Below are positions 1 through 48,893 of a DNA stretch of 48,893 nucleotides, in pieces. A model generated the notes under the pieces. The model ran no database searches. It had not been told where the DNA came from and saw nothing but the letters and a program-made list of their open reading frames with translations. This DNA comes from a virus. Lineage: Duplodnaviria; Caudoviricetes. The position numbers and the translations under genes were made by a program. The DNA is taken from the IMG/VR virus record IMGVR_UViG_3300043764_000023, positions 1-48,893 of that record; one strand, 5' to 3'. Position 1 is the stretch's first letter. Every line of letters begins with the position of its first letter.

Positions 1-2
1 AG

Positions 3-164
3 TTATATAAAGCAATACGAGAATTAAATAACGATGTAGCTATTAGTGAAGGATTTGAAATGATTTCAGACGATGAAGTTCAAAATATTTTAGAAAAAAT
101 AAAGAAATCAAAAGTTAGTGTGATACAAACTTTAAGAGATTATCAAAGGTTAGTACACAATTAA
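3..164 (+). CDS. Partial hypothetical protein (3' end only)
   Basis: Open frame LYKAIRELNN...RLVHN* running in from the window edge. Confidence 0.5.
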   Translation, partial: LYKAIRELNNDVAISEGFEMISDDEVQNILEKIKKSKVSVIQTLRDYQRLVHN

Positions 165-201
165 ATAAAATAAGTATTTTAAACAAAGGGGGAGCAGTAA
201 C

Positions 202-846
202 ATGAAAATGCTAGAAATATTTGCAGGAACTAGGTCAATGGCTGATACATTCGAGAAACACGGTTTTGAAGTATTTACAATCGAGCTTGATACAGTTCAC
301 CCACGAATTGATTTATATGAGGATATTCTAAACGTAACATCTGATATGATCTTTGAGAAGTTTGGAAGACCTGATGTGATTTGGGCTAGTCCAGTTTGCA
401 CATCTTACAGTATTGCTGCTATTAGTACACACAGAACTAAGGAAGAAAACGGCAACCTAGCTCCTAAAACAGAATACGCTGCTTACTCAGATAGAATGAC
501 TCAGCACACAATCAATCTAATCAAAGAACTAAACCCTACATACTACTTCATCGAAAACCCTAGAGGTGGTATGCGTAAAATGAACTTCATGAAAGACCTG
601 CCTAGATACACAGTTACGTATTGCCAGTACGGAGATACACGAATGAAGCCAACAGATATATGGACGAATCATCCAGATCCTCAGTTTAAACCAATGTGCA
701 AAAACGGTATGCCTTGCCACGAAGCAGCTCCAAGAGGAGCAAAAACAGGTACGCAAGGATTAAAAGGGAGCATTGATAGAAGTAAAATACCTCAGGAACT
801 TTGCGATCATATCGTAAACATTAGCCAACCAGTACTAGTTAAATAA
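202..846 (+). CDS. Small phage DNA (cytosine-5) methyltransferase-like protein
   Basis: Motif I LEIFAG, motif IV IWASPVC, motif VI FIENP; RBS GGGGGAG. Confidence 0.75.
   Translation: MKMLEIFAGTRSMADTFEKHGFEVFTIELDTVHPRIDLYEDILNVTSDMIFEKFGRPDVIWASPVCTSYSIAAISTHRTKEENGNLAPKTEYAAYSDRMTQHTINLIKELNPTYYFIENPRGGMRKMNFMKDLPRYTVTYCQYGDTRMKPTDIWTNHPDPQFKPMCKNGMPCHEAAPRGAKTGTQGLKGSIDRSKIPQELCDHIVNISQPVLVK
601..727 (+). repeat. 127-bp exact repeat of the window end (48767-48893)
   Basis: Identical from cctagataca to gaagcag; preceding base differs (g600 vs a48766). Confidence 0.9.
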
Positions 847-864
847 CAAAGGGGAGCGAAGAAA

Positions 865-1227
865 ATGGAAAAAGTAAAAATATCGCAGGAACTAGCAAAC
901 CATATAGAAACTATACGGGATATAAGAAAAACAAATTTAGAAACACTTAGTTTTATCCTCCATTCGGCTATTGAAAACAACCTTGAAGTTGAAAAAGAAA
1001 TTTCCCTAGTTGACATAGCTAGAGCTATCGAGGAAGGTTACGAAATCATTCGAGAGTTTCAAGTTGGGGATATTGTATGGGGATATATTATGAATCGTGT
1101 ATATGTAGTTCACGAAGAAAAAGATGGTGACGGATACTTACCTCTATATTATGTAAAAAGTAACCCGAAAGATTTTAAATTAGTATGCAAAGCCGAAAAC
1201 AGAGAGGACAAACAAAATGACAAATAA
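865..1227 (+). CDS. Hypothetical protein
   Basis: 120 aa ORF with GGGGAG RBS. Confidence 0.7.
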   Translation: MEKVKISQELANHIETIRDIRKTNLETLSFILHSAIENNLEVEKEISLVDIARAIEEGYEIIREFQVGDIVWGYIMNRVYVVHEEKDGDGYLPLYYVKSNPKDFKLVCKAENREDKQNDK

Positions 1228-1699
1228 CACAGGATACCAACTATCAGACCTATTAGTAGAAACAAATAAACGACAATTTCACCTATTACACCCTAACGCA
1301 ATCATGCCAGTACGAAAGACAAATGGTTCAGCGGGTTACGATCTCCACGCAGTCGAAGAAATACGTATCTTACCAAACGAAACAAAAGCCATTCCGACGG
1401 GTATCGGAGTAACAATGAATGAGGGTGACGTTGGTTTCCTTGCTCTACGATCGTCAATCGGTTTAAATCGAGGACTTTGTTGTCCGATTGGGTTTGGAAT
1501 CATAGATGAAGACTTCACACCACCGAATACAATGTCAGTAATTGTCACGAATACGAAAAATATTCCAGTTACAATAAATGTAGGCGAACGTATTGCACAG
1601 TTTGTATTCTCATGTTACAATACTACACATAACGAAGATTTACCGAATACAGTAAGAACAGGTGGAATAGGAAGTACAAATAAACAAAATACTAAATAA
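1217..1699 (+). CDS. dut: Trimeric dUTPase
   Basis: GSAGYDL, RSSIG, GIIDEDF, ERIAQ, RTGGIGST motifs. Confidence 0.92.
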   Translation: MTNNTGYQLSDLLVETNKRQFHLLHPNAIMPVRKTNGSAGYDLHAVEEIRILPNETKAIPTGIGVTMNEGDVGFLALRSSIGLNRGLCCPIGFGIIDEDFTPPNTMSVIVTNTKNIPVTINVGERIAQFVFSCYNTTHNEDLPNTVRTGGIGSTNKQNTK

Positions 1700-1702
1700 C
1701 TG

Positions 1703-1731
1703 GAATACCTTCATAAAATTCAGCATAGAAT
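1703..1731 (+). promoter_or_regulatory. Putative sigma-E (mother-cell) type promoter
   Basis: GAATACC-14 nt-CATAGAAT immediately upstream of the AAGGAGG RBS of 1757. Confidence 0.55.
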
Positions 1732-1756
1732 GGAGGTATAAGGAGGAAATAAAACT

Positions 1757-2296
1757 ATGAAGTGCCTTGCATGTCAAAGAGAATTAAGTAAAAAAGAAAC
1801 ATTATACGATGAAAACCACGATCCATTTTGCTCAAATGCAGCAATTTGTAATGATGAACACCCGAATAGCGTAAAAAATATCTTAGCTCGCCAAGGAGCT
1901 GCAACACTTTACACTGAAAAAGAACTAGAAGTAAATGAATACGAAAACCTAAACTTACCTGAAGATGTAAAAGACCAAGTTCTTAAAATGGTCAAACGAC
2001 CGACAACAGTTCGAATTAGTGATGTATCCCTAGCTGTTCACCTAGTTCAGTTAAAAGATAATTACGGTCTATCAAGTATCTCTGAAGCCATTCGTTTCTG
2101 CGTACAAAAAGATTTCGAGTTTGGCGATGATCGCGAACGATTAATCAGGGAAAAGCACGAAGCAAAAGAGCTTCAAAAACAAATTGACGAATCACTAAAT
2201 CAAGAACACTCAGAACAAGAACAACCAAGAGATAAATTAGTAGCAGAACCAAAACAAGAGCAACAAGAAATTGATTTCAATTCATTAGAATTTTAA
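1757..2296 (+). CDS. Zn-binding + ribbon-helix-helix-like DNA-binding protein
   Basis: N-terminal CLAC...C...C..H; RPTTVRISD...LKDNYGLSSISEAIRFCV resembles RHH; acidic tail. Confidence 0.55.
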   Translation: MKCLACQRELSKKETLYDENHDPFCSNAAICNDEHPNSVKNILARQGAATLYTEKELEVNEYENLNLPEDVKDQVLKMVKRPTTVRISDVSLAVHLVQLKDNYGLSSISEAIRFCVQKDFEFGDDRERLIREKHEAKELQKQIDESLNQEHSEQEQPRDKLVAEPKQEQQEIDFNSLEF

Positions 2297-2308
2297 TGAG
2301 GTGATGTT

Positions 2309-3049
2309 ATGGAAGAAACCAAAAAAGCACCTAGTTTCACAATTAAATTAGATGATAAGCCACACCTACTCGCTTTACTAGGAGAAGATGCATCAAAGGC
2401 AAGAGAAGTCATCGGAACGTTCGTAAACTTAATAGAGCAAGCGGCAAAGTACGAATGGTATAAGCTGCCCGAATTTATCCATAGTTCGATCACGTTCCCT
2501 GACTTAATCAGTGGGATACTAGAAGGAATCTTAACAGTTCAGAAATACCCGTCAAACTCATATTTAACACTTGAGCAAGATGTTCACCCGCTGTCACTTT
2601 TAAGCGATACAGCAAAAGATGAATACACAAAGAAAGAGCTTGAGTACAACTGGCGAGATCACTTCACATTAAAAGACAGCCACGTTTCAAAAGAAACAAT
2701 TGCGAAGATTTACAGAGAACTTTCATACTTAGTCAGATGGTTCGATTTAGACAGTATCCGTAACGGGCTATTTGCGAACGATTACCCTGTCATTGATAAC
2801 GTCAAAGGAGTCGCAAAACTTCCATTTTTCCCTAGCTTACGTTACCAAAAGGAAGTAAAAGGAGAGCTTCACGTTGGTCAGTTCTTACATGAAGTGGGGC
2901 TTTTCGATTGTGGTGAGGTCGCACCTGATGTAGATATTTGCCTAGCGTGCCAGATTGGAGAGCTAGAGACCATCACAAATCACGAACACATAAAAGGCTG
3001 CCGAAGATGTAACAGCGGATTTATAGTAAAAGAGGGACTAGATTTTTAG
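2309..3049 (+). CDS. Hypothetical protein with C-terminal Zn ribbon
   Basis: CLACQ...CRRCN at the C-terminus; GAGGTG RBS. Confidence 0.7.
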   Translation: MEETKKAPSFTIKLDDKPHLLALLGEDASKAREVIGTFVNLIEQAAKYEWYKLPEFIHSSITFPDLISGILEGILTVQKYPSNSYLTLEQDVHPLSLLSDTAKDEYTKKELEYNWRDHFTLKDSHVSKETIAKIYRELSYLVRWFDLDSIRNGLFANDYPVIDNVKGVAKLPFFPSLRYQKEVKGELHVGQFLHEVGLFDCGEVAPDVDICLACQIGELETITNHEHIKGCRRCNSGFIVKEGLDF

Positions 3050-3054
3050 TCCCT
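3033..3054 (+). terminator. Hairpin at the end of the 1757-3049 unit
   Basis: AGGGACTA-gatttt-TAGTCCCT; no U-tract. Confidence 0.4.
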
Positions 3055-3091
3055 AGTTGCTGAATAGAAGGTAAATAAAGCGACAGAAAGG

Positions 3092-3277
3092 TTGAGAATT
3101 TTGAGTAATGTTATTAAAGAAGTTATACAAATTGCAAGGCGTGATTATAGTTGTGATGATTGCAAAAAGCCTATTTTAAAACGTTCTAAATATCATTATT
3201 TGTTTGGTTCAGCTTTCAAAGGAGAAAAACCATATAGCATTAGAATTTGTCAAAACTGCAAACCGATTGATGCGTAG
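3092..3277 (+). CDS. Small Zn-finger protein
   Basis: CDDC...CQNC; true start may be the TTG at 3101. Confidence 0.65.
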   Translation: MRILSNVIKEVIQIARRDYSCDDCKKPILKRSKYHYLFGSAFKGEKPYSIRICQNCKPIDA

Positions 3278-3325
3278 TTCGGTAAAAACACGCAACAAAA
3301 ATTTTTAAACTTTTTAAACGACATA

Positions 3326-3355
3326 TTGCATATGCCACGTAACATGTGGTAAACT
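3326..3355 (+). promoter_or_regulatory. Sigma-A-like promoter, 18-bp spacer
   Basis: TTGCAT-18-TAAACT with TG extension; near copy at 7294-7323. Confidence 0.7.
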
Positions 3356-3394
3356 ATTAGTAAGCAAGAAATAAAACAAATGGAGGTAATTACA

Positions 3395-3544
3395 ATGTTA
3401 GATTTTTTCCCACAAGTAAAGGTATTCGATTATCCTCACGCTTACCTTAACTGGGTAGAGGGTATGAGTGCATATACATTTGAAATTGTAGATGTATCCG
3501 CATTTGGTGGTAAGTTAATCGTAACTTATAACATGTATAAATAA
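3395..3544 (+). CDS. Small hypothetical protein (49 aa)
   Basis: GGAGG RBS; MLDFFPQVKVFDYP... Confidence 0.65.
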   Translation: MLDFFPQVKVFDYPHAYLNWVEGMSAYTFEIVDVSAFGGKLIVTYNMYK

Positions 3545-3568
3545 CTAAAACAAATGGAGGGAAATAAC

Positions 3569-3787
3569 ATGTTCAATTTCGAAGGGGAAACAAAATTATT
3601 TACTTACGAAGGCAGCGCATACGAAGAAAACCAAGAACATGGGATAAACGGTGGCAAGATCACAGCATTAGTTATTATGGACTCAAAAGGCAAAATTGTT
3701 TATAAGTATGACGGTCAATTAGACTTACCAGCAAAAACAGCAAAAGTAAGAGAAGTCTTAAGCCTAGCAAAGCATTTGTATAACTAA
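3569..3787 (+). CDS. Conserved Firmicutes phage hypothetical protein
   Basis: GGAGG RBS; HGINGGKITAL...YDGQLD pattern. Confidence 0.7.
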   Translation: MFNFEGETKLFTYEGSAYEENQEHGINGGKITALVIMDSKGKIVYKYDGQLDLPAKTAKVREVLSLAKHLYN

Positions 3788-3800
3788 GGGAGAGAATGAA

Positions 3801-4724
3801 ATGAATGTATTAGCTTTATTTGATGGAATTTCGTGTGGTCAAGTAGCTTTAGAGAGAGCAGGAATTGAAGTAAGTAAGTATTTCGCAAGTGAGATTAATC
3901 AAAAAGCAATGGAAGTAACGTACAAAAACTATCCTAACACAATCCAGTTAGGGGATATTACACAAATAACAGAAGAAATGCTTGATAAATTACCGAAAAT
4001 TGATTTAATAATCGGTGGGAGTCCTTGTCAAGATTTGAGCGTATATAAATACGATCGTGGAGATGTGAAAGGTCTTAAAGGAAAGAAAAGTAATCTATTT
4101 TACCACTACGAACGAATACTGAAGTATGTTAATCCTAAGTATTTTCTTTTAGAAAATGTGCCAATGGAACCACAGTGGAATGAAATTATAACTAACCTGC
4201 TAGGAGTAGAGCCTATCATTATAAACTCAGAGTTAGTATCTGCCGCTTTGCGTAAAAGACTGTACTGGGGTAATATTCCGAACATCACGCAACCGGAAGA
4301 TAAAGGAATAATGATAAAAGACATTATTGTCCCATCTGAAGAAGTTCCAGATAAATACTGGTATAGCAGACCATTTGTCTATAACGGTGATGACAAAAAA
4401 GTACAATGCACACTAGATATTTCAGGTCATCGCAATATGAAAGAGGTGTACAATATAAACGGAAAATGCAATACACTTCTTGCTGATGGTGATGGGGGAA
4501 ATAGACAAAAGAAAGTATATCAAGATGGAAAGTGTCGTAAGTTCATGCCAATCGAATATGAACGTATGCAAACTTTACCCGATAACTACACAGAAGGAAT
4601 TTCAGACTCAGCTAGATATTCAGCTATCGGTAATGGTTGGACAGTTGATGTGATTGCTCATATATTTGAAGGGTTAAAAACTAGTCAGAAAGAAAAAGTA
4701 CTTGAGGAGGTCATATTGATATGA
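3801..4724 (+). CDS. DNA (cytosine-5) methyltransferase
   Basis: LFDGISCG, GDI, GGSPCQ, LENV, RKRLYW, IGNGW motifs. Confidence 0.92.
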   Translation: MNVLALFDGISCGQVALERAGIEVSKYFASEINQKAMEVTYKNYPNTIQLGDITQITEEMLDKLPKIDLIIGGSPCQDLSVYKYDRGDVKGLKGKKSNLFYHYERILKYVNPKYFLLENVPMEPQWNEIITNLLGVEPIIINSELVSAALRKRLYWGNIPNITQPEDKGIMIKDIIVPSEEVPDKYWYSRPFVYNGDDKKVQCTLDISGHRNMKEVYNINGKCNTLLADGDGGNRQKKVYQDGKCRKFMPIEYERMQTLPDNYTEGISDSARYSAIGNGWTVDVIAHIFEGLKTSQKEKVLEEVILI

Positions 4725-4882
4725 ACTGCCCTATCTGCAAAGAGCAAATGGAAGTAGACCACTTAGAAGGCTTTGAAGATGAATATACTTGCACGAATCC
4801 CGATTGTGGGAAACCTGAAATAACAAACGGATACGATCCTGACGACCATTTACAGCACAGGCATGATAATGGTCAGTGGTGA
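4721..4882 (+). CDS. Small Zn-ribbon protein (53 aa)
   Basis: GAGGAGG RBS; MNCPICK...CTNPDC. Confidence 0.6.
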   Translation: MNCPICKEQMEVDHLEGFEDEYTCTNPDCGKPEITNGYDPDDHLQHRHDNGQW

Positions 4883-4895
4883 AAGGAGAAGACAA

Positions 4896-5105
4896 ATGAA
4901 GAGAATTAAAACTAAACAAATTTTCGCATATAAAAGAAATGCAACTGAATTAGTCGGAATAGATGAAGCTATTAACGAATTTTTAGAAGAAAATGAAATT
5001 TGTGAAGATAGGTTAATTGACATTAAGTTAGGATCAGTAGGATACTTTCAATTTCAAGATACTGGAGAAATTGAATCATCAGCACTGATAATTTATAGAG
5101 CTTAG
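4896..5105 (+). CDS. Cse60/DUF2758-like small protein
   Basis: AINEFLEEN...LIDIK...SALIIYRA pattern typical of the Cse60 family; AAGGAG RBS. Confidence 0.55.
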   Translation: MKRIKTKQIFAYKRNATELVGIDEAINEFLEENEICEDRLIDIKLGSVGYFQFQDTGEIESSALIIYRA

Positions 5106-5120
5106 TGAAAAGGAGAGGCA

Positions 5121-5243
5121 ATGAGCAAAGCCGAAGAATTTGTAAATGGATTGTCAGTCGAGGAACGTGAAATCTTGCGTTCCTTAGTTGAAACAAATGG
5201 ATTAAACAGTTTAATGGAAGAAATTAATCAGTTAAATCATTAA
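5121..5243 (+). CDS. Small hypothetical protein (40 aa)
   Basis: AAGGAG RBS; MSKAEEFVNG... Confidence 0.55.
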   Translation: MSKAEEFVNGLSVEEREILRSLVETNGLNSLMEEINQLNH

Positions 5244-5257
5244 AATTTCATGTTATC

Positions 5258-5287
5258 TTGCATATTTCATGTGTTATATAGTATAAT
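5258..5287 (+). promoter_or_regulatory. Sigma-A-like promoter, 18-bp spacer
   Basis: TTGCAT-18-TATAAT. Confidence 0.7.
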
Positions 5288-5329
5288 ATAGGATATAACA
5301 CTTTTACTTGAAAGGAGATTTAATAAACT

Positions 5330-5533
5330 ATGAGCATCCCAAGACTTCATCCGATCGCAAAGACAGCTATTCAAATTCGAATGACAATCAAGCGATTAGA
5401 AGTATTTATCTCAACAGAGCAAAACGAAGAAGAACGTAAAGTCGCTCGTCAATTATTAACAAAATTCAACGATGCACAAAAAGTGATCCCTGAAGATTAC
5501 ATCGACGTTGATTTGAAAGAGAGAAACAACTAA
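5330..5533 (+). CDS. Hypothetical protein
   Basis: 67 aa, AAGGAG RBS, coupled to the helicase. Confidence 0.7.
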   Translation: MSIPRLHPIAKTAIQIRMTIKRLEVFISTEQNEEERKVARQLLTKFNDAQKVIPEDYIDVDLKERNN

Positions 5534-7125
5534 TGAAGTACGAAAAAGACGATCATCATATTTACATTAATGCACCATTACTTAATGCACACACCATGAA
5601 AAGTAGCTTAAATGCAACAAAAGTGAAAAAAGGATGGAGATTACCTAGAAACCTATGGGCATATAGAGAGTTATTCATGTTATTCCCTGCTCTTAAAGAA
5701 AATACACAGTTCATGTTCGATGCGAAGAAGGAAAGTTTACAGTATGCTGATACACTTGCGATTAAGCAGCGTGTCGATACGGATGGTCAAGAAGGATTAA
5801 GGCCATACCAAAAAGTAGATGTAGCTTTTCTTAAAAGCAGAACATGGGCTGGTGTATATAACGCTCCGAGAACGGGAAAAAGTCCAACGGTGATCTCACT
5901 ACTTAATGAACTAAACCCACTTTACACCTTGCTTGTTGTACCAAGTTCACTTACTTACAACTGGAAAAATGAGATTGAAAAGTGGGGAGAATATCTAAAG
6001 CCATTCGTTTACAGCGGAACACCGAAGAAACGAAAGGAAACGTTTGATAAGTTCTTACAATCAGGCGGAGCATTAATCATCAGTAAAGATACATTCAAAA
6101 AGGAAGTCGAGTTGCTATCAGCCATTAACTACGACGTAGCGATTATTGATGAATCACATTTCCTTAGAAACTATAAAACAGCACAAAGTAAAGCGATTTA
6201 TCAAATCAAAGCAAAAAGAAGATACGCTTTAACAGGTACACCGTCAACTAATCATGGGGTAGATATTTGGGGAATCCTACATTTCCTCTCACCAAAAGAC
6301 TTTCCAAGCTACTGGTCATTTGCAGAACGTTACTTCATCGTAAACAATGGTCAGTGGGGAGGAAAAGAAATCGGAGCGGTTAAAACGCATCGTGAAAACG
6401 AACTAAAGGGAATCCTAGAACTCACAGGAGTCCAAAGAAAGCGTAAAGATGTGATGAACTGGCTACCAAAAACACAGTTTCAAACTTTACCGGTTCAAAT
6501 GGAAGGAAAGCAGCTTAAACTATACGATCAAATGCTAAATGATTTTATTGCAGTAAGTGAAGACGGTCATGAAGTAGATACAATGAACGTGCTAACTCAG
6601 CTCATGCGTTTACGTCAGATTTGTTTAGAGCCTGAATTACTCGGATTTACAGGAGTTATAGGAGCTAAAACAAAGGCACTACTCGACTTTGCTGAAAATA
6701 ATAACGATCCATTCATCGTCATGACGACTTTCTCTAGTTACTTTCCATACATACAGCCGAAACTAGAGAAATTAGGAAAGAGAGTGGCTATCATTGACGG
6801 AAAAGTATCGCAAAAGGAAAAATTCAAAGTAGCAGAGGAATTTCAAAAAGGTAAAATAGATATTCTACTTTGTAACATCATTTCCGCTGGTACGGGTTTT
6901 ACATTAGATAAGGCGGATACAATTCTTTTCCTAGATAAAGACTTTAACCCGAGCAATAATGAGCAAGCGGGTGATCGCATTGTTCCAACAACAAAGGCAC
7001 GAAACCACTCAGTGAATATCATCAGCTTAGTTTGTCAAAACAGTATCGACGAACGCATCAACGAACTACTAGACAGAAAGGAAGATTTAACAAAGTTAGT
7101 TAATAAAAAGGAGCTTGTCAGATGA
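5533..7125 (+). CDS. SNF2-family (SF2) helicase
   Basis: LRPYQ, PRTGKS, IIDESH, LTGTP, GTGFTL, QAGDRI. Confidence 0.92.
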   Translation: MKYEKDDHHIYINAPLLNAHTMKSSLNATKVKKGWRLPRNLWAYRELFMLFPALKENTQFMFDAKKESLQYADTLAIKQRVDTDGQEGLRPYQKVDVAFLKSRTWAGVYNAPRTGKSPTVISLLNELNPLYTLLVVPSSLTYNWKNEIEKWGEYLKPFVYSGTPKKRKETFDKFLQSGGALIISKDTFKKEVELLSAINYDVAIIDESHFLRNYKTAQSKAIYQIKAKRRYALTGTPSTNHGVDIWGILHFLSPKDFPSYWSFAERYFIVNNGQWGGKEIGAVKTHRENELKGILELTGVQRKRKDVMNWLPKTQFQTLPVQMEGKQLKLYDQMLNDFIAVSEDGHEVDTMNVLTQLMRLRQICLEPELLGFTGVIGAKTKALLDFAENNNDPFIVMTTFSSYFPYIQPKLEKLGKRVAIIDGKVSQKEKFKVAEEFQKGKIDILLCNIISAGTGFTLDKADTILFLDKDFNPSNNEQAGDRIVPTTKARNHSVNIISLVCQNSIDERINELLDRKEDLTKLVNKKELVR

Positions 7126-7274
7126 AAGATTTTATTGGATCATCATTATTATTCGGAGCATACATTTTAGGGTTTGTCGCATTTATCGCAGGAAAAAATA
7201 ACGCAATTATTGGAATCATTGCAGGACTTTGCTTACTAACTGGACTATTTCTTGTAAAAGATGAAGCCAGTTAA
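7122..7274 (+). CDS. Small two-TM membrane protein (50 aa)
   Basis: AAGGAG RBS, ATGA overlap, two hydrophobic segments. Confidence 0.6.
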   Translation: MKDFIGSSLLFGAYILGFVAFIAGKNNAIIGIIAGLCLLTGLFLVKDEAS

Positions 7275-7293
7275 AAAATTTTAACGTGACATA

Positions 7294-7323
7294 TTGCATA
7301 TAACATACGTTATGTGGTAAACT
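7294..7323 (+). promoter_or_regulatory. Sigma-A-like promoter, 18-bp spacer
   Basis: TTGCAT-18-TAAACT; shares GACATATTGCATAT and ATGTGGTAAACTATTAGTA with 3320-3362. Confidence 0.7.
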
Positions 7324-7351
7324 ATTAGTAGAAAACAAAGGAGGTACTTAC

Positions 7352-8413
7352 ATGCAAGATTATGTAGTTAGAGGAAGTGAATATTCGTCGTTTTTACGAT
7401 GTCGTAAGCAATGGCAATATCAATGGCTTGATAACATGGAGTTAAAAAGACCTGACGGAAAGCTATTCTTAGGAACAGTCGTTCACAAGTTCTTAGAGTA
7501 CTACCACACACTGAAAGACTTTACAATGGCTTTCAATAAACTGGAAATGTATTATAAAGCTCAGGACTTATCGGCAATGGAACAAATTGACATTGATGAA
7601 CTTTGGAATAAAACAGTCGAACTTGTTACTTACTACCACGAAACATACGAAAGTGACCTAGTTAACTGGAACGTCCTAGCGACTGAAATCACGTTCCTAG
7701 TGAAAATGGAGCAAAACATCTACATGACAGGAACAATCGACTTAGTTTTAGAAGATGAATATGGTCAGCTTAAGTTCATGGATCACAAAACAGTCGCATC
7801 AATTCAAATGTACGAAGAAAAAGCTCAAATGGATAGACAAATATCACGCTACTGGTGGGCTTTACAGATGATTATCGACGGTATTGGTCGTATTAAATGC
7901 CCTGATACGGGTAACTGGATACGATGGAATAAGCTCGAAGGGAAAACAATCTCAGGGTTCATCTACAACCTAATCGGAAAAGAAGTCCCAAAAGAGCCTG
8001 AAATCCTTAAAAAAGGCGGATTAAGTAAAAATAAAGCACAGAAAACGACTTATAAGCTATATCTTAAGGCACTAAGGAAACATGGACTTAATGAGTTAGA
8101 CTATGAGGATATGCTTCATCATCTATCAGATAAAGGAAACCCTTTCCAAAAACGAGTTGAAGTCACACGCTCAGTTGAGGAAATCGAAAGTGCTGCCTAC
8201 GAGTTTTTCTACACAGCTTGCGATATGCACGATGTAAAGCTATTGATGGAAAATAGCCCGCAAGCAAAAGAACAGCTTACTTACAGAAACATCACGCATG
8301 ACTGTATGCATATGTGCCAGTTTAAATCACTTTGCCAAGCTGCAATTAATGGTGATGACGTAGAATTTACAAAAAATATGCTCTTTAGACAAAGAGAAAT
8401 GGAGGAAGTTTAA
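7352..8413 (+). CDS. PD-(D/E)xK (Cas4/RecB-like) exonuclease
   Basis: FLGTVVH, GTIDLV...DHKT, Q..RY; one N-terminal plus three C-terminal Cys. Confidence 0.85.
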   Translation: MQDYVVRGSEYSSFLRCRKQWQYQWLDNMELKRPDGKLFLGTVVHKFLEYYHTLKDFTMAFNKLEMYYKAQDLSAMEQIDIDELWNKTVELVTYYHETYESDLVNWNVLATEITFLVKMEQNIYMTGTIDLVLEDEYGQLKFMDHKTVASIQMYEEKAQMDRQISRYWWALQMIIDGIGRIKCPDTGNWIRWNKLEGKTISGFIYNLIGKEVPKEPEILKKGGLSKNKAQKTTYKLYLKALRKHGLNELDYEDMLHHLSDKGNPFQKRVEVTRSVEEIESAAYEFFYTACDMHDVKLLMENSPQAKEQLTYRNITHDCMHMCQFKSLCQAAINGDDVEFTKNMLFRQREMEEV

Positions 8414-8414
8414 T

Positions 8415-9194
8415 ATGCCGATAGCGATTAAAAAACCAGCAAAAGTAGTAGAGGGGATTCATGGAATTTTATATGGAGATGAAAAAACAGGTAAAACAAC
8501 ATCACTTGATGATCCGAACATGAAAGTGTTACTTCTTGATTTAGAAGGTGGTTCAGCGGTACTCGCAGGTTCAGAAACAGTAGACGTAGTACCTATAGAG
8601 TCATGGGAAGACTTACAACAAGTCGGTGGATTACTAAAACGAAATAAATTCATTGATGAAGAAGGGAAGGAAATCGACTTTAATTATGACCTAGTTGCGA
8701 TTGATTCGTTGACACGATTACAAGATTTATTAAAAGAATACATTGCATTAAAATACGCTCCGAACCGTAAACGTGAAATTCAAGGTAAATTTGGGGCACA
8801 GTCTGATTGGGGAGATTTTGCAAACTTACTACAAGGGATGGTTAAATTCTTCCACAACTTAACAAAGCAAGGTGAAAAATCAATTAATGTGATGTGGATT
8901 GCTCATAAAGACGTTGTAACTGACGATATTGATGGACGTGTAACTGGAACAAAGCTAATGATAGGGGGTAAAAGTAACTCACCCGTTATTATGAGTATCG
9001 TAGATGCAATTTTCTACATGGTTAAGCGTGAAACAGAGGAAGGGTTACAGTTTGGAATCCTAACATCTAAAAAAGGTGTTTATAACGCTGGTGTTCGCCA
9101 ATCAAAACGACAAGAGCCACTTAACGAAATGATCGTAAGCCCAGTATGGTCAGATATTTTCAAAACGCTCGGTTATAAAGTAAACGGACTTTAA
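8415..9194 (+). CDS. Sak4-like AAA ATPase / single-strand annealing protein
   Basis: YGDEKTGKTT, DLEGG, AIDSLT, IAH. Confidence 0.8.
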   Translation: MPIAIKKPAKVVEGIHGILYGDEKTGKTTSLDDPNMKVLLLDLEGGSAVLAGSETVDVVPIESWEDLQQVGGLLKRNKFIDEEGKEIDFNYDLVAIDSLTRLQDLLKEYIALKYAPNRKREIQGKFGAQSDWGDFANLLQGMVKFFHNLTKQGEKSINVMWIAHKDVVTDDIDGRVTGTKLMIGGKSNSPVIMSIVDAIFYMVKRETEEGLQFGILTSKKGVYNAGVRQSKRQEPLNEMIVSPVWSDIFKTLGYKVNGL

Positions 9195-9218
9195 TTATAA
9201 AAATTCAAAATATTATGA

Positions 9219-9248
9219 TTGACCGATGTATAACATATGGTTTATGCT
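9219..9248 (+). promoter_or_regulatory. Sigma-A-like promoter, 18-bp spacer
   Basis: TTGACC-18-TATGCT. Confidence 0.6.
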
Positions 9249-9291
9249 ATATATCAGTTGGATAAACTTAACAATTAGGAGGATGGGAATT

Positions 9292-9801
9292 ATGTCATTT
9301 TTAACAACAGATTACACAGAAGTAAAAGAAGGCGGAAACGGTGGAGATTTTCAGCCACTACCGATTGGAGATTATGAGGTATTAGTATCAAAGGTTGAAA
9401 TGAAGAAAACGCAGAACAAAGTCGATATGATTAGTTTAGAGCTAACTGTTCGTGACGATGTGGCTCAGGAAGGCAAAAAACGTAAGTTCTTTGATAACTT
9501 ACCAATCATGCCACAACTAATGTGGAAAATTCAAACGATTTCAAAACACGCAGGTTTCCCAGTAGGTCAAGAGTTTGCTACACCTGCGGACTTTGCAAAA
9601 GCACTTCAGTACAAATGTTTCTCAATCCGTAACAAGCACGAAGAATACAACGGAAAAACAAGTGACCGAGTTGCTTACTACAACGCTTCCAAACATCCTT
9701 TAGCAAGTGGTGGTTCATCTAGTGACCCATTTGCAAACAATGACCCGTTCGCTCAAACAGGGAAGACAATAGATATTCAGGAATCTGATCTACCTTTCTG
9801 A
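9292..9801 (+). CDS. DUF669-type ssDNA-binding protein
   Basis: FQPLPIGDYEV, acidic DLPF tail; start revised to ATG 9292 after AGGAGG. Confidence 0.8.
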   Translation: MSFLTTDYTEVKEGGNGGDFQPLPIGDYEVLVSKVEMKKTQNKVDMISLELTVRDDVAQEGKKRKFFDNLPIMPQLMWKIQTISKHAGFPVGQEFATPADFAKALQYKCFSIRNKHEEYNGKTSDRVAYYNASKHPLASGGSSSDPFANNDPFAQTGKTIDIQESDLPF

Positions 9802-10322
9802 TGTGGAAACCAGTCGTAGGTTACGAAGGAATTTATGAGGTAAGTAAAGATGGTCAAGTTAGGACAGTTGAAGGAAAAACAACTTTCACTGAACGTCATG
9901 GAAAACGAAAATGGAAGCAACGAGTACTAAAACAGAAAGTATCTAAAGACAAGACCTGTAGAGTTAACTTATGGAAAGATGGAAAAGACAGAACATGGCT
10001 AGTTCATAGAGTTGTGGCACTAGCTTTCATACCATTGATTGAAGGTAAAGATTATATAAACCATAAAGATGGAAGTAGATTAAACAACCATATAGATAAT
10101 CTTGAATGGTGCGATCATACCGAAAACAATAACCATGCATTTACAACTGGTTTGATAACATCTAATCATCCGGTAACTTTAGTAAATACAGAAACTAAAG
10201 AAGAACTTAAATTTAGGAGTAAAGCTAAAGCAAGTAAATTTTTAGGTAAAACTGAAAATTTTGTATCCTCTTTACTGCTAAAGAATAAAACAACTTATCA
10301 AAGTTGGGAAATAAAGATATAA
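9801..10322 (+). CDS. NUMOD4-HNH homing endonuclease
   Basis: WKPVVGYEGIYEVSKDGQVR, VHRVVALAF, INHKDG..LNN..DNLEWC. Confidence 0.9.
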   Translation: MWKPVVGYEGIYEVSKDGQVRTVEGKTTFTERHGKRKWKQRVLKQKVSKDKTCRVNLWKDGKDRTWLVHRVVALAFIPLIEGKDYINHKDGSRLNNHIDNLEWCDHTENNNHAFTTGLITSNHPVTLVNTETKEELKFRSKAKASKFLGKTENFVSSLLLKNKTTYQSWEIKI

Positions 10323-10329
10323 AATCGCT

Positions 10330-10735
10330 GGTAACTGAGATTAATTTCTCAGTTATCTAAGGTACTCTAGGAACGTTTTCGACTGGTATCGGGTAATCGT
10401 TGGTTCGATATGCCGACCGAAAAAACTACTGTAACTAGGATTTTCGTCTAGTATTAGAGTCCTTTAGATAGCTGAGAAGTGAAGAATCTCGGTTACTGAA
10501 CGAGCCTACCTTAAAGGGGTTTTAACGACCTCCAATTGTTCTCCCCATAAGGTGGGTGCGTTGAGTAACCGAAGTAAGCTACTTGGTTATTGAATAAGGT
10601 ACTCCAAAAACGGGCATGAACTCGATAGGGAATAAACTCACCCAGCTTCTCGTAAGAAGCACCCACGATGTTTCAATAAGTCCCTAGTATGACTGGACAC
10701 TCAGCAAATGGAGTACTTTATTGAGTAACTGAGTA
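10330..10735 (+). ncRNA. Structured non-coding repeat array (palindromic repeats enclosing three long hairpin cargos)
   Basis: Four RRTARCYGA arms and three complementary arms; three ~25-bp stems whose non-WC pairs are mostly G-U on the + strand. Confidence 0.7.
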
Positions 10736-10754
10736 AAACAAGGGGAGGATCACC

Positions 10755-13583
10755 ATGTTCTTTGAACAATTTTTTAGTAATCGGGGTGAAGATACAACTC
10801 CGAACGAACTAGGGGAAGTAAACGTACAGTGTCCTTTCCCTCATAGTGACGGACTTCCGTCAGATAAGCGTAACGCTTGGTATAACGATGAAAAACGAGT
10901 ATTCCATTGCTTTGCTTGTGCTGCGGCTGAACGAAGCAAAGGAATGTCTGAGATCACGTTTATCGCAAAGCTATACAATACAACCTACGACCATGCGATT
11001 CAGCTTAGTAAACTTCACAGTTCAGCTCACCTAGATGGAGGACTAGAGAGTTCGACTGAAGGATTACTTAAAGTGCCCGAGTACATCGAGTTTTTAGCAA
11101 ATAGGGGAATTACAATCGACACAATTAAAAAGTATCAGCTAGGGTACAACGGGGAAGGAATCACTTACCCGATCATCTTAAATGGTATCCATATCGAAAA
11201 TAGAACTTACTATGTGAACCGAACTGGCGACGAACCAAAGATTAAAGGTGAAAAAGGGGGAAAAGCTCTTTTATTCCCTTACGATCACTGGGTAAACGAC
11301 AACAGAACGACTCTACTATGTGCTGGCGAAAACGACACGCTCTTAGCTAGACAAAACGGGTTCAACGCTGTTACGTCGACTTTAGGTGAAGGGAGTATTC
11401 CAAAGCTAATCCTCAATAAATTTAAGGATCGTGAAGTAGTCATTTGTTACGACTGTGACGATGCAGGAAAACGCTCATCTAAACGCATGGCTTACTACCT
11501 AAGAGAAGCAGGAGCTATTGTTAGGGTCATGAATCTAGGTCTTAGTGGTGAAAAAGATGATAAAGACATAACAGACTTTTTTATAACGCAAAATAAATCA
11601 ATTTCTGCGTTTACGGAGCTATTTAATACCGCTGGTATCTTTACTGAAGACGAATTCGTTGAACAAAAGAACAAAGAGTACCCTCTCATTAACTTATGGG
11701 AAGTAACTGACCCAAGCTATCACAACAAGTACATATCATCACGAGTTAGTATGATGGGGCAAAATGAAACAACATATGAACTAACAACAGAACTTGAGTG
11801 GAAATGCACAGATAAGGTAGAAGGCTGTAAGGTTTGCGAAACTTGTTATATGGCGAAGAAAAGTGGATCATGGTCACTTTCTTATGGCAACCTGCGGGAT
11901 ATGCTGAAACTAATTGAGGTAAAAGACGACGAAAAAGAGAAGAACATGCGTAAAGCCATCGGACTTCCACCACAGTGTCCTAGACCAAACATTAAACCAC
12001 TTTCCATCAAAACGGTCACAAAAGCATTTTTAACACCCGATGTTGAAACAGAAAGTGAATTAAGTGGCTATCGTGAGATCACAGCAACTAGCTACATCAT
12101 TCAGCATAAACTTGAAGCTGGGAATAAATACCGAGTTTTCTTTAAGCGTTACGCTCACCCAAAAGACCAAACGACAGTACTCGTTGTCGATAAAGTTGAG
12201 GAATCCGATAACGCAATTAACACGTTTAAAGTAACTCCTGAGTTTAAAGAACGCTTGAAAGAGTGGCAAGGTCATCCAAAAGAAGTGATGGAAAAACGGT
12301 ATCGTGTACTAGCTCAGGGGTTAGTTGGAAAATATATTCCAAGAGATATTTACTTTGCAGCAGAGCTTGTTTACCATAGCGTTCTTGATTTAAAGTTCAT
12401 GGGAAAAATGATTAAAGGTCATCCTGAAATTCTAATTGTCGGTGCTTCTCGTACTGGTAAATCAGAAATAGCGAAGAAGCTAAACAATTTCTATCAGCTT
12501 GGGAATATGACGGATGCTAAAACAATGACCATTTCAGGAGCTTTAGGCGGAGCGGACCAAACACTTGGAGGTTTCCGCATTAAATGGGGGATTATCCCAC
12601 GAAATCATAGAGGGATGTTGATACTAGATGAAGTCAGTGGATTACCAAAAGAAGTCATTAAAGCACTCACACCTGTTCGAAGCGAACGAATTGCAAAAGT
12701 CGAGAAAATTATCAGCGGAACAGCTCCCGCAAAAACCCGTATGTTATGGATTGGGAATCCAGCAACCGATAAAAATGGAAACAGTAAAAGTGTTAGGGAT
12801 TACGCACATGGAATCCAAGTCTGTACAGAACTCATCGGGGCACATGAGGACATCAACCGCTTCGATGCAATTGTACTCGTCGCAGACCCGCCTGAGTACA
12901 TATCTCCGCTCAATGAAGACGGGAGTGTACCTGAGGAAGAACAGTTACCTGAGGAACTTAGAGAACTTATCAGATGGTGCTGGTCAAGAACAGAAGGACA
13001 AGTAAAGTTCGAGGATAAACTTGAAAGATATATCGAACATAAAAACAACGAAATGCACAAATTATTTAAGTCTGAAGTAAAGATATTAGACGTTGAAGGG
13101 GTACAAAAGATTGCGAAGATGGCAACGAGTGTTGCTGCTTGTTGTTTTTCGGCAACGGAAAGCGGAGAAGAAATTTATGTGAAGAAAGAGCATGTTGACT
13201 GGGTAGTTGGTTTCTTATATCACCTCTATGATAACGATTACTTTCGATTAAGAGAATACTCATACAAACAACGTCAAGCATCTGAAACAGACCCATCAAA
13301 TAATGTATATGTTGCAGGTCTTATGAGAAATTACCCAATGTTAATCGGAACACTTCAAGAAAGTATCGAAGATATGAGTAACTATGATCTTCAGATTATT
13401 TCAGGAGTACCGAAAGACGATTTTTCGAGTGTGATTAGCGGTCTTGTTCGAAGTAACAATGCAAAAATAACGAAAAAAGGCATAACCCCTACACCGAGGT
13501 TACGCCAAGCGATTAAAGAGAATCGCAAGAATTATCAAAATCAGACGCTCACCCCATTACATGAACAGGGAGGGTTTTACTAA
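10755..13583 (+). CDS. Primase (Zn finger + TOPRIM) fused to MCM-type AAA+ helicase
   Basis: CPFPH..CFAC, GENDTL, YDCDDAG; Cys-rich middle domain; GASRTGKS, WGIIPRNHRGMLILDE, NRFD. Confidence 0.85.
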   Translation: MFFEQFFSNRGEDTTPNELGEVNVQCPFPHSDGLPSDKRNAWYNDEKRVFHCFACAAAERSKGMSEITFIAKLYNTTYDHAIQLSKLHSSAHLDGGLESSTEGLLKVPEYIEFLANRGITIDTIKKYQLGYNGEGITYPIILNGIHIENRTYYVNRTGDEPKIKGEKGGKALLFPYDHWVNDNRTTLLCAGENDTLLARQNGFNAVTSTLGEGSIPKLILNKFKDREVVICYDCDDAGKRSSKRMAYYLREAGAIVRVMNLGLSGEKDDKDITDFFITQNKSISAFTELFNTAGIFTEDEFVEQKNKEYPLINLWEVTDPSYHNKYISSRVSMMGQNETTYELTTELEWKCTDKVEGCKVCETCYMAKKSGSWSLSYGNLRDMLKLIEVKDDEKEKNMRKAIGLPPQCPRPNIKPLSIKTVTKAFLTPDVETESELSGYREITATSYIIQHKLEAGNKYRVFFKRYAHPKDQTTVLVVDKVEESDNAINTFKVTPEFKERLKEWQGHPKEVMEKRYRVLAQGLVGKYIPRDIYFAAELVYHSVLDLKFMGKMIKGHPEILIVGASRTGKSEIAKKLNNFYQLGNMTDAKTMTISGALGGADQTLGGFRIKWGIIPRNHRGMLILDEVSGLPKEVIKALTPVRSERIAKVEKIISGTAPAKTRMLWIGNPATDKNGNSKSVRDYAHGIQVCTELIGAHEDINRFDAIVLVADPPEYISPLNEDGSVPEEEQLPEELRELIRWCWSRTEGQVKFEDKLERYIEHKNNEMHKLFKSEVKILDVEGVQKIAKMATSVAACCFSATESGEEIYVKKEHVDWVVGFLYHLYDNDYFRLREYSYKQRQASETDPSNNVYVAGLMRNYPMLIGTLQESIEDMSNYDLQIISGVPKDDFSSVISGLVRSNNAKITKKGITPTPRLRQAIKENRKNYQNQTLTPLHEQGGFY

Positions 13584-15712
13584 TGAGTAGTATTGAAATC
13601 GCTGGTAACTTGTACACTATAAAGTATATCCACGACGGAGAAGAAATATTCCAAGAATTACAAAATAAAAAACCAACTTTTTTCACATATGATGTGGAAA
13701 CAACAGGACTTCATGTAAAAGCAGATCGCCCCTTTATGGGGGGCATCTGCTTTGATAGAGAGGTTTACTTATTTGACACGACATATGACATATTGCGTTG
13801 GTTTCCAAAATGGCAAAGCTGCGTAAAATTCGTTTTAAACCATAATATCTGCTTCGACTTAAACATGACAGCAAATATCATCGGTGAGGACTTTATGCGA
13901 TTTGGTAACTACATGGACTCAATGTTATTGGTTAGATTATCAACGGAAACAAAAAGTGCAAGACGGGGTGGTATTAGCTTAAAACTGAAGAGTTTAGGTG
14001 CAAAATTTATCGACCCTCACGCAAACAGATATGAACTTTCTCTAAAACAAGAGCTGAAAGTCCTAAATAAAGAACGAAATAAAATGAAAAAAGTGTACTT
14101 AAAAGAAGTTGGTCTTACAGTTAAAGCCTTTAACGAAATAAAGGAAGAGGATTACGATAGCGAACTAATTGAAGTACTTGAACAATGGAACGAAGATTAC
14201 CCATCAGCAAGCTACGATCAGGTATCCCTTGAAGTTCTTCATCCCTACCTTGCAGTTGACGTAATCTTACCACAGCTCTTAGCTGAGAAATGTTTTCCGA
14301 TTATTAAAGAGCGAAAGCACAGCAAGGTGTTAATTGAAGAAAGCAAGCTAATCCCAATTGTTGTCCGTATGGCGAGAGTTGGAATGAAAGTGGATAAAGA
14401 ATACTTACTAAAAAGCAAGAAAGTTCTTACTGACGAGATAGATCGACTATACAAAGAGCTATGGTCAATTATGGGTGATGAGATTAAAGTTGGTCAGCAT
14501 AAGAGGATTAAAGAGTATTACTTAATAAAAGGAATCACTTTAGCTAAAAGCGACTCAGACCATTTATCACAAGTAGGTGATCGTGAGAGTCAGCTAATTA
14601 TCAAACTACGAACGCTTGATAAATGGCGAAGCACCTACATTGATAAAATCTTGCGTGATAGCAAACATGACGGGCGATTTTACAGTATGCTTCAGGCATT
14701 TTCGACTGCTTCAGGTCGTTTTTCGGGTGATAGTCAGCAGTTCCCTAAGTTCCCGCTGATGAGAGAAGATAATGAGGAAGAAGAATTATATAACCCAAGA
14801 CGAGCGTTTTTAGGCGAATGGGTATTTGCTGATTTTTCACAGCAGGAGCTTAGAGTAGCTTGTCATTATGCACTCCAACTAGGTGTAGAGGACTTTAATC
14901 TTTTTAGAGCATACATGCCTTATAAGTGTTTTCATTATATGACGGGTGAACCTTATGTAAAAGAAACATCTGATTGGCATGAAATAAGACCTGAGTTTAC
15001 GATTGAGCAGTTAGATAAACAAATGAAAGAAGCTGGCGACAAAGACCCGCGAAATGAAAATGCAGCAAGAAAGTATGGGTGGTCAGTTTGGTGTACTGAA
15101 GCTGGTGAAGTATGGCGACCTACCGACCTTCATAGTTCGACAGCAAAGAAAACACTTGAACTATTAGGATTAGATATAAAAGAAGGCGACAAAGAGTGGA
15201 AAAAATGGCGAGGTATGGCAAAAACAACGAACTTCGGAAAATTATATGGAGCGATGCCAAAAGCCCTTGTGGAACAACTTAAAGTTGAATACGAGATAGC
15301 TCAGGCATTATCCGATGGTTATTACGAAGCGTTCCCAAGTCTTAAAGTATATGCTGATAAAATTGATGTTGCAATGAGAGCGAAAGGGTATGTGTCGAAC
15401 TTATATGGACGATGTTACTACATGAATGACAGTAGAGATTTCTATATAGCTGGTAACTCAATCATTCAAGGATCATGTGCAAGTGATGTAAAGTCAAAGA
15501 TGGTCAGAATAGATGAATACTTATATGAAGTAAAAGCAAAAACAGAAATGGTCTTAACGATCCATGATGAGATTGTTTTTACGAAGGTTGAAGGGGAAGA
15601 ACATATTATTGACCATGTTGTGAAAAACATTATGGAAGATAGCAATAACTTACTTGTACCACTCGTTTCTGAAGTTGAAACAACCATAACGTCGTGGGCA
15701 GAAAAATGCTGA
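13583..15712 (+). CDS. DNA polymerase family A with 3'-5' exonuclease
   Basis: YDVETTGL, HNICFD, TASGRFS, DFSQQELR, RGMAKTTNFGKLYG, TIHDE. Confidence 0.95.
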   Translation: MSSIEIAGNLYTIKYIHDGEEIFQELQNKKPTFFTYDVETTGLHVKADRPFMGGICFDREVYLFDTTYDILRWFPKWQSCVKFVLNHNICFDLNMTANIIGEDFMRFGNYMDSMLLVRLSTETKSARRGGISLKLKSLGAKFIDPHANRYELSLKQELKVLNKERNKMKKVYLKEVGLTVKAFNEIKEEDYDSELIEVLEQWNEDYPSASYDQVSLEVLHPYLAVDVILPQLLAEKCFPIIKERKHSKVLIEESKLIPIVVRMARVGMKVDKEYLLKSKKVLTDEIDRLYKELWSIMGDEIKVGQHKRIKEYYLIKGITLAKSDSDHLSQVGDRESQLIIKLRTLDKWRSTYIDKILRDSKHDGRFYSMLQAFSTASGRFSGDSQQFPKFPLMREDNEEEELYNPRRAFLGEWVFADFSQQELRVACHYALQLGVEDFNLFRAYMPYKCFHYMTGEPYVKETSDWHEIRPEFTIEQLDKQMKEAGDKDPRNENAARKYGWSVWCTEAGEVWRPTDLHSSTAKKTLELLGLDIKEGDKEWKKWRGMAKTTNFGKLYGAMPKALVEQLKVEYEIAQALSDGYYEAFPSLKVYADKIDVAMRAKGYVSNLYGRCYYMNDSRDFYIAGNSIIQGSCASDVKSKMVRIDEYLYEVKAKTEMVLTIHDEIVFTKVEGEEHIIDHVVKNIMEDSNNLLVPLVSEVETTITSWAEKC

Positions 15713-15743
15713 ACATAAGGTAAATAAAATGCACTAAGAAAGG

Positions 15744-15977
15744 ATGATAAGTTTGGAAACAAAAATTGAATTAGGTACAAAAGTTGAAGATTGGCACAAT
15801 GATAGAAAAGTTGGTACTTACATTGTATCCATTATCCCTTCTTTTGATAGAACTAACGAGTCAAGATATGCATTAGTAAACATCAATGGTAGAGGATTGG
15901 GGAATGGATATTTTAATACTTTAGGTGAGTTAGAAGAAGTTGTTTTAAATGATAGTTCATTTAAAGTTATTGATTAA
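15744..15977 (+). CDS. Hypothetical cassette protein
   Basis: AT-rich ORF; start may be the TTG at 15753. Confidence 0.65.
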   Translation: MISLETKIELGTKVEDWHNDRKVGTYIVSIIPSFDRTNESRYALVNINGRGLGNGYFNTLGELEEVVLNDSSFKVID

Positions 15978-15984
15978 TTTGTGG

Positions 15985-16214
15985 CACATTACGGTCATAC
16001 CAGTAGGTAAATGAAGTGCAGTAAGAAAGGGGAATAAATATGAAAGTTATTTTTTATGAAAACATGACAGATGATAATGGGTTAGTTATCTTTCAAGCAG
16101 ATATACCGTATTTAGTTGAAAATGAAATTGTTGAAAATGAAGATGGGGTAAAAGTAAAAATTGATGAAATTTGGGTAGACCACCATTTTGAAGATTAGTA
16201 CACATTACGGTCAT
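15985..16214 (+). repeat. 14-bp direct repeat CACATTACGGTCAT (15985-15998, 16201-16214)
   Basis: Exact copies follow the stop codons of two consecutive small ORFs. Confidence 0.85.
16040..16198 (+). CDS. Small acidic hypothetical protein (52 aa)
   Basis: AAAGGGG RBS; MKVIFYENMTDDNG... Confidence 0.65.
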   Translation: MKVIFYENMTDDNGLVIFQADIPYLVENEIVENEDGVKVKIDEIWVDHHFED

Positions 16215-16239
16215 TAAACGACAATAGGAGGAATTTAAA

Positions 16240-16377
16240 ATGGGAGAAACTTATGTTCAATTAACAATCTTTGATTTTATAGAGGAAGGGGAGGAAGGAA
16301 ATGTTAACACTTCAGCAACAGGAGCTAGTGGAGAACAACTTAAAACTAGCCTACCACAGGTCACACAAATGGCATAA
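16240..16377 (+). CDS. Small peptide with QLTIFDF clamp-binding-like motif (45 aa)
   Basis: AGGAGG RBS; MGETYVQLTIFDFIEEGEEG...; overlaps the start of the sigma gene in another frame. Confidence 0.5.
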   Translation: MGETYVQLTIFDFIEEGEEGNVNTSATGASGEQLKTSLPQVTQMA

Positions 16378-16867
16378 AAAACTAAAAGGAACACTCTATG
16401 AACTTGAGCTAGAGGAATGTATCAGTATTTCAATTGAAGCTATGTGCAGGTCAGCAAGAAGGTGGGATGAAAACGGAGAAGGTAGTTTCGTTAATTATAC
16501 GATCCATGCGATTGATAATAAATTCACCGATTTACTGAAAAAGAAGAACCGAATCAAAAGGAGAAGTGGGGTTGTTGCTTCACTTGATGAACCATTCTCA
16601 GCTACTAAACAAAATGATATGGAGATAACACTACATGATATAGTAAGCAAGTCTCTTAGCGAAGACATAATCTTATGGAACGCACAAATTCAGCAAGTTT
16701 TTCAGCATTTAAACGCAGTTGAAATCGACATTTTAACAAAATACTACTTATATAACGAAACACAAGAAGAAATTGCAGCAAGTATCGGTACGTCGTACCA
16801 AGCAGTACAGCAAAAAATAGCTAGAACAATCAAAAAATGTCAGAAAATTCTTGTCATAAATGAGTAA
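16301..16867 (+). CDS. RNA polymerase sigma-70 family factor (sporulation-sigma-like)
   Basis: LVENNLKLA, RWD...SFVNY, SLDEP, region 4 HTH TQEEIAASIGTSYQAV. Confidence 0.88.
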   Translation: MLTLQQQELVENNLKLAYHRSHKWHKKLKGTLYELELEECISISIEAMCRSARRWDENGEGSFVNYTIHAIDNKFTDLLKKKNRIKRRSGVVASLDEPFSATKQNDMEITLHDIVSKSLSEDIILWNAQIQQVFQHLNAVEIDILTKYYLYNETQEEIAASIGTSYQAVQQKIARTIKKCQKILVINE

Positions 16868-16879
16868 ATATGGTAATAT
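16851..16879 (+). promoter_or_regulatory. Sigma-A promoter for a non-coding region
   Basis: TTGTCA-17-TAATAT with TG extension; CodY-like box at 16835-16849. Confidence 0.5.
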
Positions 16880-16995
16880 TAAACTATTCCGTAAGATTTT
16901 GCTTTAACAATAATAGGAAAGGAGTTGACTAATCACCTTCAAATTTCCTAATTATTCGTTTGACAAATTCTGAATCTGATATACTTATGTGGTTA

Positions 16996-17031
16996 TACCC
17001 TCTGTCTGATCCGCAGAGGGTACTTTTTTTT
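16996..17031 (+). terminator. Rho-independent terminator
   Basis: TACCCTCTG-loop-CAGAGGGTA followed by C and T8. Confidence 0.85.
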
Positions 17032-17032
17032 G

Positions 17033-17061
17033 TTGACCGAGTTTTCAGAATAGTGTAAACT
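17033..17061 (+). promoter_or_regulatory. Sigma-A promoter for a ~55-nt RNA
   Basis: TTGACC-17-TAAACT. Confidence 0.55.
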
Positions 17062-17086
17062 AATGATAAGCCTGATACATTGACTT

Positions 17087-17123
17087 GAAGCCTACTGCGG
17101 AAACAGTAGACTTCTTTTTTTTT
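17087..17123. terminator. Terminator between convergent units
   Basis: GAAGCCTACTG-cggaaa-CAGTAGACTTC followed by a T run on the + strand. Confidence 0.75.
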
Positions 17124-17679
17124 ATGTGTACACTTCTTTCGGAACGTTCATTCGTTCAATGGTAAATCCGCTTGGAATCGTTAATTTATCATACCGATTA
17201 TCTGATATAAGTAGGAAAGTCTTTGCATCGTGGAGCTGTGCTTTGAAGGTTTTCACAAAGGAGTCAATTTTCTTTTGCATTTTAGCGTGGCTAATCGGAG
17301 TTAACTGAATTTCAACGCAGTAAGGGACGTTGTTTCCGTCCCTCATGTATACGTCAGGTCTGTATTCCCCTATCACTGGTTCAGGTACAAAGTGGTCAGG
17401 ACACCCGTAGGTAATATAAAAATCAACAATCTTCAGGTAATGCGTGATTTTAACCGTTCTTGGGTGGATAATACTTGGGTTTGGCATATAAATATAGGGT
17501 TTATCACGCTCACGAATGATTTGATTAATCGCTCCCGTAATACTCATTCGCTTCAGTACTCTATTTACAACGTTAATTGGATTACTATTTTCACTGCAAG
17601 TCAGGTAAGCTAACTGATTTCTTGAGCAAACCTTGAACTCTTTCAGATAATGCTGAATCACTCTGTCCCTTTTCATCAT
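17122..17679 (-). CDS. Replication-relaxation family protein (wHTH + PD-(D/E)xK)
   Basis: N-terminal wHTH, H.L.IVDFY, RPDVY...YCVEIQ; typical partner of phage FtsK. Confidence 0.75.
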   Translation of the reverse strand: MMKRDRVIQHYLKEFKVCSRNQLAYLTCSENSNPINVVNRVLKRMSITGAINQIIRERDKPYIYMPNPSIIHPRTVKITHYLKIVDFYITYGCPDHFVPEPVIGEYRPDVYMRDGNNVPYCVEIQLTPISHAKMQKKIDSFVKTFKAQLHDAKTFLLISDNRYDKLTIPSGFTIERMNVPKEVYT

Positions 17680-18796
17680 CTAGCACAAGTCCCTTCGTTT
17701 TGTCTTCAAATGGAGCTAATAACTGCTCTGCAACACTATCGTCCATAAATGGTATCTGTACCATAAAAGTATCTCCGTCAAGTAATAATCCACGACCTGC
17801 GATTCCTCCAAGTTTCTCAGCTCCTTCACGATCTAAGATAATCTTACTATTTGCAGTATCACCAGTTGTAAACGCTAATCTTGTTAAAATATTTGCTTTC
17901 AGTCTTGGCTTCATGACTGTACTGGCATCAGGTCTTTGACTTGCAAGAATCAAGTGAACATTTACATATCCCGCTGTTTCTGCGATTTCTTCGAGCATTT
18001 TCATCAGTTCTTTGTTTTCAGCAAGCCTTGCGACTTCATCAATACAGACAAAAATCGGAGAAAATTCGTGGTAGTGGTTCAGAGCGTGGTTTTTGACACC
18101 TTTCGCATCTGCGACTTTCCGTAAGTCAGGGTGATGTAATAAGAGTTTCGAGCGACGTTTGTATTCAGCTATCACACTTTCAAGCATTTCCATTGCTTGT
18201 TCTTCGTCCATTGAGAGTGTAACGTTAGGTAAGCGAAAGAACGGGTAAAAATCTTTAATTTTCGCACTAGAGATATGGAGCTTCATACTTCCTTTTGTTT
18301 GAACGTAGAGGGAAGTTAGTGTATAAAGAAGAAACTTCGTTTTCCCCATACGTGTTGCTCCCCCGTTAAGTAGATGACAACTAGCCCCGTCTTCAAAATC
18401 TAAGGTCATTTCCCCGTATGCGGTTGGTAAATAGATTTTAAGCGTTCCATCATGGAGCATATCTTCTTTAAAGATAACGTGCGATAAGTCGTTGATTCCA
18501 AACAAGATCGTCGTCCATCGACCTTTCTTTTCTTCAATTTTAGCATCTAACGCTCCGAGGTCATCAACGAGCTTAGGTAGTATCTTCAGTAAATCATCAT
18601 TTGTTTTCTTCGAGCTAAGACCAATCGTTACAGATAGATATGTCTTAGTTTTTATAATCGTCCCGACCTGACAACCAAAGAACCCTTTTTCCTGAAGCAC
18701 ATTGTAGATAATCTCCGTTTCACCTGATAACTTTGTTTCATCGTGTCGAATCTTTCGGTACAGACCGTAAGCTAAGGCAGCAGCTGTAAGATACAT
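17591..18796 (-). CDS. FtsK/SpoIIIE-family ATPase
   Basis: HLLNGGATRMGKT, VCIDE, LASQRPD, GRGLL; N-terminal anchor. Confidence 0.9.
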   Translation of the reverse strand: MYLTAAALAYGLYRKIRHDETKLSGETEIIYNVLQEKGFFGCQVGTIIKTKTYLSVTIGLSSKKTNDDLLKILPKLVDDLGALDAKIEEKKGRWTTILFGINDLSHVIFKEDMLHDGTLKIYLPTAYGEMTLDFEDGASCHLLNGGATRMGKTKFLLYTLTSLYVQTKGSMKLHISSAKIKDFYPFFRLPNVTLSMDEEQAMEMLESVIAEYKRRSKLLLHHPDLRKVADAKGVKNHALNHYHEFSPIFVCIDEVARLAENKELMKMLEEIAETAGYVNVHLILASQRPDASTVMKPRLKANILTRLAFTTGDTANSKIILDREGAEKLGGIAGRGLLLDGDTFMVQIPFMDDSVAEQLLAPFEDKTKGLVLDDEKGQSDSALSERVQGLLKKSVSLPDLQ

Positions 18797-19011
18797 TCGC
18801 CCACCACCCTTATCGAATGAAGAAAGATATTATCTATTCCACCTAAAGCTGTACCGAGGAAACTAACCCCGAGCATGGTATGACACGTTACTTCAAGTAA
18901 ACCAATCAATGTAAGACCCCAAAAAGTCCACCCGATTATTTTCCCTTTTGAAATCGGTATTTTCGCTGTTTCGCCTACTGTAATCGGCTTTCCGTTCACT
19001 TTCACAACCAT
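18772..19011 (-). CDS. Small membrane protein of the FtsK operon
   Basis: AAAGGAGG RBS; hydrophobic segment. Confidence 0.7.
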   Translation of the reverse strand: MVVKVNGKPITVGETAKIPISKGKIIGWTFWGLTLIGLLEVTCHTMLGVSFLGTALGGIDNIFLHSIRVVGECILQLLP

Positions 19012-19032
19012 AGTAATAACCCTCCTTTGTAA

Positions 19033-19061
19033 ACTATATGCGTGAATACAGAAAAAGATTA
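19033..19061 (-). promoter_or_regulatory. Putative sigma-E/K type promoter of the FtsK operon
   Basis: On the - strand TAATCTT-14-CATATAGT upstream of the RBS. Confidence 0.45.
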
Positions 19062-19091
19062 TACTTTTCTGAATATTTTTGTATACAGTGT

Positions 19092-19111
19092 CATATGTTA
19101 TATGCTATACT
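19092..19111 (+). promoter_or_regulatory. Extended -10 promoter with operator-like motif
   Basis: CATATGTTATA then TGcTATACT. Confidence 0.5.
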
Positions 19112-19154
19112 CTTTTCAAGCAGTACATAATGGGAGAATTTAGGAGGTTGGGAG

Positions 19155-19631
19155 ATGAAAAAGATTAAGTTATCTAACGCTGATGATTATACGTTAGTTG
19201 ACGACGAAGATTACCCGATATTAAGTAGGTACACATGGAGAAAAGACCCTAAAGGGTACGCTGTAACTGGATTTATGGGTACGACAATTAGGTTACACAG
19301 ATTTATCTTAAACCCACCTAAAGACGTACAGATAGACCACGTTAATTGTGAAAAACTGGATAATAGGAAATCCAATTTAAGGAAAGCGACCAATACTGAG
19401 AACCAAAGAAATGTTAAAAAGAAAACAAGTGTAAACGGTAGGAAAATGTCTAGCAAGTATAAAGGGGTAAACCTTAGAAAATGCACAGGTAAATTTATAG
19501 CTAGAATTTCTGTAAATGGTGAGAGGTTATTTTTAGGTAATTTTCTAACTGAGGAAGAAGCAGCACACGCTTATAATGAAGCTGCATATATCCACTTCGG
19601 AGAGTTTGCTAGGCTGAATAAAGTAATTTAG
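19155..19631 (+). CDS. HNH-AP2 homing endonuclease
   Basis: LHRFI, IDHVN..KLDNRKSNLR, SKYKGV, EAAHAYNEAA...GEFARLN. Confidence 0.9.
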   Translation: MKKIKLSNADDYTLVDDEDYPILSRYTWRKDPKGYAVTGFMGTTIRLHRFILNPPKDVQIDHVNCEKLDNRKSNLRKATNTENQRNVKKKTSVNGRKMSSKYKGVNLRKCTGKFIARISVNGERLFLGNFLTEEEAAHAYNEAAYIHFGEFARLNKVI

Positions 19632-19642
19632 GGGGTTGTTTT

Positions 19643-20134
19643 ATGAAGATTTTGTGTTTTGACCCAAGTGGTTCATTTGGTCGAGAAGGTTCAGGCACAT
19701 CAGGATACGCTGTATTCTTTGAAAAAGAACTAAACGATTTTGGAGAAATCAAAGCAAGTGACTACAAAGAGCAGCTAGATTATTTTCACGCACATAAAGA
19801 ACTAATACTGAAACTAAAGCCTGAGAGAATTGTTTGTGAGTCCTACAGACTTCATGGAGGGAAAGCAAAAGCACAAAGCGGAAGTAGTTTAGATACGCCA
19901 AGACTAATTGGTTATCTTCAGATGGTCGCATATGAGCTGAAAATTGAATTTATCTTACAAGACCCTAGCATAAAAACTAGAGTCGCTGATCCTATCCTAA
20001 CAAGACTCGGAGTGTTTACGAAAAAAGGAACAAAACACTATTGTATGGGACGTTCGACTTCCTTACACGTAAGGGACGCAATACGTCATGGGTTGTTTTA
20101 TTTACGTTATAAATATAAGGAGGAAGTGAAATAA
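19643..20134 (+). CDS. RuvC-like Holliday junction resolvase
   Basis: ILCFDPSG, IVCESY, HVRDAIRHG. Confidence 0.75.
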   Translation: MKILCFDPSGSFGREGSGTSGYAVFFEKELNDFGEIKASDYKEQLDYFHAHKELILKLKPERIVCESYRLHGGKAKAQSGSSLDTPRLIGYLQMVAYELKIEFILQDPSIKTRVADPILTRLGVFTKKGTKHYCMGRSTSLHVRDAIRHGLFYLRYKYKEEVK

Positions 20135-20277
20135 TGCCTGAAGTAGACTGGCTAATTGCAATTATTGGTATTGAAGCGATTTTCATTGCCTTTTTAGTAA
20201 CAAGTAGACTTGAATACAAAAACGAAGCTGAGTATTGGAAGGATACTTATTTCAAATCAAGGAGAGATAAGAAATGA
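20134..20277 (+). CDS. Small single-TM protein (47 aa)
   Basis: AGGAGG RBS; overlaps both neighbours. Confidence 0.6.
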   Translation: MPEVDWLIAIIGIEAIFIAFLVTSRLEYKNEAEYWKDTYFKSRRDKK

Positions 20278-20900
20278 AAATAGTTGAACAACAAGCAATA
20301 TTTAGATGGGCAACTCCTAATATTGGAGAGCAGATTGAAAAATCACTTCGTAAATGCTACCAGTCAGAAGATAAAATTAAAGAAGGATCAGCGGAACGAA
20401 TCTATAACCAAGTAGTGAAGCAGTCAGGTCATCAATCTGTCGCAGAACATGGAGTAATTTCCCTTGATTTAGTAACTGATAGAGCAACAATGGCTCAACT
20501 AACAAGACATCGTTTGTTCAGCTTTAGTATATCTTCTCAGCGTTACATTAACTTATCGAAGGAAAAGTTTGGCGGAGAGATTGAGGTTATTAAACCTTAT
20601 GATATTTCAACTGGTTCAGAAGCATGGAAAGTTTGGAAAAATACTATGCAGATTGTTGAAGGGGCTTATTTCAGCTTAATTGAGACAGGCTGTAAACCTG
20701 AAGTAGCTCGTTCCGTCTTACCAAACTCAGCAGTTGCAAGAATAAGTATTACTGGTAATGTACGAGTTTGGCGAAATTTCTTTCAGCTTAGGTCGGACAC
20801 TCATGCTCAAAAAGATATTCAGTACCTATCTCACTTAATCTATCAATCTATGATGGAAAATGGTATTCCTGAGTATTTATTTTCAGACATTATGAAATAA
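20274..20900 (+). CDS. thyX: FAD-dependent thymidylate synthase
   Basis: GHQSVAEH, QLTRHRLFSFSISSQRY, EVARSVLPN, HAQ. Confidence 0.93.
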   Translation: MKIVEQQAIFRWATPNIGEQIEKSLRKCYQSEDKIKEGSAERIYNQVVKQSGHQSVAEHGVISLDLVTDRATMAQLTRHRLFSFSISSQRYINLSKEKFGGEIEVIKPYDISTGSEAWKVWKNTMQIVEGAYFSLIETGCKPEVARSVLPNSAVARISITGNVRVWRNFFQLRSDTHAQKDIQYLSHLIYQSMMENGIPEYLFSDIMK

Positions 20901-20913
20901 AGGAGCTGTAAAC

Positions 20914-21090
20914 ATGGAAGAAAATGAGCAAGTAATGATTAGTAAAGAAGAAATGAGCGAATACATTTATAATGAACTAATTGAGGAAGGTTTAGCTCCA
21001 ACTGAGGAAGAAACCAAAATACTTGCTAGAATCTTCTTTGATTTCCTATATGATAAAGGTGCATTTTCATATGTGGAGGATGAGGACTGA
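20914..21090 (+). CDS. YozD-like small acidic protein (58 aa)
   Basis: ISKEEMSEYIYNELIEEGLAPTEEE...IFFDFLYDK resembles Bacillus YozD. Confidence 0.55.
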   Translation: MEENEQVMISKEEMSEYIYNELIEEGLAPTEEETKILARIFFDFLYDKGAFSYVEDED

Positions 21091-21734
21091 TGGGACTTCC
21101 AAAATCGGCTGAATTATTCTTTGGGATTAAACTAACGAAAGAACAAAAGGTATTTGTGGATGCTATTTTTACTAAAAATGTTGTGTTTATTAATAGTCGT
21201 GCTGGCTGTGGTAAAACCTCCATAACAGTCGGGTGTGCAAAAATCATGGGAAAACCCCTTCATTACATCTTCCCGACAGTGGAAGAAGGAGCGTTAGGCT
21301 ACTCGAAGGGGTCAATTCAGGAAAAAGAATCAAAGTATATCACTCCGCTTATAGATGCCTTAGAAGCAATTGGAGATAATCCTTCAAAAGCGATCTATAA
21401 CGAAGACGATATGCAGCAATTGAAACAAGGTACAGCTTGGGTAAAAGCGTACTCACATAATTATATGCGTGGAAGTAACTTAAAAGACTGCTTTGTTTTT
21501 ATTGACGAAGCACAAAATTTAACGAAAAAAGAGCTAAAGCGTATTTTGACACGAATACATGATAGCTGTACAGTTGTCGTAGCTGGTGATATAAACCAAG
21601 TTGATATAAAAGAAAGAGAAAGTGGCTTCATCCCTTACCTAAAACACTTTGAGGATACAGACTTTACAGCGGTTTGTGAACTGACTGTTAATTTTAGAGG
21701 GAAAGTAAGTTCACATGCGGAGGTACTTGTATGA
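21090..21734 (+). CDS. phoH: PhoH-family ATPase
   Basis: AGCGKT, YMRGSNL, IDEAQN, LTRI, GDINQVD. Confidence 0.9.
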   Translation: MGLPKSAELFFGIKLTKEQKVFVDAIFTKNVVFINSRAGCGKTSITVGCAKIMGKPLHYIFPTVEEGALGYSKGSIQEKESKYITPLIDALEAIGDNPSKAIYNEDDMQQLKQGTAWVKAYSHNYMRGSNLKDCFVFIDEAQNLTKKELKRILTRIHDSCTVVVAGDINQVDIKERESGFIPYLKHFEDTDFTAVCELTVNFRGKVSSHAEVLV

Positions 21735-22102
21735 GTTTTGCACCACTAGATATTAAACCACAATGCCATGTATGTAACTATGAGTTTAGTGGTGATGATT
21801 TAATAACCCGAATAGACTTTAAAATTTACTGTCAGACTTGCAGACCTGATAAACCTAAAAGTGGGACTGACCCATTATACAAACCATCTGATCCACTCAA
21901 CCCATCTCATTACCATCATGGAGGGTTAGATGTTTTCACGATTATGGACAAGAATATGCCCCATATGCTTGAAGGGTTTTACTTTGGAAACGTCCTGAAG
22001 TACATTATGAGGTATGAACATAAAAACGGGGTAGAAGACCTCCGTAAAGCAAGACGTTACTTAGATGAATTAATAGCAATCAAAACGAAAGACCTAGATT
22101 AA
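21731..22102 (+). CDS. DUF3310-family protein with N-terminal Zn finger
   Basis: NPSHY, GNVLKYIMR..HKNGVEDLRKA..YL; CHVC...CQTC. Confidence 0.8.
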   Translation: MSFAPLDIKPQCHVCNYEFSGDDLITRIDFKIYCQTCRPDKPKSGTDPLYKPSDPLNPSHYHHGGLDVFTIMDKNMPHMLEGFYFGNVLKYIMRYEHKNGVEDLRKARRYLDELIAIKTKDLD

Positions 22103-22116
22103 TTTCTAGGTCTTTT
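22088..22116. terminator. Terminator at the convergence of replication and late transcripts
   Basis: AAAGACCTAGA-ttaatt-TCTAGGTCTTT. Confidence 0.75.
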
Positions 22117-22177
22117 CATTTACACTACTGATTTATAGGGTGAGTAATTACCTCAATCACTCTTAACTAGCTTGTCC

Positions 22178-22783
22178 TTATTTACTACGAAGTATGTTAA
22201 GAAGTTTTGTGTTATCCTCAGACGATCCGCTGTAATAATTCATTCCATTTGCTTTAGCTAATTTCTGACGACTAACAAAGTCAGTCGGTTTGTTAATCGA
22301 AGCTAGGTAGTCCACTAAACTAACTCCTGTGTAAGCAGGTTTAGGCGGTGCTGTTACGAATAACTGACGTTCTGCTTCACGTCGTCTTGTTAAGCCCGCT
22401 AAGACCACTCCACCCGCTTTATTCCACTTCGCAAACTCGAGTGCAGCACTCGTAAAGTCACGCTTGTTCACAAATTTTAAAAGGTCAGACGATCCTAAAT
22501 TACCTAATCCGCAATTATAGGCGAATGAGACTAACGCATCAAATTGGTACTGGTTAACCGTCGTTTTTAATAAGTTATTCACTCCGTCAACGAACTTTTG
22601 AAGGTCATTTTTCAGCATATCTTCAGCTTGCTGAATTGTGATAACCTGACCAGCTCTTACATCAGCCCCGTAATGCCCATATCCAATCGTGTTGTACTTT
22701 TCTTTCCCAGTCGCATTGTAGGCTTTTAACTGAAGACCTTCGAACGATTTAATTAAGTCAATACCTTTTTGGTCAATGTTCAT
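22178..22783 (-). CDS. Endolysin: GH24 lysozyme + DUF3597-like cell-wall binding domain
   Basis: FEGLQLKAY...[27 protein letters not shown]; SLVDYL...R.KLA...YSGS..DN. Confidence 0.92.
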
Positions 22784-23097
22784 TTTGCATCCTCCTTTTT
22801 CGATCTCATAAATTCACGTAGTTCTTTGTGCATTTGTTTCAACTCTTTCATTTCTGCAAGTAAGGTTTTATGGTCTTGAACTGCTCTTTTTTCTGCTGCT
22901 CTACCGAGTACCACTTGCCCCACCATCAGTAGTGGTAAGCTCCAAAGCTGAACCGTATTACTCCAGTATAAGAAAGTATCCATATACTTAGGAAACAGTA
23001 TTGGCAGGAAACCATATAAGAATAACGCATAGGTTGTCCACATACTCCCGAAAAGTAACGTCCCTTTAACAGCTACTTTCTCATTAAAGGTTTTCAC
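22780..23097 (-). CDS. DUF1003-like membrane protein in the lysis cassette
   Basis: [17 protein letters not shown]...RA..DH; GTG start inferred. Confidence 0.6.
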
Positions 23098-23290
23098 TTT
23101 GTTTTTTCTCACTTTCCTTTTGATGATTAGTGTAAATACCCCAAATTGTGATGATCGTTGACCCAATCACAGAACCATACGTTGCGATTAGATCCTGTGT
23201 ATCATTTTTAATCGTGTGACCTGTTACTGCTGCAATCGCTAAACAAATAACTGAAATCACTGGCAAAATAGCTGTTTTACTGATTTTCAT
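23084..23290 (-). CDS. Putative holin (two TM)
   Basis: Two hydrophobic helices, charged tail, upstream of the lysin. Confidence 0.6.
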   Translation of the reverse strand: MKISKTAILPVISVICLAIAAVTGHTIKNDTQDLIATYGSVIGSTIITIWGIYTNHQKESEKKQSENL

Positions 23291-23293
23291 TCC

Positions 23294-23521
23294 CTATTCC
23301 CCCTTGTCGTCTGTTAAAATTTGTTTTATTTCATTCACATCTCTTGAGAGTGAAGTGAACGCTTTTGATTGTTCTTCGATGACTTTTTGATTTTTTGTAA
23401 TGACTTTTTGATACTCAAGCTCACGTTTTTCGTTTATTGCCTGAGTTTTCCACAACAACCAAACAAAAAGTGCTGCAAAAAATCCTTGTTTAATCACCCC
23501 ATCAATAATTGCCATTTCCAT
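23294..23521 (-). CDS. BhlA/UviB-family holin-like protein
   Basis: QGFFAALFVWLL...KRE..YQ..I. Confidence 0.8.
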   Translation of the reverse strand: MEMAIIDGVIKQGFFAALFVWLLWKTQAINEKRELEYQKVITKNQKVIEEQSKAFTSLSRDVNEIKQILTDDKGE

Positions 23522-23533
23522 GAAAATTTCCCC

Positions 23534-26500
23534 CTAGTTTCCATTTGTTTTTGCTTGAGATAGTGAAACAAAATAGCTCTGTACTGCTTGTCTGATTTTA
23601 TCTAGGGTGCTTGTGTCTTTGTTGCTGTTATTCATAAATGGCTTCGCAAAGCTACCAAATGCTCCGATTTGACCAAGTGCATAAGGAAGTAAATCGTTTC
23701 CTTGTACGGTTTTATTTTTAAAGTCAATCGGATTACCTGTGAAGTAATTATGGTTGCTCGAAAGTTCCAGTGGTGCTTTGATGAATGGCGATGATGACGA
23801 AATTAAACTAGATACAGGACGACCAAGTTGCTCAAGGTCATTGCTTGGGAACGGAATATTCATGTACTGGTTAGTAAATGGAATATGAAGACCGCCCTGT
23901 TTCTGATAGTCAGCTCCGTCCGCATTTTCGTTAAATGCTGATTTTAAACGCTGAGTGTTCTCTATATATTTCGGATTTTCCATCACCATTTTAAGCTGTA
24001 ATGGAATATTTCTTTTCATCCAGTTCCAAAACGGTACAACAGCCCTCATATGACGGTCAGCGTTCGTGTTTTCTGTGTAGTTGAAAAGGTACGTTCTGAC
24101 CTGTTCTGCTGCTTTTTTCACATTACCATTGTTCTTTTCAAGACCGTTTATAAAGTTCGCTAGACGGTAAGGATCGTCAATCCCTTCCCCTTTATGTCTT
24201 GCAAATTTACCAACCTTAGAATCTAGTAACTTACTATTTAGTCCTTCAAGTTTATCAGCGGTTTTATTAAGGATGCTGTTAGGATGCTCGCCAACTTTTG
24301 AAGAAAAGTGTGTCGTGTCAGCCATGTACCCTCCATTAATGACATTATGCTTAAAAGCTGCATCCATAATCATTTGCTCTGAATGGGTGAGTTCTGCTCC
24401 GCTTTTCCACTTTTTCATCAAGCTGAACGCTTTCCCGTAGTCCTTCATCCTTACACCAGCAGCAAAGTTGATCGCTACGTTACCAATGACGTTATTTAGG
24501 TAATGACTTGGCTTAAAGACGGTTACAGATGTACGGAATAAGCTAGTCACACCGTTCATCACACGCATAAAGCTATTCATCCCTTTACCTGTGAATAGTT
24601 CATCGACACGTTTCATCCCGTCAAGTACCTCAGGTTGCATATAGTGCTGACCTTTACCAAGACCTAAGCGGTTCGCTTCTTGTGGTGAGAGTAATTTAAG
24701 TCCGACCGGTACATCTTTTGGATTACTTTTTAGCATACCGAACTTCTTAAATTCACCGTTCATCATTTTCATGCTACGTGAACGAATACTTTCACGAACA
24801 CGCTTCATAATAACCTGTGACGTGTCGAGATTGTACATTTTCCCTAGTTTATCAAGAGCATCTTGAAGGTGTGCTGTTCGATCAGCGGATAATCCATCTG
24901 TTGCAAGTTCTTTATGAATACCATTAATCACATTGTCACGATCTGCAATTGTTTTAAATCCAGTACGCTCTTGATTGAATGCATTTTTAGCACTTTTCCC
25001 AAGTAACGCTGAACTGTCAGGATGGCTAAGTGTTGCCTGAATACTTTTCATTTCCTCATCGCTAAAGTTCTTAACGTGTGGGAAGTAGTTTTGCATGACT
25101 TTGTCAAGAAGACCTGACCCTCTCTCTTCTTTCGACAACTTACTAAATAACCCCTTCATTGCACCTGCATACTGATTAACTTTGTCCATATTTAGACCAT
25201 CAGTTGTGTGACCGTTAGGGGCTTTTCCTTCTAACTTATAGATAGCTGCCATTTCTTCTTCAGGTTTTAACCCCTTTTTCATCGCATCAAGTGAACTAAG
25301 GTCTTTACGATACTTCGCCATTTCGCCAAATGTCTGATTCATCGCATCTGCATGATGGTTAGCCATGCTATTAACAAAGTCATTAGCTGAGCGAAACGTT
25401 CTTGGGTCGAACGGGTTCTTTGTTGCTAGGGCTTTTTCAAGATTTGTTGTTGGCATCTCAAGTGCGTGATACCCGTTACCAATCACTTTATCAATTTCAT
25501 TAGTTTTTCCGATGGTGTTGACACCATCAAAGTTTTTCATAAAGTCAGCTAGGTCGGAAGCGGGTAATGGACGGATAGCATTTTGACCTCTGTTAAATCC
25601 CTGAAGCTGATTGTGAAGATCATCAACCATGCTTCTTGTCATATTAGCTGGATTGTTTACTCCATAACGTTCCGTTAAAATTTTCATTTGGTCAGCAGGA
25701 TCATACACTTTATTCTGCATGAACATCTCAGGAACTACGTGAGAGAAGTCTTGTCCAAGAGTAGCTTCACTTCTGAAAAGTGGATTTTTAGCCCCGTATT
25801 CTCCAGCTTTTAGGAAATTTTGCTTGCCACCAATCATGTTAACAAGGTTATCCCCACTTTTTGTAAATGGTAAGTTAGGTACATGAAGACCCCAGCTGTT
25901 AATATTTGCATTATGAGCTGTGTTGAACGCACTATCAATGGCATCTGCATTTTTAATGTACTTATCATCAATCACTTTCGCAAGGTTCGGGTATTTCGCT
26001 AAGTCTTGTTGACGAACAGTATCAAGTAAGATGTGGGGGTCTTTTACCATATCTTTTGTCACTTGTAGTCCGTTTTTACCTGCAATCTCCGTCATTTTTG
26101 CGATTTTTGACGCTTCTCCTGCTTTACTTGCAGCAGATAATCCGCCTGTTAGGTAAGTAAGCGGGTCAAGAGCAATATCAAGACCAAGACCCCCTAAAGT
26201 CTTGCTCCACTTGTTATTGACACCGACCTCGTCTTTCATAATGTCAGACCCACGTTTCCATCCAGTGTCCATCCCGTTCAGGAAACCGACTCCGGGAATA
26301 TCTCCCCATGTAAACTTACCATCTGTCCAGTCATCCCACTGGTGCTTTGCTCCGTTTGCGATACCTCGTCCGATGGTGGTGATGGGGTTAAAGTCTTGAA
26401 GCACATTCCAAGCACCGTCTAAAGAAGGGTTTTTAAAAAGACTTTTTATATCATCTACACCATGATAAACGTGATCTGTGACCGCTCCGCCAATCTGACC

Positions 26501-26749
26501 AATTGTGCCTGAGAGCATATCCCAAATACTAAACCCACCATCATTCGCTTTTGGAGCTGTCGCATTTGCAATATCTTTTGCAGATAACATACCTGCATTG
26601 TTGACCATTTTACCCGCGGTGTTCCCAACTGAGGTCAACTTAGAACCAAGACTTCCCCCATTAGGGATAACAGGTATCGACGGATTAACCTTTATATTAT
26701 TAATTTGATTAATTAAATTCTGAACATCAGGTGAGATTGTTCCGCTCAT
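23534..26749 (-). CDS. Large internal virion (DNA ejection) protein
   Basis: 1071 aa, last structural gene; LDPLTYL, PFWNWMKRNIP, SPFIKAPLEL patterns of podophage ejection proteins. Confidence 0.65.
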   Translation of the reverse strand: MSGTISPDVQNLINQINNIKVNPSIPVIPNGGSLGSKLTSVGNTAGKMVNNAGMLSAKDIANATAPKANDGGFSIWDMLSGTIGQIGGAVTDHVYHGVDDIKSLFKNPSLDGAWNVLQDFNPITTIGRGIANGAKHQWDDWTDGKFTWGDIPGVGFLNGMDTGWKRGSDIMKDEVGVNNKWSKTLGGLGLDIALDPLTYLTGGLSAASKAGEASKIAKMTEIAGKNGLQVTKDMVKDPHILLDTVRQQDLAKYPNLAKVIDDKYIKNADAIDSAFNTAHNANINSWGLHVPNLPFTKSGDNLVNMIGGKQNFLKAGEYGAKNPLFRSEATLGQDFSHVVPEMFMQNKVYDPADQMKILTERYGVNNPANMTRSMVDDLHNQLQGFNRGQNAIRPLPASDLADFMKNFDGVNTIGKTNEIDKVIGNGYHALEMPTTNLEKALATKNPFDPRTFRSANDFVNSMANHHADAMNQTFGEMAKYRKDLSSLDAMKKGLKPEEEMAAIYKLEGKAPNGHTTDGLNMDKVNQYAGAMKGLFSKLSKEERGSGLLDKVMQNYFPHVKNFSDEEMKSIQATLSHPDSSALLGKSAKNAFNQERTGFKTIADRDNVINGIHKELATDGLSADRTAHLQDALDKLGKMYNLDTSQVIMKRVRESIRSRSMKMMNGEFKKFGMLKSNPKDVPVGLKLLSPQEANRLGLGKGQHYMQPEVLDGMKRVDELFTGKGMNSFMRVMNGVTSLFRTSVTVFKPSHYLNNVIGNVAINFAAGVRMKDYGKAFSLMKKWKSGAELTHSEQMIMDAAFKHNVINGGYMADTTHFSSKVGEHPNSILNKTADKLEGLNSKLLDSKVGKFARHKGEGIDDPYRLANFINGLEKNNGNVKKAAEQVRTYLFNYTENTNADRHMRAVVPFWNWMKRNIPLQLKMVMENPKYIENTQRLKSAFNENADGADYQKQGGLHIPFTNQYMNIPFPSNDLEQLGRPVSSLISSSSPFIKAPLELSSNHNYFTGNPIDFKNKTVQGNDLLPYALGQIGAFGSFAKPFMNNSNKDTSTLDKIRQAVQSYFVSLSQAKTNGN

Positions 26750-26797
26750 TTTGTCACCTCCATTTATTCTAATTTATGGGATAAAAATAACTCGAAC

Positions 26798-27187
26798 CTA
26801 ATACCACTTGTGAGCATCCCAGTATTGTAAGGCTTTTTCTACCGAACCATAGCGTGAAACTGCATATTTATACGTTAAAACGATTTGGTCAGCGGGGTTA
26901 TTATAGTTTAAGTTTGGGTACTGCTTCGCATAGTTACGAACTGTACCGTTTAAGAACTGACCATACCCGTGAGCTGTACTCGTTGGGTTTTTTGAGTTCG
27001 GATTAAGTCCGCTTTCACGAGCAATTAGCTCAGTTAAATTTCGTGTTTCATTAGCTGGCACACCTTTATTAATCGCTTGTGACATATGCTGATTAAATGT
27101 TCTCATACTAGACGTATTATTGAACTGAGGTGATTTCCAGTAATTATTGTATGTCCCTGTCCCTCCTCCACTCGTATTTGTCGTTAC
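26798..27187 (-). CDS. SLT-like lytic transglycosylase domain, probably expressed by -1 frameshift from the upstream gene
   Basis: LIARESGLNPNSKNPTSTAHGYGQF, RYGS; no RBS before ATG 27106; frame open back to the slippery site. Confidence 0.75.
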   Translation of the reverse strand, partial: VTTNTSGGGTGTYNNYWKSPQFNNTSSMRTFNQHMSQAINKGVPANETRNLTELIARESGLNPNSKNPTSTAHGYGQFLNGTVRNYAKQYPNLNYNNPADQIVLTYKYAVSRYGSVEKALQYWDAHKWY

Positions 27188-28761
27188 TTTCCCGTCGTTG
27201 CACTATTTAACTTTGCAGAAATTTGAGCTGTTAATTTACTGTACTGAGTCATTAAACTTTTCTTTTGCGAATCTGTAACACCTTTTGCACTAACTTGTTT
27301 CATAATATCGTCACGTTGTTTTGTTAATTCTTTAACTTGACGAGTTACATCGGCATTATTTAAAGAAGCTAGAGTTTTATTAACTGAGTCATCGTATTTA
27401 TTCTGAGCTAGTTTCAATTGACCTGACTTAATATCTAAGTTTTTCGCTGAAATTTCAAGCTGTTTTTGTTTTACAGCAAGATCACCGAGCATTTTTGAAT
27501 AGTTTGTGTTGGCATTTTTCGCACTTGTATTCGCATTTTGCTGTTTAATTGCGTTATTTATCATATCATTTTGCGATTTTTGGTCTAGTTTCAAGTAATC
27601 TAGGGTCTTAATCGGATTCCCTTTTTTATCTGTGACCATTTTACCGTTAGAGTACAAATAGCCAGTTGAAGAAGTTAACTGCTTGTCCCGCTCATCTTGA
27701 ATTTTCATCAGTGATGTATTCGCATTAACCTGAGCAGTTATTTTTGCTGTATCTGCTTTTTGCCCATCAAGTGTGCGTAATGGGTTTCCTTTTGAATCCT
27801 TCATGACCTGACCTGTTTGCGGATCATAAACAAACCCTGTTTGACTTGACATTGCATTTGCATAATCGGAAATTTGTTTTGCTTTTGCTGCATCAATTTG
27901 AGCTTGCTGTGCATCCTGAGCTTGTTTTTGAGCTGCAAACCCACCACTTGCTTTAAAGTCAGACAGTTGTTTTGCTGCCATCGCATCAGGATTCATTTGT
28001 AATAACTGCTGGTTCGCATCGTTAATCATACCCGCATACCTAGACGACATATCTGCCATGTTCTGATTGTACTGGTTCGTAGCATTTGCACTATTTTGGT
28101 TAAACACATTTTGAATATTGTTCTTTTCATTAGCTGCTTGGTCGTATGAGCTTTGCAAGTTACGATTTCCGCTCATCGCAAGTCTATTTCTTGCTTCATC
28201 ACCAATACCACTTGTATTCATTCCCCTGTTTGCGAGTGATTGCTCGTTATTTAAAGCATCTAGGTAATTCTGACCAAGTACGTTATTTAATGTTGTATTT
28301 AAGTTTTTATCAGCTAGGTTCATCGAATCATTTCGCCCACTTGTTAAAGAAGACATGTACTGATTGAACGCATCCTGAGCCTGTTGTTGCTGCTGTTGTT
28401 GCTGGCTTTGTAATCCGCCTATATAATCTTTCATTCCGTTAATCATCGGATCATACTGCTGATGCCACGCATCTTGAAACTGTTTCAGTAAATCTCCATA
28501 TCTTGCGTCTTCCGTCTTATAATCCATCCCGTTCGATACTCCGCTGATAGGAGCTGAGTTTGCTAAATTTCCAAGCGAAGTTCCCTTTAAGACACCTTGA
28601 GCTTGTTTATTTCCACTTAACGCACTAATCGCTGTCTGAACAGGGTTCGTTGGAACAACTGGCTTTGTAACTGTGGGTGTTGTTGGTTTCGGTGCGACTG
28701 GTGCTGGAGATTTTACAATACCTGCCGATGGAGCTGGTACAATTCCGCCTACGATTCCCAT
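27184..28761 (-). CDS. Internal virion/ejection protein (Q/N-rich, coiled coil)
   Basis: LANRGMNTSGI motif, repeated TG(F/Y).Y...D.KGNP..TLD units. Confidence 0.65.
   Translation of the reverse strand: MGIVGGIVPAPSAGIVKSPAPVAPKPTTPTVTKPVVPTNPVQTAISALSGNKQAQGVLKGTSLGNLANSAPISGVSNGMDYKTEDARYGDLLKQFQDAWHQQYDPMINGMKDYIGGLQSQQQQQQQQAQDAFNQYMSSLTSGRNDSMNLADKNLNTTLNNVLGQNYLDALNNEQSLANRGMNTSGIGDEARNRLAMSGNRNLQSSYDQAANEKNNIQNVFNQNSANATNQYNQNMADMSSRYAGMINDANQQLLQMNPDAMAAKQLSDFKASGGFAAQKQAQDAQQAQIDAAKAKQISDYANAMSSQTGFVYDPQTGQVMKDSKGNPLRTLDGQKADTAKITAQVNANTSLMKIQDERDKQLTSSTGYLYSNGKMVTDKKGNPIKTLDYLKLDQKSQNDMINNAIKQQNANTSAKNANTNYSKMLGDLAVKQKQLEISAKNLDIKSGQLKLAQNKYDDSVNKTLASLNNADVTRQVKELTKQRDDIMKQVSAKGVTDSQKKSLMTQYSKLTAQISAKLNSATTGK
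27187..27193 (-). other. Programmed -1 frameshift heptamer G GGA AAG
   Basis: In-frame G-GGA-AAG directly before TAA of the 525-aa gene. Confidence 0.7.
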
Positions 28762-28810
28762 ACTACAAAAAACCTCCTTTACAGAATTTTCGTATTATTG
28801 TATTACGTTT

Positions 28811-28819
28811 ATTATAGCA
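28811..28819 (-). promoter_or_regulatory. Extended -10 promoter for ejection genes
   Basis: TGcTATAAT on the - strand just after a terminator. Confidence 0.5.
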
Positions 28820-28828
28820 TACACAAAT

Positions 28829-28857
28829 AAAAAAGAGGAAGAAAAATCTTCCTCTTT
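28829..28857 (-). terminator. Rho-independent terminator
   Basis: AAAGAGGAAGA-tttt-TCTTCCTC followed by T6 on the - strand. Confidence 0.8.
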
Positions 28858-28861
28858 CTCA

Positions 28862-29002
28862 TCATACTTGGACGATTAAATCTTGTTTCCCGTCACCGAC
28901 TAAAATCTTGTCAATATCGGATTTGAACTGTGGGTACTTAGATACTACCGCTAAGTAGCTTAATCTACCCGCTTCAATTTCTGTTGCGAAATATGCTGCC
29001 AT
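28862..29002 (-). CDS. Small tail-fibre-associated protein (46 aa)
   Basis: GGAGG RBS; MAAYFATEIEAGRLSY...IDKIL..GKQDLI. Confidence 0.65.
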   Translation of the reverse strand: MAAYFATEIEAGRLSYLAVVSKYPQFKSDIDKILVGDGKQDLIVQV

Positions 29003-29003
29003 A

Positions 29004-29375
29004 CTACATTCCTCCCATTAATAAGAAATTTATAGCTACTCGAGATTGATCGAGTAATTCCTTTAAGTCAGTGATTTGGTCAACGAATGGTTTCTCAGGT
29101 GTTGTATCCCCGTTATCTGTCGGATGCATAAACCTAAGTTCTTTCGTCACTAAATCGACTTTTACATTTAGACCACATACTGCAAAATCCTGATCGTACT
29201 GGTCATTATAGAGTTCAAGTAGCCCAATCGTATTAACCGCCCGATTGTTTAAATCTTTAATAGATTGATAATCCTCATCAAACGTTGTCTTGATAAAATC
29301 CGCATTTGGCTTCGCTTCCATGCGAATCACACTACCCGTTTGATTGTCATAATATATCTTTCGATAATAAGCCAT
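29004..29375 (-). CDS. Tail fibre assembly/chaperone-like protein
   Basis: RKIYYD..TG.VI pattern and C-terminal coiled coil, directly after the fibre gene. Confidence 0.6.
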   Translation of the reverse strand: MAYYRKIYYDNQTGSVIRMEAKPNADFIKTTFDEDYQSIKDLNNRAVNTIGLLELYNDQYDQDFAVCGLNVKVDLVTKELRFMHPTDNGDTTPEKPFVDQITDLKELLDQSRVAINFLLMGGM

Positions 29376-29418
29376 CTAAATCCTCCTTTTTCTTCAAAAA
29401 AGTTTAAAAATTTTTAAT

Positions 29419-31149
29419 TTATCCAATGATTAGACAGGTGTATGTTGCGTTTGGTGATGCGACAGGTATTGTGAACGAACCATTTACAACGGATGCAGGA
29501 GCTACATCACCTTTAATGTGGTAAGTACCAGCTGAACTATTGTAACCGGTGTTAAAATTTATCGACAATTTTACTGGTTTAGGGTATAAATCTCCACCTA
29601 GCTCACTATAAGTAGATGTATCAACAATTCCCCCTGAATTACGGAACGCATAAATAAATGTCGGTTTAAATGGTAAACCTGTCACTGTAAGAAGGGCGAC
29701 ACTGGTTGAACCTGAACCAATATATGGGAAATAACTAGTTGTACTCGAACTCGTCACCGTCACAATCTGAGTCCTAGCTCCGATCCCTTTTGCGATTACT
29801 TTATCAATCAAGTCCTTATTGCTCACCATACTCGTACTAGTCGTTTCAGCAAGTAGTGGTGTATCCGTCCAGTCCCCACTAAATTTAACAGACGGGGTTA
29901 CGTTGTCTTGCCAAATAACTAAAGGTGAATTGAATGTACGGACGTTGTCGCAAACAGATGGGTACAAAATATTAGCTGTTGTATTCGTTGTTACATCTGT
30001 ATAAGCACTCCATGCAGACCCATTATAATTAATGGTACGGATACGATAAAATCCGTTACTGCTTCCACTCGTCCCGTACCAGTAAACATAAAGACCACCG
30101 TACTGGTTACATGTAATAGATGGAGATTGCTGATTATACAAGTTACCATTTGTTAGTTTAATCGGAATTGTCCAAGTACTCCCGCCATCGGTTGATTTAG
30201 CGTAACGGATGTTGTAGTAAGTCGAATCCGTACTATCATAACCTTGCCAAACAACATGAATCGTTCCTGTGCCATCTACGGTTGCAGATGGTAAGGTTTG
30301 GTAGTAAGATGCTGCCGACACCGTATAGGGATAAGTTGAAACAAATGAGCCGCTACTCCATCTTGAACAGCAAACATTTTGAGAAGTACCGCCTATACTG
30401 TTAATAGTGAATAAGATAGCAGGATTTCCATTTACGGCAACAATGCTCGGTGATTGAACATCGGTATTTACTGTATTCACGGTAGATACTTGTATAACAC
30501 TTCCCCAAGTCACACTACCGTCACTATTAATTGTCCCTTTCGCATACCGAATATTGAATGAGTTCGGATAGGTTGCATTTTTACTCGCCCATGCTGCGTG
30601 CAAGGTGTTGTCTGATTGGCTGTAGGTGATGGAGCAGTTACCCATAGCAGTTTGGGTATTGTTGTCTAAATAAGCACCGGATACCTGAACACCACTTGTG
30701 TTATATACCCCGTACCAAACACTTGCAGAATTAAAGTTTACCAACACATAAATATACGTTCCATTAGTCGTAATTGAAACATCTTGCAAAGACGTAGGGC
30801 TTACAGGGTTAACTAATGCAGACCACGTACCACCACCGTCTGTTGACTTATATAAAATAACAGTGGATGCCGGTGTCTTGACAGTGGCAACTAATGTACC
30901 GTTACTTAACCTAACTAACTTCCGTCCACCATTACCACTCGTATCAAATGCACTATTAATCACCTGAACCGCACTTCGACTTGGGTAAGTCGTCGCCCCG
31001 TAAGTTGGTAAATAACCAAGCTGATTAGCTAAAACATTTGTATTCAGTGAACTATTGTACTGCGTGAGTAAACTTGATTTTTGGGAAGGGGATAAATTAT
31101 CCCCACTTGCTAAATCTCTAAATGTGTTGTTTAAAGAGCGAACGGTCAT
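29419..31149 (-). CDS. Receptor-binding/tail fibre protein with BNR/Asp-box repeats
   Basis: YKSTDGGGTW and AKSTDGGSTW Asp-boxes; repeated Q.PSI...G blades; GLPFKP C-terminal fibre motif. Confidence 0.7.
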   Translation of the reverse strand: MTVRSLNNTFRDLASGDNLSPSQKSSLLTQYNSSLNTNVLANQLGYLPTYGATTYPSRSAVQVINSAFDTSGNGGRKLVRLSNGTLVATVKTPASTVILYKSTDGGGTWSALVNPVSPTSLQDVSITTNGTYIYVLVNFNSASVWYGVYNTSGVQVSGAYLDNNTQTAMGNCSITYSQSDNTLHAAWASKNATYPNSFNIRYAKGTINSDGSVTWGSVIQVSTVNTVNTDVQSPSIVAVNGNPAILFTINSIGGTSQNVCCSRWSSGSFVSTYPYTVSAASYYQTLPSATVDGTGTIHVVWQGYDSTDSTYYNIRYAKSTDGGSTWTIPIKLTNGNLYNQQSPSITCNQYGGLYVYWYGTSGSSNGFYRIRTINYNGSAWSAYTDVTTNTTANILYPSVCDNVRTFNSPLVIWQDNVTPSVKFSGDWTDTPLLAETTSTSMVSNKDLIDKVIAKGIGARTQIVTVTSSSTTSYFPYIGSGSTSVALLTVTGLPFKPTFIYAFRNSGGIVDTSTYSELGGDLYPKPVKLSINFNTGYNSSAGTYHIKGDVAPASVVNGSFTIPVASPNATYTCLIIG

Positions 31150-31499
31150 GATGAAATCTCACCACCATCAATGTGAAGTGTGATGGCATTTTGCGTTCCC
31201 TGTATCACCCAAATCGTGTCAGTTGGTTTTAACATTTTATTTAGTCCTGTAATCGGAATTGCTGTATTCGCACCAACCGTCTGAGCTGGAATAAGCTGAT
31301 TGTTAGCAGCTAAACTATTAATACCAAGCATCACAAATGCGGGTGTTGCTGTCGTATTCACAAGCCATATCTCTTTAATATGAGCAGTTGCAGCCCATGA
31401 CGGATAGCCTACTGGAGTATTAGGAGCTGTATATATTGATGTTCCCGCTGTTGGTGGCATAACCCCTTCAACTAGCTTCTTTGGGTAAATTTGAGCCAT
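31146..31499 (-). CDS. Small virion structural protein
   Basis: Beta-rich 117 aa within the tail cluster. Confidence 0.6.
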   Translation of the reverse strand: MAQIYPKKLVEGVMPPTAGTSIYTAPNTPVGYPSWAATAHIKEIWLVNTTATPAFVMLGINSLAANNQLIPAQTVGANTAIPITGLNKMLKPTDTIWVIQGTQNAITLHIDGGEISS

Positions 31500-31513
31500 T
31501 TTTCATTCCTCCT

Positions 31514-31933
31514 TTAAAGTGACATCCAGTACGACCACGTAAAATACGGGTCAGGTTTAATGGCATTTACTTTTCCGTTTACTTCATTGATTGAATTAAC
31601 TAGGTTATCTTTTGCAGTCGTCGAGAGTTTCGTTAAATCACCAAGAGCAAGAGCCTGAGCACCGCCCGTGAAATCTGTTGGTTTTAGACCTTTCCAAGTT
31701 CCGTTATGATCTCCTGTTACGTCTGTTTTGCTAGTTTGTAAGTTCGCGATATTTTGAGTGTTGGTTGCAATATTTCCTTCTGCTACTGTAACCCTCGTCG
31801 TAACTGCTGTTACATTGCTATCTGTGTCGTTATTTGCATTTTTAAGGGTGTCACGTTCAAGCTGATAATCAATCGCATGAACAACGTCCCCTTCTTTCCA
31901 TTGCTTAAATAGATTACTTGGAATCTGTGCCAC
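31514..31933 (-). CDS. Tail fibre base/adaptor protein
   Basis: GTG start; LGDLTKLSTTAKDNLVNSINEV fibre repeat motif. Confidence 0.6.
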   Translation of the reverse strand: MAQIPSNLFKQWKEGDVVHAIDYQLERDTLKNANNDTDSNVTAVTTRVTVAEGNIATNTQNIANLQTSKTDVTGDHNGTWKGLKPTDFTGGAQALALGDLTKLSTTAKDNLVNSINEVNGKVNAIKPDPYFTWSYWMSL

Positions 31934-31945
31934 TTGACTCCCCCC

Positions 31946-34345
31946 TTACTTTGGTTTTCGTAATTTGAAGATATAAGCTACACCTAAGAAATTACAAGGT
32001 AAGTTTTCTTCTTGTACAATTTTAATTTTCGTTCGTCTACATTTACCTGATAGCCTAACCATACTGACGACACTGTCGAGCGTACCAAATGCTGATGTTC
32101 CCATTGTCCACGATCCAAGGACTGTCCCTGAGTCAACATGTACGTTAGGTATTGATGAATTAATCCACTGAACTGATCCGTTTTGGATTTGAATAGCTGT
32201 CGTGTCAGGATTAACCACAATACTACTATCTGCTGACACATAAACTTTTAAGTTTGACGTACTACCTTGCACCTTCATTAAAAGCTGCATTTGTTTTAAG
32301 ACTTTCTTATGGTAGGGCTGACCAAAGTCAAAGTATTTCGTTTCAACAATGAACTTATAGACTTCACCAAGGTCTGTAACAATGCTTAGATTTTTTGGAT
32401 CGAACTGAACAATATCACCAACATCTTTTCGCTGTCCAATTAATAGTCCGTCCCATTCTGTTAACTGGCAAAGTGTCATTTTAGATGACGTATCCCTTGT
32501 CCAAACACCGAGGTCAGTGTAGTATCTAAACCTTACGTTATCCGTCGGATAAATCAGATGGAACTGTTTGTTATAATAAACCCCTACGCAGTCCGTTGAT
32601 TTCGGAACACTATTCCAAATCGCCATATCAACTCGTTTTACGTCCATATGAATCCCGATTGTACGAATAGAGTAAAGGATAAAAATACCCTCTTTTGAAA
32701 CAAAATAGACCCCGTTCGTAACGAGACAAGCCGAATAAGGAGCGATGCACCCAACAGAAGCATTGATGACCATTTTCGTATAATCCTGAGGACTTGACCC
32801 GACAAGCATCTGCGTACTGGTTGGAGTGAAAACAACTAGGTTATTACGGTAGATCACGCAAGCTGTAATCCCTTCTTGACGATTACTCTTAAAGTCAATC
32901 ATGTTATTTGTCGGGAAATATCTCGGATTGTTTAAATGAGAGATATAAAGCTGATTGCTATTAACTGTATCACCGTACATGCAAAGCCTGTCGTTTAGGA
33001 CAAAGATACGATTACACGTTTGAATACCACTTGAACTAAGTGCTGTATTTTGGTCTGTACCGTTTACCGTATATTTTGGATAATTGAATACAACATCTTG
33101 ACCTGTCGTACCTTGCTTACGGACTGAAAAACGGAAACTATAGTCAGTTGCTTCAGTCGGTTTAAAGGTAACTGTTTTTCCTACAGCAGCTAAACTATAA
33201 TCTTGAAGGGTTGTCCAAGCTGAATCAACAACCCGTTTATACTCTGTTTTGTACTCAAGAATATCTGAAGCACCTTTTGTTGTAATCATCGTGAAATTCG
33301 TTGGCTGATTAACAACCCCGTACCGCTTGTCATAGATGATCGTGTCAATGTTAATCGCAATACTGGTACTATCACTCACATAGTTAATTGGGTCGGGGTA
33401 AAGTGCATTATATCCGACATACATCGCATCAAGACCGTTCGGTTTGTATGGTGTGACTGTTTTTGCAGTAGTCCCGTCGTATTCAACAAGTCCTGAGCCT
33501 GTTGCAATGTAAAGCGACGTTTGAAACTGGACTGCTTCAATTCTTCTCGTAGTTTGAAAGTTTGCGAGATTTGTAATAGGAAGTTGAATCCCGTTTTTAT
33601 ATAAAGCCCCGTTAACAGCGGTAATTTCTTCATAGTTTATTGACTGGAACGGTGTAAAAGGTGTTGCGACTGCTCCAACTTCTAACTGAACGTTTGAAAC
33701 GGTAATAGGTAATCCGTTTGCTGAAGTAGTGTCACGCTGTACTTCAATTTTAAAATCAGTTAAATCAGATGCAAGTGTGGTACTTTGGATTAGATTTGAA
33801 CTCCCGCTACTTGCAGGGTAGCTAAGGATAACCGACCAATTTGTATTTGAAACGGTCTTAACAAATACTTGAATCACTCCGTCATTCTGAGATTTCATGT
33901 ACGTCCCAAATTCTAATGTGACCTGATTCCCTTTTAGTCTTGGGATAAGGGTTGAATCCATCGTATAAAGTAAATTGACACCTGTCGAATACGACGAGCT
34001 AAAGGTAATGCTTGCATCTGTTTTAGCTGAAGCTACTGCCCCGTTTTGGAGTGACCAAGAACTATCTGTGAATGGTTTGATAAAGTTCTTTGTTGTCGTT
34101 GGGTTCGCTAAATAATAACGGAAATACCCTTGACCTACACCCGAAACAGGCGGAACGAGTCTTGAAGTCATACCTAAGCGACGAGTGACATTTCCTCTTG
34201 CATCTAGGTCAGCATTCTCAAGAAAAACTAACTCATGATCTTGTAAGTTATCATTTGTTGTAACGGTATTTAACCCGCCTGAGAAATTTTTAAATAACTC
34301 AAGTTTCTTCTCACTTGGATTAGTTAAGTACCCTTGTCTTACCAT
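31946..34345 (-). CDS. Tail nozzle (tubular protein B / P22 gp10-like)
   Basis: NFSGGLNT, ENAD..ARG..RR.G, VGCIAPYS, ETKYFDFG; start revised to 34345. Confidence 0.7.
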   Translation of the reverse strand: MVRQGYLTNPSEKKLELFKNFSGGLNTVTTNDNLQDHELVFLENADLDARGNVTRRLGMTSRLVPPVSGVGQGYFRYYLANPTTTKNFIKPFTDSSWSLQNGAVASAKTDASITFSSSYSTGVNLLYTMDSTLIPRLKGNQVTLEFGTYMKSQNDGVIQVFVKTVSNTNWSVILSYPASSGSSNLIQSTTLASDLTDFKIEVQRDTTSANGLPITVSNVQLEVGAVATPFTPFQSINYEEITAVNGALYKNGIQLPITNLANFQTTRRIEAVQFQTSLYIATGSGLVEYDGTTAKTVTPYKPNGLDAMYVGYNALYPDPINYVSDSTSIAINIDTIIYDKRYGVVNQPTNFTMITTKGASDILEYKTEYKRVVDSAWTTLQDYSLAAVGKTVTFKPTEATDYSFRFSVRKQGTTGQDVVFNYPKYTVNGTDQNTALSSSGIQTCNRIFVLNDRLCMYGDTVNSNQLYISHLNNPRYFPTNNMIDFKSNRQEGITACVIYRNNLVVFTPTSTQMLVGSSPQDYTKMVINASVGCIAPYSACLVTNGVYFVSKEGIFILYSIRTIGIHMDVKRVDMAIWNSVPKSTDCVGVYYNKQFHLIYPTDNVRFRYYTDLGVWTRDTSSKMTLCQLTEWDGLLIGQRKDVGDIVQFDPKNLSIVTDLGEVYKFIVETKYFDFGQPYHKKVLKQMQLLMKVQGSTSNLKVYVSADSSIVVNPDTTAIQIQNGSVQWINSSIPNVHVDSGTVLGSWTMGTSAFGTLDSVVSMVRLSGKCRRTKIKIVQEENLPCNFLGVAYIFKLRKPK

Positions 34346-34347
34346 GC

Positions 34348-34941
34348 TTACCAACCTCCCCATGTTCTAGGCGGAATGTTATATGGCTCTGCTTCTTCCC
34401 ATGTACAGCTAACCTGATCCCCAAGCATTGTTGGAACGGATAATTTAACCGTATTCCCATCTAATCTGTAATCAACCGAACGCTTTTGAGGTGTCCCGTT
34501 TAGATAAACCTGAAGATAGTTAAGGTGCGGGAAAAAGTTTGGCTTTGTAATTTGAAAATCTGTCTGATTTGCGATCGCTATAAACTGCTGTGCAAATGGG
34601 TTATCTTGATAGATTGTTGGTACTTGAATGTAAACCGTCGCTTCACTTAATCTGTGTTCAAATAAATTATCAATGTACTGAGCTTCATTCATTGCTTCAT
34701 CTGACTCTCTGTATCTTGCACACGCATAAATCACAAGTAGTTCATGGTAACGATTATCGAAAACTGGCTCAGTTAAAGCACTTTGAGTCCCGTCGGGATT
34801 TAAAAACTTAGGGAAAACTGCTCCAGCACGTAAGCCGATTCTGTTCTGAGCTTCGTCCATCCACCCTAAAATCAAAATCCCCTCTAATGCTGGCTCTTGT
34901 AAGCGGTCTTGCACCGCTTTAATTAGTGCTTGTACTTGCAT
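34348..34941 (-). CDS. Head-tail adaptor (tubular protein A-like)
   Basis: WMDEAQ..., P.FD.RYHELLV.YA; located between capsid and nozzle genes. Confidence 0.65.
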   Translation of the reverse strand: MQVQALIKAVQDRLQEPALEGILILGWMDEAQNRIGLRAGAVFPKFLNPDGTQSALTEPVFDNRYHELLVIYACARYRESDEAMNEAQYIDNLFEHRLSEATVYIQVPTIYQDNPFAQQFIAIANQTDFQITKPNFFPHLNYLQVYLNGTPQKRSVDYRLDGNTVKLSVPTMLGDQVSCTWEEAEPYNIPPRTWGGW

Positions 34942-34960
34942 AAGACCACTCCTTTCCTAA

Positions 34961-35326
34961 CTAGCAACCAATGCCTTGTAAGTATCCAGTTAATCCGCCT
35001 GTCGTCGGAGCTACTGCTGCTGTTGCAACGAATCTCATTGAACCAATGAAGATTTTAATACCCGTTAATGTACTGTCAAACTGGTTCGCAACAACTGAAC
35101 CACCAGCTACGACTGATACTGTATTTCCGATTGTTGCCCAAGTCACTCCGCCATCAAACGATGCTTGAGTGCTGATTGTGATTGCTTGGTCAGTTGTGTT
35201 GATTAAAACAATCGCCGTATCCTCAAGTTGATCCATTAAAACAGGTACACTTGTCTGCGGTGTTGTCGTTCTGATTGCTAAGTTGTTAAATATCTGTGCA
35301 TTTGAAAGAATTGTATTAAAACTCAT
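34961..35326 (-). CDS. Small beta-rich virion protein
   Basis: 121 aa, ASFDGGVTWATIG. Confidence 0.55.
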   Translation of the reverse strand: MSFNTILSNAQIFNNLAIRTTTPQTSVPVLMDQLEDTAIVLINTTDQAITISTQASFDGGVTWATIGNTVSVVAGGSVVANQFDSTLTGIKIFIGSMRFVATAAVAPTTGGLTGYLQGIGC

Positions 35327-35481
35327 TCTGAAACCTCCTTTTTCTTCCTAGAAACTGGTTTTGGTGCATTTAATTGCACTCTTAAAACATGAACTTCACT
35401 TTTAAGCTCTTTTACTTCCGTAATTAGCTCATTAAATAGTCTTTCAAGTAAAAAATCTGAGTTTGTTAGTGGATTTGACAT
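35323..35481 (-). CDS. Small coiled-coil protein (52 aa)
   Basis: AGGAGG RBS; MSNPLTNSDFLLERLF... Confidence 0.6.
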   Translation of the reverse strand: MSNPLTNSDFLLERLFNELITEVKELKSEVHVLRVQLNAPKPVSRKKKEVSE

Positions 35482-35495
35482 GACTTCCTCCTAAT

Positions 35496-35528
35496 AAAAA
35501 GAGGTAGAGGTAAAAACCTCCACCCCTT
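35496..35528 (-). terminator. Terminator after the major capsid gene
   Basis: GGGGTGGAGGT-tttt-ACCTCTACCTC followed by T5 on the - strand. Confidence 0.75.
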
Positions 35529-35541
35529 GAGTGTGTTTTAA

Positions 35542-36507
35542 TTAAGCGTTACCTGTTCCGTTAGAACCGAATATGCCCCTATAATCGCTATAACCTACTG
35601 AGAACCTGCAATATCCGATGTATTTTTGTTGCATTGTTTCGAATGATTTTTCGTTAGAGAACTCTAAACGTTTTCTCCAAAAGAAGTTAAGTTGTGCCAC
35701 AACTGGATCAATTAAGAACCAAGCTGTATTTGATGTTAAGTAATCAAGAACAACAACTTGTAAGCTGTTTTGAATAACGTTTTTCTCAGTGTTAGAAGCT
35801 ACTAACGCAGTAGAGCCTGTTTGCTGAGAAGTGAATAATCCGTTACCGTTTGGAGATAATCCAGCAGATTGTAAGATTGTTTTTGCTGCGTACTCAAGTG
35901 ATGGCGGTACAACTAAGATTTTAGGTTGTACTTGGATTAAAATACCACGATCATCCACTTGGCGACGAGTTTGAATTAATGCTGCTTTTAAGTTACGGTC
36001 AGATAAAGCACCATCTGCTTGTCCCGCACCATCAGTGTTTGCTAAACGGTTAGACATTGCTCCCCCGTCTAAACGTTTGTGTGTAGATGAGATTAATGTA
36101 TTACCGTCGAAACCGTTAACTGTGAACGCATTATTGAACACTTCAGCCGCTTTAGTTTCGATTGTTGCACGAGCTGAACGAGCTAAAGCAGCAGACATTT
36201 TGTTGATTTGTCCGTATTGCTCGTCGTCCACTAACTTACGTTCAAGTGTGAAACCTGAAGCAAATTCTTCGTGAATGTATTGTAAAGCTGCTGTATCTGT
36301 TGGGTCTTGGAACTGTACAGAACCAGCAGAATCTTTTTTATCCCAAAGACCAAAACCGCCCATACGTAAATCGGTTTCGATGGCTTTGTTCGATTGTTGT
36401 ACGTTGAAAACCTGTGAATACTGCTCAGGAATTTCTTTGTATGTTTCCATGAAAATTTTGCGTAATCCCGGTTCTAGTAATCTACCGTAGTTTGCTGATG
36501 ATAACAT
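35542..36507 (-). CDS. Major capsid protein (Mu gpT-like HK97 fold)
   Basis: LLEPGLRKIF, LVDD.QYG, PKILVVPPSLE, LTSNTAWFL, RFSVGYSDYRG. Confidence 0.88.
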   Translation of the reverse strand: MLSSANYGRLLEPGLRKIFMETYKEIPEQYSQVFNVQQSNKAIETDLRMGGFGLWDKKDSAGSVQFQDPTDTAALQYIHEEFASGFTLERKLVDDEQYGQINKMSAALARSARATIETKAAEVFNNAFTVNGFDGNTLISSTHKRLDGGAMSNRLANTDGAGQADGALSDRNLKAALIQTRRQVDDRGILIQVQPKILVVPPSLEYAAKTILQSAGLSPNGNGLFTSQQTGSTALVASNTEKNVIQNSLQVVVLDYLTSNTAWFLIDPVVAQLNFFWRKRLEFSNEKSFETMQQKYIGYCRFSVGYSDYRGIFGSNGTGNA

Positions 36508-36533
36508 TTGTATTCCCTCCCTTATTCCTTAAA

Positions 36534-37061
36534 TTAGAATGTATTATTCGTTGCCATGATAACAAATACTTTTGTACCGTCTTTTGAAATATCTACTACT
36601 TTAACAACTGGGTTTGCTACGTTTGTAATATCAACCGTTTGATCTCCTGTTGCATCTTGTGAAATACCGTAAGCTACACCTACGTTAGCGTTTGTTGCTA
36701 TCTTACCTGCTGCAACTGGTACTCGGTATACTGAGTCCGTTTCAACACGAATTTTCCCGATACCATTAGGATTACGAGTCATATCTGTTGATGAGCTAGT
36801 GAAAGATGAATTTACTGCTGCATAAGGTTGTCCTTGTGCAACTAAACCAGTAAATGCGATCCCTTCTAGTACTCCTACAGCTTTAGGTGTTGCTTGGTTT
36901 TTTGTACGAGTAACTAATCCACCATTTAGGTAAACTAAATCCCCTTTTTTGTAACCGTTCGTACCAACACCATTTTGGTAGTTCGTAACTGTGTCTAGCG
37001 GAAAGTCTTTAATAGATGATACCGCCATACCATCTAATGAATAAGCGTATTCAAATGCCAT
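36534..37061 (-). CDS. Capsid decoration/cement protein
   Basis: Between scaffold and capsid; KGDLVYL..G, AVGVL. Confidence 0.65.
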   Translation of the reverse strand: MAFEYAYSLDGMAVSSIKDFPLDTVTNYQNGVGTNGYKKGDLVYLNGGLVTRTKNQATPKAVGVLEGIAFTGLVAQGQPYAAVNSSFTSSSTDMTRNPNGIGKIRVETDSVYRVPVAAGKIATNANVGVAYGISQDATGDQTVDITNVANPVVKVVDISKDGTKVFVIMATNNTF

Positions 37062-37080
37062 GTTGTTTCCCTCCTAAAGA

Positions 37081-37983
37081 TTATTTGTATTTGAGATAAT
37101 CTTCTTCGGTCATACCTAACTGTTTGGCAACATATCGTTCCTCATCTGTTAAGCTCTCAACCTTAGAAGGCTTACCGCTTTGGATACTGCGTGAACGTTT
37201 CGAACGTCCGCTTTCTTTGGCTAAGATTTCTTGCTCCGTTTGCTGCTTTAGTCCGTTGATAATTTTTTCCCCATGAACAGCGTATACAGCTTGTTTAAGA
37301 GGTAAGTCAACGTTTCGAGCAACGTTTAATATATAATCAACCGCTGAGTCCATATCTTCTGATGATAACATTGGAAATTCACTTGCAAGACGGTCTTTTT
37401 CTAAACCAATGTTGTTATTCCAAAGCTGGAAACGGACTTGATTCAGTTCCTTTTCAAGTTTAGTTGCCCTCTCATCTGATTCCTGTTGACGTTTTAACAC
37501 CTCAACTGGAACGTTCTGAGCTTTTGCTTGATCCTGAAGTTGCTGCTCTTTAATCTGAGCCATGATTACGTCAGGTGTCGTTCCGTATAATTCACTAAGC
37601 TGTTTCGCAAGTTGAAACTCAGGAGATTCACTTCGAACCTTCTCAATTTCAGCATCAATTCGAGCCTGTGTTTCACGTTCACGACGTTCACGAGCAAAAC
37701 GAGCATTTTCTTCTTTCGACTGAACTTTTTTCGCTGGTTCAGTATCTTCAGTAGAAGGTTCTTCGTCCTCATCAACATCTAGGTCATCGTCTGATGGTTC
37801 GTCGTCTTCAGGTTCTTCGTCTGATTCTTCAGGCTCTTTGTCCTCGTCTTCAGGCACTTCGTCCTCATCGTCGAATTCATCGAATTCACCTGCGTTGATT
37901 TTACGAATAGCTTCCATAATGTCTTCCTGACCAGTTGTTTCCGTAGCTTGTCCATCTTGATTTAGAGTAGTATTGTCTTCCAT
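37081..37983 (-). CDS. Capsid scaffolding protein
   Basis: Acidic N-terminus, ENARFARERRE, C-terminal LTDEER..AKQLGMTEEDYLKYK; start revised to 37983. Confidence 0.8.
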   Translation of the reverse strand: MEDNTTLNQDGQATETTGQEDIMEAIRKINAGEFDEFDDEDEVPEDEDKEPEESDEEPEDDEPSDDDLDVDEDEEPSTEDTEPAKKVQSKEENARFARERRERETQARIDAEIEKVRSESPEFQLAKQLSELYGTTPDVIMAQIKEQQLQDQAKAQNVPVEVLKRQQESDERATKLEKELNQVRFQLWNNNIGLEKDRLASEFPMLSSEDMDSAVDYILNVARNVDLPLKQAVYAVHGEKIINGLKQQTEQEILAKESGRSKRSRSIQSGKPSKVESLTDEERYVAKQLGMTEEDYLKYK

Positions 37984-38072
37984 GTGTATTCTCCTTCCCA
38001 TGTTTACGCTTGGGTAGCGAAATTGTATTCTAATTTCGTACTTACGCTTACGAATAGCGATTATATAGTCAT

Positions 38073-38101
38073 ATCATAACGAATTTTCAATATTTTGTAA
38101 A
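38073..38101 (-). promoter_or_regulatory. Sigma-A-like promoter for the scaffold-capsid operon
   Basis: TTTACA-17-TATGAT on the - strand. Confidence 0.55.
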
Positions 38102-38133
38102 CAATTTTTTACCAATTTTGTAATTATTTTTCA

Positions 38134-38163
38134 GTATAAAGTGTATTTTAGGTGGTGATACTA
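38134..38163 (+). promoter_or_regulatory. Sigma-F/sigma-G (forespore) type promoter
   Basis: GTATA-15-GGTGATACTA matches GYWTA-15-GGNRANANTW. Confidence 0.65.
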
Positions 38164-38180
38164 CAAACTAAGGTGTATTT

Positions 38181-38552
38181 ATGGGGGTGATTGTCTTCTC
38201 AGGAGCTATACATTGGAGGATGTGTTTACTTCTATGGATATTGTGGTATTTTCAGACAGGTGTATGGGTTAATCCTGTTATTGCCCTATTTGCAACGTTA
38301 CTTCCTGACGCAGATCATCCAAAAGCACCGATGGGTAGGTTTATTCCGCTTCATTTATTTTGTAAGCATAGAGGATTTACTCACTCATTTGAAGGAATGT
38401 TTTTGTTCTCCTTACCGTGCTTATTCATATCTGTGAACTTTTGGATTTCGTTTCTATTTGGGTACCTAGTGCATCTATGGATGGATGCTATGACCTATAC
38501 GTCTGTCAAGTGGTTTTATTTCTACAAACGAAAAAAGAGCCTACCGTTTTAA
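38181..38552 (+). CDS. YdjM-like membrane metal-dependent hydrolase
   Basis: SGAIH, LLPDADHP, HRGFTHS, GYLVHLWMD. Confidence 0.85.
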   Translation: MGVIVFSGAIHWRMCLLLWILWYFQTGVWVNPVIALFATLLPDADHPKAPMGRFIPLHLFCKHRGFTHSFEGMFLFSLPCLFISVNFWISFLFGYLVHLWMDAMTYTSVKWFYFYKRKKSLPF

Positions 38553-38566
38553 GGTAAGCTCTTTTT
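38531..38566. terminator. Bidirectional terminator
   Basis: A6-GAGCCTACC-loop-GGTAAGCTC-T5. Confidence 0.8.
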
Positions 38567-38750
38567 AGGCTTTCTGAGTTTAACGTCTTTAAAGCAGCTC
38601 GGACGGGACTTATGGTTAAAGGTCATACATTGTATGACTAATTAAGGTAAAGATAAACCACGATTAGTTTATCGCCTTGCGTGGGTCGGGCAACTTGGTA
38701 ACAGTAACTTGCAGGAAACTGTTGATTCATTGATACAAAAACTTAGATTT
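38531..38750 (-). ncRNA. Putative ~220-nt structured sRNA
   Basis: Own promoter (TTGACA-17-TAGTAT at 38785-38757), terminator, several hairpins, no RBS-led ORF. Confidence 0.55.
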
Positions 38751-38787
38751 GTTCTTATACTAAACTAAGTTGTCTGAATTGTCAAGC

Positions 38788-39018
38788 CTATGCTTCGACT
38801 GGAATATCACAGTTTTCATTCGTTGCGATTTCCCAGTCATCTTGAAGGATGCCAGCAAGTGTGAATAGAATATCTGCTGTGTCTTTTAAGAAGATAACTG
38901 ATCCGTCTTTTGAATGAATTTCGAGTTGACCGTATTTATAAACCCAGTACCCTCTCCATACTTTACGTTTAATTGGTGTACCTGCTACTAAATTTGCAAA
39001 TAATTCTTTGAATGTCAT
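38788..39018 (-). CDS. DUF2829/Tad2-like small protein
   Basis: MTF.E....L..G..IKR..W.GYW...IL.DDWEI. Confidence 0.6.
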   Translation of the reverse strand: MTFKELFANLVAGTPIKRKVWRGYWVYKYGQLEIHSKDGSVIFLKDTADILFTLAGILQDDWEIATNENCDIPVEA

Positions 39019-39051
39019 TTCACGTTCCCCATTTCATTTATATTGTAGTGC

Positions 39052-41004
39052 TTAACTACCTTGAGTCATATTTGCTCCTGCGGTTTCGTTCATTACTCCT
39101 TGTCTTTGCCCTTGAGGACTTGCAGGAGTTCCCATTCCTCCGCCTATATCTAAGACCTGACTCACTCCTGTTGAGTTCGTTGTCTGAACTAACTGGTTAA
39201 TCATCGGCTGAATTTGCTGCGTGATTTGGTCGTCTGTCATACCTTTTCCTTTTAGCATTTTGGCTTGCTGAACAATACCCATAATGTTTTGGCTCATTGT
39301 TTGTGATTCTTGCGACTGCATCTTAACTCTGTCTTGCTGCATACGGGCTAGAACGTCCTCTTTATTATCAAAGTCCTGAAGGACAATCCATTCTTCAGGT
39401 GTAATGATCGGAGGATTGAACTGGAACTGACCCTGCATCTGCATTAATTTGTCTGCTTGCTGACGTTTTGCAGCCTGAGTCATCGGAGCTTTAGCGTATA
39501 CGTTTGAACGTAATCGCCACTCTAAATTATCAACGACCATATCAGGTAGCGGAGTCCATGTATCATACTGAGCTTGTCCGTTTAACTGACGAGTCATGAT
39601 TGGTCTTGGCTCTTTCCAGTAACAAATGATGAATTTAATGATTAGCATAGATAAATCTTCAACAAAGTCATCAATCTGCACTGATTTATCCTTATCACGC
39701 ACTGTCGCACGTTCGATTAAGCTATCAACACCTGTTGATGTTGTAAGTGACCCGACCGATTGACCCATATAGGCTTCAGATAGCCCTGCCATATCCTTAA
39801 TATCGGCTTTCATGCGATCTTCAATCTCAAATAGACCCTTTGGAATATCAGGCGGTTCAATCTTTTCAACCGCATTTGGTACGTTTGAAGTCCAAACTTT
39901 ACCCGGAAGTGTACCCGTTCTACTCATCTCAGATGCATTAATCCCTGAGTCCCGAAGGACTACTTTTTGAGGATTTTGGTGTAATGTACCGATGATTGAA
40001 GCTGTCTGTGCTGTTTTGTTGATAATCTTTTGGTTTTCAAGCATATCCATAGCAGTTGACGTACCCCAAAAGTCCATATCTTCTTCCTCATCGTATAGAA
40101 TTGCGAATGGGTACTCATTTACTGGTATGTCCTCCTCTTTGTATAGTAAAAAGTCAGTATTCCATAAGTAATAGCTTACGTCTACTTGCCACTTACCTTC
40201 ACTATTTTTAAATCGTTCAAAGTGATGGTGAACTGTGCACATATCATCACCTGTGTCACGCTGATTTCCGTTCGAGGTCATGTTGTTATCACGAATGTAA
40301 ATGTCACCTGTTGCATCACTTTCTCTTTGTAAGTCCGAAAATTTCAAATTCTCAAGTCGTTTTCCTGCGTACTGTTTATACGTTGGGTCATTTTTAACAC
40401 TTGAAAAAGCGATGTTTTCTGTCACTTCGATAAATTTACACTGATTTTTTGAATAAGCATCAGGATCAGGAAAGAAATTTGCATTGTTAATCCGTTTCAT
40501 CTTGACATTGTACTTATACAGCATGTTACCTGAGTGGTTTTCCCCGTAATATTTTCCTTTCACTTCTTCATCAACATACACATAAGCAATGCTTGTCCCA
40601 TGAAGTAAGGCACGATCTACACATCTGCGAACTAAAAGCGTTGCCTTTTCCTCATCCCACACATGCTCGTAAGCCTTTTGAAGATGCTCAACAAGTGGTG
40701 CATCAAGGGGTGTCATCGGTGTTAACTCCGCTCTAGGGACGTTTAGGGCTAAATTGGCTCTTTTTGTCGTGCGAATCATTCGAATGAGGTTGGTTACGGG
40801 CTTAGGAAGCCAAACTGGTAAGCTAACAGTCTCCCATTGTTTCCCTCTGTCGAACAAGTCAAGCATCTTCCACTGTTGGTGCATTGTACCAACTGCTGAC
40901 TCCGCTTTCCTGAAACGACGGATCATCTTTTGAACTAACTTCTTTTGGTCTTCGTCTGTTAGCTGTGAAACTGCGACCTGTGTTGTTTGGTCAATTTGTG
41001 TCAT
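39052..41004 (-). CDS. Portal protein
   Basis: G.QW, PVTNLI, FFPDPDA, YPF...FWG.S, QKIINK, TSTGV; Q-rich tail; start revised to 41004. Confidence 0.85.
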   Translation of the reverse strand: MTQIDQTTQVAVSQLTDEDQKKLVQKMIRRFRKAESAVGTMHQQWKMLDLFDRGKQWETVSLPVWLPKPVTNLIRMIRTTKRANLALNVPRAELTPMTPLDAPLVEHLQKAYEHVWDEEKATLLVRRCVDRALLHGTSIAYVYVDEEVKGKYYGENHSGNMLYKYNVKMKRINNANFFPDPDAYSKNQCKFIEVTENIAFSSVKNDPTYKQYAGKRLENLKFSDLQRESDATGDIYIRDNNMTSNGNQRDTGDDMCTVHHHFERFKNSEGKWQVDVSYYLWNTDFLLYKEEDIPVNEYPFAILYDEEEDMDFWGTSTAMDMLENQKIINKTAQTASIIGTLHQNPQKVVLRDSGINASEMSRTGTLPGKVWTSNVPNAVEKIEPPDIPKGLFEIEDRMKADIKDMAGLSEAYMGQSVGSLTTSTGVDSLIERATVRDKDKSVQIDDFVEDLSMLIIKFIICYWKEPRPIMTRQLNGQAQYDTWTPLPDMVVDNLEWRLRSNVYAKAPMTQAAKRQQADKLMQMQGQFQFNPPIITPEEWIVLQDFDNKEDVLARMQQDRVKMQSQESQTMSQNIMGIVQQAKMLKGKGMTDDQITQQIQPMINQLVQTTNSTGVSQVLDIGGGMGTPASPQGQRQGVMNETAGANMTQGS

Positions 41005-41315
41005 TCTTCCATCCCTCCGTTCACAATATCGACTCCATGATCTGCAAGCCACTGTCTAGTTGCGAAATCAGTAAAACCATACTCATCCGCATACTTTTCA
41101 GGTTCTTTTTCAGGCTGATATGGCTGTATCGGTTTTAGTTTGACAACTGCTTTCACATCATTCAGTAAAAATACACCTTCAGCTAGTGCAACTGCATGCT
41201 CCTCATCAACAACCGCTTTACTTACCTTATCAAATTCAGATTTTGTCCATTCGATTACACGAAATGTTTCGTTCATGTAGTGTATTTGGTACTCATACTT
41301 ATTTGGCTTTGTCAT
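41001..41315 (-). CDS. Hypothetical protein
   Basis: 104 aa, AAGGAG RBS. Confidence 0.7.
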   Translation of the reverse strand: MTKPNKYEYQIHYMNETFRVIEWTKSEFDKVSKAVVDEEHAVALAEGVFLLNDVKAVVKLKPIQPYQPEKEPEKYADEYGFTDFATRQWLADHGVDIVNGGMEE

Positions 41316-41332
41316 GTATTCGCTCCTTTCTA

Positions 41333-42835
41333 TTAATAGTATGCAAGATAATCCAACTCTTTTTCGTTATCATCGTCGTATTCGATTGTATCATATATTT
41401 TGTACTCACTGTAGTGTTTAGGTGGCTCATACGCTTCATTTTCGAGCATTGACGGGTCATCAGGCAACCTGGCTATAAGGTATCTAGTTGCATCTAAAAT
41501 ATGATCGTTTGCCTTGATTGGTCTTTCGTCTTGGTTCTCGTTTTCGTTATCCATATCTAGCTCAGGATAAACATATCCAAGAGCTTCTTTAACAAAGTTA
41601 ATACACGTTTTATAGACTTTCAATTTCTTCTGTTCGATGTATGCGTTCACTTTCGCAAGACCGTATTCCATACTATTGTTACCTAGCTGGAAGTAAAGTC
41701 CGTATTCTTGGAAATGTGACTGTACGGATTTCCCTTCGATTGGGTTTGTCCTTGCTTTTGTAGCTGGGTCGATGACCATAAATCGTATTTTACCGATTGG
41801 AATTTCCTCAAGTAGTGCCTTGATTGCTTTTGCGTGTTCAGGAAGTGTCTTTTCAGGTACATAGTATTCGTTATAGATAACTACCTCACCCGATTTCGGA
41901 TTAATCGCCCCAAAAGCGACCGCTGTTGGGTTACGAATACCCCAGTCTGCTCCAATTACCCGTTCCCAGTCCTTAGGTATACCGAAACGATCTGTGTCCT
42001 TTGTTACTTCATATGGGTCAATGAATGTTTCAGCAATAGTCGGGTAGACCATACCACTATTATATTCGAAACTACCCATGAAGAACTTCTGCACGTACCA
42101 GTCTGCTTTACCTTTTGTATTCATCTCAATGAAATTAGGTGGTAAAAACGTATTTAAAGCGGTTTTCCATACAAAAGTACGAATAAACTGATTGTAACGG
42201 TCATGTTGTGGGTGATTTGGGTCTTTACGGGCTTCATTATCTACGAACTCGTCCTTAATCCATGTGTTTGCAGGGTTAGAGCAAACGATAATTGCTTTAT
42301 TTTTAACGAAAACGTCCCTCATACGGGATTGGAGCTGTGTATAAATACTCTTTTTGATCCCTGAAACCTCTTCAAGGTGAACCAAGCCAATCGTCATCGA
42401 ACGAATACGCTGCTCGTCCTCAGTCGGAACGCAGTAAATTGTAAACCCGTTGACGAGCCTAATCTCTCCATCACTCTTATTATAGTATTCTATTAAAGGA
42501 GGTGGGCATATCTCATCAAACCACAGTTTTAGAGTTGTTTTCTTTAATTGTCCCATTGTCTGAGCTGCGAAAATACCTGATCCCCTGTCGTTTTCAAGTG
42601 CCCTCATTAGGAACTCTTGGAGGGTTGCCCTCGATTTTCCACTTCCGTAACCCCCAAAACAAGCTATGATGTCAATTCCGCCCCCAGTCGATACCTGATG
42701 CATCTCTTCTTGATAAGGCATAGGAATATACGTTAACTGCATCGCATTACACTTATTACAAACTTTGTAGCTAGGATGGTTATCAGGTGGCTCGACCATG
42801 TGTCCTACATGGCAATTTGAACAGTGATGGCTCAT
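41333..42835 (-). CDS. terL: Terminase large subunit
   Basis: GGYGSGKS, HLEE, CSNP, GADWG..NPT, NDHILDATRY; N-terminal CxxC/CxxC. Confidence 0.92.
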   Translation of the reverse strand: MSHHCSNCHVGHMVEPPDNHPSYKVCNKCNAMQLTYIPMPYQEEMHQVSTGGGIDIIACFGGYGSGKSRATLQEFLMRALENDRGSGIFAAQTMGQLKKTTLKLWFDEICPPPLIEYYNKSDGEIRLVNGFTIYCVPTEDEQRIRSMTIGLVHLEEVSGIKKSIYTQLQSRMRDVFVKNKAIIVCSNPANTWIKDEFVDNEARKDPNHPQHDRYNQFIRTFVWKTALNTFLPPNFIEMNTKGKADWYVQKFFMGSFEYNSGMVYPTIAETFIDPYEVTKDTDRFGIPKDWERVIGADWGIRNPTAVAFGAINPKSGEVVIYNEYYVPEKTLPEHAKAIKALLEEIPIGKIRFMVIDPATKARTNPIEGKSVQSHFQEYGLYFQLGNNSMEYGLAKVNAYIEQKKLKVYKTCINFVKEALGYVYPELDMDNENENQDERPIKANDHILDATRYLIARLPDDPSMLENEAYEPPKHYSEYKIYDTIEYDDDNEKELDYLAYY

Positions 42836-42848
42836 GAGTCAATCCCTC

Positions 42849-43526
42849 CTAGATACTACCCTTACTATTAGGGTTTAACTTCTGTGTTAGCTTTTGCTGT
42901 TCTTTCGCTTGCTGTAAGTCTTGTTCGTGCTGTGCTTGCGTATGGACTATTTGCTGACCATGATTTATTTCTTTTTGCTGAACTGCTTGAATGTGTGTTG
43001 CTTGATTTTGCTCCATGTTTTGCACTTGTTGTGCGAGTTTATTTTGATGCTCCTGCTGTCTAAACTGCATCGTTAAATCATGAGATTGCTGGTTATGAAC
43101 TAAGCTCTGCTGATGAGCCTGAGCCTTCATTTGTAAGTCCGCTGCTTTCATCTGCATGTCGGCTTGAGGGTTTGGCTGACCTAGCAAGGTATAGATTTGG
43201 GTAATTGCCTGTGCCCCTTGCAGAACAACGTGTGCCTTTGTCTGAGCATCTAAGTCCTGACGGTTAACTAGCCCTAAGTAGTAGTTCGCTGTTTGGAGAG
43301 CTACTTCGTTCAAAACGTCCGACGGGTCTAGTTGTGGTTCGGATTGTTCTTGCTGAGGTGTTTCCATTCCTTCGTTCGGGTCGTTCGGTTCGCCCTGTTC
43401 AGGTTGCTCCATTTGGTTAGGGTCTTGCCCTTGCATTTGTTCGTTCGGGTCTTCTTGCTGGCTTGGGTCTTGTTGACCTTGTTGTGCTGCTTGGACCTGT
43501 GCTAATTGATTTGGGTCGATACTCAT
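42849..43526 (-). CDS. Gln-rich hypothetical protein
   Basis: 225 aa, Q/P/E-rich N-terminus, Q/H-rich coiled C-terminus. Confidence 0.7.
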   Translation of the reverse strand: MSIDPNQLAQVQAAQQGQQDPSQQEDPNEQMQGQDPNQMEQPEQGEPNDPNEGMETPQQEQSEPQLDPSDVLNEVALQTANYYLGLVNRQDLDAQTKAHVVLQGAQAITQIYTLLGQPNPQADMQMKAADLQMKAQAHQQSLVHNQQSHDLTMQFRQQEHQNKLAQQVQNMEQNQATHIQAVQQKEINHGQQIVHTQAQHEQDLQQAKEQQKLTQKLNPNSKGSI

Positions 43527-43711
43527 ATCATATACCCCTCCTTGATTAATTTAGCTGAAAGTTCATGGTACTCCTGAAGCCATCCGTAGGATATTTCCTT
43601 TCCTGCCTTTTCAAAACGATCCATTGCTTCTATGATTTCTTGTAATCGTTGCTTTTCTCTAATATATCTAGGAACTAACCCAAGTGGTGGTTTTTCGTAT
43701 GCTTCGCTCAT
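43523..43711 (-). CDS. Hypothetical phage protein
   Basis: KPPLGLVP...W..EY.EL pattern. Confidence 0.7.
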   Translation of the reverse strand: MSEAYEKPPLGLVPRYIREKQRLQEIIEAMDRFEKAGKEISYGWLQEYHELSAKLIKEGYMI

Positions 43712-43833
43712 TTATCTCTCTCCTTCTTTTTCAATTTATCGTCAATCCATATGACTGTTTTGGCGAATAGGATTAAACCTCCTACGAAACCTACGATATA
43801 TGTTGTAATTAAACCTACGGTATAGATGAACAT
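43708..43833 (-). CDS. Small single-TM protein (41 aa)
   Basis: AAGGAGG RBS; MFIYTVGLITTYIVGFVGGLILF... Confidence 0.6.
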   Translation of the reverse strand: MFIYTVGLITTYIVGFVGGLILFAKTVIWIDDKLKKKERDK

Positions 43834-43905
43834 TTGATTTCCTCCTTAGCTATTTGAGTTGTTTTATTCTCAGTATAGCTAATGTCCTAATAATTAGAAC
43901 TATGG

Positions 43906-44316
43906 TCACTCATCCTTCGATAAATTTTGTTCACTTTGTGGTCTTGGTATTTGATGTAAGATGATCTTCGTTTTGTTATCCTGAGCTTTCTCAGCTGTTA
44001 GTTCTTGGATTTGTCTTGCAGCTTGTGCGTTTCCTTCTAGTGCCATCGTTAGGAGAGAACGGAAGGATTGCCTTTGTGCGATCTGACCTAAGAACTGCAT
44101 CTGTGACTTGATGTATTGGTTCGTTGGTTCTAGCTCTAGGAACTCTTTCCATGTGTCGGGTGTTGCTAGGTTTGTTTTTCTATGGATTAGTTCCGGTTGG
44201 TCAAATAGGAAATCGGTTTGTTGTTCGAATGTATTTGCTAGTTTTTGGAATACAGCTTGTTTATCCCTTGTGTATTCTTGGAATGGCTTGTAGTTTTGTA
44301 GTAATTCTATAAGCAT
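43906..44316 (-). CDS. Probable terminase small subunit
   Basis: First late gene next to the putative packaging region; helical, GNAQAARQI; GGAGG RBS gives start 44316. Confidence 0.5.
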   Translation of the reverse strand: MLIELLQNYKPFQEYTRDKQAVFQKLANTFEQQTDFLFDQPELIHRKTNLATPDTWKEFLELEPTNQYIKSQMQFLGQIAQRQSFRSLLTMALEGNAQAARQIQELTAEKAQDNKTKIILHQIPRPQSEQNLSKDE

Positions 44317-44350
44317 GAATACACCTCCCTTGTGTATGTCTGTATACATT

Positions 44351-44379
44351 AGTTTAGCATGGATGTATTCTATTTGCTA
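44351..44379 (-). promoter_or_regulatory. Promoter for late/packaging genes
   Basis: TAGCAA-17-TAAACT with TG extension on the - strand. Confidence 0.5.
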
Positions 44380-44409
44380 GAGTTTTCTGTAATTTGTGGG
44401 GAAAATAAA

Positions 44410-44530
44410 ATTGGGAAAGGTAGGGGGATTTCACGATATTCCCACCTCTCGCGACCTAAACCGCTGCGGTAGGGACTCAGTTTTTGACCCTAGTACCCCA
44501 CGTGGGTAGGGCATAGTCCGCCCCTCCACA
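44410..44530. other. GC-rich palindromic island, candidate packaging/terminus site
   Basis: Three GGTAGGG copies and palindromes ACCGCTGCGGT and CCCACGTGGG between the divergent late and early genes. Confidence 0.45.
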
Positions 44531-44669
44531 CCTATTAAAAGAAATAGCTCAAAGCAACCTCACGTTACACATAGCGATTTACTTTACACATGATGTATGC
44601 AAATTACCCTTGTCATATGTAGTTTTGATAATTTGTATTAAAAAGTTTAATTTATTATGCATATAATGT

Positions 44670-44698
44670 TTGACATATGGATATACTTATAGTAAGAT
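44670..44698 (+). promoter_or_regulatory. Early sigma-A promoter 1
   Basis: TTGACA-17-TAAGAT followed by AAGAGTATA. Confidence 0.8.
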
Positions 44699-44740
44699 AA
44701 GAGTATAGAAAACAAACAAAACAAATCGGAGGTAATACAA

Positions 44741-44908
44741 ATGAACACACTAACTAACTGGAATGAGCTAATGGAAAGATGTACTAACAATGGCACAGTA
44801 AAGGCGAGCGTAACCGTTGAACTATTAAATGAAATGGTTGAACGTCAAGTATCCCTCAAAGTCATGGCAACTCACAAAAATAGAATAATCGTGAAAGTTT
44901 ACGAATAA
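44741..44908 (+). CDS. Early 55-aa protein, paralog 1
   Basis: GGAGG RBS; MNTLTNWNEL...IVKVYE. Confidence 0.8.
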   Translation: MNTLTNWNELMERCTNNGTVKASVTVELLNEMVERQVSLKVMATHKNRIIVKVYE

Positions 44909-44935
44909 AAGTAAAATAAATAATGAATAATAAGT

Positions 44936-44964
44936 TTGACAAACGCATACAATAGTAGTACAAT
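44936..44964 (+). promoter_or_regulatory. Early sigma-A promoter 2
   Basis: TTGACA-17-TACAAT followed by AAGAGTATA. Confidence 0.8.
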
Positions 44965-45076
44965 AAGAGTATACAAAGAACACCGAATACTAAGGATAAC
45001 GCTAGTACGCATGAAGCAGGAAAATGTATCCACTGGTTAGTAGGTGTTCACAACTAAACAATTGGAGGTTTTACAA

Positions 45077-45244
45077 ATGAAGACATTAACAAACTGGAAT
45101 GAGTTTATTAACACATGTGCGAATCAAGGAACATTCACAACTGATGTGAGCATTGAGTTACTAAAAGAAATGGAAGACCGTCAAGTGTCATTCGGTATTC
45201 AGTCAATATCAGCCGAACGTATTACGGTTAAGGTGTATGAGTAA
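45077..45244 (+). CDS. Early 55-aa protein, paralog 2
   Basis: GGAGG RBS; MKTLTNWNEF...ITVKVYE; 29/55 identical to 44741. Confidence 0.8.
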   Translation: MKTLTNWNEFINTCANQGTFTTDVSIELLKEMEDRQVSFGIQSISAERITVKVYE

Positions 45245-45360
45245 TGCAAGCAATCATCAACCGTCACATTAAACTAGCTGAACAACTAAAACACACGAAC
45301 AAAGCACAATCTGAGTATCACGCATACATGGCAATGCAATTACAAATGTCAGGCAAATAA
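45244..45360 (+). CDS. Small early protein (38 aa)
   Basis: TAATG coupling; MQAIINRHIKLAEQ... Confidence 0.55.
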   Translation: MQAIINRHIKLAEQLKHTNKAQSEYHAYMAMQLQMSGK

Positions 45361-45390
45361 CAAATACAAAAACAATTGGAGGAATTAACA

Positions 45391-45675
45391 ATGACGAAGA
45401 AACCACAAGCAAACAACATCACTGTAAATAATGAGGAAATCACGTACTACCGAATTGACAACGATATCAACGGTAATCCACGCTATGTAGTACACTTTCT
45501 TAGCTTAAATGTAAAATTAGCTGACTATGGAAAAATCAAAGGTCTTACGAAGTATCGTGCTAAATGGTTCGGTGGTGGATATGTATTTCAATCACACAAC
45601 TTAGAATCAGATTTAAACTATTACTTAAAACTAGTTGATAACTATTACAACGAAAAAGGAGCGAAAATAAAATGA
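45391..45675 (+). CDS. Conserved early phage protein
   Basis: NDINGNPRYVVHF...GGGYVFQS; GGAGG RBS. Confidence 0.75.
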   Translation: MTKKPQANNITVNNEEITYYRIDNDINGNPRYVVHFLSLNVKLADYGKIKGLTKYRAKWFGGGYVFQSHNLESDLNYYLKLVDNYYNEKGAKIK

Positions 45676-46040
45676 ATACAATGACAAACATTTTCAAGGC
45701 AAAGGTACAAGACCACATTATCAATTCACTAAGCACAGATGAAACAACGATATTAGTTGACCAGTTACAGACCGTTGTAAATGAGTTTAATAAATGGTAT
45801 TCACCATATGAGCAAAAACGCACACCGAACAAGCAACAAGCTTTCACTGAGTTCCTGAATTGCTTACCATCTTGTATTAATCAAGAGTGGGAATACAGTG
45901 GAATTACTAATACTATGAAATCTTGGTTCGGTTCAGATTATTCAGACCCAAAAAGCAACTCAAAAGAAGCAGAAGCATACTTACATCTAATACACAGAGA
46001 GTTCAAAACACTTTGCAAAAAGAACAATGTTAAATTTTAA
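45672..46040 (+). CDS. Early hypothetical protein
   Basis: 122 aa, AAGGAG RBS. Confidence 0.75.
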   Translation: MNTMTNIFKAKVQDHIINSLSTDETTILVDQLQTVVNEFNKWYSPYEQKRTPNKQQAFTEFLNCLPSCINQEWEYSGITNTMKSWFGSDYSDPKSNSKEAEAYLHLIHREFKTLCKKNNVKF

Positions 46041-46076
46041 GTCACCATATAATAGAAGAAACGGGAGGTAATCACA

Positions 46077-46307
46077 ATGAAGACATATATTATGGAGTGT
46101 TTAGACTTAGGAGAAATTAAGAACATATCAGAACTAGACCTAAGAAAGTGGGCTTTTGAAGTAATGAAAAACAGAGCGGGTCAGGCTGATGATGAGTTAA
46201 CAGAAGAATTTAACGAAGTAATAGCAAAAGGATTCGAAAAATACACTTCTGAACAAGCAATAGAGATTGCAGAGTTATACAACTATGAAATTACGATAAA
46301 ACAGTAG
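46077..46307 (+). CDS. Acidic early hypothetical protein
   Basis: 76 aa, flanked by TAGAAGAAAC direct repeats. Confidence 0.7.
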   Translation: MKTYIMECLDLGEIKNISELDLRKWAFEVMKNRAGQADDELTEEFNEVIAKGFEKYTSEQAIEIAELYNYEITIKQ

Positions 46308-46338
46308 AAGAAACTAGGTCGAATGGAGGTCATGAGAA

Positions 46339-46485
46339 ATGTACGTTGTTCAATTAGTAAACAAAAAAGGCTTCATTGTAGACTACCTGACTTTTCGAAA
46401 AGAAGCCCACGCAAATAGGTTGTCAAAAACTTGGAAAAATCAATACCCGAACTATACCATCCTTATTAACAACGTCATTCAATGA
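46339..46485 (+). CDS. Small early protein (48 aa)
   Basis: GGAGG RBS; MYVVQLVNKKG... Confidence 0.6.
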   Translation: MYVVQLVNKKGFIVDYLTFRKEAHANRLSKTWKNQYPNYTILINNVIQ

Positions 46486-46559
46486 TCTCATGAGGGGGCT
46501 TCATGCCCCTTAGGATACACAAATTGCAGCGGTTTTATAGATACACATTTTCCGCTGAT

Positions 46560-47290
46560 ACGTTTACCTTAAAATAATATTCTTGTTTACGAGATAATTT
46601 AAATACACCTTCGGTATATTATTGTATTCCGACTTGAAAAATAGAAATTCAGCGGAATTTACATGCGAATACACTAATTTGTAAAAATAAAATACAGAAT
46701 ACAAAACTTTTAAAATACGAGCATACACATATAAAGTTTGACGTTTGCATACATGGGCAAAAATACATAAAAAATAGGTCATTTTTGTATGCTGTGCTCG
46801 TTATATTCAAAAAAATAAAGAAACTTCGTTTTTCTTATAAAAAAGAGATTAGGGTAATTTTTCATGAATTATATATATATATATATACATTACATTTGTA
46901 TGCATAAGTCAAATAAAAATATTATCTTTGACATTTTGTCTTTTTGAAAAAAGTATCGACCTCTTTTAAAAATTAAAAAACAAACTTTCTTTTAAAACTT
47001 GAATATAAATATCTACTGTCATACAAACATAAATATAATATAAATTAAATTATCACACTTATCCCATAAACTCATACATCTTTGACAAATAATACTGTAT
47101 TCTTAATCATACAAATACATCTTACTACACAAAAACACCAAAATGTATGACAATATCATATAACTCGCAAAAAATACATCATTACAAAAATAATGTATGA
47201 CAATGTTATCTATTTTTACAATTTTTAAACGAAAAGCTACTACAACTTCTACATACTTATACACTTTTAATAAAATACATTATAAGATAT
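46560..47290. other. AT-rich non-coding region, candidate replication origin
   Basis: (TA)9 at 46870-46887, at least nine CATACA/TGTATG copies, 13-bp direct repeat AATGTATGACAAT. Confidence 0.55.
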
Positions 47291-47297
47291 ATAATAG

Positions 47298-47326
47298 TTG
47301 ACACTTAACACACCACATGGTATATT
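47298..47326 (+). promoter_or_regulatory. Sigma-A promoter
   Basis: TTGACA-17-TATATT with TG extension. Confidence 0.75.
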
Positions 47327-47365
47327 TAATGTAACAAATTGCAGCAAAACAAGGAGGTTACACAA

Positions 47366-47980
47366 ATGGATAAACAGATTTTTGAGATTTTAGGAATTAG
47401 AAACTACCTAAATAACGATCTCGACTGTATGTCGTATTTACTGAATGACTGGGGATTGTCACAGATGACAGTGTCAAAGTTCATAGGTGTTCATCAATCT
47501 AAAATAAGTATTATCGGTTCAACAGTCGGGTTTCCAAAATTAACAGTAGAGCAAAAGCCAACATTTAACACAGGTCAGATAGAGCAATTACTGAGATTAC
47601 CACGCACAATCATTGAGGATATTCCATTAGTTACCTTTGTTCAAGACATTTTAAAGATAGATGCAAAACATCAATTTTTCGGATATTTAGGCAGACCTGC
47701 AATCCGAATGGCAGCCCTCGATAGTCTAGGAATAAAACAAAAGTTCATAGCTGAGTTGTTTGGTAAATCTGCTGGTACAGTTTCAACAAACGTTAACCGT
47801 AACAGAGATAAAGTGAATCAAGAACTACCGAAGAGGTATGACGGAGCTTCGAGCGTTTTAATCGGTGATAAACCTTACCAAACCATTAAAAGAGCTGAAA
47901 ACGCAACAGATAACCCATTATATAGGGCATTAAACCACAATCCATACGCAATTAAAGAACCTAAAATGCCTTGGGATTAA
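47366..47980 (+). CDS. Double helix-turn-helix DNA-binding protein
   Basis: GLSQMTVSKFIGVHQSKIS and GIKQKFIAELFGKSAGTVS; AAGGAGG RBS gives ATG 47366. Confidence 0.65.
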   Translation: MDKQIFEILGIRNYLNNDLDCMSYLLNDWGLSQMTVSKFIGVHQSKISIIGSTVGFPKLTVEQKPTFNTGQIEQLLRLPRTIIEDIPLVTFVQDILKIDAKHQFFGYLGRPAIRMAALDSLGIKQKFIAELFGKSAGTVSTNVNRNRDKVNQELPKRYDGASSVLIGDKPYQTIKRAENATDNPLYRALNHNPYAIKEPKMPWD

Positions 47981-48014
47981 TCAAAAACAATAGAACAATT
48001 GGAGGAACAAAGAA

Positions 48015-48257
48015 ATGAACGAAATCATCAAAACCCTACAAGGCACGATCTCAAGACTACAAGAAGACAATAAGCACCTAGAGGATCGGTTCTTTCAAGA
48101 AACTGAAAAGATACACGTTTTAGAAAAAGTTTTGAAGGAATACAAAGCAAGTCGTAACGAAACAGCTGTGACCGTTCAGCATAATGACAGAGTCATTAGA
48201 CAGCTAGAAACCTATTTAAAACAAATGGAGCTAGTCGCAGCATGTTCACAGTTATAA
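48015..48257 (+). CDS. Coiled-coil hypothetical protein
   Basis: 80 aa, GGAGG RBS. Confidence 0.7.
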   Translation: MNEIIKTLQGTISRLQEDNKHLEDRFFQETEKIHVLEKVLKEYKASRNETAVTVQHNDRVIRQLETYLKQMELVAACSQL

Positions 48258-48343
48258 TAAAGATAATAACCGTCATAGGTTTTGCGATTTCACCAGTTAT
48301 TGCATCTATCATCATTGATAAACGCATGAAACACTATAAATAA
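48242..48343 (+). CDS. Small TM peptide (33 aa)
   Basis: MFTVIIKIITVIGFAISPVIASIIIDKRMKHYK; GGAG upstream. Confidence 0.4.
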   Translation: MFTVIIKIITVIGFAISPVIASIIIDKRMKHYK

Positions 48344-48367
48344 GAGGGCAAAGGGGAGAGTAACAGT

Positions 48368-48893
48368 ATGAAAATGCTTGAAATATTTGCAGGAACTAGG
48401 TCAATGGCTGATACATTCGAAAGAAACGGATTCGAAGTATTCACAATCGAACTAGATACAGTTCACCCACGAATTGATTTATATGAGGACATTTTAAACG
48501 TAACAGCGGATATGATCCTTGAAAAGTTCGGAAGACCTGACGTAATTTGGGCGAGTCCAGTTTGCACATCTTACAGTATTGCAGCAATTAGTACGCACAG
48601 AACAAGGGAAGTTGATGGTAACCTAGCTCCTAAGACGGAATACGCTGCATACTCAGACAGAATGACTCAGCACACAATTAACTTAATTAAAGAACTAAAC
48701 CCTACATACTACTTCATCGAAAACCCTAGAGGTGGTATGCGTAAAATGAACTTCATGCAGGAGCTACCTAGATACACAGTTACGTATTGCCAGTACGGAG
48801 ATACACGAATGAAGCCAACAGATATATGGACGAATCATCCAGATCCTCAGTTTAAACCAATGTGCAAAAACGGTATGCCTTGCCACGAAGCAG
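48368..48893 (+). CDS. Second allele of the 202-846 methyltransferase (runs off the window end)
   Basis: Same protein with mostly synonymous changes; different upstream context. Confidence 0.85.
   Translation, partial: MKMLEIFAGTRSMADTFERNGFEVFTIELDTVHPRIDLYEDILNVTADMILEKFGRPDVIWASPVCTSYSIAAISTHRTREVDGNLAPKTEYAAYSDRMTQHTINLIKELNPTYYFIENPRGGMRKMNFMQELPRYTVTYCQYGDTRMKPTDIWTNHPDPQFKPMCKNGMPCHEA

Follow-up and report, generated by a model that had tools for sequence, protein, structure and literature searches.

Genetic organization of the locus

The window, that is, the whole stretch of DNA analysed, is a complete 48.9-kb virus record of a tailed phage, and from its sigma factor, FtsK/SpoIIIE, YozD-like and Cse60-like genes we infer that the host is a spore-forming member of the Bacillota. 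The closest cultured phages have a primase just 31% identical to that of the window. The array under study sits in a 430-nt gap. On one side of it are the gene for a single-stranded DNA-binding protein (ssb, DUF669; 9292..9801, plus strand; PHROG 378, E 4e-28; PF05037) and a passenger gene identified by profile matches as a NUMOD4-HNH homing endonuclease (9801..10322, plus strand); on the other are the Shine-Dalgarno and the gene of a primase-helicase with zinc finger, Toprim and MCM-like parts (10741..13583, plus strand, likewise by profile matches). A consensus scan placed a promoter-like site 5' of ssb (9219..9252, plus strand, 9/12), consisting of TTGAC, an 18-nt spacer and TATGCTATA. This motif recurs in front of ssb in three relatives (L001, L003 and L004), and the site is likely to be the start of the transcript that carries the array.

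Several other features of the window were noted. Promoter-like sites with CATAT-rich spacers are found at 9219-9252, about 5255-5290 and about 7285-7325, standing 5' of ssb, of the gene ahead of the helicase and of a nuclease gene; they differ from the early promoters with 17-nt spacers and are possibly a middle promoter class. Over 545 bp, the two ends of the window (186-727 and about 48350-48893) are 92% identical; they hold two non-identical starts of one methyltransferase gene, which may reflect either a terminal redundancy with differences or a mixed assembly. On the minus strand at 17122-19011, an FtsK/SpoIIIE gene, a replication-relaxation-like gene and a small gene form a trio inverted inside the replication region, an arrangement also seen in several relatives. 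Neither an integrase nor a repressor was recognised among the 62 ORFs of the window with PHROGs.

Structure and fold of the array

The first-pass annotation had described the gap as a non-coding array of seven arms (R1 to R4 and L1 to L3), in which each R can pair with the next L as a short hairpin, or each L with the next R as a long stem around an insert. All seven arms were read where it had placed them, and its three stems of about 25 bp are the three longest of the 57 inverted repeats in 9800-11300 (10489-10518/10543-10572, 10341-10369/10455-10483 and 10580-10606/10709-10735). The arms are inverted repeats of 11-13 nt, and the inserts, of 109, 66 and 132 nt, are self-folding. On the plus strand, the R1-L1 hairpin (10330..10357) is an alternative to the outer part of stem 1, and its end coincides with a predicted cut. 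In the predicted fold, unit 1 (10346..10478, plus strand) has a 25-bp closing stem and a 76-nt branched cargo, with a predicted product of about 10358-10468. Unit 2 (10489..10572, plus strand), hereafter unit A, is a long hairpin kept in five phages, with a predicted product of about 10498-10565, and comparison together with the fold makes it a candidate trans-acting sRNA. Unit 3 (10580..10735, plus strand) is predicted to have a 26-bp closing stem, a 102-nt branched cargo and a product of about 10592-10725. The three inserts had been called unrelated; this is not entirely so, for the inner stems of units 1 and 3 begin with an 18-nt repeat that is 83% identical.

The proposal of an RNA selected for structure was borne out by the fold and by the pattern of mismatches. 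The stretch 10300-10780 folds at -158.3 kcal/mol on the plus strand (z -6.68; 0/100 shuffles as good), against a z of -4.60 on the minus strand. Non-Watson-Crick positions had been described as mostly G-U, and across the outermost 22 positions of the three stems we indeed count 8 G.U, 0 A.C and 4 other mismatches; a G.G mismatch lies at the same position in stems 2 and 3, where stem 1 has U-A. As had been supposed, all three short R-L hairpins can form when taken alone (-15.4, -10.5 and -9.3). The further idea that the two folds act as a switch found little backing in the window: the long-stem state is better by 20 kcal/mol (-149 against -129), and the pairs that test for the short hairpins have a probability of 0.0.

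Distribution of the layout among relatives

Relatives were collected by primase searches of viral, metagenome and genome contigs. Requiring a primase at least 38% identical and the presence of upstream DNA, and counting identical arrays once, we obtained a set of 24 distinct loci including the window; L008 and L050, which come without upstream DNA, and five weak partial primase matches stayed outside it. In 16 of the 24 loci a small hairpin precedes a long stem that encloses a cargo, and the layout stops immediately ahead of the primase Shine-Dalgarno; the other eight have a terminator-like hairpin alone at this place. The layout was not found at this place in the six distant loci that were read (L026, L029, L031 and L060-L062). 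Side observations on these contigs were as follows. In two cultured phages, Youna2 (L062, 1895-2380) and BSP7 (L061, 2031-2343), ssb is followed by a terminator and then by a long, imperfect, A/T-rich inverted repeat. L047, a member of the phage family, comes from a genome bin labelled Prevotella and is probably a mis-binned phage contig. The terminase large subunit matches in two or three pieces in G006 (41960-44356) and G012 (1406-3179), which suggests introns or inteins.

The 16 loci hold 21 units in total, four of them having two or three units each. The cargo ranges from 4 to 102 nt and is mostly unrelated between loci, two of which (L009 and L055) have almost none. L001 and L003 have close primases and different second units; cargo turnover between relatives, a point raised in the first-pass annotation, was thus found. 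The closing pairs number 19-37 in all 21 units (25-27 in the window). The outer 22 positions of 20 of the 21 units comprise 367 Watson-Crick pairs, 40 G.U, 5 A.C and 28 other mismatches, the unit of L039 being left aside because of a bulge. G.U is favoured over A.C by 40:5, for which the binomial p of 4e-8 is too strong since the units are related, and the direction is clear. The array therefore appears to work as an RNA of the plus strand.

In a quick tree, the five loci with unit A form one clade (99) and the terminator-only loci lie inside the family. With a midpoint root, a plain terminator as the ancestral state is not favoured, because the terminator-only loci are nested. The R1-L1 hairpin is present in all 16 loci with the layout and differs in sequence between them. 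Its energy comes within 0.5-3.8 kcal/mol of that of the first stem in L001, L003, L004 and L024, and it beats the first stem in 2 of the 16 loci.

Searches beyond the family returned little. The array had no nucleotide match in 50,697 phage records, the unit of L024 gave nothing beyond matches of E 4, and units 3 and 1 found nothing meaningful in plasmids. Four pattern scans of viral contigs were made. The first gave 12 stretches, of which five lie in known relatives and six of the other seven were read and are unrelated; the second gave eight, two of them known and six without the stem; the third gave none; and the fourth gave 119, among which unit A was seen solely in three known loci in the 80 examined. 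One chance match of the pattern scan, in the unrelated viral contig L020 (2300-2800), is an almost perfect inverted repeat, each arm measuring about 240 bp; short tandem repeats occur at the ends, and the whole lies 5' of a ParB-like gene.

Conservation of unit A

Unit A occurs in the window and in L001, L003, L004 and L024 as one copy per genome, and a model of it found no further copy elsewhere in the 754 kb searched. Its arms and the loop hexamer CCUCCA are invariant in the five sequences, and the stem between them is rewritten and still paired. Covariation, which the first-pass annotation had left to be examined, is evident in this small set of five sequences from four lineages: 10 of the 25 pairs change on both sides, and 96.7% of the cells are paired, a value reached by 0/500 shuffles and to be compared with 32-44% in slid controls. 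At stem positions 13-24, 56 of 60 cells are paired, with only 2-6 of the 12 letters common between lineages. Covariation and the G.U bias both bear out a structured plus-strand RNA.

The neighbouring HNH gene was considered as the partner of the RNA. It is missing at this place in most relatives, L046 having one that is 52% identical to that of the window. It was ruled out as a partner because it is absent from the four other loci with unit A (L001, L003, L004 and L024).

Predicted release of the units by RNase III

RNase III needs at least about 20 bp of near-continuous duplex in its substrate, and this is present in 21/21 units. Public records show that the G.G mismatch occurs in the same setting (TT[G]A / T[G]A) in the 16S and 23S pre-rRNA stalks of Priestia megaterium, and also in the 16S stalks of Bacillus amyloliquefaciens, Paenibacillus polymyxa and Bacillus sp. 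N5-665; the records L226 and L227 have no upstream stalk strand and gave no stalk. This G.G setting is found in 7 of the 10 units of the close clade, the likeness extending over only about 4 bp around the mismatch. Unit 1 has its U-A pair at this position; in the 11 other loci the arms differ, and most have Y.Y or C.A there. A passage of PMC4838370 places the RNase III cut of Bacillus subtilis 67 nt after 16S. On the spacer of B. amyloliquefaciens this falls just 5' of the mismatch G, and the mapped position is to be read as plus or minus 2 nt because it is another species than B. subtilis. The R1-L1 hairpin ends at the cut position predicted in this way in 3 of the 5 unit-A loci and one base earlier in the other 2; in most of the other 11 loci it ends a few bases past the mismatch. 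Release of separate RNAs from the array is likely, since its stems look like the stalks that RNase III cuts in Bacillus pre-rRNA, and on the folding model we propose that R1-L1 is a protective 3' hairpin of the upstream mRNA, formed after the cut.

Mini-III was considered as another cutting enzyme. Its consensus, given in PMC4357697, is (G/A/U)(A/U)CC^(U/A). Judged by eye, a single unit (the second one of L004) matches it among the 9 that share this arm type, and 0/3 units in the window do, so that Mini-III is unlikely as the enzyme.

Complementarity of unit A to early ribosome-binding sites

The putative seed of unit A (10527..10542, plus strand) consists of the exposed CCUCCA loop (10529-10534; unpaired probability 0.99) and its flank. 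When both strands of the whole window were searched for perfect complements of unit A of at least 11 nt, exactly three were found, and all are ribosome-binding sites of early genes. The first predicted target (45057..45069, plus strand, 13 nt) is the RBS of a 55-aa early gene at 45077, with a sigma-A-like promoter (11/12) at 44936-44964. The second (45371..45382, plus strand, 12 nt) is the RBS of a TreK-like gene at 45391 (PF24229, E 7e-28); in the relative G016 this site and the seed differ from those of the window in a matching way, as described below. The third (47992..48005, plus strand, 14 nt) is the RBS of an 80-aa early gene at 48015; here the sigma-A-like promoter (11/12, 47298-47326) lies 5' of the preceding gene. 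All three are small genes within 44.7-48.3 kb, and the complements cover the Shine-Dalgarno. We take this region to be early because of the sigma-A-like promoters and the TreK-like gene at 45391.

With opening costs included, the duplex energies of the 14-, 13- and 12-nt sites are -17.3, -14.2 and -12.6; in 10 other genomes unit A reached at best -7.8 to -11.3. When the hexamer was held fixed and the flanks were redrawn, three 12-nt matches had p 0.0003-0.003 and one 14-nt match had p 0.0007-0.02. CCUCCA pairs with UGGAGG and not with the usual AGGAGG. Among GGAGG-type sites in the four unit-A genomes, UGGAGG accounts for 16/35 early against 7/94 other sites; in seven genomes without unit A the figures are 5/49 and 16/139. 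The p of 3e-4 for this enrichment overstates independence, because the four unit-A genomes form one clade. For these counts, the early blocks were drawn by hand first and then set by marker genes, G011 and G013 being dropped for a missing marker, and gene starts came from a simple in-house caller.

The predicted complementarity was then tried on a fresh sequence, G016, which carries the L001 form of unit A and has most of the early region present. After CCUCCA, this form reads CGA where the window has AUU, and the G016 orthologue of TreK (66% identical) has TCG before TGGAGG where the window has AAT, so that seed and TreK site changed together at three positions. The TreK orthologue is the best match of the G016 unit A among 27 genes (10 nt, the next being 8). 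For the unit A and TreK sites of the window and G016, duplexes of own pairs have energies of -18.5 and -20.4, and swapped pairs -10.7 and -12.9. The 10-mer of G016 occurs in 1 of the 686 start regions of 11 genomes, namely at an early gene of G002, a genome whose loop is that of G016. Two lineages and a single orthologous gene form the basis of this seed-target co-variation.

In the other genomes with unit A the picture is mixed. G002 and G016 have just one early gene each with a 10-nt match, a length to be read against the 10-11 nt that non-cognate pairs reach too, and the early sites of G002 are not significantly better ranked overall (p 0.10). The matching variant is absent from a distant TreK paralogue in G002 (32%), and both variants are absent from three TreK relatives in other viral contigs. 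G001 and G003, whose records are 91% and 88% complete and miss part of the early region, gave no own match above 8 nt. Separately, in G004, which is without unit A, the early genes (45594-50154) mostly have GGGAGG sites, several with a repeated leader; no cargo matching GGGAGG sites was found at its primase locus.

These matches suggest that unit A is a candidate trans-acting base-pairing sRNA for early RBSs. The first-pass annotation had treated the cargos as three unknowns and leaned towards a role against host defence; unit A departs from this, as the RBSs that it matches belong to early genes of its own phage.

Units 1 and 3 and other cargos

Units 1 and 3 gave no family, no database match and no outstanding target in their own genome, nor did nine other cargos that were tested against their own genomes show an outstanding target; the targets of units 1 and 3 are probably not the start sites of the phage itself. 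In L004, the second cargo pairs over 12 nt with one start site (-11.7), which is within the non-cognate range, and a match of -25 for the second cargo of L001 was discounted, being its own opposite strand. C-rich stretches are present in 12 of the 21 cargos. Mimicry of, or antisense pairing to, host rRNA or tRNA was ruled out, as the matches of the cargos to P. megaterium rRNA and tRNA are of 10-11 nt, about the chance level.

Some single cargos have features of their own. The second cargo of L001 (3833-3980) has different arms and two C-rich stretches, one of which is an 11-nt complement of the RBS of its own ssb. The cargo of L040 (4380-4470) contains a hairpin like a canonical tRNA T-arm and shares a 10-nt word with the cargo of L046, where the word is unpaired. 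On the minus strand opposite unit 3 (10600-10656), there is a weak likeness to domain 5 of a group II intron (E 3e-5).

Proposed mechanism and alternatives

We consider it probable that the array is a processed small-RNA cluster in the replication operon, one RNA of which, unit A, shuts off early translation. According to this proposal, the array would be transcribed together with ssb from the conserved promoter-like site, and each unit would fold into a stem of 22-29 bp. Host RNase III would cleave the two strands next to the 1x1 mismatch, some 10 bp above the stem base, and thereby free three end-paired RNAs of about 111, 68 and 134 nt. After cleavage, R1 and L1 would refold as a hairpin at the 3' end thus created on the ssb mRNA, and the primase mRNA would begin at a newly made 5' end some 29 nt upstream of the start codon. 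The RNA of about 68 nt from unit A would pair via the CCUCCA loop and its flank with UGGAGG-type Shine-Dalgarno sites on early genes and block their translation once the replication operon is on; units 1 and 3 would be additional RNAs carried by stems of this type. Should the phage be maintained as an extrachromosomal element, the unit A RNA could also silence the early genes in that state. A wider reading, which we put forward tentatively and with somewhat more doubt than belief, is that of a modular platform resembling a microRNA cluster: RNAs would be loaded, duplicated and swapped in a fixed RNase III stem with a protective 3' hairpin, one cargo would read a private UGGAGG-plus-flank variant on the phage's own early genes as an early-to-middle switch, and the others would be a fast-changing arsenal against the host.

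The stems might instead serve only as processing signals in cis. RNase III would then uncouple the abundant ssb mRNA from the primase mRNA, the cargos would be loop filler, and the match to early sites would be left over from an early leader that was once duplicated in inverted orientation. Cargos of 4 to 102 nt that are unrelated between most loci, and almost missing from L009 and L055, would be expected of filler, and the 8/24 loci with just a terminator-like hairpin and the retention of R1-L1 in 16/16 loci agree with a role in cis. For such a role one stem would do, yet 4/16 loci have two or three; moreover, filler accounts neither for the invariant CCUCCA in the loop of a rewritten stem nor for a seed and an orthologous target that changed together. 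We regard this account as unlikely.

Alternatively, the RNAs may be released and act mainly on the host, unit A blocking host mRNAs with UGGAGG sites and units 1 and 3 being decoys or sponges for host defence proteins or RNAs. The fast turnover of cargos between phages with close primases, as in the second units of L001 and L003, speaks for this, as do branched cargos that have no target in their own genome and the C-rich stretches in 12/21 cargos; part of the literature on Bacillus (PMC8216469) describes host C-rich sRNAs that work by such pairing. However, the matches of 12-14 nt and the co-variation are with phage genes, and those to P. megaterium rRNA and tRNA are about chance, so that as a main function this is improbable. 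For units 1 and 3, action on the host may go alongside the preferred reading of a processed cluster with unit A directed at early genes.

It seems very unlikely that the array stays uncut and works as a conformational switch or attenuator, with R-L hairpins and long stems controlling primase read-through or translation. The near balance of first hairpin and first stem in L001, L003, L004 and L024, the two loci in which the hairpin wins, a second group of loci with a hairpin and then a short U run, and a last arm that ends a few bases before the Shine-Dalgarno in 16/16 loci would all suit a switch. Against it, the long-stem state wins by 20 kcal/mol in the window, in neither state are the arms paired with the Shine-Dalgarno, the unit-A clade has no U run after R1-L1, and the invariant loop with its match in trans would be left unexplained. 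That the array is a DNA element, such as a replication origin, a cruciform or a mobile repeat beside the primase gene, is hardly credible: it does adjoin ssb and the primase gene, and the distant Youna2 and BSP7 have their long A/T-rich inverted repeat after ssb, but G.U exceeds A.C by 40:5, there is no GC skew turn here, paired arms occur at this locus only, and no transposase or integrase is among the 62 ORFs.

How early phage genes are shut off has been worked out in few cases, all of them involving proteins such as T4 RegB. If the proposed role of unit A is true, an RNA that reads a Shine-Dalgarno variant would be a new way to turn these genes off, and the two phages whose seeds and targets differ reciprocally at one gene would amount to a natural swap experiment. 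The cassette also suggests how a phage infecting Gram-positive bacteria could obtain several stable sRNAs from a single operon with no additional promoters or terminators. Beyond the present array, at least 16 more uncharacterised cargo RNAs are indicated, and the stem might be reused for small-RNA expression in Bacillus.

Comparison with known systems

The first-pass annotation knew of no family that matches the array and had set it apart from CRISPR and tRNA; both statements agree with our comparisons. With Rfam 15, there were 0 hits at or above the gathering threshold in the window and 0 in 13 related loci; there were sub-threshold scores alone, miRNA models being far below their cut-offs. 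A CRISPR array has direct repeats of 23-50 nt, regular unique spacers, and cas genes or a host array. Here the arms are inverted and of 11-13 nt, the inserts are self-folding, and no Cas family was found among the scanned ORFs; a 353-aa nuclease is a PD-(D/E)XK enzyme of the replication module and not Cas. ARAGORN found 0 tRNAs in the window, and unit 1 has just an 11-nt T-arm-like word. In six genomes, paired arms occur nowhere but at this locus; with one unit A per unit-A genome and no dispersed copies, MITE and REP elements were rejected.

Other classes were rejected as well. A retron ncRNA is not indicated, with no reverse transcriptase among 62 ORFs by PHROGs and 48 by Pfam. Integron attC core sites read GTTRRRY, and the arms read GTTACTG, GTTATTG and GTTATCT, with no integrase. 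TIGR arrays consist of tandem box C/D repeats with 9-nt spacers and go with a Nop-domain protein; such spacing is absent, and no Nop domain was found among the scanned ORFs. The minus-strand group II intron match scores 31.2 bits against a cut-off of 61, does not fold into a domain-5 hairpin, and has no notable word in common with a real intron locus. Hammerhead and K-turn were ruled out by eye, the core motifs being absent.

Several known systems share single traits with the array. The phages SP82 and T7 have intergenic stems in early mRNA that are cut by host RNase III, SP82 being named in PMC4838370. Such stems serve as mRNA processing sites with short loops and are not known to carry separate trans-acting RNAs. 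In stem design there is a likeness to the stalks of Bacillus pre-rRNA and pre-scRNA, which are long stems enclosing an RNA to be released (PMC4838370, PMC3386247); in the pre-rRNA stalks that were read, a G.G mismatch stands beside the cut in the local setting seen in 7 of the 10 close-clade units. The array differs from these stalks in that strand polarity relative to the loop is inverted, the cargo is variable (4-102 nt), the likeness covers about 4 bp, and a competing upstream hairpin is kept. In eukaryotic pri-miRNA clusters, one transcript has several hairpins, each cropped by an RNase III enzyme, and a seed pairs with several mRNAs; to these the array is an analogy only, with no second cut and no Argonaute.

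As regards function, the text of PMC3014915 on T4 RegB describes early phage translation being shut off via the Shine-Dalgarno of early mRNAs, as is proposed here. RegB, however, is a protein that cuts GGAG, whereas the agent proposed for the array is an RNA pairing with UGGAGG and its flank, and no RNase was found among the window ORFs scanned. In RoxS, FsrA, CsfG and RsaE of the Bacillota (PMC8216469; see also PMC10433868), an exposed C-rich loop pairs with G-rich RBSs; these are host-encoded stand-alone transcripts, whereas unit A is one hairpin in an operon and fits genes of its own phage. DicF, c4 of P1/P7, PreS of lambda and VpdS of VP882 appear in the main text of PMC12197685 as single RNAs of Proteobacterial phages. 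The main text of this 2025 review of phage sRNAs (which also tabulates 38 sRNAs in a supplement) does not contain the word 'Bacillus', and its passages on these RNAs describe no multi-unit precursor. A literature search made largely on listings of openly accessible articles found no description of such a cassette. The array is a member of none of the RegB, RoxS/FsrA, pre-rRNA/pre-scRNA and pri-miRNA systems. The cassette is real and conserved and seems undescribed; for one of its three units a specific function is proposed, that of a base-pairing sRNA, a known kind of RNA, in an architecture that may turn out to be new.

Follow-up and report, generated by a model that had tools for sequence, protein, structure and literature searches.

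The window analysed here is the whole of a 48.9-kb virus record (48,893 nucleotides) that was found in soil metagenome runs. Its minus strand carries a 525-aa gene (27184..28761), hereafter the carrier, which encodes a long-helical, likely ejection (internal virion) protein. As first noted in a preliminary description of the locus, the gene terminates ACG GGA AAG TAA, with Gly-Lys as the last two residues. The 0-frame stop TAA (27184..27186) adjoins the heptamer G GGA AAG (27187..27193), which follows the X XXY YYZ pattern, lies in register with the carrier codons, is conserved among relatives and falls within an overlap with an open −1 frame. GGGAAAG is also the slippery heptamer of the lambda G-T frameshift. 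Upstream, the −1 frame is shut by a TAG (27203..27205), which limits a productive shift to the last codons; from 27202 it is open down to a stop at 26798. This frame encodes the peptide VTTNTSGGGTGTYNNYWK. The extension (26798..27187, 129 aa) comprises a Gly/Thr/Ser linker, a YxNYxK motif and a predicted SLT-type lytic transglycosylase. A slip at the heptamer would add 129 codons and give a product of 654 aa, matching the size of about 654 aa claimed earlier. Four window ORFs of at least 100 aa have a heptamer in their last 10 positions, and only the carrier has a long −1 continuation (129 aa vs 3, 6 and 21 aa). The −1 overlap at the end of the 525-aa gene is real.

Such an overlap could also stem from one fused gene that a sequencing error or a recent mutation has interrupted, the more so as five of the 51 junctions compared below are in-frame fusions. 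The preliminary description had called for a check of the reads for an indel. Run X1 (depth 54.7) crosses the stretch with no gap or difference; this sole run spanning the junction may itself be the source DNA, and the reads of run X2 do not reach the junction, so the reads provide no independent confirmation. A broken gene is hard to reconcile with the fact that 42 other loci, locus L119 and six cultured phages have the same break at this kind of site; of these phages, Page was assembled at 327-fold coverage (PMC3990757). We consider this explanation extremely improbable.

A gene caller would report the extension as a 102-aa ORF (26798..27106, minus strand), which holds the SLT core. The sequence RESG, with the presumed catalytic Glu, is located at 27019-27008 and the GYGQF motif at 26968-26954, both inside this ORF, whereas the YNNYWK motif (27134..27151) lies upstream of its ATG. 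The match of the extension to PF01464 in Pfam was marginal (E 1.9e-4, 21.4 bits, cut-off 21.3). A stronger match was obtained in PHROGs, where families of transglycosylases and tape-measure proteins gave E values as low as 1.9e-13, and the SLT of relatives reached E 2e-9 against PF01464. Moreover, RES and GYGQF were unchanged in all three aligned SLT sequences. We predict that the extension is an SLT-type lytic transglycosylase, which would cleave peptidoglycan to anhydro-muropeptides.

The module might instead be produced as a separate small protein from ATG 27106, by leaderless initiation or re-initiation, the heptamer then being incidental or a relic. This ATG precedes the catalytic Glu by 30 codons and leaves the SLT core intact, L017 has a true split gene in which the SLT follows its own SD and ATG, L007 has a purine-rich ATG shortly after the stop, and no frameshift stimulator was found in the window. 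The start codon itself argues otherwise. ATG 27106 was said to lack a ribosome-binding site, and we indeed found no SD there, the anti-SD duplex amounting to +1.2 kcal/mol; 12 of 14 other gene starts tested in the window gave −6.2 to −12.5 kcal/mol, and the remaining two, mechanically called, were likewise without SD. Its Met is not kept in the nearest relatives, L007 and L119. The conserved YNNYWK upstream of the ATG also speaks against a start at this position: 37 of 42 −1 loci have a motif matching YxNYxK, as do four of five in-frame fusions, in which it is undoubtedly in frame. Before the catalytic Glu, no ATG is present in 25 of the 43 −1 junctions described below, and five of the 43 have no ATG, GTG or TTG at all. 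With the heptamer also under codon-level constraint, as detailed below, a separately initiated SLT protein is in our view quite unlikely.

The comparison was built on an SLT alignment search that returned 45 viral and 18 genome loci (63), reduced to 49 by removal of 14 duplicates. Together with the window and L005 these made up 51 distinct junctions, namely 44 −1 overlaps, five in-frame fusions and two in a +1 relation, the latter being L067, with a +1 overlap, and L017, with a separate gene. After exclusion of L050, whose upstream protein is unrelated, 43 −1 junctions were retained (that of the window plus 42 from related loci). At E<1e-5, all 50 remaining upstream proteins fall into one single-linkage cluster, in which the window carrier is joined to the Paenibacillus-type carriers by single linkage and weakly by profile comparison (Prob 33). 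We must also note that the loci are kin, mostly chosen by SLT similarity, and that their counts are not independent events; one Paenibacillaceae clade takes 35 of the 49 rows of the SLT tree. Three protein homologues of the carrier (39-59% identity) all end in Gly-Lys, which gives four of four with the window. DNA was compared for one of the three, L005 (59% identical), which ends ACG GGA AAG TAG and encodes a different lytic transglycosylase in the −1 frame, with the catalytic motif preceding any ATG, GTG or TTG of that frame. Searching with the carrier family returned 10 loci, one of them new and complete. This locus, L119, which was reached via the carrier and not via the SLT, has an SLT extension and the same heptamer, the −1 frame becoming open precisely at this site. 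A search with the family of the 1071-aa protein encoded downstream gave 45 loci, including six new ones with a related carrier. No match was found by tblastn of the carrier against annotated phages or by a single-sequence viral scan.

Conservation of the heptamer in related phages had been proposed as a check, and its outcome strongly supports the −1 frameshift that adds a lytic transglycosylase. Of the 43 −1 junctions, 32 have a strict heptamer directly against the stop (background, one of 281 other ORF ends), and 36 have a strict, in-register one among the last four positions (background, four of 281). The two wrong registers at the 43 junctions held 0 and 1 heptamers. Among the 32 that abut the stop, 22 are GGGAAAC, nine are GGGAAAG and one is AAATTTT. 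All 31 genes that end in Gly-Lys or Gly-Asn use G GGA AAG or G GGA AAC, preceded by nine different NNG codons; internal GK or GN pairs form G GGA AAN in only three of 143 cases. This pattern indicates that the slip signal is conserved at the nucleotide level beyond what the protein needs. Seven of the 43 junctions (L019, L028, L030, L042, L048, L056 and L068) have no strict heptamer in the last four positions and carry relaxed or more distant sites. Judged from these comparisons, programmed −1 ribosomal frameshifting at the end of the carrier gene is very likely.

A 3′ structure or a 5′ SD commonly stimulates −1 frameshifting and is not required for it. The window has neither a downstream hairpin (z 0.5 over 55 nt and between −0.6 and 0.0 over 40-150 nt) nor an upstream SD, and its shift rate is for this reason probably low. 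Of the 43 loci, 26 have a downstream GCCCC...GGGGC hairpin that begins 6 nt past the heptamer position; L034, the stop of which sits one codon further on, is among them. In these 26 loci, the next pair of the hairpin is A-U in 11, G-C in 10, U-A in two, G-U in two and a mismatch in one, whereas the following pair is C-G in 13, G-C in 10 and a mismatch in three. From this sequence comparison, the inner pairs are compensatory among the 26 loci. We also considered a pseudoknot as stimulator, which is unsupported in the 26 hairpin loci, since the best second stem averaged 4.65 pairs vs 4.61 in shuffles. Hairpins behind GGGAAAG (n = 10) were weaker than those behind GGGAAAC (n = 23; p = 0.005, the loci not being independent), in keeping with the strong tendency of G_GGA_AAG to shift in E. 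coli, as stated in the available part of a review (PMC5009743). The same part gives the lambda G/GT frameshift rate as ~1 in 30 (PMC5009743).

The same two products would be yielded by transcriptional slippage, in which a base is added in the mRNA, and L028, L030, L042 and L068 do have longer G or T runs. Nevertheless, the heptamers keep the codon register of the upstream gene, the runs are just three bases long in most loci, and the hairpin holds its 6-nt spacer from the heptamer. Furthermore, L067 has a +1 overlap that ends CCC TAA and is followed by a strong hairpin, a CCC-stop arrangement that fits transcriptional slippage poorly. We regard slippage of the polymerase as very unlikely and retain ribosomal frameshifting.

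The module behind the slip site varies. SLT, a second type of lytic transglycosylase, NlpC/P60 plus SLT, and M23 plus SLT are all appended while the slip site stays; M23 together with a lytic transglycosylase is found in L016, L019 and L067. In-frame versions exist as well, with the lytic transglycosylase of the L005 type fused in L085 and a VgrG3-like muramidase fused in L090, and fused forms occur in both main clades of the SLT tree (100 columns, partly unresolved). In L084, L086, L087 and L088 the carrier is related and no hydrolase extension was detectable. The six new carriers found via the large downstream gene were two in-frame fusions and four without a hydrolase extension, so two products are not a need of the whole family. 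On these sequence comparisons, the carrier family spans enzyme-free, frameshifted-enzyme and fused-enzyme states. The presence of 43 two-product loci vs five fusions, though a single-base change would suffice to fuse the genes, suggests that the two-product state is maintained by selection; given the fusions and the enzyme-free relatives, it is not obligatory. Concerning Ig-like extensions of virion proteins, the review cited above, in the part available, regards frameshifting as simply a rescue of modules that lie out of frame (PMC5009743), and such a rescue would be a fair reading of how the present overlap originated.

Starting from the large gene downstream in Paenibacillus-type loci, the comparison reached the cultured B. 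megaterium pageviruses, of which Page, Pascal, Pony, Pookie, Palmer and Pavlov were compared (poppyseed was not included). In all six, the genes overlap in the −1 relation, G GGT TTT precedes the stop by two codons, hairpins follow downstream, and the −1 frame encodes NlpC/P60 plus SLT. The overlapping pair is gp18/gp19 in Page, Pony, Pookie, Palmer and Pavlov and gp17/gp18 in Pascal, and the carriers resemble those of the L015, L016 and L056 type. The pagevirus overlap resembles that of the window in its gene order, −1 overlap and in-register heptamer; it differs in the heptamer and its distance from the stop, in the hairpins and in the NlpC/P60 domain. It is annotated as two independent genes, whose starts differ between near-identical genomes. 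In Page and Pony, the annotated hydrolase start falls after FDCS, the NlpC/P60 cysteine motif. Pookie, Palmer and Pavlov have an annotated GTG start with a moderate SD (−6.2), and an independent hydrolase start may operate in these three phages. The annotators named the hydrolase ORF lytic tail protein or tail lysin. Frameshifting is absent from the announcements of Page (PMC3990757) and Pavlov (PMC4559737), and neither "frameshift" nor "slip" occurs in the available text of those of Pascal (PMC4319499), Palmer (PMC4424291), Pookie (PMC4319501) and Pony (PMC3853050).

The rest of the window is that of a podovirus. A morphogenesis block on the minus strand (31946..42835) encodes an 805-aa nozzle-like protein, an SU10-type adaptor, a major capsid protein, a P22-like portal and a terminase, and no tail tube or tape-measure match was found among the late genes scanned in Pfam and PHROGs. 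The nearest cultured homologues of the 805-aa protein are in the Paenibacillus podophages API480 and SV21, and the window has an FtsK/SpoIIIE gene, as pageviruses do. From the API480, SV21 and pagevirus relatives, the host appears to belong to the Bacillales. Two gene ends inspected in API480 showed neither a slip site nor a −1 overlap. In the window, tail genes are followed by the 525-aa gene, the SLT frame, a 1071-aa gene and lysis genes. A medium-sized gene and then a larger one after the tail genes is the order of podovirus ejection proteins, and most relatives share it; the window has two candidate internal genes, not three.

The 1071-aa gene directly downstream (23534..26749, minus strand) likely encodes a large ejection protein, a distant relative of LPD38-bearing proteins. 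Language-model features placed its product at 0.97 to a large polyvalent protein cluster and at 0.94 to an LPD38 cluster, and pairwise hhalign against LPD38-type proteins gave Prob 75 and E 2.5e-5. Hmmsearch was negative: an HMM of LPD38-type proteins had no match in the window group, and the 1071-aa protein had no Pfam match to PF18857 (LPD38). Its positional equivalents carry LPD38 in most relatives; the domain was detected in six of 10 large downstream proteins scanned and in none of the four nearest to the window.

As for the carrier itself, sequence searches of Pfam, PHROGs and the PDB did not name it, and a search of the ESM Atlas returned unnamed clusters only. PDB sequence searches with the carrier, the 1071-aa protein, the nozzle and the extension yielded nothing significant. 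An AlphaFold (AF2) model of the carrier built from seven sequences consists of long helices, at low global confidence (pTM 0.36), and had no Foldseek match at E<=0.001. In a wide structural search, residues 110-237 of the model matched the T7 chain 7ey7_A (range 38-139) with Z 10.3, rmsd 1.6 and 102 aligned residues, and the T7 chain 8e4g_a matched with Z 9.9, rmsd 2.0 and 127 aligned. These two chains ranked third and fifth, tied with chemoreceptors and other coiled coils, and both scores fall below the Z of ~13 needed for helical models. We read the chains as the ejected T7 protein gp14 because the available part of an ejection-protein review gives residues 37-139 for the gp14 structure (PMC8954989). 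The likeness of the carrier to T7 gp14 is a lead only; the matched hairpin contains the most conserved motif of the carrier family, residues 174-191. A simple scan found no hydrophobic membrane segment in the carrier or in the 1071-aa protein (KD19 maximum 1.0 and 0.9, respectively). Membrane helices are expected of gp14-like and gp16-like members and not of gp15-like ones.

Ejection proteins are usually assigned from size and synteny, according to the part of that review available (PMC8954989), and in API480 the proteins at the matching positions were detected by MS, albeit in unpurified particles, as the accessible text of PMC6937236 states. The preliminary description called the carrier an ejection protein. 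Synteny, the helical fold and the weak T7 gp14 match agree with this assignment, which no family or PDB sequence match names, and we consider it probable. The frameshift could be real with the carrier being an external tail component, such as a tail tip, needle or lysin arm, that is not ejected. The position of the gene after the tail-fibre genes, the names chosen by the pagevirus annotators, the missing sequence match to a known ejection protein and the missing membrane segment would all suit an external protein. However, the model is all-helical and shows no beta tail folds, it weakly matches helical hairpins of T7 that are ejected, and the size and order of the two genes fit the gp15-then-gp16 pattern given in the review as far as available (PMC8954989). 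In addition, gp28 of cyanopodophage A4 sets a precedent: this helical ejection protein ends in lytic transglycosylase and M23 domains at its C-terminus, with the domains modelled for only half of the ten copies (PMC12002296, in the part available). An external location is, on balance, unlikely, and we continue with the carrier as a probable ejection protein.

Both halves of the proposed arrangement have known counterparts. In the available parts of PMC5009743 and PMC4281155, frameshift-extended virion proteins include gp10A/10B of T7 and T3, the major head protein fused to an Ig domain in SU10 and phiEco32, and capsid and tail proteins of Lactobacillus A2 and of Listeria PSA, A118 and A500. 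As in those proteins, a shift near the gene end would provide a fraction of the subunits with a C-terminal module, and −1, +1 (CCC-stop) and in-frame versions are met both there, as far as these texts go, and here. Whereas the extensions of capsid and tail-tube proteins described there are mostly Ig-like or non-enzymatic, the module of the window, one of several interchangeable types, is predicted to hydrolyse peptidoglycan and is borne by a protein that is likely internal. The preliminary description held that recoding sets stoichiometry in a podovirus ejectosome rather than in tail chaperones. The ejectosome part of this statement is taken up below, but the contrast was too narrow, as podovirus capsid proteins are already extended in this way, in SU10 with GGGAAAG (PMC4281155, available part). 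The likeness to lambda gpG/gpGT would lie in a −1 shift that occurs at low level on a heptamer of the G GGA AAG type, close to where the first ORF ends. The lambda proteins are non-virion chaperones of long-tailed phages, encoded between the major tail and tape-measure genes and made at a ratio of 30:1 (PMC5009743, available part), while the window has a P22-like portal and an SU10-type adaptor, and its extension is an enzyme.

Hydrolase-bearing ejection proteins are exemplified by T7 gp16 and K1E/K1-5 gp35 in the available part of PMC8954989, and by the A4 gp28 mentioned above, which adjoins a very large ejection protein as the carrier adjoins the 1071-aa protein. All three carry a muralytic domain on an ejected protein, as proposed here; in the texts available, the domain is in frame on every subunit and the hosts are Gram-negative. 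No sequence homology of the carrier to any of them was detected, and "frameshift" has no occurrence in the available text of PMC8954989 and PMC12002296. With both components known, their combination is apparently new: it was not found in open-access PMC and bioRxiv full text; supplementary tables of predicted phage frameshifts could list the pagevirus sites.

From the overlap geometry, the missing SD, the conserved signal and the SLT match, we infer slippage, its product ratio and its function as follows. The peptidyl-tRNA for Gly and the tRNA for Lys would shift their pairing from GGA AAG to GGG AAA. Ribosomes would mostly terminate at TAA, and a few percent of them would slip and read the Gly/Thr linker into the enzyme. 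We hold it reasonably probable that a programmed −1 shift at G GGA AAG gives a major 525-aa form and a minor 654-aa form with the lytic transglycosylase, both likely packaged as ejection proteins in a short-tailed phage whose host is Bacillus-like. Once the phage adsorbs, the helical protein would be expelled via the short tail and oligomerise into a conduit across the thick wall, in which the minority of long subunits would make local cuts in the peptidoglycan, ahead of both the 1071-aa protein and the DNA. Under this mechanism, the earlier proposal that recoding controls enzyme stoichiometry on the ejected channel is plausible.

A wider reading, which we put forward tentatively and think somewhat doubtful, is that recoding acts as an evolvable dial for the number of enzymes in the ejectosome of Gram-positive podophages, with a swappable hydrolase cassette, and that the short form is needed as the capsid core or channel cannot hold an enzyme on every subunit. 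Its settings would be none, few (a bare GGGAAAG), more (hairpin-stimulated) and all (in-frame fusion); relatives with 100% in-frame fusion and relatives without a detectable hydrolase on the carrier both exist. The cassettes would be the two types of lytic transglycosylase, NlpC/P60, M23 and the VgrG3-like muramidase. Such a dial may be likened to the alternation of gp28A and gp28B in A4, but it would be genetically encoded.

The passage of short-tailed phages through the thick Gram-positive wall is poorly understood, and the ejection-protein review, in its available part, lists no such proteins for Gram-positive hosts (PMC8954989). For podophages of Bacillus and Paenibacillus, the overlap would provide a candidate ejection module in which recoding would equip some copies of a virion protein with an enzyme rather than a decoration. 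An annotation is corrected as well, as "lysins" cloned from annotated starts of the Page and Pony type would be truncated. With the same layout in cultured B. megaterium phages, the system is testable there now.

Among near-identical genomes of the pageviruses, cultured B. megaterium phages whose -1 frame carries NlpC/P60 and SLT domains, the start of the hydrolase gene was annotated differently (L070:10444-10627; L129-L132). In Page and Pony, the annotated start lies downstream of the NlpC/P60 cysteine motif. In the window, we also observed that no SD accompanies the first ATG of either the 805-aa ORF (34363, - strand) or the 306-aa ORF (38001, - strand); because of this, the real starts are probably located further downstream. 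Elsewhere in the window (17122-18796, - strand), an FtsK/SpoIIIE-like gene is followed by a 185-aa ORF. The pair resembles, in its layout, the pagevirus genes annotated as FtsK and plasmid replication-relaxation protein.

The 525-aa carrier gene contains two short repeats, TG.vY...KGNP..TLD (27592-27849, - strand; residues ~ 308-331 and ~ 367-388), which in the structure model form small β elements separating helices. The same repeats were present in its homologues.

The large gene that follows the SLT frame appeared to be in two pieces, of 257 and 1093 aa, in the related locus L002 (L002:6318-10408). It was also apparently split 3′ of SLT in L026 and L067, where the leading ORF measures 216 and 157 aa, respectively. 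Recoding at a second site, prophage decay or a misassembly may account for the apparent split in these three loci.

In terms of the module appended to the carrier, a VgrG3-like muramidase occupies its position in L090 (L090:2227-4707) as an in-frame fusion. A domain resembling this muramidase, as judged by eye, was located at the start of the phage PK1 record (L072:1-588), where the sequence covered excludes its upstream junction. The carrier-family gene of a Metabacillus prophage (L067) ends with CCC TAA, stands in a +1 relation to an M23 and LT module, and has a strong hairpin 3′ of these codons (L067:4419-4500); this +1 signal is of the Listeria PSA type. In L017 (L017:4720-5300), SLT is encoded by its own 176-aa gene, equipped with an SD and ATG. 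This arrangement is a split state of the SLT module that is appended elsewhere.
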